DNA from: Phoronis australis | Lineage: Eukaryota > Animalia > Phoronida | Assembly: GCA_002633005.1 (NCBI GenBank) | Contig: NMRA01000254.1 | Location: 155,722 to 219,721 of the forward strand | Length of the DNA stretch: 64,000 bases | Direction of reading: 5' to 3' | Shown: positions 1-64,000 of the stretch, in pieces | Numbering within the stretch: position 1 is the stretch's first letter | How the letters are laid out: the number at the start of each line of letters is the position of its first letter | Program-made: the position numbers and the translations under genes | Notes under the pieces: model-generated | Database searches by the model: none | Told to the model about the DNA's origin: nothing | What the model saw: only the letters and a program-made list of their open reading frames with translations

Positions 1-123
1 ACAGAGTATTAGCCAGGATTTTGCCCTTCAGACATTCGCGCTCCTGAACTGCCAAATGGAATCTGGGAGAATTTTAGTGGCCGGGGCATGGCCCCGCTTG
101 GCTCCTCTCTAAATCCGCCACTG
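1..123. mobile_element. Right part of a non-autonomous DNA-transposon-like repeat (CAGTGGCGGAT-type terminus), truncated by the window start
   Basis: Ends in AAATCCGCCACTG, the reverse complement of the CAGTGGCGGAT terminus at 3281 and 16804. The body (cagagtatt...cagacattcgc...gccaaatggaat..gggagaattttag) recurs at 35346-35458. Confidence 0.6.
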
Positions 124-1509
124 TGTTCCGTCTAGTTAACTGAAATTAAACTCTAAAACGAGGTTATGCTTTGGACGAAAGATTTAGGTGTTTTAATTTT
201 AAAATTCAACTTGGCCGAGATTGATATTTGAAAAATATAACACATGAAATAGACGTAATTATTAAAACCAAGAAAGCAGAATTGATGGTCCTATAATTTT
301 TATTTTTAATTGCGAGCCTGGTTTGTTATCGTAATCAAAATATATATTTAATAACATCCAGTATCATTTCAGATCGATGACAAATCAACTGTTAGTCCCG
401 GTAGTGCCTACCTCACCAGGACCTATGCTTGAAGCTAATAGGCCTACTCTTGATCAACAAATTAAACCAGATGTGACTAATTGCACACGACAGCAAAATG
501 CTATGAGCCACCACTGTCGAATATATCTTCAACTCGTCAACAATACGACTAGATGACCTGGTACGTGTAGAAAGCATTTTTATCAAGAATTTATTAGAAG
601 AAACGTAACCCTGCATTCAGCATGATACCTAATCCGTAACACCACGATCCTCGCAATTTGTTCATGTTTACTTTTCATGTTTCGAACCTAGTTTTCCGGA
701 AAAAAACTTACATCCTTTCGTCGGACAACTCTTTGGTGCATTGACTTGTTCTTTAACTGTATTTTTCTACTCCTCTGTGGTTAATTATTGACACATTTTT
801 AAAGATTTAATATTCAGGTTGGACCCCAAATATCGGCCATTTAACTCACGCGATGTAAATTTCCGCCTTCTTTATCCCAGTGAGCCTCGCTTTGGATTTT
901 AACGTCCGCCGCGTCTATACTCAAATTGATGCACCCTAGTGCGAAGTTTCCAATATAGTATGTGGGTAAATATTAGGTTATCGGTCTTAAAACATTAAGC
1001 ACTGATGCACCTTTTAGCTCAAGCTTTACTAGTTAAATGAAACGTACTGAGATTGGTCAAAGTAAACAAACAAACGTCCAATTTAAGACACGTGGGTCTA
1101 CCAGAAATAACTGAAATATGCGCGCAAAGCCAAGCAATGTGCGAGCACTTGTGCAAAACTATTTTTTGAAAAAATCGCATTATTTCGGATGTAGGCGCGT
1201 GGGTCTCTATACGCTAGTATACGTCAAAGGATACAGTCCTGTTCGATTCAAAATGATAAACTTTTAAGCAACATTTTATTAACATTGTTTCCGAGTTCTT
1301 CGAATGTGTCAAACATCAATTTAACGATGTTCCGGGTTTCTCAGTTCCCTCGACATCGAGATCTTTTAGTGAATGATTTGTAAACATTTTTGAAAAAAAA
1401 ATGAAACTTGGTAGCAACACTCTTCGATAACACGCTCAACAATGTATATGAAAAGGGAAACCGTCATTCAAGTTGACCTTTAAAAAATATCATTGGCCTC
1501 TGACCATAC

Positions 1510-1729
1510 CTGTACAGTTTCTACCTAATGACTCGTCTTGCTCCTGACGACGTCTCAGTGCGATCTGTCTTGCCATTACAGATTGTCGAATTGCAATCAA
1601 AGTGCACTTTGGGCACTTGCAATCTTTGAAGGGACAGAACCTTTTGTGGCCCTTGAGCACCCGAATGTCGCCATGGTTACGACAGCGAGCACACTTAGGC
1701 ACTCTGGATTTCGGCTTGTTCAGATCCAT
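1510..1729 (-). CDS. Dmrt: Dmrt/doublesex-mab-3 family transcription factor, first coding exon (DM domain)
   Basis: [66 protein letters not shown] carries the complete DM zinc-module Cys/His pattern. Acceptor ttttcag lies 3 nt before the ATG (exon starts 1732). Donor G|gtatgg at 1510/1509 is phase 1. Downstream exons were not identified in the window. Confidence 0.95.
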
Positions 1730-3280
1730 TAGCTGAAAATGAAAGATGTTTTCACAATTAGGTCTATTGTGGCGATTAATAGATCTAGTTTCACAACCAC
1801 CTCTTACAAGGCCGAGGCGGATCCAGAGGATTCGGACACCCCCGGGTCTACTGATTTTCATTGCTGTGGTCGAGGAATATAAAGTGCCTCCCATGACCAT
1901 CCAAAGTATGCCAGACTCATCATTTTCTGGATAAGATCCTGCATTACTCGCTTTAACGCACATAGCAAGTGCTGATCTCGGGCGCATAACTGAGATGCAT
2001 TCCGTATCGAAACGCTGGGTTTTGTGTCCATTTTTTGCCGTCGGTAACGGCAACGGGTTTTAACATCTTTTCAGATTGATTTGTATTATTTACTGCCACG
2101 TATAGTGCATATATATCAATGGCGAGAAAATCTTTTTTTGATTTTTTGTTTGACTGAAGGAACAATTCAAGTTCACCAGTAACGCTTGTCCAATACTATG
2201 ACCAGTTATTGTAATCTCACACTAGGTGACGTGTTTTGAGTTTGGTTTAAAAACTGTCTCGAACTTCAATGATATGTAAACGTATTTGGGATTTCTGAGA
2301 CTGTGACAGCACACATAACTTTGAACTTGATAGTAGCGAAATCACGCTCGTCCAGAAAAGAAGGCACAGGAGTAATGGCTTCCATGTACATGCTTCGTCA
2401 TAACCAGTTTGCATGAACCAGCTAATATTAATGTATTCTCTTAAAAGTTATTCAACTATTTTTTACGTCAAAAACAACTCAATTTTGTACATTCGAATTT
2501 CAAATAAGAAGATCTTTTAGTAAGGAAATCAAACTTCCTCCACATGAAAACATTGATTCCTGCCAACCACACAGACCGGGAACAAAATACGTTCACAAAC
2601 ACCAATGCAGAATTTCTCCCTATTTGCTGAGTTGACTAAAAACGAATATTGAGTTCGACCCTTTACTCCAGAAAAATCACTCCCACAATATTCATTACCG
2701 TGATATTTCCGTTACCAACTCAACATCGAAACCATGGGCAACACAAGAAAACGCTTATTTAGAGTTTAGTGGAATAGGCCAACCCTAAACTTGCGAAGTT
2801 GAAAATGGCGCGTGTACGCATTGTCTGTGACTTGAATTGCCTGCTCATTTGGCGACAATTGAAGACCGGATGAGCGAGGTTAAGCATTTAACATTGGGAG
2901 CTGAACAGTGGCGAAACGTGCCATTTACCACGAATTACCACAGAAATGCACTTTTTATTTTTGAGTAGAACTGACGTCTTGAACTTACTAGCTTTGACCA
3001 GAATTGTAAAGCAGTAAATTCCGTTATGCTTTTGTGATTTTGTTATAATTTGCCGAATCCTAACAAAGGCTTCCAGTCAAAATTAACCGAAACCGAGGCG
3101 GCTATCTCTGCCACAGCTGCTTCGTTGTCAGTCGCCGTCAGAATCGACGCGGGTAGTGGGTAGTGCTGATAAAAACCGGATAATCTGCTGAGTGTACGTG
3201 AGAAAAAGAGGCGCAGTGATGAGGCACATTGGCGGAGTGACATCTTTAGAATAGGCATTTGGGAATAAGGAGAGCTGCCG

Positions 3281-3772
3281 CAGTGGCGGATCTAGGATAT
3301 CACAAGGGGGGCCAATATTTTTTCCGGCTGTAAGCATTTGCGCAAAGCACTATTGTAGATGCGCATAGCATCGAATGGGGGGAGGTCGGGAGGGGCTCCC
3401 CTCCCGCCCAGGAAATTTTTCTGTTTTTTCCTCTAAAAATCAAGCATTTCCTTGGTTCTTGAAGTATTATCCAAGAAAAACAGGCAAAACAAAAACACGG
3501 AGAACGTGTCATACAGGAAAACCCGAAAGTACCAGAGACTCGAACTCACGACCTGACGGATAGAGTGCGCGTGCTTAATCACTACACCACCACGACTTAG
3601 CTACTAACCGTATAACAAGAGACGTAGGCCTACTTGTTTATGGTCCACAGCGTTTGCCCGCGAAACCTACTTCTTTTTGTAATGCTTATTACACGTTTTA
3701 TATTTTGTGCAATCGATTCTTAACAAATTTGTTGCATTTAAAAGAGTCTTCAAATGCCCAAAAGACCAAATC
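3281..3772. mobile_element. Dispersed repeat, copy 1 (CAGTGGCGGATCTAGG terminus, internal tRNA-like segment)
   Basis: About 490 bp, highly similar to 16804-17280 in the same orientation. The terminus resembles those of hAT-like MITEs. Confidence 0.8.
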
Positions 3773-4361
3773 TCATTACCAGCAATATTGAAACCGTGAA
3801 TTGCGCATGCGCGAAAATCACTCAGCCCCCTTCAGAATACATGGGATTCGCAGAAAACACAGCGTGAGGGTCACATTTGCCGATAGCACATAACATAGAT
3901 AAGTATTTTGTTAAAAACGTGGCCAAGTTTCAGCAAAATTGGAAAAAATTTTATGTTTAACATGGTATGGCCAAAGTTTTGGCTTATTTTGTCGCTTCGA
4001 TCAGTGGAATCGCCGCTAAAAACCTGAAAGTGCATGTGAGAAAACGATAATTTTGGACCAAGCCTTTCATGTGCGGTTAGTTGCCGATAGACCCAACAGA
4101 TGTCAGTATAATCAAGATTGAAATGTAGGATTTTGAAGAAAATTAGACAAAATTTTGTATTTAACATGGGGTCGCCGAAAATTGCCAATTTTGGCCTTTT
4201 GATATCAGTTTATCGTCATAGACTAGCATTAGTGGGTCTAGTTAATTCGAAGTTTTTGGTTAAATCACTGATAATATTCACACCAGTATACTAATAAACG
4301 TTTTCTCTATATATAACAATTTGATTCCAATGCTTAAGTAGTGCGTACAACAGGGATTAGC

Positions 4362-4402
4362 NNNNNNNNNNNNNNNNNNNNNNNNNNNNNNNNNNNNNNN
4401 NN
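4362..4402. other. Assembly gap (run of N)
   Basis: 41 N characters. Confidence 1.
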
Positions 4403-7400
4403 TAACCCCGCCTGTGGCTGGACAATTATGCGAAATAAGCGGCACATTTCTCGAAAATTTACCGTGCTTTAGCAGACCACCAGGTGGCATTCCTCTCCCG
4501 TCTTGCAGTCCTTGGCAAATTAACTAACTGAAATCCTTCGCTGGGTATCAAGAACTTCCAAAGTATCTCGGTTAGTCGACGGCATAATTACACGTACACA
4601 AAGCTCGTTCTCGTAAACGACCAAATCCGCTTTAAAACAAGCATTTTTGGTTGAGGAGGGGATGAATATAGATTACCAGAGTAAAACCTACTTGGTTGAA
4701 AGTAAAATAAGCTTGCAAGTAAGGCGGTATCTGATGGCCAAGGCTCAACAGCCAGAGTAGACGAGGATCATTGGCCTCGCAATTTTTTTGCGAAAATAAA
4801 ACCAAAAGAAAAACACAATCACGTGAGAAAAGCATAATTTTGATGAAGGTCGGTTGAGAAAAATTCGTGTAATTCTGTTCAACTTTGCGTATTTTATCAC
4901 AACTTCATTGACGTAGATGATGTTCCTTGAACGAAGTGCACTCGGGTGCTCTGGCCACGTGAACTTAGGATATAGGAAGTCTAAGAAATTATTTCCCAAT
5001 CATCCCGTGTCATCCTCGACATCTCGTGCGCAACAACTCATTTATACGAGGAAGTTCGTTCACTCCTGACCCCTCTATTCCCGTCTATTCATGATATATA
5101 GTTCTGCACTGGAACCATCATTAACACAATGTGAAAAAGGTTAATACACTGTTTCAAAGTTTAAGTCAACACGTTCTCACTCCGGAATCTAAGACAATTT
5201 GGCAGTTCCCATCACGTATGTCTCAACTGACACAGTTTTGTACAGACTTAAACACGTTGCCGTGGCAATTTAGTCGAGCCATGAATTAATCTATTGTGTA
5301 ACGCAGTGTAGTTCACCGTTGGTGACGCGCAGAGAGTCTGGATGAATTAATCAGTAATTTACATTTCATTTTGAAATAACAATTGTATCAATTCAATTTC
5401 TAAATGGCCACCTTTAAATGGTATTCTATTAAAATAGTACCGTAGTAATTGGATATGTAGTTCAAGCTGAGTATTATTTCTTACAGTGAATTACAGTATT
5501 TCACAGATGGTCTCAATAGCCGCCATTCATCATTTCATAACTTGCCATTTTTCATCGAATGCAGCTGAGGATCTCGTGAGGGTGTAAACTGGAATGAAAA
5601 CGACCCCTGCACTTAAAGATAACGTTTTCTTCGTTTTGATCTGTTTAGAATAGAAAATATTTTACCAATCGAATCGTATAACTAAAATGGTACGATTTCG
5701 TAAATTACAGACCTGATGTGCATTTGTGTTACATGGCATTTATTTTTTTCAAGTTCTTGCAAAGTGTATTAGCCAAAAATCGAATTTAAAATTGATTCCT
5801 AAATTCCATTTATTCAAAACTGACGCTTTAAAGCAGTGTAAATTTTGACTTAAATGCAACGTTTAAAGAAAGTTTTAAGTAATTTATCTTAGACTTGTGT
5901 TTTCAAGTAAGCTAAAATAAGCTAACGGAGTATCTTTACACATGGTGTTACTGAAGATGAAAATTGATGCTCGACATAGGTCTCTGATAAAATCCATTCC
6001 AATCACCGTTTGCGGAAATAATTTAATTGCTGACTAGGTGTACGGCAATATGATATTCTAAATACAAGATACAGGGTTATGGGAACGGTCATGCAATGGA
6101 GAAGTTGTCAAAAGTTTCGTTTCTCAATGAAATAATCCTATTGCGCGAGGTATCGACTTGTTGTTAACTCTCAAAAGACCTCAGTCAGAACTGATAGAGT
6201 GTGGATAAGGAACACTCTATCACGACTCGGCATGCTGTTAACACCATTTACGTACGAAAACAAAACGGACATGCGATGTGATATAATGAATGATTGATAA
6301 TGAAACGCGAATGAGGGTATTAAGTAGTCGTGACCCCAAACGTACGATAACTCTTTTGCGAGACACTGTATAAAAACAAGTTAAAATGTATCAGAGCACG
6401 TAATTAATTATAAAGCATAACGCCACATTGTCTAACTTTATGCAGTGCTCTATAATTCAAGTGCCCATGTCCAATTTTGCAGAGAAATTAGGTGTTTTGA
6501 AAGAAAGTGTATATTTATAGACAAGAGCTATTCTGATTGAAGGACACTTAGGTTTTACGGCCGAAAAACGCTTTTAAGAATTATTGTTATATTGGAAGGA
6601 CCTCTAGGGGTTATTGGCATTAATCAGAGCTTAGTGATTTTATTACCGCCAATTCTCGTCGTCGTCTGCCAAACTTTCGCTGAAATCAAGATTGGTGACT
6701 TTCAAATTCTCTACATTAAATCGTCTGGGATTACCCCCAACAGCAAAGCTTTAGGCTGCGCTCGCGGGTTCCAGGTTGAATTCCGCTCTGGAGCTGATCT
6801 CAGAAAATCACTTTTCTTGCGGATTTTGTCCCTTTAAATAAATCTCCAATAATTTTTTCATTGCGGGTTGTTTGTAGCACAAGGTGGCCATTTTGGAAAA
6901 TTCGAGCTTTGAACAAGAGGCGATTAACTAACTGGCCAAAACAGCGACTGACTGAAAAATGAATAAAAAATGTACCGCCGAAAAAATATACTGTCCTCAT
7001 CGAACGTTACATAAACACCTTTATTTAAGAGCAAGAAATTTTACAGACTCGCACATCAAGGTAATCTGCCAAACTGCTTAATATAAAAGTTTTCAGCCTT
7101 GCTTTTATGTGAGATATGTATGCGTCATGTACCAGTGAAAACGGTTTTCCAATTAGATTACGCGAACACATGAAAAAGGTGTGACAAAGTATCTCGAGAA
7201 GTTCTTTTCCTGATTCACAGCAAGTATCAACGAAGGCCACGACTTGTAACTTTGCCGAGTAACTTTTGACCGAATTTCGTTTGTTTCGGAACAATACAAG
7301 TCGCAACCCAGGAATCGGATATCACTCCTAGCTTTTTTGAGCTGAAGACTCATTCAGTAACCCACTCCCCCCAAGACTGGAGAATAAAATGTCATCCGTG

Positions 7401-10400
7401 GTATACTTTACATCGGTGACGTCAATCCTCGATTGTCGTGGCCCTAGGCCCAGGCAGGTATAACATTCGGTAATCATACACAAAGAAACTTAATGGTTAT
7501 ATTTTACATTGAGGCGAGAACAAAGAAAAAGGAATTTAAACTGAAAGGGGAACATAATATTATTAAGACATCAAAAGCCCTAGGATCAAGATAGGAAGTG
7601 CAATATGGTATTGTGGAAGAAAAAATAATCGCATTTTGCCCTGGGAGTTGATGCGAAAGATTTTATGTGTTGGTCGTATTACGAAACCATGTGACGCCTC
7701 AAATTGACTCGATGTGCCATCGGGCTGTGCAATGAAACATTGTAATTCTGTGTAATTTGTCGAGAAAATTACTATTTCACTAAGACGACAGAAATATAAA
7801 ATTAATGAGATTTCAGTTGACAAAAGGCACATGTTTTAAATTCAATATAGTTCAGTACTTTCGTCATTTGCCCAGCAGAAATAAGGCACACGAAATGAAA
7901 GAGTACGGTTAATCACATACTTTAGGAATTTCTTTCTAAATATTTTGGTCGACGACATGAATTTTGCGATGGACATAAACAACTAGATTTTTATTTGCGG
8001 TAAGTAAAACGAGCCAATGACTGATTCTTGGAGTCGAATTTAAAAGTAAACAAAAGTGCCATTTTGTAGCTCAGTTTTGTCTCTTGCAAAGAAATGGAAA
8101 ACATACCAACTGAAATTTGGGAACTTTTGTTATAAATGTTAAATCAAAATTATTTCAGTATCACATTTGAACCAACGTTCTTTTTCATGTGAATATTTCG
8201 TTTAAATTATTTTCATTTAAAAAGTCATAGCATGAAAACAATGCGAGAGACGTAAATGTCAAGCCAAGCGATAAAAACGAATTGTGTGCAAAGACCTTTA
8301 GTACAAGTTCTTGGACGACTCTTTATTACAAAACAGTGTCATATTGTCGAACGCATTTCAAATTATAACTTTTGAAATGTCGATACAAAGAAGCAAGAGA
8401 AATAACTTGCCAAGATTTGTGGTTGTGACATACCGGCGACTTGATACCTTCTGTTTCATTGCTTATACTGGCCATATTCGGTCGTATTGCATTGTTGTCT
8501 ATGTCATTCGCATTTATCTAATTTCGCTACGCTAACAATCTTAAAAACACCCTCAATTCATCTACCCTCAGAAATTCATTGTGATAGCACTTATGTCGGA
8601 GAGCGCGCACGGTTCAGTTGAAAACGTCACTAGCATAAACGTCACTCTGCGTTCGTCATTTTATTCTTTAAGCCGGGATAATAGAAAAAAAGAATACACC
8701 CATGGGCGCATTAACTATACATTGGCAATTACAGTGTACACATCAGACATTTTAATCCTTAAACAAATAAACTTAAGCATACAAATTGTATTGACAATGT
8801 TATAAAACGGTGGACTGAAGTGATTATCGAGTAATCATGACATTGCCTTGCAGAAGTATCGAGCAAATGAGGCTGGCTGATTAAAAGTCAAGTTCAAGAA
8901 AGAAGCCTAAATATTTTTAATCTGAAGCAAGTGAGTTATCATCTTCCCTAAGATACTGTTTTAGTAAGCAAGATTATTATAAAGGATTATAAACTCCACG
9001 CAGTTATTTTGCGGCGCATTGGTTAATTTAATTTGAGATCTCGCGAGGAAGTCTGACTACATTTTCAAGGAACAAACATTCATGACAGCTCTAAAACGGT
9101 TCGTCAACGACTTTTGTTGATGGTAACGCCAGGAGAGGGATGGATGGGGTGGCTTTCTTATGAAACCACTCATCTACCCGCTTGTGAAACCACCCATCTA
9201 CCCGCTTGTGATCTTCACCAATACATCTCTTCCTTATCATTCCCTCCCCCACCGAAGACCTATCTTCAATTAAAGGGATAAGTCAACCAGTATTTTTGCT
9301 GGTAAACTGAATTTAAAAAATCTATCAAAAACAGCGTCTGTTTCATAATGTTATTTATAGGTAAAATAAAGCAGCAACAAGGTTTAAATAACCTAAATCA
9401 ATACTAAAAAACTCCAGTTCTTCAATTTGTTTGGTACTCAGATAGAGATCGAGAAAGTGACACTTGGTCAGTTATTGAGACCCGCCAACTAACTGGTATT
9501 GATTCTGAAATTGACTCTAATCGGAGTTAGGAACAAGTTAATTGAGGCCAATATTTTATGACGGTAAACGGACTAGGCCGATCGTTAGTTTGTTTTTACA
9601 CGGAAGGCGCGTTTATAGTAGCTGACGCACTCGTTGGTTACAGTTCCAAAACCATGATTATGATAAGTAGTCTCCTGCGACTGCCAAGAACTTTGACCGT
9701 CAAATCAGCCAGTGAACGGAAGAAACACACGTTTACGCATTCTAGTGTCGTACCTATGCGATTCGAAAAGTAACCTCCAAAACATATCACTTCTGCATTC
9801 CTGTTCTGTCCCGTACAGAAACTCAAGTTACAAAACAGAAACAAATTTATACAATATAAAACATTGTTTCAGAATTAGACAAAAAACACTGCGGACCTTA
9901 AATGTTATACTGGCATTCTGTAATGTAACCTCAAGCGTATACAAACACGTGTAAATACACGGCAATACTGACACTCATCTGTAACAATGTACCTCTTTTG
10001 CGTCTATTTTTGTAGCTTGTATACACTCTGACGTGATACGCGTGAACGCTCCTAGGACGTTTTGCAAAACGGGCATAGCCTTGTCAGGTTCAGGCATACA
10101 TTGTTCATGACATTACGAGGCTACCTCTGGAGGTTACACAAAGGTTTCGGTTTTTGAATCAATATTTCAAGTTGTTTACTCATCTCACTGACACTGGCTC
10201 ATGAAACTTATATGAAATTCGGAAATAAATGAAATTTCACACATGTAGCCACTTGCTAGGTTGATATGTAATTTTGCGTTCCAGGTCAAACATAACGTTC
10301 CCGGAAATGTCTCGTGGACGGTCCTCGTGAGCTTGCAGAGAACTATAAGCTGTTGGTATCATTACGTCGACCCTTTCATACGTTTGCCGGCTGTTTCCAT

Positions 10401-12821
10401 TCACTCGTAGGGTACACCGATTGAAAAAAAACAGATGTCGGGTAGAAAATTTCTTAGGAAAGCCAATTTTTGTTACAGTTTTGAAGAGCAAAGTTTCAAG
10501 GCATGGTGCTATTGAGTGCAAGAGCCCTGTGTCTCGATGAGAAGGAATTGCTCTCGAATTTTTTGCGTATATGTCTTTTTGTTACTCAATAGATGTTGTT
10601 TTTCGTAGTCAGGGGCATATGTCAGAACGGTGAAGTGAGGCCCCAATTATCTATCTGCGATAGCCAAAATAATGCGGTCATCGGTGCGTGATTTTGTTTT
10701 CCATACTAATTCTCCGCCATATTTCCGCTGTCGTAATCCAAACACAGAGTTAATCTAGCCTAAATAACCAGTGGGATGAGAGGCGAAGGCATTGACGTTA
10801 CGGAACATAGTTTTAAAAACTTATAAATATCTAAAACAGGTTGTTTAAAATTCGCACATTTCAACATTTATCGAAGGTGTGAAGCCAATACAGATGCTGA
10901 CTTATGAACATAACACACACTATTCTGTCATTGCTTACATTTCCTCTTTTCGCCTCTCCATAAAATTCAGAATATCTACAATTTTGTGACGTCTTCACTT
11001 ACGAGCGTACGTTTTTCCTCATTGGGAACAGGCATGTTGTTGCGACTGCTTCGTGATGCTTCTTTTACTAGCAAAACGTCGACATATTACGTAGTCGGCC
11101 GATTTCCGGCGAGACTGGTAAAACACGGCAGCATTTTACTTCCCAGTTGTGTGAAAAATTACGATTCTAGGAATTTCTGCCAGCGCCGATACAATGAAAG
11201 CTTTTTATTAGAAACAACACCCCGCTCCTCTCACGGCCGAAACAATTATTTCGACATTGGAGAGAGGATGCAGAAACATGTGACCTACAAATTCTACTGA
11301 CCCCCTCTATTGACCCCCTCGAGTGACCCCTTGTCAAACATCTCCCAGGTGGTCTCCATTTTCCACCATTTTCACCCCTGTCGCCTTTTCGGTCTACCTC
11401 ACACCCTTTCATCAATTCACTTCTTTCGCCTCACTCCGGACGTCAGAAAAATCACGAGTCTTCGCTTTATCGTACAAATTCCCTGGTCGTCACTTCTGCT
11501 TCTTTACAAGTTACTTATTTGTTCTACATTTTAGGCAATTGTCCTACAAATTACCTGTTATTTTACAGTGCGAATCTCAAGACAATGCGGTGACTCAATC
11601 ATTCAGATAATCCACGTGTTGGATCCATTAATAACCACAAGTGGTTTGTGTCTTTTCTTGTTTATTTTCTGTACATTAACAGTACATAATGTAATTTGTC
11701 AACAATAATGCTTGTAAAAAATGAGCTGATAACCGGCAGCATAGCATTAATTTAGTTTCCTAATCATTCACGATTTCCACCTGGCTTAGTTATTTCTTCA
11801 ATGTGGTTAAACTCATTTGTGAATGATAACACAAGAGCGATGAATTCGGACGTCCGCAAAACGAACAACAAATCCTAAGATGACAAACACTCATGAATTC
11901 CTACACCTAATTTTTAGGCTACTTTTTCATAAATGCCGTCTTTTTGGAAATGACGGTTGAGTGCGGAACGTATCTGAACACGTTCTGGAAGCCTGGCGTT
12001 ACTCCAAAGGCAAGGCACTCTTCTACTCAAATTGTAATAACACTACATACGCGGAAAACGTCCGATTTCATCCTTTTTCCTGTAGTGCTAACACGACGAC
12101 TTACACCCGGAAAAATTTTACTCTAATAAGTGCGTCAAACTAATGTCAAATTGCCCGAATGAGCCAGCAACTTGGGGGGAGAAATGTCTTACTTTGAATG
12201 AAGTGTAGTCATAGAACACCAATGACTGTACATTTATACGTTAAACGTTGCCTGGTACGTCGAATATTTCTCACACGTCAAACTTGTAGGTGGTCGACAT
12301 CGAGATTTTAAATTGTTTGAATTTCAGATATAAAATAACAGAAAAATCAATTTAACGTGAATTAAAGTGGCTTTAAACGCAACTGCCTTTGTCCTTTAAA
12401 AACAGTTTTCGGTTTAGATCCCTTCTCGTTAAAAAAATGGTCTCGACTCTTTCCTTACTCATATGAGAAATGATGTCTGGCTATGGAAGTGCTTAGCCTA
12501 TAGGGTTCACAGGCGTTCTCAGCTTCTGATCGTCCCCAATACACTACATATATACTACAGTATTCCGTGTATTGGGGACGGTCAGAAGCTGTGGATGCCT
12601 GTGATACGGTTCGGTAGTGGCTGAGACAATGCTGGCCGCACGAATAACATACCGTGACAAACCAACTTATCGAAGCTGATCTCAAGTAGGAACAAACTAT
12701 CAGTTCACCCCAAGACCCGAAATTGTCTCCAGTCCGAGTAAAGAACAAGTTAGTACCAGATTTATACGGAAAATGGGAAGTGATCTAAATCAAAGTTATT
12801 TTTACTGAAGGAGGGCTCATG

Positions 12822-12915
12822 ACCGATCTAGGAGAACGTTTTCAAAACACGGCTACCTTTTTAGGTCTCATAGCCGAACTAGGAGAACGTTTCAAAACGC
12901 GGCTACGTTTTTACA
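12822..12915. repeat. Short tandem duplication (~52-bp unit)
   Basis: ccga(t/a)ctaggagaacgttt(t)caaaac(a/g)cggctac occurs twice. Confidence 0.7.
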
Positions 12916-13116
12916 TTTCGCAAAACTGTAACTGATCACACGTCAACAAAACGATCTCTTTGATGGACGTTCTTGATGACTTTTTCATTAACAAAGCCGA
13001 TGATATGTCTGAACAGAAATTCTTTCTTCAGCGTCTTCAACTCTCATGCACGAAAGTTTATTGCAATATAGTTTTTAACCACTAGGCTGCCATAATGGCA
13101 GAGATTAAATATTTAA

Positions 13117-13260
13117 ATATCAACTGATACAAAACTGTTTATCTATAAGATGCAAGTATAGATATCAGTTGATACAGAACTGTTTTTTTCCATAAGATGC
13201 AAGCATAGATATCAAATGATACAAAACCTGAAAGATGCAAGGATAGATACGAATTGATAT
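13117..13260. repeat. Degenerate minisatellite, ~45-bp unit, 3-4 copies
   Basis: Repeated atatca.ntgataca.aac...aagatgcaag.atag. Confidence 0.7.
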
Positions 13261-16200
13261 TCTACAAGTTTTACAGTTGGACAGTAGTTCTCTACCTATC
13301 ATTTCTAATCTCCCGCGTAATTAAAGATATCACTAGATTTTTGTTCAAGTTTTTGCTACAACTCTAACTGGGCAGTAGGTGTACATCTTACACAAAAATA
13401 ATTCGGCGAAATCATTAATCGTCTTTTGAGTGGTTTTAAAAACAAAAGCTTAAATAGTATTCTTTTTCGAATAGTACAAAAATCGATGGACTCCGTACAA
13501 GGATAATCCACCCTTGAGACAAATTTCTTCAAACATAGACAACTAAAAAGCTCCAACTCAGTAATTTCGAGTTATTTTATCTTAAATATTTGAGATATTT
13601 CCCAAATTCCTTTAGATACGCTGAAATTGGTCGTTGTATTCTAAGGCTAAATTTACCCCAATTTTGCAAATCGTGGTAATTTACTTGATACACTTTTTTA
13701 CAAGGTTTATAGAAAACTTGTTATTTCAATAAGCAGTGAGGAGTCATCCGTGATTTGTTATTAAATAACCGAGTTCACGAAATGACGCACGTTATTAACT
13801 TCTATTGTGAGTGAAAAATCACCTTGGGCAAAAATTGATCTCTTTAAAAACGAGATAGAAGTAATCCGTGGCCGTCTACTGTTACCGTGTATAGCGTGAC
13901 AATACTACTTAGACAATTATTACAAAACGAGAGTCCTTAATTTGGGGGAAATAAATAGTAAATTTCAAGGTATTTACTAAAACTGAGGTTTCCAGCATTT
14001 CCCAGTCACTTTATCCGTTTTTTTTTTCAATCTGGTCTTGTAAAACAGTTTCTGAAATTAATATTGTAATCTGTTCCTTAACCTTTTAGCTTAAAACATG
14101 TTTAAAACGAAATTAGGGTATGGTTGAGTAAACATTGTTTTTAAAACTATTTCATGCTGTCTATCCTAGGACAACGTTGATTTCGGTCCATTTAAACCAG
14201 GATTCAGAGGTTTAAACTATGGAGATAAACTGAGGAGATTATAGTGGGCTTAGAGAATAAACAAACGTTACTATGGCTGCGCTCACGCTTTGTGATTTAC
14301 AAAATCCGACAATTAAATAAAACAAGATTGAGAAGATTTTTATTCATTTCGATGTTTCTCTTGGCGTCGTTTAGATGCCAAAATACCATCCATAAGCTTT
14401 GTTGAGAACATAATATACTTTAAGAAAACAAGACGTGTTTTAAAACTTTTCGTAGTTCAGAGCTCGAATTATCATTTTTTTCTCTGAAAGACGCTAATTC
14501 AAGGGAAAGCGACAATCACCGTGGAAACATTTATACATAATGTCGCTTCAACACAGCTACACCTGTGGTCTTGGGTTGGCTAAGTGATTCTTACCAGCAG
14601 TTTGCTGTTGATATTTTACTGAAGTTAGGAGAAATTTTTGAGTGGTATTGTATATATACGCACTCTTGCATGTGAAACTTCCGTCTATATTCAGAATTAT
14701 GGAATACTTGCTAAAACCGAGGAGCAAAATTTTAAAATGTTATGTGAGTGAAATTTGACTTATCTGTTACAAAATAGTAAACTTTGGCGTGTATTTAAAC
14801 CGAGCATTAAATGAAAAGTACTAATAACGGACGAAACACGCATCAAAATGCAGATGAAGATCCGCCTGTGCATATACGTGAAGCGCGGGACACTGTAACA
14901 AAACACGTTATTTAAGAAATAGGGTCGAAATACGCGCAAATAACGGTTACAGTCGAAACGAGGTGTGTACGTAGTTTTGTGTAAGAGCAAAACCAAAACG
15001 TTTTTGAACTTTGTGACGGCAAGAACACGGACACATTGCTTTGTAACTTTTTGAAATTTCTGCACAACATGGTGACGGAATTCACAAAAACTTCTACAAT
15101 ACATTTTGCCAAGGAGTCCCGTTGTAATTATATACAGTTCGTTACACTCCAATAATAAAGACGTATCCCTTGCAACTACAACGCTACACCGCTTATACAG
15201 TAGTTACTACTCAGAATATTGAACATTAGTAAGTTTACCAGTTTCAAAAGGTTTTTTCAACGTTGGAACCTTATGAATCCGGACAAGATTTTCACAAAGT
15301 ACCTCATACAGTATGCATGGCATTTCTATATGAATTTAAGGATACGTTTTGCTTGAAACGATCAAAATGACTGAGCCACATTGAGTCAAACAATAAGAAC
15401 CAGGAAGATTATTATCATATCCTTGGTTAGAATGAATATTACAATGTTATAAATCAACCCGTATTCATGTATTTCGGACCTCCGAAAGCTAACCATCTAC
15501 ACAGTGCCCACGACACCGCGGATCCATGACGACAGGGGAGTTTGACAATGGACAAACGCAATTAAAACAATACAAAAACGGTCGAGCAATGGTTACGGAC
15601 TCTATGGACCCCCTGGACTCGTGTCTACGCGGCACACATTAATTGTAATTGTACATTCCATTGACATTTTGAGAAAATGTTACCAGACATCAATACGACT
15701 TGCACATGTAGAATACACAGTGCTTGGCACTACAAGCCAACAACAAACAATTAACAGTTTAAGAAATCAAATTCTCGACACTTGCCATTTTGTTACTTAA
15801 CTTTGCTTTTTACTTAAATTTTCAAGAAAGCCAACGAAACGAACAAAGCCTAAACGATACAGCTTGTCGTGCTACGTTGCTAAACAAATTTAAACTATCG
15901 TATTAAATATGGGACTCATGGCTTACCCCTTGCGGTGAAGAATTCATCAACATTGAAAATCAGCGGTTACACTGCTTCTATGGTCTTCGTTCTGCGAGCT
16001 GATAGCGCGTTATGTTGAATAATGAAGCCGGTACTGACCTCTTGTAACGGGGAGTGGAAGCGAAACAAAATGATATTCAACGGTAGAGGGAGCTCTTCGT
16101 TAGCGTATCTAATGCGGTTGGTCGACCACCAGTGTTAAAAACAAATGCACCAAACATTTATTGCGATGAAAATACGGCGTTGCTTTGGATTTGTAATAAC

Positions 16201-16803
16201 TTGAGAATTGTATTCGGATAAACAAGGAACGGTGTACGGATTTGTTTTAACCTTAACAATATCAACTCCAGTGAAGGTGCCAACAGAAAACGCCGGACAC
16301 AACATGAAGGTAAAAAAATATGAGCACACTCCAGGAAATCGCTCTCGCATTGTATCCAGTATCCAGGATCTCATTCACTCCGTCATACATCCACTAGTAA
16401 GATCGAACTCAGAAGAGTAGGAGACACTTTTGTGCAATGCTCGAGTCATTGAGCCAACTTAATGAATCCGGCAGGATTCGAAAAGGCAAGGTCTCCCAAA
16501 CTTTGAACACTGAGTCCGGAGCTCAAACCACTAAGGCACACTGTCTTTTCATACACAGATTCACTACCCAGACTGAGCTCAGAGGAGTAGCAGCCCATTT
16601 GTGCAATGTTCGATTGTCTGCCAGTGTTAGACTTGAATCTGGGCCTCCCTGACGGCCGGCGATACGGAGCTCAAACCAGCGGCCTATTCATTGCTTGTAC
16701 CAGAACTCGGCAAAACTAAATGTAAAGACAATGAAACATATTAATGGCAGTGCCTCAAAAGGCCCTTTCATATTGGCTTAACTCCGGTCTGAGCGGAGCG
16801 TCG

Positions 16804-17280
16804 CAGTGGCGGATCTAGGATATCACAATTAGGGGGGTGGCCCAAAATTTTGTCCGGCTGTAAGCATTTGCGCCAACCACGATTGTGGATGCGCATAGCA
16901 CCGAATGGGGGGAGGTCAGGAGGGGGGTTTGCCCCCAGGAAAATTTTCTGTTTTTTTCTTCTATGAATCAAGCATTTTCCTTGATTCCTGAAGTATTATC
17001 CAAGGAAAAAAACACGGAGAACGTGTCAAACAGGAAAAACTGCAAGTACCATAGACTCGAACTCACGACCTGGCGGATAGAGCGCGCGTGCTTTACCAAT
17101 ACACCACCACGATTTAACTACTAATCCCATACTAAGAGACCTACTTGTTTATGGTCCACAGAGTTTGCGCGCGAAACCTTCTTTTTGTAATGCTTATTGC
17201 ACGTTTTATATTTTGTGCAATCGGTTCTTAACAAATTTGTTGTATTTAAAATAGTCTTCAAATGCCCAAAAGACCAAATC
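16804..17280. mobile_element. Dispersed repeat, copy 2 (same family as 3281-3772)
   Basis: Colinear with 3281-3772 from CAGTGGCGGATCTAGGATATCACAA to ccaaaagaccaaatc. Confidence 0.8.
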
Positions 17281-17602
17281 CGTTTTTCGTGTTGGCAATA
17301 ATGACGGGATTGCTTTGGAAATCGTCTTAAGTTAAGGTTAGACAAAGAGAGAATTATGAGTTTCTGAGTGATTCACTAAGGCTTCGATTAAAATTCTCAT
17401 CGCAAGGTAGTGCTGCACGCTAAGATTTTTTCAATGTGACAATTTGGGAACATTTATATGTGCTAAATGACATTAAACTTACTTTTAAATCGATTTGTTA
17501 TTATTAGAGCAAAATATAAGCAGCTATTAGTGACGGCACTATCCTGTAACTGTTGACGATAACAGTGGCACCTGGCGATAACTTCGATTGGACCGAAGTT
17601 AA

Positions 17603-17768
17603 CCTTTCATACTGCACCGCAACGTCGACGATGCGCTGTATTAAATCCACCTATTAACTGCGATGTTAACTGGAGCTGTTAACTTCGATCCAGGACTGGA
17701 GTTAAGCGTTCATACTGACCGCAACTCGGCCCCAATCTATCGACGCGTCGACGTTAGTATGAAAGGCC
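17603..17768. mobile_element. Small MITE-like inverted-repeat element (possibly PIF/Harbinger-type)
   Basis: CCTTTCATACT at the left and AGTATGAAAGG(CC) at the right, with internal aacgtcgacg/cgtcgacgtt inverted repeats. Confidence 0.45.
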
Positions 17769-18848
17769 CTATATATGCAGTGCAAGGAGCTAATTTTTCA
17801 TTTACTCCATCACCATTACTATGAAATTGATCTCAACTTGTTCGGCTCAGATGAGAAGTGATTTTTCGTCTGGCCCCAATTAAGAACGGACACTTTTAGT
17901 TATTGCTCGAGAGTAAAATGACATCCCGTGACATGTCACTTTGTAGAACCTGGTTTCCAGCAATAACGCCGAACTGCCAGTTCCTTCCAAGCCCCAGACT
18001 CATATCGATTTGCCAAGAAATAATTCTAAGACCAAGTTCACAGCTGTAAGCGGTCAAAATCAAAAGTCGCGCTTTCCGTTAAAACACCGTTTGATTTAGG
18101 CCATTTCCTGTTAAACTTGATTGATTCATTTTTTATCTAGCTGTTTCTTATTCGTATTAAAATGACTTCAAGGCACAGGAAGGACCGCCAGATCATTATA
18201 ACGTGTCTCAGTCCACGCTTATTTTAGTTGCTTGTCACGGCGGGTTTGTTTCATTCGACAGGCCTGTATACGGCCGTGATGGGGCACCCGGGCCAAGCCT
18301 TTCAGTGAAACCAAATTTCAATTACAACAAATGACGACGTTGCTTTGCAAGAAGACCGAAACGCATACGAAGAAAGCTGATCAAGTTTCAACGCCACAAC
18401 ATAGTTCATGCCGCAAACCAGATTCAAATATTTGTAGCGAAACACACTGTACCAGAACATCAAATGTAATGGCTGCACTTGAGTGACTTCGCCAGTTCCG
18501 TCAGGTCAACCGGCTAACAGTTGATTCGTTCTCGATTATGACTTCTGCCACTTACAAAACAACCACGTGTCCATCAGACCAAAGTGAAAGACTTATCTTG
18601 CGCATCACATTCCATGTCTTTATCATGATTGAGTCAAACAAGCTTCCGGTCCTATTCCTGGTGTCGCTCATGTCATGAGTGGACGGGGCGTGTTTTGAGG
18701 CGGCCACTCGTGTGAGTCTACAATGTACGTTTCCACGTAGTGACCCCAGCCCGCCACGTTACATTTGAAAATCGGTGTGTCTCTCGTTCAGTGCCACGTC
18801 ACAAGCCACTTTTCCGAAGAAACGATCAATCAACTGAATTGAGAGTTA

Positions 18849-19271
18849 CGGTGGCTTTGAAAGGACGGCACGGCAAGATTTTTTTCTCCGTTGTTAACTC
18901 TATCCGATAGACTTATTAACTCTATCGATAGACTTACTGTCTCTATCGATAGAGTTACTATATCTATCGATAGACTTATTAACTCTGTCGATACTACTAT
19001 CTCTATCGATAGACTTACTATCTATATCGATAGACTTATTAACTCTATCGATAGACTTACTATCTCTATCGATAGACTTATTAACTTTATCGATAGACTT
19101 ACTATCTCCATCGATAGACTTACTATCTCTATCGATAAAGTTAGTAAGTCTATCGATAGAGTTAGTAAGTCTATCGATAGAGATAGTAAGTCTATCGATA
19201 TAGTTAATAAGTCTATCGATAGAGTTAGCAACGGAGAAATATGGTTGCCGTGCCGTCCTTTCACAGCCAGG
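18849..19271. mobile_element. Fold-back MITE with TA flanks and an internal 21-bp TATCGATA minisatellite
   Basis: Left TA|CGGTGGCTTTGAAAGGACGGCACGGCAA...TTTCTCCGTTG is mirrored by CAACGGAGAAA...TTGCCGTGCCGTCCTTTCACAGCCAGG|TA. The interior has ~16 units of CTCTATCGATAGACTTA(C/T)TA that switch orientation near 19135. Confidence 0.85.
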
Positions 19272-19931
19272 TAAAGACTCGGTACAAAGTCATCTGTACA
19301 GTTTCCACCGATCTCCACCCATCAGTGACGTGTAAAATCGTCGAGAATTCTCAGGGAAAATTAACAGTGTCTGTGACAGGCTTTCGTGAATGAAGTCTTG
19401 GTCGCCAGTTCCCAAAGAAACTTTTGCAATCGAAGGTCTCCTTATCTCGCACACAATTTCACCGACAGAATAGGTTTGCTGCACAAAATAGTTAATATAG
19501 TCTGATCAACTTAAATGAGTAGAGACAATTAGAATGCACCTGAACTACCAAAATGGGCACCGGCGGCTTAGTCAGAGCTCTGGTCTTAGTTACATTATGT
19601 GCACATTACGGAAATACATAGACCTTGGCATCCAAATGAAGCCAATTGAACCTTCAGGCCCGTAGCCAGGGGGTTCGGGGGGGGGGGGTTCTATCAAACC
19701 CCCGCGGAAAAGGTTAAGCCCCAGCATATTCGTTACGTATACGATATAGATGAACAACAAAGTCAACAAAATTGTTGTAGTTATTATTGATACTACGAAC
19801 TACAATAAAAATCAAGTTGCTAATAATTTCAAATTTGGTTCTGCCACGCGCCTTAGGTAATAACGTGGGCCGTACCCGGCCAACTTCGCCATGTGGCCAT
19901 GTGTTTGCGTACTAGATGACAGGTTCGCGCA

Positions 19932-20200
19932 CATGCGTGCACCCAGGGGGGAGGGGGGCTCTGCAGGGGGCTCAAATGAGCCCCCCATTTGGCGAAGTGG
20001 GTAAATAGGTCCGCCTCAGAGAAACAAAAAGTCCGAGAAAACGAGACAAAAGTCCACTAAAAAGGCACAGACACACAGTTCACAGACCTGAGGGTGGTAC
20101 CCCGTTTTTTGATTTTTTAGCCCTCCCGCGTTTTTGTTAGCAAAACGTCCACTTTGTCAGAGATTCGAGCCCCCCATATTAAAGACTGCGTGTGCGCATG
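19932..20200. mobile_element. MITE-like element (CATGCG... termini)
   Basis: catgcgtgcacccag ... ctgcgtgtgcgcatg imperfect TIRs with GGGGGCTC/GAGCCCCCC subterminal motifs. No clear TSD. Confidence 0.45.
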
Positions 20201-20219
20201 GCTCAGACGACAGTTTTAA

Positions 20220-21415
20220 AGGCGAAGGCAACCTTTTTATGTCACTTTTAGTAAAAATAAGGTTCGTTGATTATCCCAGACACATTTTTCACTTAATTAC
20301 AGCTTTTCGTAATTTGATTAATTTCTCGTCCTCTACTCCGGAAGTGACGTTTTGGGAGGCAAGAGTTTCGAGCCAATTTCTTTTCATTATAGTCTGATTG
20401 TGAGAGCTGTCGAGTCAGTCATTGTTCTACCTCGGTTGTGATAAGTTCGGTCGTCGTTTGCTTTTGTTTACAAGTTAGTCAACATGCCGCGCTGTTGTTG
20501 CGTGCCGGGATGTACTCATTATCGTCTCACACGCGCTTTGGGTACCTTGCGTCGCTTTCCGAAGGATGACACACTTCGCCGTACTTGGCTAGCTCGTTCA
20601 TGTGAAGAACGCAACGCTACCCGTACACGCAACGTACAAAGCAGAAGAGGGTTACCGAGTGTGTGGCAAGCATTTTCTGCCTTCAAATTATGACAGATAT
20701 GTACGCTGAATTCGTGAAGGTTCCTGCGAAACAACGCCTGAAGAAGGGTACCATACCGTCGCTGTTGATTCCCGGCAGTGCCCCGTCGCCAACCCCGAGA
20801 AGTGCGTTTTTGAAGCGAGAACCCTCGCGAGCTGTGGCCACTATGTACAGTGAGAGTAATGGGAGTGAATACAGGCCCAGTTCCACACCCAGTGAAGAGG
20901 ACAGTTCCTCATCCAATGAACAGATCGGTGAGCCTAAGTTTGATAAGTTTATTGTGGACTTGTATTGGATCTATTTGGAAGGTGCCAGGTGTGTGGAGAG
21001 GGAGTCACACGGCGGAATGTAAGCAGTTTGGGTGCTCAGATCACCCTCCAGTGGGAGTGTGTCGCGGGACACTCGGGCAAGTGGGACAGTTCTTCCTCTG
21101 TACGTGAGACGATAGTGAGTACACCCCAGTACGCAGCAACAGCGTGGCATGTTGACTGACTCGTAAGCAAAAGCAAACCACGACCGAACTTATCACAACC
21201 GAGGTAGAACAATGACTGACTCGTGAGCTCTCACAGTCAGACTATATGAAAAGAAATTAGCGCGAAATTCTTGCCTCCCAAAACGTCACTACCGGAGTAG
21301 ACGACGAATAATTAATTAAATTACGAAAAGCAGTAAGTAAGTGAAAAATATGTCTGGGATAATCAACGAACCTTATTTTTGTTAAAAATGACATGAAAAA
21401 AGGTTGCCTTCACCT
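20220..21415 (+). mobile_element. Kolobok-superfamily DNA transposon derivative with ~311-bp inverted arms
   Basis: TTAA flanks (20216-20219, 21416-21419) and AGG...CCT termini. Arms 20220-20530 and 21104-21415 are inverted copies. A THAP-transposase fragment lies inside. TTAA TSD, RR termini and a THAP domain are the established Kolobok signature. Confidence 0.85.
20484..21103 (+). pseudogene. Frameshifted, truncated THAP-domain transposase N-terminus
   Basis: Read across frames: MPRCCCVPGC...RFPKDDTLRRTW / YRVCGKHF / RLKKGTIPSL (THAP C2CH and AVPT-like box), then KFIVD / DLFGRCQVC...GAQITLQWECVAGHSGKWDSS (Cys/His module). At least 3 frameshifts and no DDE core. Confidence 0.85.
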
Positions 21416-22690
21416 TTAAGACACTTTATTACTGACAGTCGCAAGCCACAGATTACCACAGTGACTCTACAGAGAGACCGTAAAGCGGGAGTTGTTAACG
21501 TTTTTGCTGTACCATAGATTAACACGAGCCTAGAACTAAATGCCGCGAGAGGCCCCAAAACGTAGTGTGTGAATGGCTTCAAATCGATCAACCAACAAAA
21601 CAGCAGAAGATAGGTGTGTTACCTAAATTTTTGGTATAGTTGCCAGCATATAGTGGTGTGCAGGCATTTTTAATTTTCGAAATGAAAGTGATCGTCGAAT
21701 ATATTGTTCATCCAGTGTACGCTTCGACTGTGGATTGGTGGATTGGCATGCATGTGATGTGTGCATTTTCACTTTTTTAAATGCAGTACACGAAACTTCA
21801 ATAGCCAGTCCTCTGTTTTGCTCGAAACGCAGACATTTCACTACCGTGTTTTCTCGCACTAAGAAAATCCCGCAGACGAACATGTTCACATTATTAGGGC
21901 TAAAATTGGGCTTAGATCTATTAAAAATATTTGATCAACGAAGGAAAGCCTTCTCTTGTAAATCATTGTCAATGGTGCACAACCTCGCAGACTTCATACA
22001 AGCAACAAACTTGAAGGAAGAGATTTCCAAGGTTACATATCATAACTCTTAAGGTTCATTATTGCGAAAAAATGTTCACAGGTCCGACAATTTACTGCTC
22101 TTAACCTCATGAGAATTCATGACAAAAAGAGCAGAAAATAGATTTGTTATTACTTTGTTTATAAATGAGCTCAGTTCTAATCACTGCCAATCTTGCATCT
22201 AACTAAGATCTCATTCTCAAGCAGGGACAACATCGGATCGGACCTGCCATGCGGCGACCAACGGCGGTTCTAAATTTAAAAAAACTGAATGGGAATGTTT
22301 GACTTCTTGAAAACTGACCCGGACAGGGTAACCTACTAATTACATTTAGTTTCGACCTGGCCATGCGCATTGTTGCGGTGGGAGAGCTTGAGGCCCAGCG
22401 GCCCCAAACTTTTCAACCAAGCTGTGAAATGATGGGATCACGACGTGGATTTGATGAATGTATCGTGGTTGATAATTGATAAATATTCCTACTTCATAGC
22501 CTTTTAAAAATGCAAGTACGTACTCATTTTCTTTATTCGTAAGGCTGGTTGGCAATTTCGCATGCGCATGAAAGTGGGGCGTTGTTTTCAGTTGGGTATA
22601 GGTAGACCAGTCAGTGCATCTAAAAACCGAAGTATCGTTTTTTGCATGTAAAAGTATAAAAGATACAATCGAGTCCAATATTTAGATATT

Positions 22691-22792
22691 TTCGGAGTAG
22701 CAAACCTTCGGAGTAGCGAACATTCGAAGTAGTGGACCTTCGGAATAGAGAACCTTCAGAGTAGTGAACCATCGGAACAATGGGCTGTTCCC
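22691..22792. repeat. 16-bp minisatellite (TTCGGAGTAGCGAACC, ~6 copies), probably the arm of a decayed MITE
   Basis: Tandem units are directly visible and end in gggctgttccc. Confidence 0.7.
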
Positions 22793-24820
22793 GTTTCCAG
22801 CGATATCAGCAAAACGCAATATACAACTAGATAAAAAATTTTAAGTCATTTTCCCACTAAAAATTTCCGTTCGAGTATACAATGAGGTTTAATAACTCAA
22901 TTAAACAGGCTTGATTTGAAAGTTTGGCAAGGATTAACGAGAGAACGTTCTTTTTCAGACTCAGTGGACCACATTACATCCGAATTTGAGTCCCTTTCTT
23001 TGTGAGCAACCGTCACGACATCATCATTTCTTGTATTACGAATTCCGTTTCATCTCAGGAACATAGAGCCGAGTTCATCGCTGTGTATACAGATTTCCCC
23101 CTAATTGAGCTGCATCAAGGGCCTTACAGAAAACTTTACAGAGTAGACGTTTGCAAACTATCAAAGGTCCGTCGTTCTAGAAATTCGAACCAAACCCCGC
23201 GTAATGCTGGCTACCGGCCTGCCTTTGGAGTTGTACAGTGTTCCCATTTCCAACGCTATGAGCAACATACAGTGCTGTAATGGGGCGTACAGGGCGCACG
23301 TAGGCGCAGCCAACGACCTTTCGTCATTTAAACGCAGCGCGTACGCAACGTAAGTTACTTTATTTATAGTGGGGGGGGGGGTTTGGCGCTGCCAACCATC
23401 TTTTTACATCTTAACGTAGTGCCTACGCACAATGACAGCATAGTGGGGTGTTGTATTGAACTTAACAAGAGCTAACGGTATCGCTGACGACAGCATTATT
23501 GCCGAATAAATTAAATGAAAAATAACAGCTGCTTGAAAGAAAACTCTACTTCAAATTTGTGCATTATATATGAGAGCATGCACGTGGGGACATTGTACCG
23601 AGTACAATGGGTGGGGCAGCACTGAAATAAATGGTGCGCCCCGCGGGAAAAGGGGGATCGAAGGGGCCCGAGAACGCACCCCACGGGCAACTAAAAAACG
23701 CCGCCAGCAGATCGTTTCTGTGCGTTACGCGCCTATTTTCCTTAAAACTTCAGAGAGACCGCTTGGAATGCACGCAGACCGTTGCCCTTTTGTGTGGTTG
23801 GACCCCATCCCGCTAGATTCTCCAGTGCAGACTCGAAGTAAATATCCACTCGTGAGTAAAAAATTGGCCTACATGTTTGTGAATCAGGTTTTGCGAATTC
23901 AATGCACTTTTAAAATTTAGTGCTCAAGATGAAAGACGGTGGACATTGGGCGCCTACTTACCTCTAATTTTATCACTACAGCACTGGCAACATATTAAGT
24001 AAGCCATTCTCTGACTAAATGTTTCCGTCCGAGTATGTGATAGAGTACAATCACTAATTTATCATTAATCCAGAAAGAGAACTTTGGGTCCCGTTTTTTG
24101 CGAGTAACAGTGAAGCCATAGTCATTTCTGGGATTAGACCTACGAATTCTGTCTCATCTCTAAAAATGGAACCACCAAGAGTCTTCGTGGTGTGTACGGG
24201 TTTCCCTTCTGCCGATTTAAGCTGTGTAAGGGCGCTACCGAAAAAATGGCTAACGTTTGCGAAATATGATCAAAAAGTCCTCCGTTTTAAAAATTCGCCG
24301 CGCTATGCTGGCTACGGGCCTGACCTGTAAAAAGTATCATGCCTGGTCCACGAGTCGCCGCGCCACCTATTGGGTTTGTGAATTATCTGGTTAACTGCAA
24401 TTTATTTGTGTAGGCGGTACATGATCAATTGAATTGAGGTTATCGCGATGTTTATCACTAGGTGTTATAATTACTGCTGCGTTATACTCAGTCAGATGCC
24501 ACCTGAAAATACGTCTTCACCTTTGGTCTTCCCAAAGTACCTCAAGCGAAACCTTTGCTTAAAGACACTTTGAAACTAAAAACGCTTGTTAAAACTGGAA
24601 CATTTATATCAAACACTGACTTAAAAGTTTCAAATCTTATGGAAATAGCGTGGGTGCCACCGTGACCAAACGCGATAGTCTGTCAAGCGATTGCGGCAAA
24701 ACTTAGAAATATTTTCCCGATAGGTGGCACTCTAAGTCAAAACTCGATGTGGAACATCATGAGGGCTCCCATATGGAAAGCAATGTGAACTGACAGAGCC
24801 ACCCTCATGGTAAATATTAC

Positions 24821-24821
24821 A

Positions 24822-24852
<31 letters not shown>

Positions 24853-24853
24853 A
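24821..24853. repeat. (TAAA)n microsatellite
   Basis: About 8 tandem ATAA units. Confidence 0.9.
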
Positions 24854-27800
24854 AAAGACTTCGGTGAGACAGTGCGCTGTAGAAAGCTATTTAAAATGCT
24901 CAGTTTGCCACGGTGAATTATTTCAGTTTAAAACTTCAGAGCTATAAATTCTTCAAGGTTTAATCAGAAACCGAAATTACAATTCCACAAACTAACGTTC
25001 AAAAGTTTTACGGTTACTCTTATCTGCCTGCGCAAGTCTACGTGTCCCTATTATTGGCACAATAACTCTAGCGTACCCACAGAGGCACAACAGCATTATG
25101 ACTCCCCTGTTGACTGAACCCCTTCCCTCCCCCCGCCCACCAACAGTTTCGTGTTCCCCCTACTGAATATAGTGCTCATCATTACAAAGCTCACTCCTTT
25201 CTGATGTGACATCACCTCACCGTCACAATTGTCCATCATTGGTTTCCGTTGCGGTCTTTATAATCTTGCGTACTCAGATATTTGTCAGTCCCGATAATTT
25301 ACAACAAACACTGGGATAGACTAAGGTTCATCGGGTTAGAAAAAAAGACGACAGGAGAGCGAATTTCGGTAGAGTAATCTATGTGATTACAGGAAAACCG
25401 GTTCTCGAACGTATCAGTGTCGGGCTTAGAGAAAAAAACAACAGGATGTGATTAACTGAACAAAATGGAAAAGCTAATTCCGATGATGTATTAGGATTCC
25501 GACACCAACACGAATGTTTATTTTTGTCTGCAAGTTGATGATTTTTACCTCGACCAAAGCAAACTAATTACTACATTTGTTAGATATACTTTGACCGTCT
25601 TTCCTATGGGTTGGATTTTGACAAAAGATTTCATTGATTGTCTTTTAGTTTACCCCTTAAAAATAAAGACTGAGACTTTTCAATAGACTACAATTCTAGA
25701 ACTGTTAACTTTTCCACAGCAACCAAGACCGTCTTTTGTCTCTCCTGTAGGTGAAACTTCAACAAAAGTTCACCTGTTGTGCCAACACATTTCACAGAAT
25801 AGTTTTAAATTGTGTTAAAAACGAGACTTGTCTCGTTTAATTTCATTAGCACTGGAGAAGTCACCCATTAGCTTAGTTTGTGGCTGCCAAAGAACATTTT
25901 TGTTTAAGTAGGTTACACACCAGACTAATATAGCAGAAACAACTGTTGACTTTGGCTACTTACCGTTATGGAATTGGTCTCAAATTGTCCCTAGGTCAAA
26001 GGGGATATGATTTCAAGGCTTCGAAATAACTGACGGTTCATTATTGCACGAGACGAGGCTCTACATGTTGACTTGTCACGGCGTGTCATTTTATGCGTCT
26101 AGCACGGCGGGTCAATGAACTGTCAGTTTTTAGCAAGCCTTGAGTGAGTGAGTTACCAGTTGAGGGCGCTGTGAGGCGGGTTTAAATCAAAAGTTCGCTT
26201 CTTGGACGGAACTCGGGTTAAATGCTGCTTTAAATAAAAAAGTCGCCTGCAAATATTTGTCATAACCCTCGATGGTACTTCTGCAGGCTATTTGTCAACA
26301 GTTTACTTCTTGACTCTTCACATAATACATGTGCCTATAAACAATTTTTTCAATCTTGAATAACTCAATGTAGCCGTCAACCGTTGTGATGGCAAACAAA
26401 TCCGGTTCTGTTACAAGATTCACGACTGGAAAATAATTATGCAAGCTAGCCGAGATACCCCAGGTCGCCATTAGATATATAGCCCCGGTCCCCTACAATC
26501 TTCGAGTTATTCCTCTGTCGTCGCGAAAGAGGGGATCGCAACCCCGTTTTAAGTGATGTGCATGTTAACTCCAAAAACGAGATGCCGACAGCGTTTTTTG
26601 GCCGTGTTCATAGCCAGCGCCTCGCCCCAGGCCCCCTCTACATCCCCGTTTCCACAACTTCCGAGGACACTGGTGACTACTTGTGCGGGACCCTAAATTG
26701 TAGCCCACTTAACTTAATCTTGGACTGCATCCAAGATCAGTTTTTCGTGGTAGTCTGACTCACCTCGCCTTCCCCGTCGATGAAGGCACGGTGCTGACCA
26801 ACCATACAGTTCAATCACGGAGTTCAATGCACTGGGTGGATGTGTTATGATATTCATGTTACTGGTTAAACCTTGCTTATTAGCACCGTTAACCACTGGT
26901 CAGTTTTCTTCAGCGAGTGTGCGTGTTCCATTTCAAGCTATCACCTTACATCGCCAGTTATGGGTTCCCTGTTTACATTGGATTCGCCTCCTCGAGGGAC
27001 TGAGGCCAGTTCTCCGTCGCGTCCAGCCCAGCTCATTCACAATATGTTTATTTTATTATCGTACCGCACAACGTATTCTCTATTATATGTAGGCATAAGT
27101 GCTAAGCGATGAGTTTCAATAGCCATCGACTGTGTTATTGTTTACGCGTCCCTCCAATCCCATTACCCACTACCCCTATCGTAGAAGTGGACCGGACGTA
27201 GCTTACCTTTGACTGGATTTGAGGTGAATGTTTTTTAACCCTCAATAAGCCATTCAAATTTACACTTAAAGGTTTTGTTATCATGGACGATTGAAATTCA
27301 CGTACAGGGTAGTGGAAACCTCTGTCTTCAGACTGGGGTAAGTAAACATACTAGTGAGGTTTTGGTGTTGATCTTGTCTCGCTCAAATGAACCGTCACCT
27401 TGTCCTTGTATAATGGGTTACAACCCTGACAACTAATGACGCCACGAAAATGCTTGTAGTTATCAGCCGTTTCCCGTACATATTTGAGTCCTTGCCTGGT
27501 TTGAACAGCGAAGCTCTCAGTAGTGATATGACGTGTTATTATATTTCGACAACTCATTGGTCCTAATAACCCACGCTGGCTCGAATAACAGCGGATATGT
27601 AGGTATATAGACAGACAGCGTCCGTGATTCATACACTATGCTCCGCCGGCCTTAACCTAACCTCAGCGTAGGAGCCGGTTAGCGTTGGTAGACTTTTTAA
27701 CATTATTTGTCGACGCTTTCATCGAGCTGAAAAAGCGACGCGTGATTGTAAAGGACTATTGTGTGTTTGGGAATATTGTTGCTGATTTTATTCACTGGTA

Positions 27801-28087
27801 TGTCTAACATCCGTCGTTGACTAGCTCCTAATTGTGATGTTGTCCGAGATATAGCAGTCTGTAGATTTCACTTTGGATATTGTGACTGTAATTGTTACAT
27901 TCTTTGCCAGCAGTCACCACATTCTTTTCTAGGTAGAGTCGGGATGAGCGAGTAAACTCCGTAGAGTTCGCAATTGGATTACATCGCGAATCACCGCTTG
28001 TACCAGAGACATTGCCAGAGTCAACCCACTTGAGACGCACAGTCTCAGCGAGTACGTTTGACGGCTCGGCTATCGAATTCCTACAGA

Positions 28088-28832
28088 ATGGGGCGGATAG
28101 CCGTACTTTTATACTTAACCGTAGTTTATTTGACAATCCTTGTCCGTGGATTCTATTTACCCGGCACTGGTACATCCTATGCCAGGTATCCAGCATGGAA
28201 TGGGTGCAGAAACGCATCTATTTCGTTCGAATTCAGAGTGAAAGCGGACGATGGGGCCGAGCCTCAAGAAGACGGTCTCCTGTTGTACGTGGATGACGGA
28301 GGTTCATCCGGTCAGTATATGGCACTCACGCTGGAAGATGGATTGGTTACTCTTAAACTGAAACTGCGAGACCAACGCGAAGCAAATACGAGAATACAGG
28401 GTACAAACCCAAAGAACACGGGCGACTGGGTTCGCGTTCATGTGGAACGAAACCGTATGTTGTCTGTCCTAACCGTCGACGGTGAGCGATTGACTAACAT
28501 TACGTTTGCGTCCGATTTTGACTTCAGCAACTCCGGACCTGTTTACTTTGGGGGTATTCCCGAAGACTATCCCCTACTATCGCTATCTTACCCCAGCGTC
28601 TCCTACATCACGCACTTTAAGGGGGACATTCGCAACGTACTCTATGGGAACTGCACGTGCCTCCAAAGTCGCGTGCAAATGGTTGACAACGTCGGCGTTC
28701 CGGATGACTCCGTCGAGAGCTGTGACCGCTCCGACCCGTGCCAACAGCAAACAGGAGAGGGTTGCGTGTGTCTGACTCAAGACGACAAGTCGTCCAAATG
28801 CGAATGCTCCCAGGCGACCCGCTGCGATACCG
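28088..28832 (+). CDS. NRXN: Alpha-neurexin-like gene, coding exon 1: signal peptide, LNS1, EGF-like 1
   Basis: MGRIAVLLYLTVVYLTILVRG is a hydrophobic signal. SYARYPAWNGCRNASISFEFR, GLLLYVDDGG and VYFGGIP are neurexin LNS1 motifs. A Cys-rich tail follows. Donor G|gtaagt, phase 1. Confidence 0.88.
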
Positions 28833-31800
28833 GTAAGTGATTGGAATCTTAATAAAGGTCGTGTTACGTCACTTCACTATTGTTGCTTGCAAAATAATAA
28901 GGGTCTGAGAACAACAGTTATTCACGCTAGAATGTCTTCAAAGGTATTCGATGGTTAGGATTAAAAATCGGATCGTTGTTTGTCGTGTTGCCCTAACTTT
29001 TTGCTGTCAATTCATTGACACTTTCTTCTCCTTTGCCTGATGATGCTCTTATGTAAGAGTAAAACGTTGCGTCTGTATTGTGGGTTTTTGTCGGATTTTT
29101 CAATAATACTTTGGCCAGGAACTTTTAATAATACTTTGGTCAAGAACTTATGTAATCAAGGTTAGTATATTTACACAGGTAACACCAAAACGTTGACTGG
29201 CCTTCTTTAACTCACCCACCGGAAAAGGGGGCCCGTGATTTTGATTTCTGAGTGCAAAGAAAAATAGGTAGACCAGTCTTCCTCTCGCCTGTTTCTCCCC
29301 AAGTCATCCGTATGTAACCATGTCCGCTTGTAGCAACGTTGCCCGTGCCATGCATATTCCACGGTCATGACATAGCGGGAACATGGCGAGAACCCATTTC
29401 TCTGCTGCATTATTCAGTGTTGCCGGGGGTATATGTGCCGCTTCAAGTTGTTCACGCCAACTCAGATTCATAGATGCACGATGCATGATTAATTAGTTTT
29501 AGTTCTGAGATAAAAGTGATGCTGTCCACTAAACAAGCTCAGTTGAACAACGTGTTATCTATGCAGTTACCACTTGTTTGTTTGTTTTGGATGTAGGTTT
29601 TTCTTGTCGCGACAGTGCATTTTCATAGCTTCCAGTTGGTAGAGAAAACGCTAATGTAATCAAAATTTCATGTATCGGCTTCTCATCATGAAGTGTTTTC
29701 TTTTAAAATCTAATTTTTGAAGATCATTATATCATTCCCTTGTCATCAGATTATAATTATTTGACACATAAAAATCGCCTGTTTGTGGATTTTTCATGAT
29801 ATGAATGAGTGAAATCATTGGGTGTCAAGGTTCAATGCGGTGAGTGATGGGGTCGATAATGTCACTTCCAATAGACACCACGCAACGTGTCCGGACGTCC
29901 CACGCAAACACCATCAAAGCATAGGTCACTCACTCAAAACTTTGTGGACACGCAATCGTCATACCAATCGTGGCTTTAAAAACGAAGCTTCCGTATCACG
30001 AATTATCTTTGCTTCATCTCTTCACTGATTTCGAATTATTTGGTAATATTGGAATATTGTCGTGTTCAGTTTTTCAAAGCCTGCATGCGATTAAATGAGC
30101 ATTTCCCCCGACTTTCGTTATGACGTTGTGGTATGAACCACAGCGATTGTTTGAATCGGGCGAGTCTAGGTCATTACCCGGGCACCAGCAAATCGCATCC
30201 TTCCCTGACATTACCACATAATGACGGTGTTTGTCAGAAACGGACGACTTAGCGGTCTGTGATTCATAAAATACGATTCCTCGATTTAAAAAGCATTCCT
30301 TTTGTACCATCTTCAACCTGGATAATACTCGAGCACGAATATTTATCACGGAGTGTCGAATTTCCCACCTGCCTCCGCGCCTTTAACTTCGACCCTTGCC
30401 ACAACTCTGTAAACACAGAAAGGCTAGGGGTAAATGCCTTGCAGCCCTAATGGCGAAATGATTCACGAAGGATTATGTGATAGATGTTACTGTAATAAGC
30501 GCATCTTGTTTTTCTCCGAGAGTATTTCTTATAAGTGCCTCGTTGCACAATTCAACTTAAACTCAATTCCCACAAGTGCTCCTGTGTTATTTTTGACAAT
30601 ATTGGGTTACCAGAACTTCATGAACCAAACTCGTCTGAGTCACGACAGTGAGCAAATAAGGTCGGTGTGATTTTTCTTTGTATTCAGGTACTTTTTCCGA
30701 TCGATTAAGGTACGCCGACGTATCTTTTTCACATTGTTCTCAACCATACAAAAACCTGTACGCGATATGCAATATTAAATTTCAACAGGTCGCTGATGAT
30801 GATACAGGAATTTATAATATATGTTGGAGTTAAACAAAATTTGCTCGGAATGTGAATGAGACTCGCGATTTAGCAGTCGTAACCTAATTATATTTAATTC
30901 AAAGGTTAAAAATAACTCGGAGTGTTTTTAAACACAAAACACGTATGGCCTTTCTTGTCATGGTGGCATTGCTCAGTATTTATTCACATGGCATTCGCAA
31001 TGCACATCAGTGTCAGTTAAGGTCATAAATCAACTGAAAGTAATTAATCATGCAATCAGAAGTGTGATAAAAATTCAGTTGACATATTTTGGTATAACAT
31101 CCTTAAGCCACCTACCGACATTAATTTTGCTGGCCGATCTAGGATATCTCGAGGGGTTGGCTACCGACAACAGCTTACAACGAACACACGTTCGAGGTAC
31201 CCCTAAAAACAATAGCCGTCAATCTGCCCTCGCCTTTGTCGTCATGCCAGTAAATGAGCACGACTCCCGTGTGCCCGGTTGCATGAAATAATACAAAATA
31301 GTGTCTCAACGAAGTTCCACAAATCTCAACTGCGTATTTGTGCACACTGATTATCCTTTCTTGTGCTGTTTTAGATTCTTTACTAAGTCAGATTTGACAT
31401 TGATAAATATCGAGAGTGAACTCTACGTTGTATCACCAGTGTTACTACTGAAAACAAACAGGGGTCTTTTCATGTAACGCCCCTAATTTAAGGACTAATT
31501 CCCTATTGATTTTCATTAAACTAAGGACTCAGTTTTTAGTATTATTAGAAAATGTGATTAGTCAAAGTGAAGCCCATAATAAAGATATACTTATTTTGAT
31601 ATATTGATTATATACCAAAAAAGTATACAAATACGCGAAGTATGATGGTAACGTAGCTGAGTCTCTATTCGAGACTGTTTCTTGCCACCGGGCACTGGAC
31701 TCTTTAAACCCCGTCATGTGTTATAGAGGTCTCTTTATCGGCAAACGTGTTTTGTTTATGTCAATCCTCCCCGTTATGGTGGCTTCCGGACGTTGTCCTC

Positions 31801-34800
31801 AATCCCAGCACAGGCATGCGAAACAGGTCTCTGTTGCGCCGGCAGCCTGGTGACATGTGCACATCAGTCCATCAATCTTCACGCATTCCAGAGAATGGCA
31901 AAACATTTGCCATATGGCAGTGAAGATAGTTGGGCAACTTCTAGGTCGACGTATTTAGTTATCCACTTGGTCTAAATCAGACTGCTCTATGGCACGTCTG
32001 CGGACTTTTGCCGTCACTGTGTAAACACCATCAGCAAATTGTCTAAAATACAATTTTGTCTGAAGAGTATTCCGCCGCAAGGATTATCAAATAAAGAGGA
32101 AACTGGTTTCCGAAGATGAATTTTTGAACTCCTACCGGTGGATATACCGGAGTGCTGGGATTTAACAATTTCTTATATTCAACAAAGACACAGCAAACGA
32201 AAACAATGGTAGCGTCCCATAAGCAATAACCATGCGAGGCGCTTACGCCCGTTGCATGGATGTCACAAGTTAAACAATAGCTTGGGAAATCCACCCTGCG
32301 TCATACGGCATGGGTCGCCAATAAACACTTCGCTGTCAAAACCTGTGTGTCGAACTGATGAGTAGACCCCAGGTTTTCTCATCGTTGACCTATCGAGATT
32401 CAGTAGAAACATTACATGTAAATGCCTCAGCTAGCAAAACTGAACTGACGGGGGCGATGAACAACTGTTTAAAAACTTGTCTGCGTTCCTGAGTTTCGTG
32501 TACTCTTTTTCGTTATATATGCATCTGGTTTTAATAAGCTCAGAAACTCGTGGAAAGCTGTGTTGGAGAGTAAACGTTAATTTGTAATTTGTATACTGAC
32601 AGTTTTGATAAGATATTGCTGCTTCATAACGTGTTTTTGGAAATGCCGGGTGATAATTTGGGCTCACGCAGAACCCCGACGCATTGGCAGGTAATTCTAT
32701 AACAATCATGACCCGAATGCGGGAGGGCAAGACGCATCTGTCGCATGAACACATGTGTGCTCGTCTTTAATCATAATTTATTCATGCCTTTACAAATAGC
32801 AATTCACACAATAAACTATTACTGACTTTGTGGACGGCTCTACAACCTTTTGTCCAATTTACCATCGTCAAAAGTGGTTACTGAACTTTTAAAGCTGTAT
32901 TTCATGTTTCGTAACGTCGAGTACAGTGGCGCTTTTTTCATCAAATTAAAAATCTCTGGCAGGTCATGTGCCCGATGATGCTTGACTAATAGCACTGCGT
33001 ACTTTTTTGCTTTAAAACTTCAAATTTCTTCGATAAGTTCTGTTTTTGAACATCGATTGGTTGTATTTTATCGCAAGGCGGGATGTCCAGAGAATTTATT
33101 TCAGTTGAAGGGTGAGGGTGTGAGGCTGAGTTGCACTCTCTCTGTCAGTTAACAATTAGGATTTTCTCGGACAAGAAGATTTTTTTTAACAAATAAGTTG
33201 CGCACTATCCTGTGTCAAACTATTTGCGCCTTTAGTAGAAAGATATCCAATTTGTTAAGTTGAACAAAATTCTGACAATGTGACAGGTGACCAGTCGGAG
33301 CATGGCGATCCACGAATAAGTCATTAAACTTTCATTGCCGGTTTTTAGCATCTGCAGTCTCTAGGAACCAAGATTGGATCCTAGTAAACTATAGAGTCGT
33401 TGAACTGTTTATTAAATACTTGTTGGGATCGTTTCCCGCGTAGAAAAACTCGCAGGCACTGCTGCTAACCAAGTTTTCACACTGTCGTGTTTGGGCGAGA
33501 TTATACCCCTGAACGACATGCACGCCACTGTACCTGTATCTTAATAAGGTTGATCGCCAGCTGTGAATTTCAATACAGTATTCAATGTGATATCGCAACG
33601 TTCACCTGAATGCTTCAGCGTCTGTCACCTGACACACCTGAAATACCATAAGGTCACGTATAATTTAATAGTACGCCGCTGTGCCGAGAAATCACGTGCG
33701 CATCTTTGTTTACAAAAATGAAATTAAGTCATTTCTGGATGTCTAAAAAAGCTCACTTCTAACGAAAATAAAATAAATCATTGTGGGTATGCTGAAGATG
33801 GAAAAACAGCAGGGATTTTGAAAGCACGACAATGGGCTACGAAGTGTAGAAATAACGTTGGAAGGTATCACGAGGTACGGTGGGGAAAGACGTGTTAGGG
33901 ACCGGTCACATAAAGTTAGTTTCTCTAAAACGGGGTAAAATTGAGTAGAATCCGATGGAAGATGTCGTATGCGAATTCAAGGCATATTTTTGACTAAGTT
34001 GTCCGTTTACGCCCGTCCGCAAGTCCGCTGAAGTCATTTTTCTTCCGATTTTCTCAACCCAAAGTCATTCTGGTGCGTCATCGTTAAACACAAACGCAGC
34101 GTTCACAAGTTTGTGTTAAACAGCCAATACGTTGTAACAACTGGGTAACCTCGGGGGATTTAGTCATGTACGGCTGTGTACAACGTTTGTTGGTGCCATC
34201 ATGACGCTAATGTCATTTATCGAGGGCATGTTAGGAACTACGGGGTGATCGTTACATAACACTATGAATCCGCCTCTTTTAACGTGTGATGAGTGTAACG
34301 AAATAGCGACCTGCAGCTGATTTCAACAGGCGTGAAGCTAATTTACTACTGCAGAAGGAGTGCCTTAACTTTCCACCAGAAAAAAGATGTGTAAGAAATT
34401 ACCCTATATTTGGCAAGCATTGGGCTTGAGTTAGTGCAGCGTGTTCGCTCGAACTCACTGGGGTCAGCTGTCTGCCATTTATGCTAAATTACTGAAGTAT
34501 AAACCGATTTTGAACGACGAGTTTACAAAAATGGAACGTGCTCGCTTAAGGATGCACTTCTTTCGTACTAATGTACGAAACATGTGCATCACAGCCTGCT
34601 GATTAATATTGGTTTCTGCTAAAAGGGATTGAGAGGCTACCAGAGATTGGTATGAACCTGTGTTTTGAAACGGTTAGCCAACTCCGTCAACACGGATGAC
34701 TTTTTGACACTCAGTTGAACTTGCTAAAGCCGTGAATGGTCGCTGTTGTAAATAGAAATCATTACTCTCACGACAGGGAAGATTTGAGACACATTTGTGT

Positions 34801-35302
34801 TGTAAAGCTATTTCGTAGTTAGTGTTTACCCAAAGATCGGTTTGTATTTTGTGTAGGTTCCTTTACTTTCAACACTTTTCTCAGAGTTTTGAGCGCCAAT
34901 AAAAACTGTTCAACATTCGGAACATAAAAAAATGACTGTATTTTTCGAACAGGTATGCAGAACCTTTGTTTTTATTTTTTGTGATCCTAAACTGTCAAAA
35001 TGTGTTCCGAACACTTATATATAATAAGTTATCAGAATCATTCGTTTCGTTTTTCTGTTTTCGTAGCCTCACTCCGCAGCGTTTTCAAATCAGAAGAACT
35101 ATACCTGTCGATAAATGACTGAAAAACTTTTAAACAAAAAGTTCCGGTACGCGAGTTTGCGTCAAAGCCATGTAATTTGCTTGACCGGTTGCAATTAACC
35201 TCCCACAACAGGTATTCCGAAAACGCGAAGAGACGGCAGCATTAAGTTACGAACTAAAAATTTTCATTAAACCTACCGTTTAACGATTTATCTGGAAGCT
35301 AA

Positions 35303-35458
35303 CGAGGGCGGATCCAGGACTTTGAGTTCGGGGGCGGGGGCTAGGGCAGAGTATTATCCAGAATTTTTCTCGTCAGACATTCGCACCCCCGAAATGCCAA
35401 ATGGAATATGGGAGAATTTTAGGGGGCATGGTCCCCTTGCCCCCCCCCCCCTTAAATC
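35303..35458. mobile_element. MITE-like repeat, same family as 1-123
   Basis: Starts GGCGGATCCAGG. The body matches 1-115 and has a poly-C subterminal tract. Confidence 0.6.
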
Positions 35459-38400
35459 TAGTTAACAACCAGATTTTGTCAATTTTTGTAAATACTGTGA
35501 CCAGTTAATGTGGTTAATCGCCGTGTGAAGATTATCGCATATCGGCAGTCCAAGACTCGCCGTGACAAGCATGGAAAGGTTACACTGCATCTGAAATATT
35601 GCCGTTTACATCCTGGCTCAGACTGTATTTCGATGGTAGGTTTCGAAGTGCGCAAAAATATCCAGGATGAAAAGTACACGCCCTCTATCGGCAGCGGGGT
35701 GGTACAGGGACCGAGTATGGTCTCGTCGAGCATTTAACCAACTGATAGTTCTTTCCAAGTCCATGAACCGCCGTACAAAGAGTAAGTTGAGATCGGTTTC
35801 ACATCGTAAAATGGTCTTGATCAAAAGTTACTTTGATGGAATGCAAGCTGCATATTAATGGTACGTTTTCCATTTCTATGTCGCTGGCCCTTTTTCCGTT
35901 TATATGCCCACTGTTTCCGAAAGTGCGCTTGGGCTCATATTTAGGAAACTGGGAAGGTAATTCAGTATGCTGCTTTCCGAATTTGAGTGCTGGAGCTCGT
36001 TATCGGAAATCCTTGGTATATCTGCAAAAATTCAGCAGCAACATAAAATGTAAATAGACAAATCATGAAGACTTTCTGTCAAGTCCAGACTTTAAGCCTA
36101 AATGAAATGAGTGAAATGGGGGCTTGAACTGCACCCGCCGCATGCTTACATTATGGCGTTGACCTACTTTGTGTGCGTGGATTAGTCGCCATTCATGAGT
36201 TTTTCATTATATTTGCGTGTACAATTAATATCGGCACATGCACTTGTAAACACTGGGTCGTGATAATTTGTACAGCTGCTTGATAGCGCGATTGTCAATC
36301 GCCTCCACCATCTGTAAAGTATTGGTCTACAATAATCTGTTGCGCTTCACGATCGTTAAATCTAGTCTGCCTTTTTGTGCCTTCAACTTCTAAATGTCAC
36401 ATTATTTTTTCAAACTGTTAGTTAATCTGGGTACCATTTCACGGCGCACATCATCTGCGTGTGTCGTAAGGATTCCTTCGGGTAGTCAAAATACCAACAA
36501 CTTGCCATTTTTATTTTTCAAAGACTTGCTACGTTATTGCAAATTTTTGTTGATTAGAATGATGACGAGAGTGGAATACAAGCCCAAATAATGATGAATA
36601 CTTAAGTTTTAAGAATTTTTCCAATTTCCTTACATTGTTTCGAAAGAGAGGAATATTTATCGAAAGCACTTCTGCATGATTAAGCTGGGAACGTACGCCT
36701 GTTTTGGAACACATGGAGTAGCTGACAGGTGGAATTTCAGGTCATCAAGATTTCTCAACATAAGAATCACTAAGAAATCATATTTCATTATCACGAATAC
36801 AATTTCTACTATATAGTTGTCATAAAACAAGTCTTCGTAAATAACACGATATTTGTAACCTTGTTGTTACCTTTTGAAAAGTCGTAAAATGACCATTTCA
36901 GCAATTCTTTTTATGCAAAGTAAATGAATAATTATCATAAACGGCAAAACTATGTTTTTCGTGAATGATCCGTATAAGTGAAGCTACTTAAAGTGCGGTC
37001 AACCACTCGTGGTTTTTTCAGTTCAAGATGAAATATAGTGTTCATGGATTTGTCAAACTACACGAGTCTAGACGTCTGATGGTTAAACCCTTTGTTTAAT
37101 ATAATCAGGGTGACCCAAAATGCACGCACACTTCAGAACAACTCAAATGTAGTTCCCGTTTATCAAATTCTGCGCCCGGGTCTAGTGTATTGTTACATCT
37201 TGCGGTGAAAGTAGTGCGTGAACAGTCACGTGATCTGTAAATGAACGAGAATGGCTCACACGACAAAATTCAGGAGAACGAAAAATTTGCCGGCAATGCT
37301 ACTGTAAACTCAAAATCGTCAAATTAATAGACAATGCATTTACATTGGTCTAAAGGTTTAATTCATTTTTTGTTACCTCTTTATGAAGCAATCTTGTATT
37401 TAAGTCGATAAACAACGCAGTTATTGTCATTTGCAGTGTGAGGACATTGCATTGTACAGCATTATTAAATACTTTCTGTTTCAATGTGATTGAAACATCA
37501 GTGATCAACCAATATCATCTAGTGTTTGGATTTAATAAAACTAAACGAGTGTTGGTCTTTCTTAATATTTTTGCTCTACTAATGATATGGAATTAGTTCA
37601 CTCTATATTACGTTACGATATTCGACCTCATGAACAAAACCGGGGGATGGTATTTTTATTTCGTAGCTGTAGTCAACTTTTCTTGCTGGAATAGTCGTAG
37701 CTTATCGCTAACTTGACCCGTAATGTTATCAATATTATGCAAAAGGCACAATATGATGGACTAAAGATACCGAGAACCGGTTCAAGGTTAGTTACTGTGT
37801 ATGAACATCTCAAGTGTGTCAAGACGAAACGTCATCTAGCCTCCCTTAGATTTGCATTTATGAAGCGTACATAAACCAGTTTTTCAAATCCTTTCTAATC
37901 AAAGTACATGCAGGTAAACATTGACTCCGCACCTTCCGCTACGTTTGGGTAAATATTTGTTGTTACACACTCCCGCGTAAAAAGTCGTGACATTACAGGT
38001 TAAGGGGGCGTTTCTGATAAACTGATATCTTAGATAATTTATTTATTCATTTTTTATTTAGAGAGCCGAGGATTGGCAAAGTAAGCAACAGACCGCTGAT
38101 TCTATGTGAATCTGGGTCTCTTGTTACTGGACATGTTCAACTTTTGTGAGAGGATTAGTGTACGTGCTAGCTTTTGTTATCGTTACTCCTCACCGCCAGA
38201 CAAGGCCATCATGTTAAACTGTTTATTGGGGTATAAACAAACGTGGACTCGTAATGCCGTTTTGCTGATAGTTGCTCACGAAACCGATATCTTGTGCAAA
38301 GGAAGTTGGACATTCTCAGTTTTCTTCAAAATATCACCGACACAAATATTGATCAAAGAAATATTGCAAACGAGCGCCTTTGCCCCATTTTTTCAATGCC

Positions 38401-41400
38401 TAGCAGATGGTGTAGGAGTATTGCCTTGCGTCAAAGTCAAGAGCTTATAAGCGATTTGCGAGCGAATAAACTGAGGCCGGTTTCTCTAAAATCTAACCTC
38501 ACGACATTTTTTACGCTCAGCGTAAACGTAGACTTACGACCAGTCGTAAGATTTGGCGTTGCTACGTGGTGCTCGTTTCATCAGAGGTCGTAAGACCAGT
38601 CGTAGATAATTAAAACGGTAATCGGCACGTTACTGCAAACGTAAAGCTACGGTTTTATAGATGAGAGAAACGTTGCAATTGAGGTTAAGTTGAAAATTTT
38701 TCATATTCAAACCTAACGACCACCTTCACAAGTCTAACTAATCAACTTCGTGGAAATTAAAATTACGACCGTTGCTAAAATCGGACTTAAGACATTTGAT
38801 AAAACAGACTTGGACATGCGAGTGTCGCTTTATTTCCTTGCGTCCATCGAGACGCCGTGGCTCAACATTTTGAAAAAATGCGATATTACGTAAGAGGCAG
38901 ACCTCCCAGAAGATACATGTTTTGCAGGGTGTTTCAAAATCGTCTCAAATTTTTGGACCTCAGGAAGCGCACTCAATGTTTGGAGAACTCACGATTCTGA
39001 CCCTGGCCTTTGAAATTGTTGCCAACACGTCATGCCAGTAAGTGAAGCCAATAAGTTGTTACAGAATTTTGGTGAGCGTCACGCGGTTAAAATGGAAGGG
39101 GTCATTTAGAAAATAAACAGATCTTGCGCCTGCTTCCAATCTTCCGCCAAGAACGCCAAGAGCTTTAAATCCACCATCGGACATTCCTATCCGCAGATGT
39201 CAGTCCATCGTCAGCTAATTATCAAACCAGACACCAGCAGCGACCACTGCAACCAGTGCTGATGATGACTTGGGTTTCTAAAGAAAACTTCAAAGGTCAT
39301 TTTTTCATACCAGACCAACTTGACAGTGGATGTGAACTTTTGACGGGTTACGTCAGTGGATATTCTAGGCAATGATACATACGAATAAAATTCACTGACT
39401 TGCGCTATTTTCTACGCGCTCTTAATGTCTACCTGACACATCACACCTGAATTCACGTGGGACTGTGATGCTCAAGCAGTGAGTCACGTAATCTCCGATT
39501 GCTGCCATCAGCTAGACTGTTATTGCCAAGACAGGGAGGCATGATGGTAACGAATAATAATTACATCTCATGTTATTCCACTTGGATATCGAACAATCAG
39601 GCTTTCCTTTTGGCGAATTATCTGGGTAAAAAATGTCATAATCGAGATAAGTCGTGAATTACACAACAGGCTCTTTGTTATGGTGACTAGATAATTATAG
39701 TAATCGAGCCAGTAAATGTATTGCGCAAGCCGTTTTGTCTAACCGAAACATCCTCAAAAACGTGAAAAAGTCTAATCCTGTTGTAGAAAAAATCTACAGT
39801 CCAGACCAATAGTATATGTTATAGTATATTGTTCGCCCATTATGGCGTAAGTTGTCAAAAGGGGTTCAAATCACTCGTTCAGTCTCGTGTACAAATAAAT
39901 TGACTAGTAGTCTACAATTATTTATCTTACCAATTTCAGTGCTGTTCATATTATCGGAGATCCAAAGCGGGGGCGTTTGCACCGGGTTGTCAGTCAGTGT
40001 CCGTTTTCAATGACTGTTTTATCGGCAGTCACCTTATCCGGGCACACTCAATTCCCACCCAAACAGTAGATAATAAGATAACGCTTGTTGCTTCGTTAAT
40101 CGTTTTTGAGCGAGTCTGTTTGAAACGCTGAAACAAACATTTCCGCTCTAGACGTTTAGATTTGTAATACCTTTAGGAAACCGAGATAAGGATTTTGTTG
40201 TTCCTTTCCTAATATTTGCTGACCTTTCCTCGTGCCGCTTATTTCGGTTTATTGCTGTATACCATCCTTATGAATTGAATAAACCCTTTTAAGAAGGGAG
40301 ACCCTAAGATACATTGTACGCACAATTGAATAGATACCAAATTCACCTATGCGGGTGTCCGCCTGCTTTGGTTTTGAAAGAGTAATGGAAACTGTAGAAG
40401 AAAGTTAATTGCGTGGTAGGCACGGGCGTTCTCATTATCGGCGCGCTTTCCGTCCCTGTTATCTTTCCCACCGCTGTACAATTCTAACGAACGTAGTTGT
40501 CATGGGCTCCATTAGTATAAATTCAAATGTTAAGCTTCCTCAATGTATCATTGACAGTAAAAACAGATTCATATCATCTGTAGCATGAACCTGGCAACAA
40601 ACAGATTGCGCGAAACATAAAATCAGTTAGCAAACTACAGGCTGTCAGCTTTACATGTATTTAGGCATGTTTTGAAGATCCGTACAGTACAGCGCCATCA
40701 CCGAAACCCACTCCTTTAGCGCATATTTTGAGATGGAGTCCCTTGTTTTTGTTCAAGGGATCAAAGATCGAGCAATGCCCTAAGTTAGTTAACTTACATG
40801 CCAGAAAATCAAACTGAAACTATCTTGTTGTCATTTCGAGGAATTATTTATTGTCATGTGTTTTTATAAATCTACAATCGATATCACAGTACTGGCTATA
40901 AACATCACCGACAACATTCTGAAAAAAGTCAACACGATGGCGGCCATTTTATTGGCATGTGTCATGTGACCTTAAACTCATCAAAAAACAATTAAGTTGA
41001 TAATAACAGATTGCCAGTTCAGCAGGGCGGCAGGTGAATCGCTCTCATGTACGTTATGTTTCACACATCTAAAGTTACGAAATCACATCGCAGCTGTCCA
41101 GGTGACTGTTTATTTACTGCAATTTCGTGTAACAAACACGGCGGAGATCAACAACCCCCAAATGCTACAGTGGCTGACGACCAAGAAACGCAGAGTTCTC
41201 GCTGCAATCTGACTGTTTTTTCAAGCCGTCAAGAGCCAATCAGCTTGAGAGGCTGGCGATGGCCGGGCTTGTTGTTTGGGTACAAGCATGTGGCCACGTG
41301 ACGACATTGCATACCATTTTCACCACAACTGGTCTTAATATAGCCACGGTGAAGCTCTCCCGTGAAGCTTTCCGTTGAGAATGCATAGAATGCTCCGGTA

Positions 41401-42049
41401 CGCATTAAAGAAATGTTAACGGCACAGCAGCAGAGGTCGTATTGAGCATCGGGTTAATTGTTTGTTAATTACAATACCATTGGCGGAAAATGCAAATTTA
41501 GAAAACCTTCCTGCTCACAAGTTGACTGACATTTAACGTAGCTTGTTTTATATTCATTAGCTCACATTTTGCGTTTGCAAGCGAATTATTACGATAGTTC
41601 CTGTTTCATGAAAAATCACTTAAGATTTAAGTAGGAAACTTAGCGTTATGCTCCACACAACTATTTCTGCATAATAATAAAGTCTGTCTTGAACAAAAGT
41701 CAAAATCCACCGAGAACACACACATAACTATTAGGTACCGAGATAATTTCTAAAAAATTATTTTTAGACTGTGATGAACTCATTATTTCTTGACGGAGCC
41801 TTTATTCAAGAGTTTTGAAGTGGGAGTCTAAAACCAATGCTCCTAAACTTATGGAATGAACTGAACGGCTATGCAATTTGAACACCATCTACATCTACGC
41901 CAAAGATACTGTGTAGGCCTATATATGTGTAACTATAATATCTGTCTACGCTAAACAAAGTGCAGTCGACAACTTGTAAATGTATAAACAAAAAATTCTG
42001 CAAATAGATGACCTCTTCACTAATGACGTACCTCGGGGGCTCTCATAGT

Positions 42050-42237
42050 ATCACGCCACATACTTACTGGATACGGTTGAGTGATTTACGGCGGATCATT
42101 TTCGACACAAAATTCGTTTTTAAAAACATTTGGCAATTTTCAACCTACTTCATATTCACATCGCAGCTATATGTTGTGCTTCTAACTAATTTGGCCTAGC
42201 AATCACATTGATAAAGAATTAGTGTGCAAGTTCCACT
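42050..42237. mobile_element. Dispersed repeat with a Kolobok-like end (CCACT|TTAA), copy 1
   Basis: About 180 bp similar to 61278-61451. Both copies end caagttccactttaa. Confidence 0.65.
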
Positions 42238-42445
42238 TTAAGTGAGTTTTCATGAAACAGACCCCAGCATTATACAGGTACGTTTTCTTGAACGAATGTC
42301 GTGTGCGACAAAACCGAAGCTGATCATGAGTGCTCCAGTGGGCAGATGTTCCGTCAGCACTTTCCAAGTTCATAAGTAGCGCGACGACTTTTCGTTTTAC
42401 AAAGAATATGCCCGATTTTCCTATGATTTTCGTCCAATTATAAAG

Positions 42446-42576
42446 CATGGGCGGTGCACCATAAGGGTCTGGGGGGCTATAGCCCCCCTCTCTTTTCAGT
42501 GCTCCGCCGCGCATGGTCTTTAGTGGCCGGTGCATCACAGGGGGGCTCTAGTCTTTTCAGTGCTGCGCCGCCCATG
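42446..42576. mobile_element. 131-bp MITE with TAAAG direct flanks
   Basis: CATGGGCGGTGCA...TGCGCCGCCCATG TIRs, with TAAAG at 42441-42445 and 42577-42581. Confidence 0.7.
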
Positions 42577-45500
42577 TAAAGAAATTGCCTATTGGCGATC
42601 GGACCACTGACTCTACAGTCCGGTTGTTCCACGGAATCGTATACGAAGATCAAAGTGCGATAACACGATTTTAGAGTTCCAACGCTCGGCACCGACTCGA
42701 GTGAAAGTGAGTCGCAGCCTAAGATGATGAAGGCGAGATTTGCATGTTTCTCAGAAAATCGAGGTGGACAAAGCCTGGACCAGGTCAAAACAAAGTTGGT
42801 TCCAGTCTGCATTTTTTTTGGAAAAACAAGTACGTGGTGTAGTATTTTTAGTTGCTCTCATTTTGAAAAATAATCCACCTGTGTCGAGCAAAATGATGTG
42901 AGATTTGTTTATTTATTTTTCACTCATCGCTTACCCTTGCTTACACGCCTTCAGTGTGCAGCTTTTCAAAAAAAAAACACACCGGACGTTGGGCCTTTTT
43001 AGTCGTTGAGCACAGCTCTCAAAACGAGACGGCGTACAGACCAGAGTAAACTTTACTTTTGACCTAACAAGGACGTCAATTATTAATGTCAAAAGCCCTG
43101 GATATTATCGCCTACAATATTATTTTTCAATTGATCGGATCAGAGTTGGCTGTTAAGATTGTCATCGGTTGACCTACTTCTAACAAAAAACCGGCTACCT
43201 CAGACGGTGACGTTTTTACCGCGGATTTCACTCCCGACGCCATAGAAGCCTTCTTTGAACAAAATACACCGGTGTTAAAAGTCGACCACGTCACAGTGCA
43301 CGAGTTTTTGTGTGTGTGGTAAAAACTTTGATTGATGAGTAGTGTTACTGTTGGTTCATGAGTTCTCTTCATGGTGGTGTTTCAACAAGCTGAATGAGGG
43401 AATGCCGTCAGTTCATTTTAACATGTTCTCGAAATCACCTGCATCTCAAACATTGCGCAGTTGCTGCCTGAATCATCGCCAACACGGATGTATCAAATAA
43501 CAAATGTCGGGTTACAAAAACAATGCACCAAAAAAGCAAAACAAGCAATGCTGCGTTATTACTCGTGACATATTAAAGAAAACACCCCGACTTCATTCAC
43601 AGTCCAATGAAACCTACACTATTATACGTACTTTTCATGGATCAAGTTTTTATGAACGTTTTAATTCGCTTGCGGCTTCTGTAGGCCGTGTAAACACAGG
43701 TGGTCCCGAGACCAGGGGTATTCAATGACTAGATTAAAAAGCCTTGCGGAGGTCTCTCGTCAGTCATAGTTATACAGCTGTAAAGACCACATTATTATTA
43801 TTATTTTTGGAAATAATTAAATCGTCCGACTGACAGACTGGCGTCCACGTGTAGCCTGCAAAGCGTCAACATTCCGAGTATGTACCATACCCGCGTATTA
43901 CCTTGTGCCTGCTCCGTTGACCCAATGCACTCGCGATTAACACAAGCTCGTGCAAGTCTTCGCGTGATATTGCCATGCATTGCAAGCGAAGCACGCGGTC
44001 GGACTATCTTTACTCGTGAGATACTTGCGCCTCTACTGAACTAAATTCTTGATGTAAGAATTTTGCATTAAAGTGCAAGATGAAATGTGTTTTGTTCTCT
44101 TAAATGCTCGTTGTCCATTAATCACCAAAAACCAACACTTTTGCACGTGGAGCGTTCTGTTGTGGGCTTTATCAGGGATCGATTCAGGATTCGTGTAGGT
44201 CTGTTATCCGAAGTATTTCCGGAAAATTTTTAGGGAAAAAGGTAGTAAAACACGCTATCGTCGGGTACAGTGGTAGTCCCGATGGCTCTGTAGTGTAAAG
44301 TTGTTATTTTGTATCAGCAAACAGGACTTTTTGGTTGTGAAGTTCACTTGTGACTCGTAACGTAAGAGATCGCTGAGAAATATTTACTGAGTCCTCATAC
44401 CAATACGTCTGAGGTAACTCTCACTGAGGCCTTGGTACGTTGCTCAAACGCTTGCCGACAACCGCGTTTATCTTGATCTTTTTAGAACATTCCTCTCATT
44501 CGCTGTAATTGCATATATATATTTATATGTATGAGAGCTATGTTAAAAAGACTGTGACAAGCTCCGGTGCACACAGCTTACTAGTTGGCTTGATTTACTC
44601 TCACGGCGCCATGGTCAAATCAGCCAAGTGTTGCGAACAAATCATGAAAAGTGATTCATTCGACGAAGTTCTCTGCTCAAGTTATTTGGTTGAGAGCATT
44701 TCAAGGCCATGTTGGACCCTAGAATAATGTCTAAATTTGGCTCATTTGGAGCATCACATCTTAGAAATGGCTGCAGGGGCGGATCCAGAATTTTAAGTTG
44801 CGAACTTATATACTTTAGGAGGAAACTAACAATATTTTTTGAGAATTGAACATTTATATCAAATGAAATTTGTTTATGTTATTGATACTGTTATATGAAT
44901 GTATTTTTCTTTTGTGCTAAATATTACTATAAAGTCATAACGTGATCCAATGAATAACAGATTGCCATGAAGATAAAAATAAAATTTTCTACAGGTTTCT
45001 AAATTTAGGAAAAAAATACTTTTACAGATTTAATTTCTATAGTTTTCTAGATAGACTTGTTGATAAAGTGCTACACATCCTTGAAGTTTATGGCCTTCAA
45101 GTGACCAGATGTAAAATTGACAACCTCCCCGTCAGAAATAGTCAGTAAAACTATATAAGCAGTCACCTGTGGCAGGTGCTCATTTAGGATTTCAAAAATA
45201 AGGCTGTCAAAATGGGTTCCAAGACTATTGATGCACGAGTGCATTTTATGGCCCTAAGTGAAATTGTTGCTATAGTGTGGAACATTGTTGTATAGAAGTG
45301 AGTCTGTAAAAGTTTGTTGTGTCTTGCATCATATGTTCAGTTCATGTAGGATCCTTCCAAACACAATATCTCAGAAATGGCTTACTGGATTTATATGTGT
45401 TATTATTATTATATTTATTTATTATAGTGACATTAGGGTGCCAGTAAATACAATATCAAAAACAGAATATTCACCACACCCCCCAGCCTCAATGGGCTTA

Positions 45501-46828
45501 CTCAGTCACCTAATAATAATCAAATTATTACATAACATATTGCACAAGCTCAAATATGACCACTTCAGACTAGTTTATAAACAAACCATTACTTCTAACA
45601 TGCAAAGCGTCTTGAATGAATTTCGCTAGACCTTTCAAGTTATTTTGGAATATTTGAGGTAGGACAGAATTCCGTATAACGTATGGTCGAAGTAAGTTGT
45701 TTTTTGGGTGGCATTCTCCTTTAATTTGTGGAAATTCGCTCTTCGCTGTTGTCCCGAACATAAATTTAGTTTTGATTTACGTGAAATTTTATTGTTTTTT
45801 ATGTATACCTGTTTATCCCTGCTCTGCCTGTTTCATTCAGCAGCAATAGTGTACAAATCAGTTGTTGTTATATGGTTATACGAACACCTAAATGGGCATA
45901 GAATAGCGCTCTCTCTGATCATAAGGCAGTAAATTACCCACAATGCTGCACATCAAAGGGGCATTAACCTAACTATTGTGTCATCCAATAAGGTTGCGTA
46001 GTCAGAAGTCCTGTAGACACAAAAAGTTGTGGAGGTGTGATCAATCATTTTTAACAAGTTACTGGTGCCATGGCAACTCTCTACTTATTTTGCACAAACA
46101 TAATTGCCAAAATTGTCATTTTTCCATTTTCCAAAGGCTGATTTTTTCTGAAAATAAAGGAAACTTTAACCAAATGTTTTTGTGACATCTATACAGTACG
46201 AACCATGCCAGTATTAGACTAAAATTAACCTTTATTTTTGTGGAGAAAATTTGTCAGCTATAATGTGTGCTAAGGAAATGGAGAATTAATGTGCATTTTT
46301 AAAACTCTATCCATCGTACCATGCAGAGGGGAAGTGTTGTATTAAGCTAACTTGACTTAAATGGAACACGTGCACAAAACTCAACAAGAATACTTGATGC
46401 TTTCGTTCAGCCGACTTTCTGTAGAATCTCCAAGATTGGCATGCTCAGACGCACATTTTGAAGGTATTGGCAATTTTTGTGCACAGTAAAACGACCGGTT
46501 TAGGACACGATACAGCGGTCTAGTGTAATTTCCTCATTTTTACACAAGGTGTAAGAAGCACCACAGTATTGCTTTTCCATGTTCAAGTTCTACTTCTGCA
46601 CTATAGATGTCAGCTGACAATATTTTGAAAATTTGTGGGCATTAAAAACAATATAAGGTCTTGAAAAATGAAATTTAAGCACAATTTTGGCAATTATTTC
46701 TCTCCAAAATTAGTTGATTTTACTGTATGTAACAACTGGCATTCTTGTCACATTTTCATTGAGGATCCATTATAGCGACTTCAAATTTTAAAAATTATTC
46801 ACCTTTTTTGTTCTTTCTCTATCTGCAG

Positions 46829-47065
46829 AGGTCCACTATGCTTTGAATTTCGAGAACAGTATTCAGGATCACTATGAATCACAGAGACTCACGCTGTATA
46901 ATGAACATGGTCTGGATGCCGAGTGCCCACAGCCTGGACAACCTACACTTAGAAAGTCATTCCATGGCTTCACTCTGCCACTTGTTCCTCCCCTGGAGTA
47001 TGCCAGAATTGCGGGACCGAGTCAACGCAAGGAATGTCTGGGCGATTTGTCTCTTTGTCCATCAG
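46829..47065 (+). CDS. NRXN: Neurexin-like exon 2: N-terminal part of inserted LamG3/pentraxin-like domain 1
   Basis: Polypyrimidine tract with tgcag acceptor. Reads EVHYALNFE...ECLGDLSLCPSG, the same CLGxLxxCxxG motif as the later repeats. Donor G|gtaaaa. 237 nt, phase 1-1. Confidence 0.85.
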
Positions 47066-47735
47066 GTAAAATACCGTTATCAGAGAATGGATTCCATGTG
47101 CATGGTGACATATGCTGTGACAAAACTTGCTTGCCTGAAATTCTGTGACATTTTGTGACATTTTGAGAATTCGGTGACAAATTGTGACCCAAGTAATTAG
47201 TGTTAGTGTTTTGTTGTGTTTACCCTTATTTTGTGCTGCTTCAAGCGGTAGTTCCTTTTTCTCAAATTATAAAATTCTGGAATTCATCGTTATCACAAAC
47301 AAATATTGTGTCTCGCATATGTGGCAAAAGTAAAGTTGATGTGGCTTTTTCTTGCAAAAAGCACCAAAAACCTGTCCTTTGACTATTGAGGCTTCCCTGT
47401 GACAGAAAAAATTGAGGTAATGACACAAATTGGGACTTGCCATTTAACGTGAATCTTTTCCTTGTTTTATACAAAATGAAAGCATGCTCACCTCACCAAT
47501 GTTCCTCTTTTTTGTCTCATATTTCATTGGCTGCACCAAGTCAGCAAATTTTTTGAAAGAATAAATTGCCTCAGCAATAGTTTTTTATTTAAGTTTGATC
47601 AAAGTTCACAAATCTTGTTGCATAAATCGTAAAGAACAAGGTGAATTTACAGAAGATTCTTTTAAAAATTTTGTAACAAAACGGAATTCAGTCAATGATT
47701 GCATGAGATAGTCAGCTTAGGCAAAGGCAACTCAG

Positions 47736-47933
47736 AAGATGAATGAAAATTGTAAATAACTGAAAATCATAAGATAATTGACTGCTATATCTTGCTCTAA
47801 TACGTGAAATGTTGCTCTCAATGGATGTATGAGTTTAGACAAAGGCAACATACAAGATGAATGAAATTGTAAACAATTAAAAATCATTAGATAATCGACT
47901 GCTATATCCTGCTCAAAATGGTGAAATGTTGCT
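47736..47933. repeat. Intronic direct duplication (~80 bp, period ~118 bp)
   Basis: aagatgaatgaaa(a)ttgtaaa...gactgctatatc.tgctc...gtgaaatgttgct occurs twice. Confidence 0.75.
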
Positions 47934-48207
47934 GACTTGTGAAGCACGTGGAACTTTTCTGGCAACTGACGTAAGTTCCATCGGAAGTAAATCCTTGTGA
48001 TTGCTCCATCAAAAATGCCTGATGCCTCATTTCAATTGACTTTTAGTGAAATAAAACTTCCTGGTTAGGCCAAAAAGCACCAGAAAGCACCACTAGTACA
48101 AGGCATGTACTAACACTGAATAGACTATCGATTGTTTTGATATAAGCACAATTCTTCAATAAAGTCAGGTCTGTACAACCTGTTGAGTACCTTCTGTATT
48201 TCTTTAG

Positions 48208-48657
48208 GTTACACGTTTTCCATATGGTTAATGTTCCCGGAACCTGTATACGAAGAAGGTGTCTACATTTCCAATGGTGGCCACAGCCAATCCTCTCATG
48301 GCATTGCCGTCCTCTATGGCAAAGGCAAACTCACCATCGTGTTCCGCCTGAAGAACGGGCAAGTGTGGAGAACATCCTATGACAATCTGCTAGAGGGAAG
48401 TTGGTATCATATGGCGGCATCATGGCACCAAGACCGTGGGCTGTTCCTTTATATCAATGGCATACTGGAATCATCGTCCCCTCGGGCAGTGTATGAGGGG
48501 GCAGTGGTGGGTGCTGTCACAGACAATTACTTCACTATTGGCCGACCAAACGAGAACCGTGTTTCGAGCTCAGAGTTGGCAAAACTTGGAAAGATCACAG
48601 TTGATGAGTTCAACTTTTATGACAGTTTCAAGGATGCAGCTTTTATCCGAAATAATG
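48208..48657 (+). CDS. NRXN: Neurexin-like exon 3: rest of LamG3-like domain 1
   Basis: tttag acceptor. GYTFSIW...WYHMAASWH...LYING...FTIGR...VDEFNFY. Donor G|gtgagt. 450 nt, phase 1-1. Confidence 0.9.
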
Positions 48658-48882
48658 GTGAGTTCATCAGAGTGTTGTCATTTTCTGAATCAAATTACTG
48701 CACATAACATAAGGAGATTCATTTTTGAAGTTGCTTGCATAATTAGTAACCTTCTAACTAGAAAACCTTGTTTTGACTAGTCACACGCAAAGTCAAAAGT
48801 TTGTTTTAAGAAGTTTCAGTGCATTGCTTGTTTTGGAAAAACACGCATTTACAACATATGCAGTACTTAATTGTATTTTCAG

Positions 48883-49521
48883 GGCCTAACTACAAAATGA
48901 CCCTGTCAATGAACAGCTTGCAGGCAAGCCGTGTTCAATGGAGAAACAACGCTGCTGATGCCCGTGTGACAGGTACCGCGACGCTCGTCGATGGCAAAAT
49001 CAGTAAAGCCATGACTCTCAACAGCGCGTATGTCGTTCTCAACGATGGGGAGGGCTCCTGCCTCACAGACCTGGACAAGTGCTTCAATAAGGGACTCTAT
49101 ATATCATTCTGGATCTTTTTCAACCAACGTCTAGGGTCAGGAACGTACTACTTGTTAGACACATCGGGCAGCCGTGGTGTTTCGCTGTTCTACCAGAATG
49201 GTAGACTGCAAGCAAAGGCAAGAACGTCCAAGAAAATGTGGTCAGCTCAGTGGGCTGGTATAACACACAATACGTGGTATTTTGTCGAGCTATCCTGGGG
49301 TGGCAGCACACCGCTGCAGTTGTTCGTAAACAGGGCACTTGTTGCTTCGGCTACAGACTTTGTCGCTCTAAACACGGGTGGCTCCAATGTTGTGTTGAAT
49401 CACGTGATGTTGATTGGCCGTAAGGTTGATGGTGGTGCTACAGTTCCTGGCATTATTGATGAGGTGGAAATATGGTTCGCCAGCAGAGACGCGCTCTTGG
49501 AAGGGAACTTTATATTTAGAG
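48883..49521 (+). CDS. NRXN: Neurexin-like exon 4: LamG3-like domain 2
   Basis: ttttcag acceptor. CLTDLDKC, WYFVELSW, IGR, IDEVEIW. Donor G|gtttgt. 639 nt, phase 1-1. Confidence 0.9.
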
Positions 49522-49849
49522 GTTTGTTCGTGTTGCTTGTGAATCATTTTAAACGTTTACTGAACCCTGTTATGATTATTTCATCCGTCACTGATTTTGT
49601 CAGATGGTATTGCTCAATTACTACATTTTCACTGAAAGACAAAGGCGTAGTTCAGCTAAAAAACTTCCGCATAATGTCGCCCAAAGTCGTACCTGTGGTT
49701 TGGGTATGGTGATCTTTCTGTAAAGCTGCTGTTATAACTCGTCCAAAGTGTACTGATTTAGCAAACCTAATGAGATTTTTGCTCCAAATTTTGAAGGTAG
49801 AGGAGAGTCACAGGGTATCAACGCAATTATATCATGTTGTAGTCGAATT

Positions 49850-50117
49850 TAAAATCTGATGAGTAGAGGTTTCTTTTTTCACAACCAGTAATAATATATT
49901 TACACTTGAACAGTTCTGTCTCCTATCAACAGCCGTCTTATTGGACACTAGGTGGCGTGGTGATCAAGCTGTTCCAATTTCTGGACAACTTATACCCTAT
50001 TCCATCCCTGTTGATGACCCATCCATTTTTCTTGACTCAGATTGACTTTCTTATCAACTGAGGGTAAATATGTTCTTACTGGTTGTGAAAAAAGAAACTA
50101 CTACTCGTCAAATCTTA
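49850..50117. mobile_element. Intronic MITE-like inverted repeat (~60-bp arms)
   Basis: tgatgagtagaggtttcttttttcacaaccagtaataatatatttac is mirrored by gtaaatatgttcttactggttgtgaaaaaagaaactactactcgtca. Confidence 0.75.
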
Positions 50118-50657
50118 CGAAACTATTTAGTGATGTAAAAATCTGTTTGCAACGTGTGATGTCTTTCGAATGGGCGAAATGAGAATTTGGTCACATGCTA
50201 TTATGCCGAGACACTTTTGTGAAGACATTTTGAAAATTTAATATTAAGTGAGTAGACATAAAACCAACCAGCTGGTGGTATGCATTATGTGTTTGGTGCG
50301 CCTCCTGGTGTTTATTGTTGTATGTACGTTCTCTTGTACATGAGGTCTCGTAACTGAGTTAAGTACAGTGCAAGCCAAAAATATTCAGACTTGGACCCGT
50401 AGTTCCACGTCATGACAGATAGGCAGACGCCGAATTCATAGTCAGATTGTAGTCTTCCCTCGTGACCGAGAATGAAGAGGAATGAACAGGAAAGGTAGTA
50501 AGGCGGTTAAGCCAATTTGTAATTAGAATTTTGCTCCCCTTTTCGTTACAACCAGTCGGTTTTGCTGTTAAGAGAATTAGCCGTCATCACAAGAAATCGG
50601 TGTTTTGTCTGATTACTTTTGTCTTGTATGGTACATAAGAGTTCGCTTCATTTCCAG

Positions 50658-51314
50658 ATAAACCCAGGCTACACTACTGGAGCATGAATGCTGTGGAAGG
50701 AAATGTCAACCAGCGATCTTCTATGAGAATAAGCCAACACCGCAGCCCGCAACTTGTTAATGGGAAAATAAAAGGAGCGATTCAATACAACGGAGAAAAC
50801 CAATATGGTGTTATAAGAAGAATCGTGAAGAGATGTGATGGAAATCTGAACTATTGCACCCGAGGTCTGACCTTGTCGACATGGTTACGACCTGGCGACC
50901 TTTCCTCCAATGAACACTATATGTCCACGGGTCCCAACGGAATTGACCTCTCGTTGAACAACGGACGGCTCGTTGCAACTGCCCAAACATCAACTCGCGT
51001 CTGGACGGTATCCACCAATCAGTTTTCTCCAAGCAAATGGCAGTACATTGAAATATCCTGGCACCCAGAGTTTGGCCTGAAACTGTATAAAAATTTTAAG
51101 TTGATTGCCAAGTCATCGTCCTTCACTGCCCGTGACCCCGCAACGGTTGTCGACCCTCGTTCCAGCAAGATAGAATACTTGCTGGCCCGTGGTCGTAGTG
51201 GTAGGTCTCCCAGTGCACCACTCTCGAGGGCGTTTGCCAATATGACGATTGACGAACTCCAAGTGTGGCAGTCCGACCGAGAGAATCTGCTTGCTTTCAA
51301 CTTTGCACTAAGAG
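50658..51314 (+). CDS. NRXN: Neurexin-like exon 5: LamG3-like domain 3
   Basis: tttccag acceptor. CDGNLNYCTRGLT, WQYIEISWHP, IDELQVW. Donor G|gtaggt. 657 nt, phase 1-1. Confidence 0.9.
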
Positions 51315-51990
51315 GTAGGTGATCTTATGCTATTGTTTCGGTCTTTGAATTGGTGTGAGCACTCAGTTGTTTTATTTTGATGAATTCATTGTCTGATTCA
51401 TTAATATTTTGTGGTTGTTTAGTAATCCATGGTATATTTACACTAACTTCTGACTTATTCACATTGGCATGATGTTTCACACGAACATTTCTACAGCTAT
51501 ATCTGACTCATTTGTTACATGTTCTGGTAAATAGACACATAGATTTTTATATATGTTTACACCTTTCCAGTTTTTTAAAAATTATAATAGCTATAAATTA
51601 AATATAATGGGGTTAATACATGAATTTAACTAAGTTGATTGTTGTTGATTAGTTGTGCGGAGGGCAACACCAAATTTCTGACTCAAGTCTTGAGTCACTT
51701 TTCATGACTCAGACCCTAGGCTCAATAAGTTGACTTATTACATCATGTTATTTATACATTTAGCATGGCCTCAACCAGTCATCAAACTGCCAGTTCTTTC
51801 AGAGGCACCAGATCCAGATCACTGGTCATTTGAGTAATACTTCATGGCGGTCTAAGTCAAAAGTCAGTCTTTTGAAGGAAAGGGAGTTCATAGCCACTTT
51901 AGCATCGTAACACAGTGTTTTTTTTTCTGTTTGCATTATTTATTTTGTCGAGAATGCCTCCGTCACAGAAGAGTTTATGTGTACTTGTAG

Positions 51991-52653
51991 GCAAGCCCAC
52001 TAATTATGAACTGGATATGGACCTCATCTCCCGCCAGCTTGGATATAACCCGAGATTGTACCATCCGCAGCTGGATATTGAGTTGTTTAATTCCCCGTCG
52101 CTCGTGGCAGATGGCAAGATCAACAGTGCTCTCCGTCTCGGTGGGAGACAGTACGCAGATCTAGGCACGCAGGCAGACAAGTGTCTCGGAAATATCGGAC
52201 ACTGCAAGCATGGATACACTTTAGTCACGTGGTTGAAATTTGAAGATTTGGAGGAGAATTCGTACGTATTGTCTTCTGGCAACCGTGGCGTGACGCTGTA
52301 TTACAGCAATGGAAAACTAAGAGCTGTTTTCAAGCACCACAGTGATAACCAGCAGTGGTCGCTGAGTGCTGACAATATCGAAACGGGGAAATGGTATCTC
52401 GTAGATCTCTCTTGGCACCCTGTTCGCGGAGCTGCCATGTTCATCAATGATAAACTTGTATCAGAGAGTACCGTTGGAGTGAATGCTGCGGCCTCCTCCA
52501 CCTCCGTCACTCCTCATTTCTATCTTGGTCGTGCAAACTCGGGCGATGCTCTTGGCGGCGTGCGAACCAGGGGAGCTGAGGCTGTTCTGGACGAGATGGA
52601 AATCTGGTATGGCGACCGTTACTACCTGGTGGCTCATGACTATCTACAGAGAG
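51991..52653 (+). CDS. NRXN: Neurexin-like exon 6: LamG3-like domain 4
   Basis: ttgtag acceptor. CLGNIGHCKHGYT, WYLVDLSWHP, FYLGR, LDEMEIW. Donor G|gtaagg. 663 nt, phase 1-1. Confidence 0.9.
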
Positions 52654-52810
52654 GTAAGGCTCTGAGATGGTGTCTCACTGTTTGCACTAAAATCTCACCA
52701 AATTTGGACAAATGATTTACGATGATTTGTGGTTCCTAAGGGTGTCTTACTTAATATGAGATTTTTTCGATTTCAATTGTAGCCATTATGATTTTCCATT
52801 TTTGTTTTAG

Positions 52811-54046
52811 GCATCATTCCGGTGGAGACGATATCGTTTGAAAAACAAGATGGCAACACAATACTACATCCTCGACTAGATGTACAAACAGTCAACGGGG
52901 CTACACTGTCCAAGGGGAAAGTGGGGAAAGCAATCATGCTCAATGGAAATCGACAGTACGTTGACTTGGGTGACCACTCGGACAAGTGCTATGACAATCT
53001 CGATCTGTGTCCATTTGGACTAACAGTCAGCATGATGGTGAATCCTGATTCGCTTGAAGCTGGGCAAACATTTCTGAGCGGGGATGCTGTTAATGTATTC
53101 TACCGTAATGGACGGACGTATGCAGAGTTCAGCACGAAAGACAAGCGTTGGACGGTGAGTACGACTTCTGTACGTCCAGGACAGTGGAATGAGATTGATC
53201 TCTCGTGGCATCCAGAGAAGGGGCTGGTTATGTATGTGGACGGACAGAGAACGCTAGAGGACACGCAACCGGAAACTGTCTCTGGCAGGTCAACCATCAA
53301 CTACAACATGTTTATCGGCCGGGACAGTCGAGGCAGTCGCCTGTCGTATCCTCGAGCGAAAATAGATGAAGTCCAATTCTGGGGTGCCACACGGGAAGTG
53401 CTCCAAGCCCATGGCTACAAGCATGGGGCTGATGTGTACAAGGAAGAAATGAACTTGGACAAGATAGAGAACAATAAGGTGGAAAATACCAAGAGACAGG
53501 TGACTGTTTTTGGGAATCCCCAGGTTGTGTCAGGGGTCATAGGTCAGGCGGTGCTCTTGAATGGCAGGAACCAGTATTTGGACTTGGGATCAAATATCAC
53601 GTGCTTGGAAGGGAACATGGAAGGCTGTCTAGAGGGGTACACACTTCGCATGAGGGTGAATCCGCAGACCCTAGAGAGTAATACATACCTTGTGTCAAGT
53701 CAACCGCTGGATGTCTACTACAAGAACTCTAAATTGTACGCTGTGTTCCGAACAGCAGACAAGGTGTGGATAACATCTACAGATAAGCTGGAAAGCGACG
53801 AATGGAATTTACTGGACATCACGTGGGATAACGAGAATGGTGTTCGTATCTTCAAGGATAGCAAGGAGGTGGGAGAACAGATGTTTCCGGAGCGTAATGA
53901 CGAAGGCGTGGACGTGAAACGGCACTTCTACATTGGGCGGTCCAACACAGATACATTGAATGAAAAGTACTTGGATGCAAAATTGGACGATGTCCAAATA
54001 TGGAATGCCAAAAGGGATATCCTTGTCAGCCAAGGTCTTTTCACTG
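52811..54046 (+). CDS. NRXN: Neurexin-like exon 7: LamG3-like domains 5 and 6
   Basis: ttttag acceptor. Two repeats: CYDNLDLCPFGLT...IDEVQFW and CLEGNMEGCLEGYT...LDDVQIW. Donor G|gtacgt. 1236 nt, phase 1-1. Confidence 0.9.
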
Positions 54047-54644
54047 GTACGTAGAGGCTGAAAGAATTCTCGATTCACATATATCATTTTAAGTGGATGC
54101 CATTTTATATTTGTTAAGTCCCATAGCCCCACAATTTCGCATTTTGGTTTTGTTATCTCTTGATGCTTTTGTTTACAACATAAATGACCAACTTAGAGTG
54201 CTAAAGTGTTAGTCAACGTGTATAGAGCATCAACATGAAAAGGTACATATCTATCGTTTTACCTTGACCTGTACTATCATTTTTTATTATTAAATTCTTT
54301 ATTGTCAGTTTCTGTAACTTACAGTAAAATCTCACTAATTTTGGACAAAAACGATTGCCTGGCTATTTTTCAAGGGCATATCCGATCACTGCTGTGAATT
54401 CCCACACTGTTTTTGAGATAATTTCTAATCGTAACTGTGACAGAGAACTTGAACGTGGTAAAGTATAGATTAAGTGGCACATATATTTTAGGAAAAAAAT
54501 TGAGACTGAAAGTCCATTTTTGTGCCAAATTGATGAGATTTTACCATAGGTTATTTCAAGGAACCCGGCTCTTACTGTCCACATCCTCTTATATTATGAT
54601 CCCGTGTGTTACTGATAAGCTCTGTGCCCCGTTTCCCATTTTAG

Positions 54645-54662
54645 ATGGAAAGACAGTCGACG
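54645..54662 (+). CDS. NRXN: Neurexin-like candidate 18-nt microexon (DGKTVD)
   Basis: ccccgtttcccattttag|ATGGAAAGACAGTCGACG|gtatgt. Frame-preserving, phase 1-1, no stop. Confidence 0.55.
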
Positions 54663-55971
54663 GTATGTTCCCCACTGAAATCTTTGAACTTATCCAACGC
54701 AATTCCTCATCTTTGTTTTATTTCATCTAAGCTTTAATTACACATCTGATTTTTACTCCGGGTAGCATTTCTTGGAATTTTGTAGGTCGGCGAAATGATT
54801 ATTTTTTTCAAAGTCGAACGATTCTCTAGGTGCCTTGTTTTTACTTGCATTGTCAATTGACAGTAATACCTATGGATATCCTCCGAAATGTTACCCGAAA
54901 AAATGCACCAAAGATTTGATTTCTAACATTCATTCTCGAAGTGACTTCTGAACTCTATGATTTGTAGTGTTTCTTAACCTTTCTTTTTCATTCTTAAATG
55001 AGAGTTTTATTTTCTGTGATGTTGTCTATTCATGTTTGGTGTATTGATTGTTGATTGTTACTTATTTTAAAAAATAATTTTGACTTCTACTGTTATCTCT
55101 CCTTTAGTGACGATTTTCTAAACAAGTGCACAAAAAATGGAGACATTTTGATTTTTTTTCCAAAATGAATGGAATCAACACACTGTTACTTAACCCTTCC
55201 ATCTGCTGAACTATAGCAAAGCAAATTGGCGTTTATATCAGACAGGCCCCTCAATGCCTCGATTATAGGGTCGAATATCCGCTCCATTTCCCTGTGACAA
55301 ACAGTTTAATATCATGTGACATTACCCTCATTAAGCCCAAAAATTTGGTTTCATTAATTAAAAATCTCCCCAAGCTTAGGATCTCTTTTAACTCACGCAA
55401 CTTCTCAAATTTGTGGTGACGGAGGTGAGGGATTCTACTCTCGTCTGAAAAAATTCCCCTCAGAAGGTACAGGCACCTTTCCCCTCAGGTTTGCGAGGGC
55501 TCTGTCAGATTATGGATTGTCAGTATCACGAGAATGCTTTTATGACCGATTATACTACTTGTGAATGGATATGGAAAAAAATCTGCGCGTCTCTTAAACT
55601 GTAATGTGCCAGTCATGATGGAAACTGTCAAAATAGTATATGTGTAGGAAAGCTCATGGAAAATGAAAAACCGGCAAATATTCATAGAAAACTAGTGGAT
55701 AGTTCTTAATTTTTTTACTGCAGTTAACCTAATTTTGCAAGTCATGTCTCAAGAATTTTTAATTCACTTATGCTTTGGAACTCTTTTTGCAAAAATGACT
55801 TGTTAATTTGTCTTGGTCTATTCTTTGTTTAAGAAATATCTCCTAGAATACAGGCAAGGTAAACATTCCTTGAAAAGTGAAAATATATTGGAGTGGAAAG
55901 CTGTGTAGAATGTAAGTTTTTTCCTCTCCACATTAATTTCATAAATCATTGTGCTCTTGGTTATATTACAG

Positions 55972-56023
55972 AGCCCAACTTCACTTGGATTTATCCACCT
56001 GATTCCAGAAAAGGTTTTGTTAG
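55972..56023 (+). CDS. NRXN: Neurexin-like exon: start of LNS2
   Basis: ttacag acceptor. EPNFTWIYPPDSRKGFVR. Donor AG|gtaagc. Its phase 1-to-2 change is needed to join the next exon in frame. Confidence 0.8.
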
Positions 56024-56751
56024 GTAAGCACTACTACTAATGGCAACCCGGGCCCGTGACCACTAAAACTGTACGTGAGACTCGATTTGAAAATGAAGCT
56101 GAATCGTGTGTGTTGCTTCGGGGTCCGTAAACTGTATTCAGTAGACTCATGAACTTAACGAAAATGCAGTCATACAAACCATTGAGAGGTGTCATTTATT
56201 ACAACTGGAGCACGTGATCATACTTACCTAGCATTTCTCATGAACGCCTTAGGTCTATGGATCGCAGCCCTGAGTCAGTCTCCATTGGAGAGATTTATGT
56301 TAGCGCGGCCTCTCTCGGGATCCTCAACAATTTGGAAGATCGACCATTTCTTACTGATGAACGAATTTGCAGTACCGTAATTTAGTTGAAAATGCCATTT
56401 TTTATACATTGAAAAATTCACAGTTATTTTTCAAACTTTATTTCCTTGCTACTTGGTAGAATGCAATAATGACTCCTTTTTCAAAAAAAAAATGAGTTGT
56501 TACAAACTGCAGCTTAGTACTTGTTAGGCATAGTGCTGGGTACAAACAAACCCAAAGGAATGAGTAAATTTATATGACTCTGCATAAATTGTGGTATTTT
56601 GCATTTTGCCAGTCTGTACCTGTCAAAATAATGATTGATCGATCTTAAAGGAACCATCAGTTTCCAGTTGTTTTTGTTCTGTGTTTAAATTACTTCTCAT
56701 CACTTCGCTCCTCCAATTTATTTCATCATGTGGCATTATCTCCATTTTCAG

Positions 56752-56893
56752 GTTCGACTTCACCGAATTGCCTGATAAATATACAGGTCGAAATACCAGG
56801 GAAGAGATGCATGTCACGTTCAAGTCAAATTATCGCGATGGTCTAATATGGTTGAATGGAGATGAAAACCAGAAAGCCTTTTTAACTCTCAAA
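56752..56893 (+). CDS. NRXN: Neurexin-like exon: LNS2
   Basis: ttttcag acceptor. FDF...EEMHVTFKSNYRDGLIWLNG...LTLK. Donor gtaaga. Confidence 0.88.
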
Positions 56894-57793
56894 GTAAGAT
56901 GTTTTTACTGAAGGGGATTATAAGATCTGACCATAGATGGCAGCAGTAGCAGCCTAATTCTGATTGGTTACACTTGATTTTCTCACTCGTCATACTTCGG
57001 TTTAGCAAAGTCCTGGCTAATAAGACATCTGATTGGTTTATGAGCTGAAACTTGTCGAGAGAGAAAATCAAATGCAGCTGTTGTATACTGTTGTCTGATA
57101 CAAACAACTTGTCTTGTCTAATACAAGTTTCAAATTGGGAATTTTTATCAGACAGCACGTTATTTGCTTCCAGAGAGTGTCCACAGGGTCACCCTAGCTT
57201 CGTGCTTTATTAAAAAATTATTTAAGATAGTTTCAGTGTTTCTTTGGGCTTAGTTGAAGGTGTGTTGCCTTTCCCCTGTGAACAGTTCACCTAAACATAA
57301 TTCTCTCAGTAAGAATGTTCAAATGTCTTAGTGACCTGAGAAAAATTGATATGAATGTCAACGCTCTTATTTTAACTTAATTTCGTTGTCAATGTAAGTA
57401 TTGTTAGTCTGTTACTTGCCAATCATTAACAATATCACAAGATTTATTATTATCTCAAGCATGTAATTCTGCCCCTAACAGAAGCAAATTAGACTGTGTA
57501 AAGTTCCTTGATGTGACCAACAGGTGGCATGTAAGAAACCTATATAACTTATTGCAGTTTTTTAAAAAAATGAGTTGCCAAATTTCATTGAAATTTCTGT
57601 GGCCTTGTTACCATTACAGAAAAAAATTGATGAAAAAATAAAGCTAAATCGTTTGAAAATCAACTGAGCAAATGTTTGCTTTACAATTTGGCTGATTTCC
57701 AACAAGGATATTTTTTTCTATTTTTTAGAAGTTGTTAACTGTATTATGTCGCCCGGTAGATATATAATGACTTGTTTGTCTCCATATTTTCAG

Positions 57794-57925
57794 GATGGTA
57801 ATCTGGTACTGGTATTTGATTATGGTAACAATGTGAACGACACCATTGTATTACGACCAACAGATGGCAGCAGGTTCAGCGACAACAGAGTTCACAACGT
57901 GGTCATCACCCGAAATGGACAGAAT
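57794..57925 (+). CDS. NRXN: Neurexin-like exon: LNS2
   Basis: ttttcag acceptor. DGNLVLVFDYG...RFSDNRVHNVVITRNGQN (compare NRXN1 KFNDNAWHDVKVTRNLRQ, recalled from memory). Donor gtatga. Confidence 0.88.
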
Positions 57926-58584
57926 GTATGATGATTTTTTCTTGTCAAATGACTCCAACATTCACACAGTCCAAAAAAACATAAATTTGTGTTCGACATT
58001 GAAATGATAGGTCAAATTGTCTCTCAAGTTTCTTTGTTTCTTTTGGTAAAAATGTGATAGATTGGAAAGTTTCACTACTTCTAGAAAACCAGTGCTGTAT
58101 CCTTATTCACCTATAGAGGGAGTGGTTGTTTGTTTGCATGATAAGCAATACCAGGCAAGGTCGTAAGTGGACTTGGCAAGCTACAAAAACACTGCCTTTG
58201 ACAACTACGTAACTATGATTGTAGGTGTTTGACTAGGCTGTTCACAGCTAACTGCCCTCAAGAGGGAGAACTGTGGTTTTGTCATCAAATTTTTGAAATA
58301 AAACAAATATATAATGGTGAATCCATAATAGTATGCACACAGTGTTTTCCTGAGGTTGTTGTTAGCCAATCATCAGGCAAACTGACCCCGAATCCTTGTC
58401 ATAATGGCTGAACTCAAAACAGAATTCATAACGTAGTTGTCGCTCGCAATGGTGGAGAATAAGAGGGAATTAGTGGAATGCGAACATTAAGTTTGGCTTT
58501 TACTTTCCTATACTTGTGAACATTTCCAGCAATTTGCATCATTTGTTACAATGAGATGGTTATGAAACTGAATTAAATTTCCAG

Positions 58585-58743
58585 GTTGACATCAATGTGG
58601 ATGAGAAATATCGCACCTCAGGTAGGACTCGCCGCCCGTACAGGTTTAACAACCCATCCTTTGCGTACATAGGTGGCACCACTGATACGGAAAAGTTTAC
58701 AAACAAGTTGGTCAGGGACAACTTTCTTGGTACACTAACAAAT
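58585..58743 (+). CDS. NRXN: Neurexin-like exon: end of LNS2
   Basis: tttccag acceptor. VDINVDE...AYIGG...DNFLGTLTN. Donor gtaagt. Confidence 0.88.
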
Positions 58744-59020
58744 GTAAGTTGTGCTGTATTTGGGATGATTTGAAGCAAACAGAATTTTTATGTACTGTAC
58801 ATATTATCAATGAATAGGATCAAAAATATTTTGTATTTTGTTTTTATTTTTTAGGTAATAAATAATATGTTGTTTCAAGTTCAACAATGTGCAAGAAGTT
58901 TTAACATTATTTTATGAAACTTGATGAATCAATAATGGTGATGATAAGCAAGTATCATTGGTTTACTGTTTGCATGTGCTGTTAATTTTTTCTGTATTTG
59001 TTATACATTCCGTTTTGCAG

Positions 59021-59846
59021 TTCAAGATAATTGGCGATGTGTCGACCTTTGACCTCATGAAGTACGTCCACCAGTATCCTATCCCGGATGATCTAGCGGT
59101 GAAGGAGAAAATCATCTTCATTCCAGAGCTGCGTGGAAAGCTCAAATCCATATCGTCACCGGTGACGTTCAAGACACCAGAGGCACACTTGAGAGTGCCT
59201 GGGTGGGACCCCACACAGCCTGACAGTAATCTCTCCATTGCCTTTACCACTGTTGAACCCAACGGTCTGCTTTTGTACCAACCTGGGGCTTTGGGTACCA
59301 ATGATTACCTAGCTCTGGAACTGTATGATGGAAAACTTCACGCGGTGGTCGCGATGGATGGAACAGTGATGCGGGAAGAAGTATCAGAGAAACGCGTTGA
59401 TGATGGCCGCCCTCATGACACCATCGTTGAACAAGATGGAAATGCACTGAGGGTATCCCTCGATCCTCGCGGTGCAGCTGTTCTCAGGAGTGGAATTACA
59501 CGGAGAGCCGTAGGTAACGTTGCTCGACTCTACCTGGGTAATGTCGATAACCTCAATTTGGGCTCCAGCATTTATTTGGGCGGATATCCTGGGGAACTGC
59601 CTTGGCATATATGGTCCAGAAATGGATTTGTTGGTTGTATTGAGCGCCTGGACAAGGATGGCGATCCTGTCGATTTGGAGGGACCATTCAGACAACAGAA
59701 TCCAAGAAATGCAGAACTTCGCTGTCTGGACATGCCTGATAGGTGTCGCTCTCGACCGTGTATCCGTGGTGTCTGCGAAGAGTTCTGGCTTAAGTTCATG
59801 TGTGACTGCTCTTCTACTGACTACACAGATCAACGCTGCAACAGAT
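59021..59846 (+). CDS. NRXN: Neurexin-like exon: LNS3 and EGF2
   Basis: ttttgcag acceptor. PVTFKTPEA, TVEPNGLLLY, DYLALELYDGKL, GFVGCI, then EGF CRSRPCIRGVCEEFWLKFMCDCSSTDYTDQRC. Donor T|gtaagt. Confidence 0.93.
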
Positions 59847-60825
59847 GTAAGTATTAACAGACATCTGATTTTCAACTCTTTACTGCGGAGCAAGATGGCC
59901 AGTTTGACAATGACAGCCAATTTCTTTCATGCTCGGACAACTTACATTGAAAATTTTTTTGTAAATCTTTAATTTTGAACATTCTGCTTCTCAACTGTGG
60001 TAATTTGACACTGCAAGTATTGTGTCGCCATCTAGTGGCAGTTTACAGATAATACTTCTTTGTGTTGCTGCTTTATCAGAAAATGTGTTTTGAGGTCGTT
60101 GATAGGCCAAGTCAAAACTGAAACTGCATGCGTCTTGTTTGTAACACTTCTGTTGACCTGTACTGTAAACCTGTTGGCTAAAATTTATTTTAATCAACTC
60201 GTACTTCAAATGCGAGTTGTTAAGCTCTGGTTTATCCCAGTTTTCTTTATTTGGAAACTCGAGATTTTCATAAACTTCTCGTTCCTGTGTGTTGTGTTTG
60301 TCTTGTTACTCTTATGAGAAACCAAGGTTATATACCGAGGAAAAATTCATTATTACGGAGCCTTAGCTATCCAGTCTTTACTGACCATTGAGCAGCGATT
60401 TTTGTTGATGTAATGAACGAAGAGACTCAATACAGTCCTGAAAACATGGAGTAATACTCTGTAATGTCTACAACACAATAGCCCATTCCACTCAAACAAC
60501 AGACTAACAAAAGACTATTCACAGCTCACTGCACACAATCCTCAAGTTAGAGGTATTTTAATGTCCACCTAATTTCACAAGTCTACTGAGCAGTGCCATG
60601 TGAGTGTACGAAACAAGATCTCACGTTCGCGAAATGCTCAAATCACCAGCAATTTTGCAAAATTGGGTGTAGTCCAGTGTAATGAATTCAAGATATCATT
60701 CGACTTATAGATTCATCTCTTTGTGAGAGAATCTTGCCACCTAGCATGTTTTACACTGACACTCACTCTGTAGTCTAAGAGTAGTTTTCCTAACTTCATG
60801 TGCAGTTGTGACACGTGTCTTACAG

Positions 60826-61043
60826 TGGCCCCTGTTGGTAATTTTGATGGCAAGGAGTATAACCACATCAAGAAGGACAATATTGTGCTTGCTCATGTGA
60901 ATGACATATCCATGCGGTTTAAAACTAAGCAAAGTCGTGGAACACTGCTGTCGACGACCACGCCGTATGGCGATCTCTACTATAGAATAGATGTAGAGGA
61001 CGGAAGAGCAAAAATCACCACGAATCTCGGTGGAGAAACTAAG
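60826..61043 (+). CDS. NRXN: Neurexin-like exon: LNS4 part 1
   Basis: ttacag acceptor. FDGKEY...NDISMRFKT...GRAKITTNLG. Donor gtatgt. Confidence 0.9.
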
Positions 61044-61277
61044 GTATGTATTTCTGTGATATGCTGTTGGAAGTCCCCTTATCTTTAAAGGTACTTCCCA
61101 TATCTTGTTCTTAACTGAGTTTAAAATAGAATCCTGGGCACGAGTGAAGCTGACACTGTGTTACTGCTTAAAAATGTATTTGCATGCTCCTAACTATAGC
61201 AGGAACTAAATGACAGTGCTATTTGAACTTCATATACTCTAAATAAAATGCAGTATTATTCCCCAACACCACGTCAT

Positions 61278-61451
61278 GATACTTACTGGACACAATTGAG
61301 TGATTTACAGCGGATCATTTTCGACACAAAACTCGTTCTCAAAATCACTTGGCAATTTTCAATCTACTTCATATTAACATGGTCACTATAGGTTTCTAAC
61401 TAATTTGACCTAGCAATCATAGAGATAAGGAATTAGCGCTCAAGTTCCACT
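61278..61451. mobile_element. Dispersed repeat with a Kolobok-like end, copy 2
   Basis: Similar to 42050-42237. A possible left end TTAA|AGGTACTT lies at ~61085. Confidence 0.6.
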
Positions 61452-61843
61452 TTAAGGCGAGGTTCCACTAATTGTCGTTTCGTATGCTGAGTCACGTCTC
61501 GAGCAATAATGAGCTCTCAGTTCTTATCAAGCCTAGAAGCCACTTTTTATCTGCATGAGGGACAATTTGACACCAGTTTTATAACAACGCGTTGTTTACA
61601 CAATGGAAGTTTATAGCTCCTTAACATTTCCACTTCTACCATTTTTTTTTCAAACGTGGCGAACTGTCCGTTCTGTTAAAACCCAAGAATCACTTTGAAG
61701 TTATCCAAGGAACAATTTTAGACCAATTTCATAAATAATTTCAATTTGTAAGTGATCAAAATCATAAATTATTTTTAATTTTTTTGGTGGGAAGCGAGTT
61801 AGCTGCCATTGACCAATCTTATTACTGCTTTATGATTTTGCAG

Positions 61844-61952
61844 ACATTGTACGCGGGACGCAATATTAATGACAACAATTGGCACACGCTGAAGGTCAGG
61901 CGAAGGGCAAATAACTTGGAATTATGGGTAGACGATGAAAGCAGCATTAGCA
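61844..61952 (+). CDS. NRXN: Neurexin-like exon: LNS4 part 2 (not in the ORF track)
   Basis: ttttgcag acceptor. TLYAGRNINDNNWHTLKVRRRANNLELWVDD (compare NRXN1 [22 protein letters not shown], recalled from memory). Donor A|gtaagt. Confidence 0.92.
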
Positions 61953-62237
61953 GTAAGTCATAACCAATATTTAACACTCCTACATTATTTACTTTCATGA
62001 CTTTGTCTAAAGCTGTTGACATGTTGGCTGTGAAGCAACAATTTGAGTTGATTCAAAATCAACAGCTTTGAACTAGTCAGCATACACATACTTTCCATAA
62101 TTATTGCAACTACATCGCAGGGCCCTAGGCCATCCCACTGTACTCGAGGCTCTACTGAAAAATTGGCCCTATCATACAGCAAGCTTTGATTCAACTAAAG
62201 TTTCACGAGATGTGATTGGTTAATTTTGTTGTTACAG

Positions 62238-62993
62238 CCATTCTTGCTGGTAAGGATTACAAGATGACGATGAAAGATATATACATTGGTGCCCTCATGC
62301 CACCCAGAAGTCAAACTGCGTCAAATATATTCCTGGGTCACGTAAAGAACGTCATCATTGATGGTGTAAAGTATTTCGACGTCGTCGGTGGCTGGCCCAA
62401 CATTCCTGGCACCAACATCACTGGTAAACCGCCGAGTCGTCGTGAAACACCGCAGCCATTGAATCCCAGTACGTTCAAAACACCAGAGGCCCATGTGACC
62501 CTGACCCAGCTGACTCGGGGAACTCGGTTGGCTCTCATGTTCAAAACCAAAGAACCGAACGGCCTGATCATGTACAACGGTCCAGCTCGTGGCTATGATG
62601 ATTTCCTTGCTCTGGAATTGCGGAACGGCAACCTGGTCTATACGTTCAACACAGGCGGAAAAATTTCCATGATTGTTGCACGTACGCGGGCGCCACTTAA
62701 TGACGACCAGTGGCATTATGTTGAGATCACGCAGCCAAATGAGTTAAAGACAGTGATGGTGGTGGATGACGCCGTGCAAGAGATTAGGAACTCTGCGTCT
62801 GACCCAGATTTCAATTTTGGCGGGAAACTCTACCTTGGTGGAATGCCCGAGGACATGTACGATGAACTGCCAAGCATTCTGGACTCACGTACGGGCTTTA
62901 AGGGTTGTTTGGCATCACTGGATCTGGATGGCCGCGTGCCCAACCTGTTCACTGACACGTTGACTAGACACCCGAAAGTGGCTGAGGGATGTG
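62238..62993 (+). CDS. NRXN: Neurexin-like exon: end of LNS4 and LNS5
   Basis: ttacag acceptor. FKTKEPNGLIMYN, DFLALELRNG, PLNDDQWHYV, LYLGG, GFKGCLASLDLDGR, EGC. Donor G|gtaagt. Confidence 0.93.
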
Positions 62994-63837
62994 GTAAGTT
63001 AGGTTACATGATTCATTTGAAAGGTGTCTTGCGATTTCGTCGAGGTCACATCACGTGATCATGGTAATGTTATCTGACAGTGCTCGCCACTTGTTACAAA
63101 GTACCAAAATGGCTATGTTTTAATGCTGAATTATGGGAGGAAATGGTACATAAACACACAGGATACTACGTCAGGGGACTCCCATCCTTTTTTACTTTTC
63201 CCAGGACGTGTTTCATTGGGTATATCAGCCTGCCACACCTCTGTCAAGTCAAGCCACAAACTATCCGTGCAGTGCATGGGACTGCGCTAATGGCGATAAC
63301 GGTTTCTATGAAATGCTTTTTGGCAACACGTAATAGGTTTCAAAATGTCCTGGACAACAAAATTCAACAAAGTTTCGATGCACAAAACTACGACAAAATA
63401 TCCATTTTATTGTCCGCAAGTGTCTAATTCTGGCTAAATCTCAACAAAATCTCAACAGCTGTTGCTCCAAGCATGTTGCCAAAATAGCAACAAGTTTGAT
63501 GCGTAAGTCCATTCATAAATAAATAATTAATTGCTAGATGCAAAAACGTTACATTAGCTCTTACAAAAGTTCAACAAAACACCATTTTATTGCGCCTAAA
63601 GTTTGACAAAACTGTCAAGTAATTCAAATTGACAGAATCTGGCAAAGTTGTGTCGAAGAGTGTCTAGTTTATTTTGAAAACCGGTGTATTTGTAGACAGG
63701 TGTGTTTTGCTCTTCACGATAGCAATGCAGTGTGCAGTGTTTTAAAGGAATGAATTCGTTGGTTGCAATGCAAAGGGAGGTTGAAATTGATGATCCTACA
63801 TCTGTTGCGCCTGACGAAAGTTGAATTTATTTTGCAG

Positions 63838-63942
63838 GTAACTTCTGCGATGAGGACACCTGCCTTAACGGTGGTCGTTGTCTGCCGAATGACAAGTGTG
63901 ACTGTTCACTTACCTCCTACACTGGAGAGTTCTGCAGTCAGC
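63838..63942 (+). CDS. NRXN: Neurexin-like exon: EGF3 (gene continues beyond the window)
   Basis: ttttgcag acceptor. GNFCDEDTCLNGGRCLPNDKCDCSLTSYTGEFCSQ. Donor C|gtatgt. Confidence 0.9.
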
Positions 63943-64000
63943 GTATGTTTGACCCGTAACGGCTATTAGTTGCTATAAATTGCATCTTGGCGATTTCAAC

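Follow-up and report, generated by a model that had tools for sequence, protein, structure and literature searches.

Alpha-neurexins (neurexin-1-alpha, PDB 3QCW; PMC12665717, PMC3084293) consist of three LNS-EGF-LNS units, with a short optional linker between EGF1 and LNS2 and a short PDZ-binding tail. In vertebrates splice site 1 (SS1), with its 19-residue insert, sits at the EGF1/LNS2 junction, and the synaptic cleft measures about 200 Å (PMC3084293). According to the text of the study that describes it (bioRxiv 10.1101/131789), PHRED-1 is a lophotrochozoan neurexin offshoot that is defined by LamG, EGF, TM and WD40 domains, shows muscle expression and is needed for planarian muscle fibre patterning. 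The same text reports homologs in Lottia, Octopus and Capitella and ordinary neural neurexins that coexist with PHRED-1 in planarians. The planarian neurexins separate from PHRED-1 run from LNS1 to LNS2 without an insert.

The window analysed here, a stretch of 64,000 nt from Phoronis australis, carries a gene that encodes signal-LNS1-EGF1-(LamG3)x6-LNS2-LNS3-EGF2-LNS4-LNS5-EGF3 in a single reading frame. We read it, with a probability of about 0.68, as a spliced, neurexin-derived PHRED-1 ortholog, a putative muscle adhesion receptor with a ConA-fold arm and with WD40 inside the cell. The features are as follows:

27229..27337, plus strand: 5' UTR exon (start approximate), spliced to 27933; RNA loose ends
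27933..28832, plus strand: first coding exon with ATG at 28088, signal peptide, LNS1 and atypical EGF1, phase-1 donor; Pfam Laminin_G_2, E 2.6e-16
46829..47065, plus strand: cassette exon A, front half of LamG3 repeat 1; reads from 28832, profile match
48208..48657, plus strand: cassette exon B, back half of repeat 1; PF13385, E 3.6e-11
48883..49521, plus strand: cassette exon C, repeat 2; PF13385, E 1.4e-9, joint to 50658
50658..51314, plus strand: cassette exon D, repeat 3; PF13385, E 1.3e-6
51991..52653, plus strand: cassette exon E, repeat 4; PF13385, E 2.9e-10, joint to 52811, structure model
52811..54046, plus strand: cassette exon F, repeats 5 and 6; PF13385 in two stretches, E 2.7e-25, joint to 55972, two-domain model
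55972..58743, plus strand: LNS2 exons (55972-56023, 56752-56893, 57794-57925, 58585-58743); RNA joints, ORF, profile
59021..59846, plus strand: end of LNS2, LNS3 and EGF2; best PDB stretch neurexin-1-alpha 421-656
60826..61952, plus strand: LNS4 exons (60826-61043, 61844-61952); RNA joints, profile
62238..62993, plus strand: end of LNS4 and LNS5; best PDB stretch neurexin-1-alpha 770-1013
63838..63946, plus strand: EGF3 exon; RNA joint 62993>63838

The cassette consists of six symmetric phase-1 exons with AG/GT ends and lengths divisible by 3. Their sum of 3882 nt, or 1294 aa without a stop, agrees with the preliminary description. Joined to 28088-28832 they yield 1542 aa, and with the downstream exons up to 63946 the product reaches 2376 aa, both stop-free. 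The expected splicing of the cassette to the neurexin exons is borne out by RNA. All 21 reads that leave the EGF1 exon at 28832 enter the cassette; specifically, the first 30 nt from 46829 appear as loose ends behind 28832 in 6, 9 and 6 reads of three RNA runs, with an agreement of 1.0. Joints 49521>50658, 52653>52811 and 54046>55972 are present in three read sets and in the contig set, the last one with 9, 10 and 2 reads and one contig. A micro-exon that had been placed at 54645 finds no support, as RNA joins 54046 directly to 55972. Joints 47065>48208, 48657>48883 and 51314>51991 are absent among the joints listed; the exons flanking them are covered on the same strand and at like depth. The cassette looks constitutive, being included in every junction read seen. 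What had been called exon 1 does encode the signal peptide, LNS1 and EGF1, but a 5' UTR exon ending at 27337 lies before it: loose ends before 27932, X1 (109 nt) and X2 (6 reads), match 27307-27337. The RNA runs (tissue not given) show that the gene is expressed, and 17 of the 21 coding differences listed for the cassette are synonymous.

The LNS and EGF domains follow the alpha-neurexin order in register. LNS1-EGF1, LNS2-5 and EGF2-3 are present in the window gene, and LNS6 in its relatives. Neurexin ancestry, proposed earlier, is supported domain by domain: every LNS exon tested has its best PDB match in neurexin-1-alpha, in register and well above laminin and agrin. The first coding exon, with a hydrophobic N-terminus, matches neurexin-1-alpha 3-217 and reaches 117-147 bits with family members, compared with 41 bits for bovine neurexin-1-alpha. 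The bovine protein gives 82 bits for the LNS3-EGF2 exon (38-110 bits against family members) and 115 bits for the LNS5 exon (57-126 bits); scoring alike against both, these domains alone do not place the gene. In an Octopus relative, the region that follows the cassette can be aligned as a single stretch with neurexin-1-alpha 229-1241. The insertion point is the EGF1/LNS2 junction, and the SS1 hinge was thus correctly named as the site (PMC3084293). Where alpha-neurexin has its short optional linker, the window gene has a folded and apparently constitutive insert. An acidic residue is found in 7 of 7 last LNS domains but in only 1 of 8 LNS2 domains at the position compared here, which we take to be the neurexin calcium position; relative to alpha-neurexin, LNS2 has mostly lost it.

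PF13385 (Laminin_G_3) scores above the Pfam cut-off in five of the six cassette exons, in two stretches in the last one; exon A alone (78 aa) has no Pfam match. The exons flanking the cassette match Laminin_G_2. Pfam, reading frame and exact repeat count all agree on six LamG3 domains inserted between LNS1-EGF1 and LNS2, and the repeat profile detected no further LamG3 repeat in the 18-kb intron before the cassette or in the rest of the window. The model of repeat 4 (pLDDT 95.9) is a ConA-like sandwich, and the two-domain model of exon F has a pTM of 0.79. Foldseek matches of the repeat model are generic (TM 0.5-0.66), and the nearest solved folds include the carbohydrate-binding AbnA domain 4 and a trans-sialidase lectin domain. 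The only Cys pair of each repeat is C-x6/7-C, and repeat 1 has one further Cys. An ESM Atlas search with repeat 4 led to generic Laminin_G_3 clusters, which we regard as a lead only.

The term 'pentraxin-like', given to the repeats earlier, is right as to a distant likeness, since the jelly-roll sandwich is common to both and sequence likeness is weak (PTX3, E 0.006). It does not extend to family membership: no cassette exon matches PF00354 at E 0.1, and there is no Cys at what we take to be the pentraxin signature position. The same LamG3 module is found in adhesion-GPCR-like, VWD, astacin and SRCR proteins, and in the first two of these it has the C-x6-C-x-x-G motif class of the cassette. 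The N-terminal domain of ADGRD1/GPR133 presumably resembles the Laminin_G_3/ConA-like cassette domain. What sets the cassette's PF13385 modules apart from those elsewhere is their arrangement, a tandem of six within a neurexin scaffold. Because all cassette exons are phase-1 symmetric and unrelated proteins contain the same module, the proposed origin by exon shuffling holds up. Bacterial LamG3 clusters were also matched; a bacterial origin of the module by horizontal transfer is unsupported, its closer relatives being animal modules.

The preliminary description had presented the gene as an alpha-neurexin peculiar to its lineage, and neither part of this is supported. Family members make up 19 of the 22 protein search matches and come from 16 mollusc genera and Owenia; judging by these proteins, the six-domain block is not unique to this genome but common to molluscs and the annelid Owenia. 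Six repeats are present in 18 of the 19. A membrane segment and a WD40 domain of ~390 aa, instead of a short PDZ tail, end 17 of them, which is the PHRED-1 layout; of the other two, one model stops right after LNS6 and one has the membrane segment only. The Octopus sinensis protein supplies the tail missing from the O. bimaculoides model. Window residues 1-1540 are collinear with full-length relatives at 31-36% identity. Repeats cluster largely by position in a tree (8 label changes; minimum 6, shuffled mean 56), with repeats 2-6 in one clade and repeat 1 apart, and the gene tree of the family tracks mollusc classes. Macrostomum has a three-repeat version, and extra LNS domains occur in the oyster and Owenia relatives. 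The profile search of all 64,000 nt found no match to the relatives' tails, and LNS6, membrane segment and tail of the window gene would fall beyond the window, past the EGF3 exon. A tail fragment searched against the ESM Atlas gave generic WD40 clusters, under 0.9 and a lead only.

With PHRED-1 the window gene shares the signal peptide, the LamG/EGF ectodomain and the lophotrochozoan range. Collinearity, position-specific repeat clades and the gene tree make it an ortholog of the lophotrochozoan LamG-EGF-TM-WD40 proteins. In the available text, planarian PHRED-1 (Schmidtea mediterranea, dd_Smed_v6_4789) has a WD40-like region at 2085-2469, and the relatives of the window gene carry the same end of TM and WD40. 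The planarian protein (2506-2536 aa) differs in its run of six EGF domains and in lacking LNS1-EGF1. It has one cassette-like N-terminal stretch at most: in the first ~400 aa, cassette motifs are visible by eye in the unannotated residues ~28-225. In contrast, the window gene and its mollusc and annelid relatives retain the complete neurexin order and add six repeats to it (3300-4100 aa). Since the block is shared with relatives mostly ending in WD40, the gene is therefore likely to encode a PHRED-1-family muscle surface protein and not an elongated synaptic neurexin. Membership in the family is highly probable, and we infer it from the relatives' tails because the window ends before the tail of the gene itself. 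The PHRED-1 family is already known; the literature text, figures of the PHRED-1 paper aside, yielded no description of the six-domain cassette.

It is likely that alpha-neurexin duplicated before the mollusc/annelid split. Into one duplicate, at the flexible junction of EGF1 and LNS2, a mobile phase-1 LamG3 module would have been inserted and then amplified in tandem, as the repeat clades suggest, and the same duplicate would have exchanged its short tail for WD40. The predicted product is a single-pass muscle-cell receptor in which EGF3 would be followed, as in the relatives, by LNS6, a membrane segment, a Gly-rich linker and the intracellular WD40 scaffold. A jelly-roll domain is ~4 nm long, and on this basis the cassette may form a semi-rigid arm of perhaps 20-25 nm, by which LNS1-EGF1 would project into the matrix; the cassette may itself bind glycans. 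Membrane-proximal LNS6 likely keeps the calcium-dependent ligand site of neurexin, which LNS2 appears to have lost. Through WD40 the contact would be linked to the cytoskeleton, and in this way the protein would control how wide and how far apart the fibres are, like planarian PHRED-1. All told, the gene most probably encodes an adhesion receptor of muscle, equipped with an arm that is either a long spacer or lectin-like; its muscle role is extrapolated from one distant species, the planarian. A bolder and rather speculative version, unlikely as a whole, would see in PHRED-1 a complete copy of alpha-neurexin that was adapted to serve spiralian muscle as a molecular ruler and multivalent lectin. 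Its unrecognised ConA-fold arm at the SS1 hinge would be tuned in length from lineage to lineage (molluscs, Owenia and this animal have six domains, Macrostomum three and the planarian one; oysters and Owenia have additional LNS domains) and would set fibre-matrix spacing. This animal, outside the mollusc clade, may then add a further phylum to the family's range or have retained the neurexin tail that preceded WD40.

Other readings account for parts of these data. That the cassette is an artefact, either a LamG3-repeat gene of its own nested in an intron of the neurexin gene or an optional block that is rarely spliced in, would suit the length of the preceding intron, the skip from 28832 to 55972, which would keep the frame, and several public models that are split in or near the cassette. 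This is already largely refuted and very improbable in view of the reads at both cassette ends; moreover, 0 of 75 database entries with LNS1 and a later LNS lack the cassette, though these entries were collected by their likeness to cassette-bearing proteins and represent isoforms of few genes. The product could also be a synaptic alpha-neurexin, or a cassette-bearing intermediate with a short PDZ-type tail, at unusually wide neuronal or neuromuscular contacts. The in-register PDB matches, the equal closeness of LNS5 to bovine neurexin and family, the tail beyond the window and the name neurexin on some public models are all compatible with it. We consider it improbable, given the WD40 domain in 17 of the 19 long cassette-bearing relatives and the planarian neural neurexins distinct, in the PHRED-1 text, from PHRED-1; a cleft of ~200 Å (PMC3084293) is also short for twelve jelly-roll domains unless they are laid flat.

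The gene may instead be a PHRED-1 ortholog that outside flatworms acts mainly in epithelium, glia or neurons, or one whose cassette, instead of acting as a spacer, does most of the ligand binding as a multivalent lectin that recognises glycans of the matrix or of microbes. Repeat identities have been kept since the mollusc/annelid split, more than a spacer needs, and both the carbohydrate-binding neighbours in fold space and the occurrence of the module in adhesion-GPCR-like, VWD, astacin and SRCR proteins agree with this. Against it, no sugar site was identified in the cassette repeats, the invariant Gly, Trp and two Cys are those the fold would predict, and the repeats fall to three in Macrostomum and apparently, as far as the planarian source goes, to one in the muscle-expressed protein. 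On balance this alternative is unlikely.

With the window gene read as a PHRED-1 ortholog, several mollusc models labelled 'neurexin' are to be treated with caution as PHRED-1-type paralogs, and ligand and structure studies in Platynereis, Biomphalaria or oysters have a defined target in the cassette. The SS1 hinge can accommodate 1300 folded residues. PHRED-1, known from one planarian study, gains a clear origin as a full alpha-neurexin with two acquisitions. The ancestral PHRED-1 ectodomain likely had a conserved six-domain arm, and the planarian protein is largely without it.

The cassette between LNS1-EGF1 and LNS2 consists, as the preliminary description had it, of six exons (46829..54046), together 3882 nt in open frame; every one has AG/GT ends and is of phase 1-1. 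Spliced behind the exon that ends at 28832, they translate into 1542 stop-free aa; adding the downstream exons up to 63946 extends the reading frame to 2376 aa. Laminin_G_3 exceeds the Pfam cut-off in five of the six exons, with two matches in the last; the first (78 aa) encodes half a repeat, and the flanking exons are Laminin_G_2. A repeat profile gives exactly six matches within the window and none further. Each repeat has a W-x6-W strand and a cysteine pair, C-x6-C except for C-x7-C in repeat 6.

RNA evidence comes from three raw-read runs with the same species label, 18–19% of each being read, and one contig set. Reads over the gene lie on a single strand, consistent with a plus-strand transcript, and place the 3' end of the 5' UTR exon at 27337. 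The proposed splicing of the cassette to the neurexin exons is seen at both ends: the reads whose loose ends extend past 28832, 21 in total (6, 9 and 6 per run), all carry the 46829 start with agreement 1.0, and 54046>55972 is present in 9, 10 and 2 reads plus a contig. The inner joints 49521>50658 (9, 11, 10 reads) and 52653>52811 (6, 13, 2 reads) are likewise found in three runs and a contig. Seven downstream joints are also among the joints listed, and the remaining three cassette joints are absent among the rows listed. Skipping of the cassette from 28832 was not seen among the 21 reads, a small sample with tissue not given, and the micro-exon suggested at 54645 is unused in the reads seen. 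RNA depth is alike across cassette and LNS exons. Cassette exons account for 21 of the 40 listed sequence differences, 17 of the 21 being synonymous.

Other features of the window
1493-2059, minus strand: DM DNA-binding domain exon, Dmrt family (PF00751, E 3.1e-21)
18895-19227: tandem array of a 21-bp unit in 16 copies, with several frames open
20445-21189: short ORF, Cys-rich at its start, present as two inverted copies

The Dmrt-family exon and the neurexin-like gene stand head to head, ~25 kb apart. The 7-residue repeat of the array looks like noise rather than a gene. The inverted copies, whose Cys-rich start we take to resemble a THAP domain, are likely a DNA transposon remnant.

Relatives were reached from the last cassette exon through a Sinanodonta protein (signal-LNS1-EGF-repeats), which matched 22 long proteins: three are laminins and 19 belong to the family, the latter coming from Owenia, an annelid, and from 16 genera of molluscs (bivalves, gastropods and Octopus). 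Domain mapping places LNS1 at the start in 16 of the 19, six cassette repeats in 18 (four in one Owenia form) and a C-terminal WD40 domain in 17; LNS2-LNS6 with two EGFs are present in most, as are a hydrophobic segment and a Gly-rich linker. Mean identity of the WD40 tails is 71% among 13, and the tails are much better conserved (54–99%) than the ectodomain. After LNS6 comes a membrane segment rich in small residues, then conserved W-A residues and a very Gly-rich linker to WD40. Among 91 database entries of at least 1000 aa, 75 combine LNS1 with further LNS domains downstream; a cassette-free form was found in none of the 75, and 73 have six repeats. These entries are isoforms of few genes and were collected by their similarity to proteins that carry the cassette. 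The form in Macrostomum is divergent and has three repeats. Seven LNS domains follow the cassette in oysters and nine in Owenia, versus five, pointing to further internal duplications. One Babylonia isoform has five repeats and a Patella model begins inside repeat 1; splicing may vary repeat number in some species. Two family loci occur in Nucella, and two partial models (each 1101 aa) lie on one contig in Sinanodonta. RefSeq entries are mostly named 'uncharacterized', some GenBank models 'neurexin'.

A literature search for neurexins combined with WD40 led to planarian PHRED-1, a protein that seven papers name. According to the sections consulted of its preprint (bioRxiv 10.1101/131789), it has 2536 aa with six LamG, nine EGF, a TM and three WD40 domains. 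It is located on the muscle surface, and its knockdown leads to thicker, disordered fibres. Homologs are confined to lophotrochozoans (Lottia, Octopus, Capitella, Schistosoma), with follistatin blocks added in some parasites. The running text consulted makes no reference to a cassette of ConA/LamG3 type ('concanavalin', 0 matches); drawings of the homolog domains are given in its Figure 3A and its Supplemental Figure 2A. A planarian listing, consulted in part, gives PHRED-1 as a muscle gene (PMC6453901, supplementary file 6). Its unannotated residues ~28-225 show cassette motifs by eye, and unlike the window gene it is without LNS1-EGF1. The neural neurexin dd_11832 (1528 aa) in the same source is separate and insert-free, so an ordinary neurexin paralog coexists with PHRED-1 in planarian.

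In a quick-search repeat tree (104 rows, long branches flagged) the window repeats group with the same position in relatives, with 8 label changes against a shuffled mean of 56. SH-aLRT of the position clades is 98 for G1, 95 for G2 (9/10), 89 for G3, 67 for G4 and 96 for G6; G5 contains two Macrostomum rows. Repeats 2-6 form one set (SH-aLRT 97) and repeat 1 is placed with modules of other proteins; a second tree is similar. The LamG3 module also occurs alongside GAIN/7TM, VWD, astacin, SRCR, MAM and kringle domains and is therefore mobile. With its Cys pair it forms arrays in proteins of the adhesion-GPCR-like, VWD/F5-8, astacin, SRCR, MAM and kringle types and makes up an uncatalogued mobile domain subfamily of invertebrates. 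We infer shuffling, then tandem duplication before the mollusc/annelid split, with which the symmetric phase-1 exons agree. In a tree built on the N-terminal 1560 aa, the branching agrees with the mollusc classes; the window gene falls outside these and is closest to Owenia, at 36%.

Among solved structures, the exons for LNS1-EGF1, LNS3-EGF2 and LNS5 match neurexin-1-alpha best, at corresponding positions, and from the cassette end on an Octopus relative aligns in a single stretch to neurexin residues 229-1241. D/E occupies the acidic calcium-ligand position in 7/7 last LNS domains of relatives versus 1/8 LNS2. SS1 is a mobile insert of 19 residues between EGF1 and LNS2 (PMC3084293, in part), so the cassette does sit at the splice-site-1 hinge, where it had been placed. 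The LNS3 exon scores 82 bits against bovine neurexin and 38-110 against the family, the LNS5 exon 115 and 57-126, about equal in both cases; a clear preference for the family is limited to the LNS1-EGF1 exon (117-147 bits, against 41 for neurexin). The similar LNS3 and LNS5 scores count against simple placement of the window gene. Alpha-neurexins are defined by six LNS, three EGF and a short PDZ tail (PMC11294457 and PMC12665717, both in part), and most relatives end in WD40; a true synaptic neurexin, or a pre-WD40 intermediate, is an improbable reading.

The predicted model of repeat 4 is a ConA-like sandwich (pLDDT 95.9, pTM 0.92), and Foldseek finds generic lectin-fold domains (TM 0.5-0.66; NTNH, arabinanase AbnA domain 4, trans-sialidase). 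In the profile search, a domain of a bacterial S-layer protein ranks first among solved relatives (E 4.6e-10), and likeness to the pentraxin PTX3 is weak (E 0.006). Repeats 5-6 modelled jointly (pTM 0.79) suggest a set orientation between them. A role in another tissue, or a lectin-first role of the cassette, is unlikely. With the joints recurring across runs, an artefact is hardly conceivable.

Our preferred reading, at a probability of roughly 70%, is a single-pass adhesion receptor of muscle, its splicing, domain order and conservation being observed and its tail, tissue, ligand and geometry inferred. Close to the membrane, LNS6 is likely to engage a calcium-dependent ligand; the six-domain arm would carry LNS1-EGF1 out into the matrix, possibly binding glycans, and the WD40 domain would bring in partners from the cytoskeleton. 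What may be new is the ectodomain block, for which we found no description in the text of the open-access literature searched; the family itself, that of PHRED-1, is known, and the window gene is likely a member of this little-studied family. The cassette architecture is genuine and of ancient origin rather than a peculiarity of one genome.
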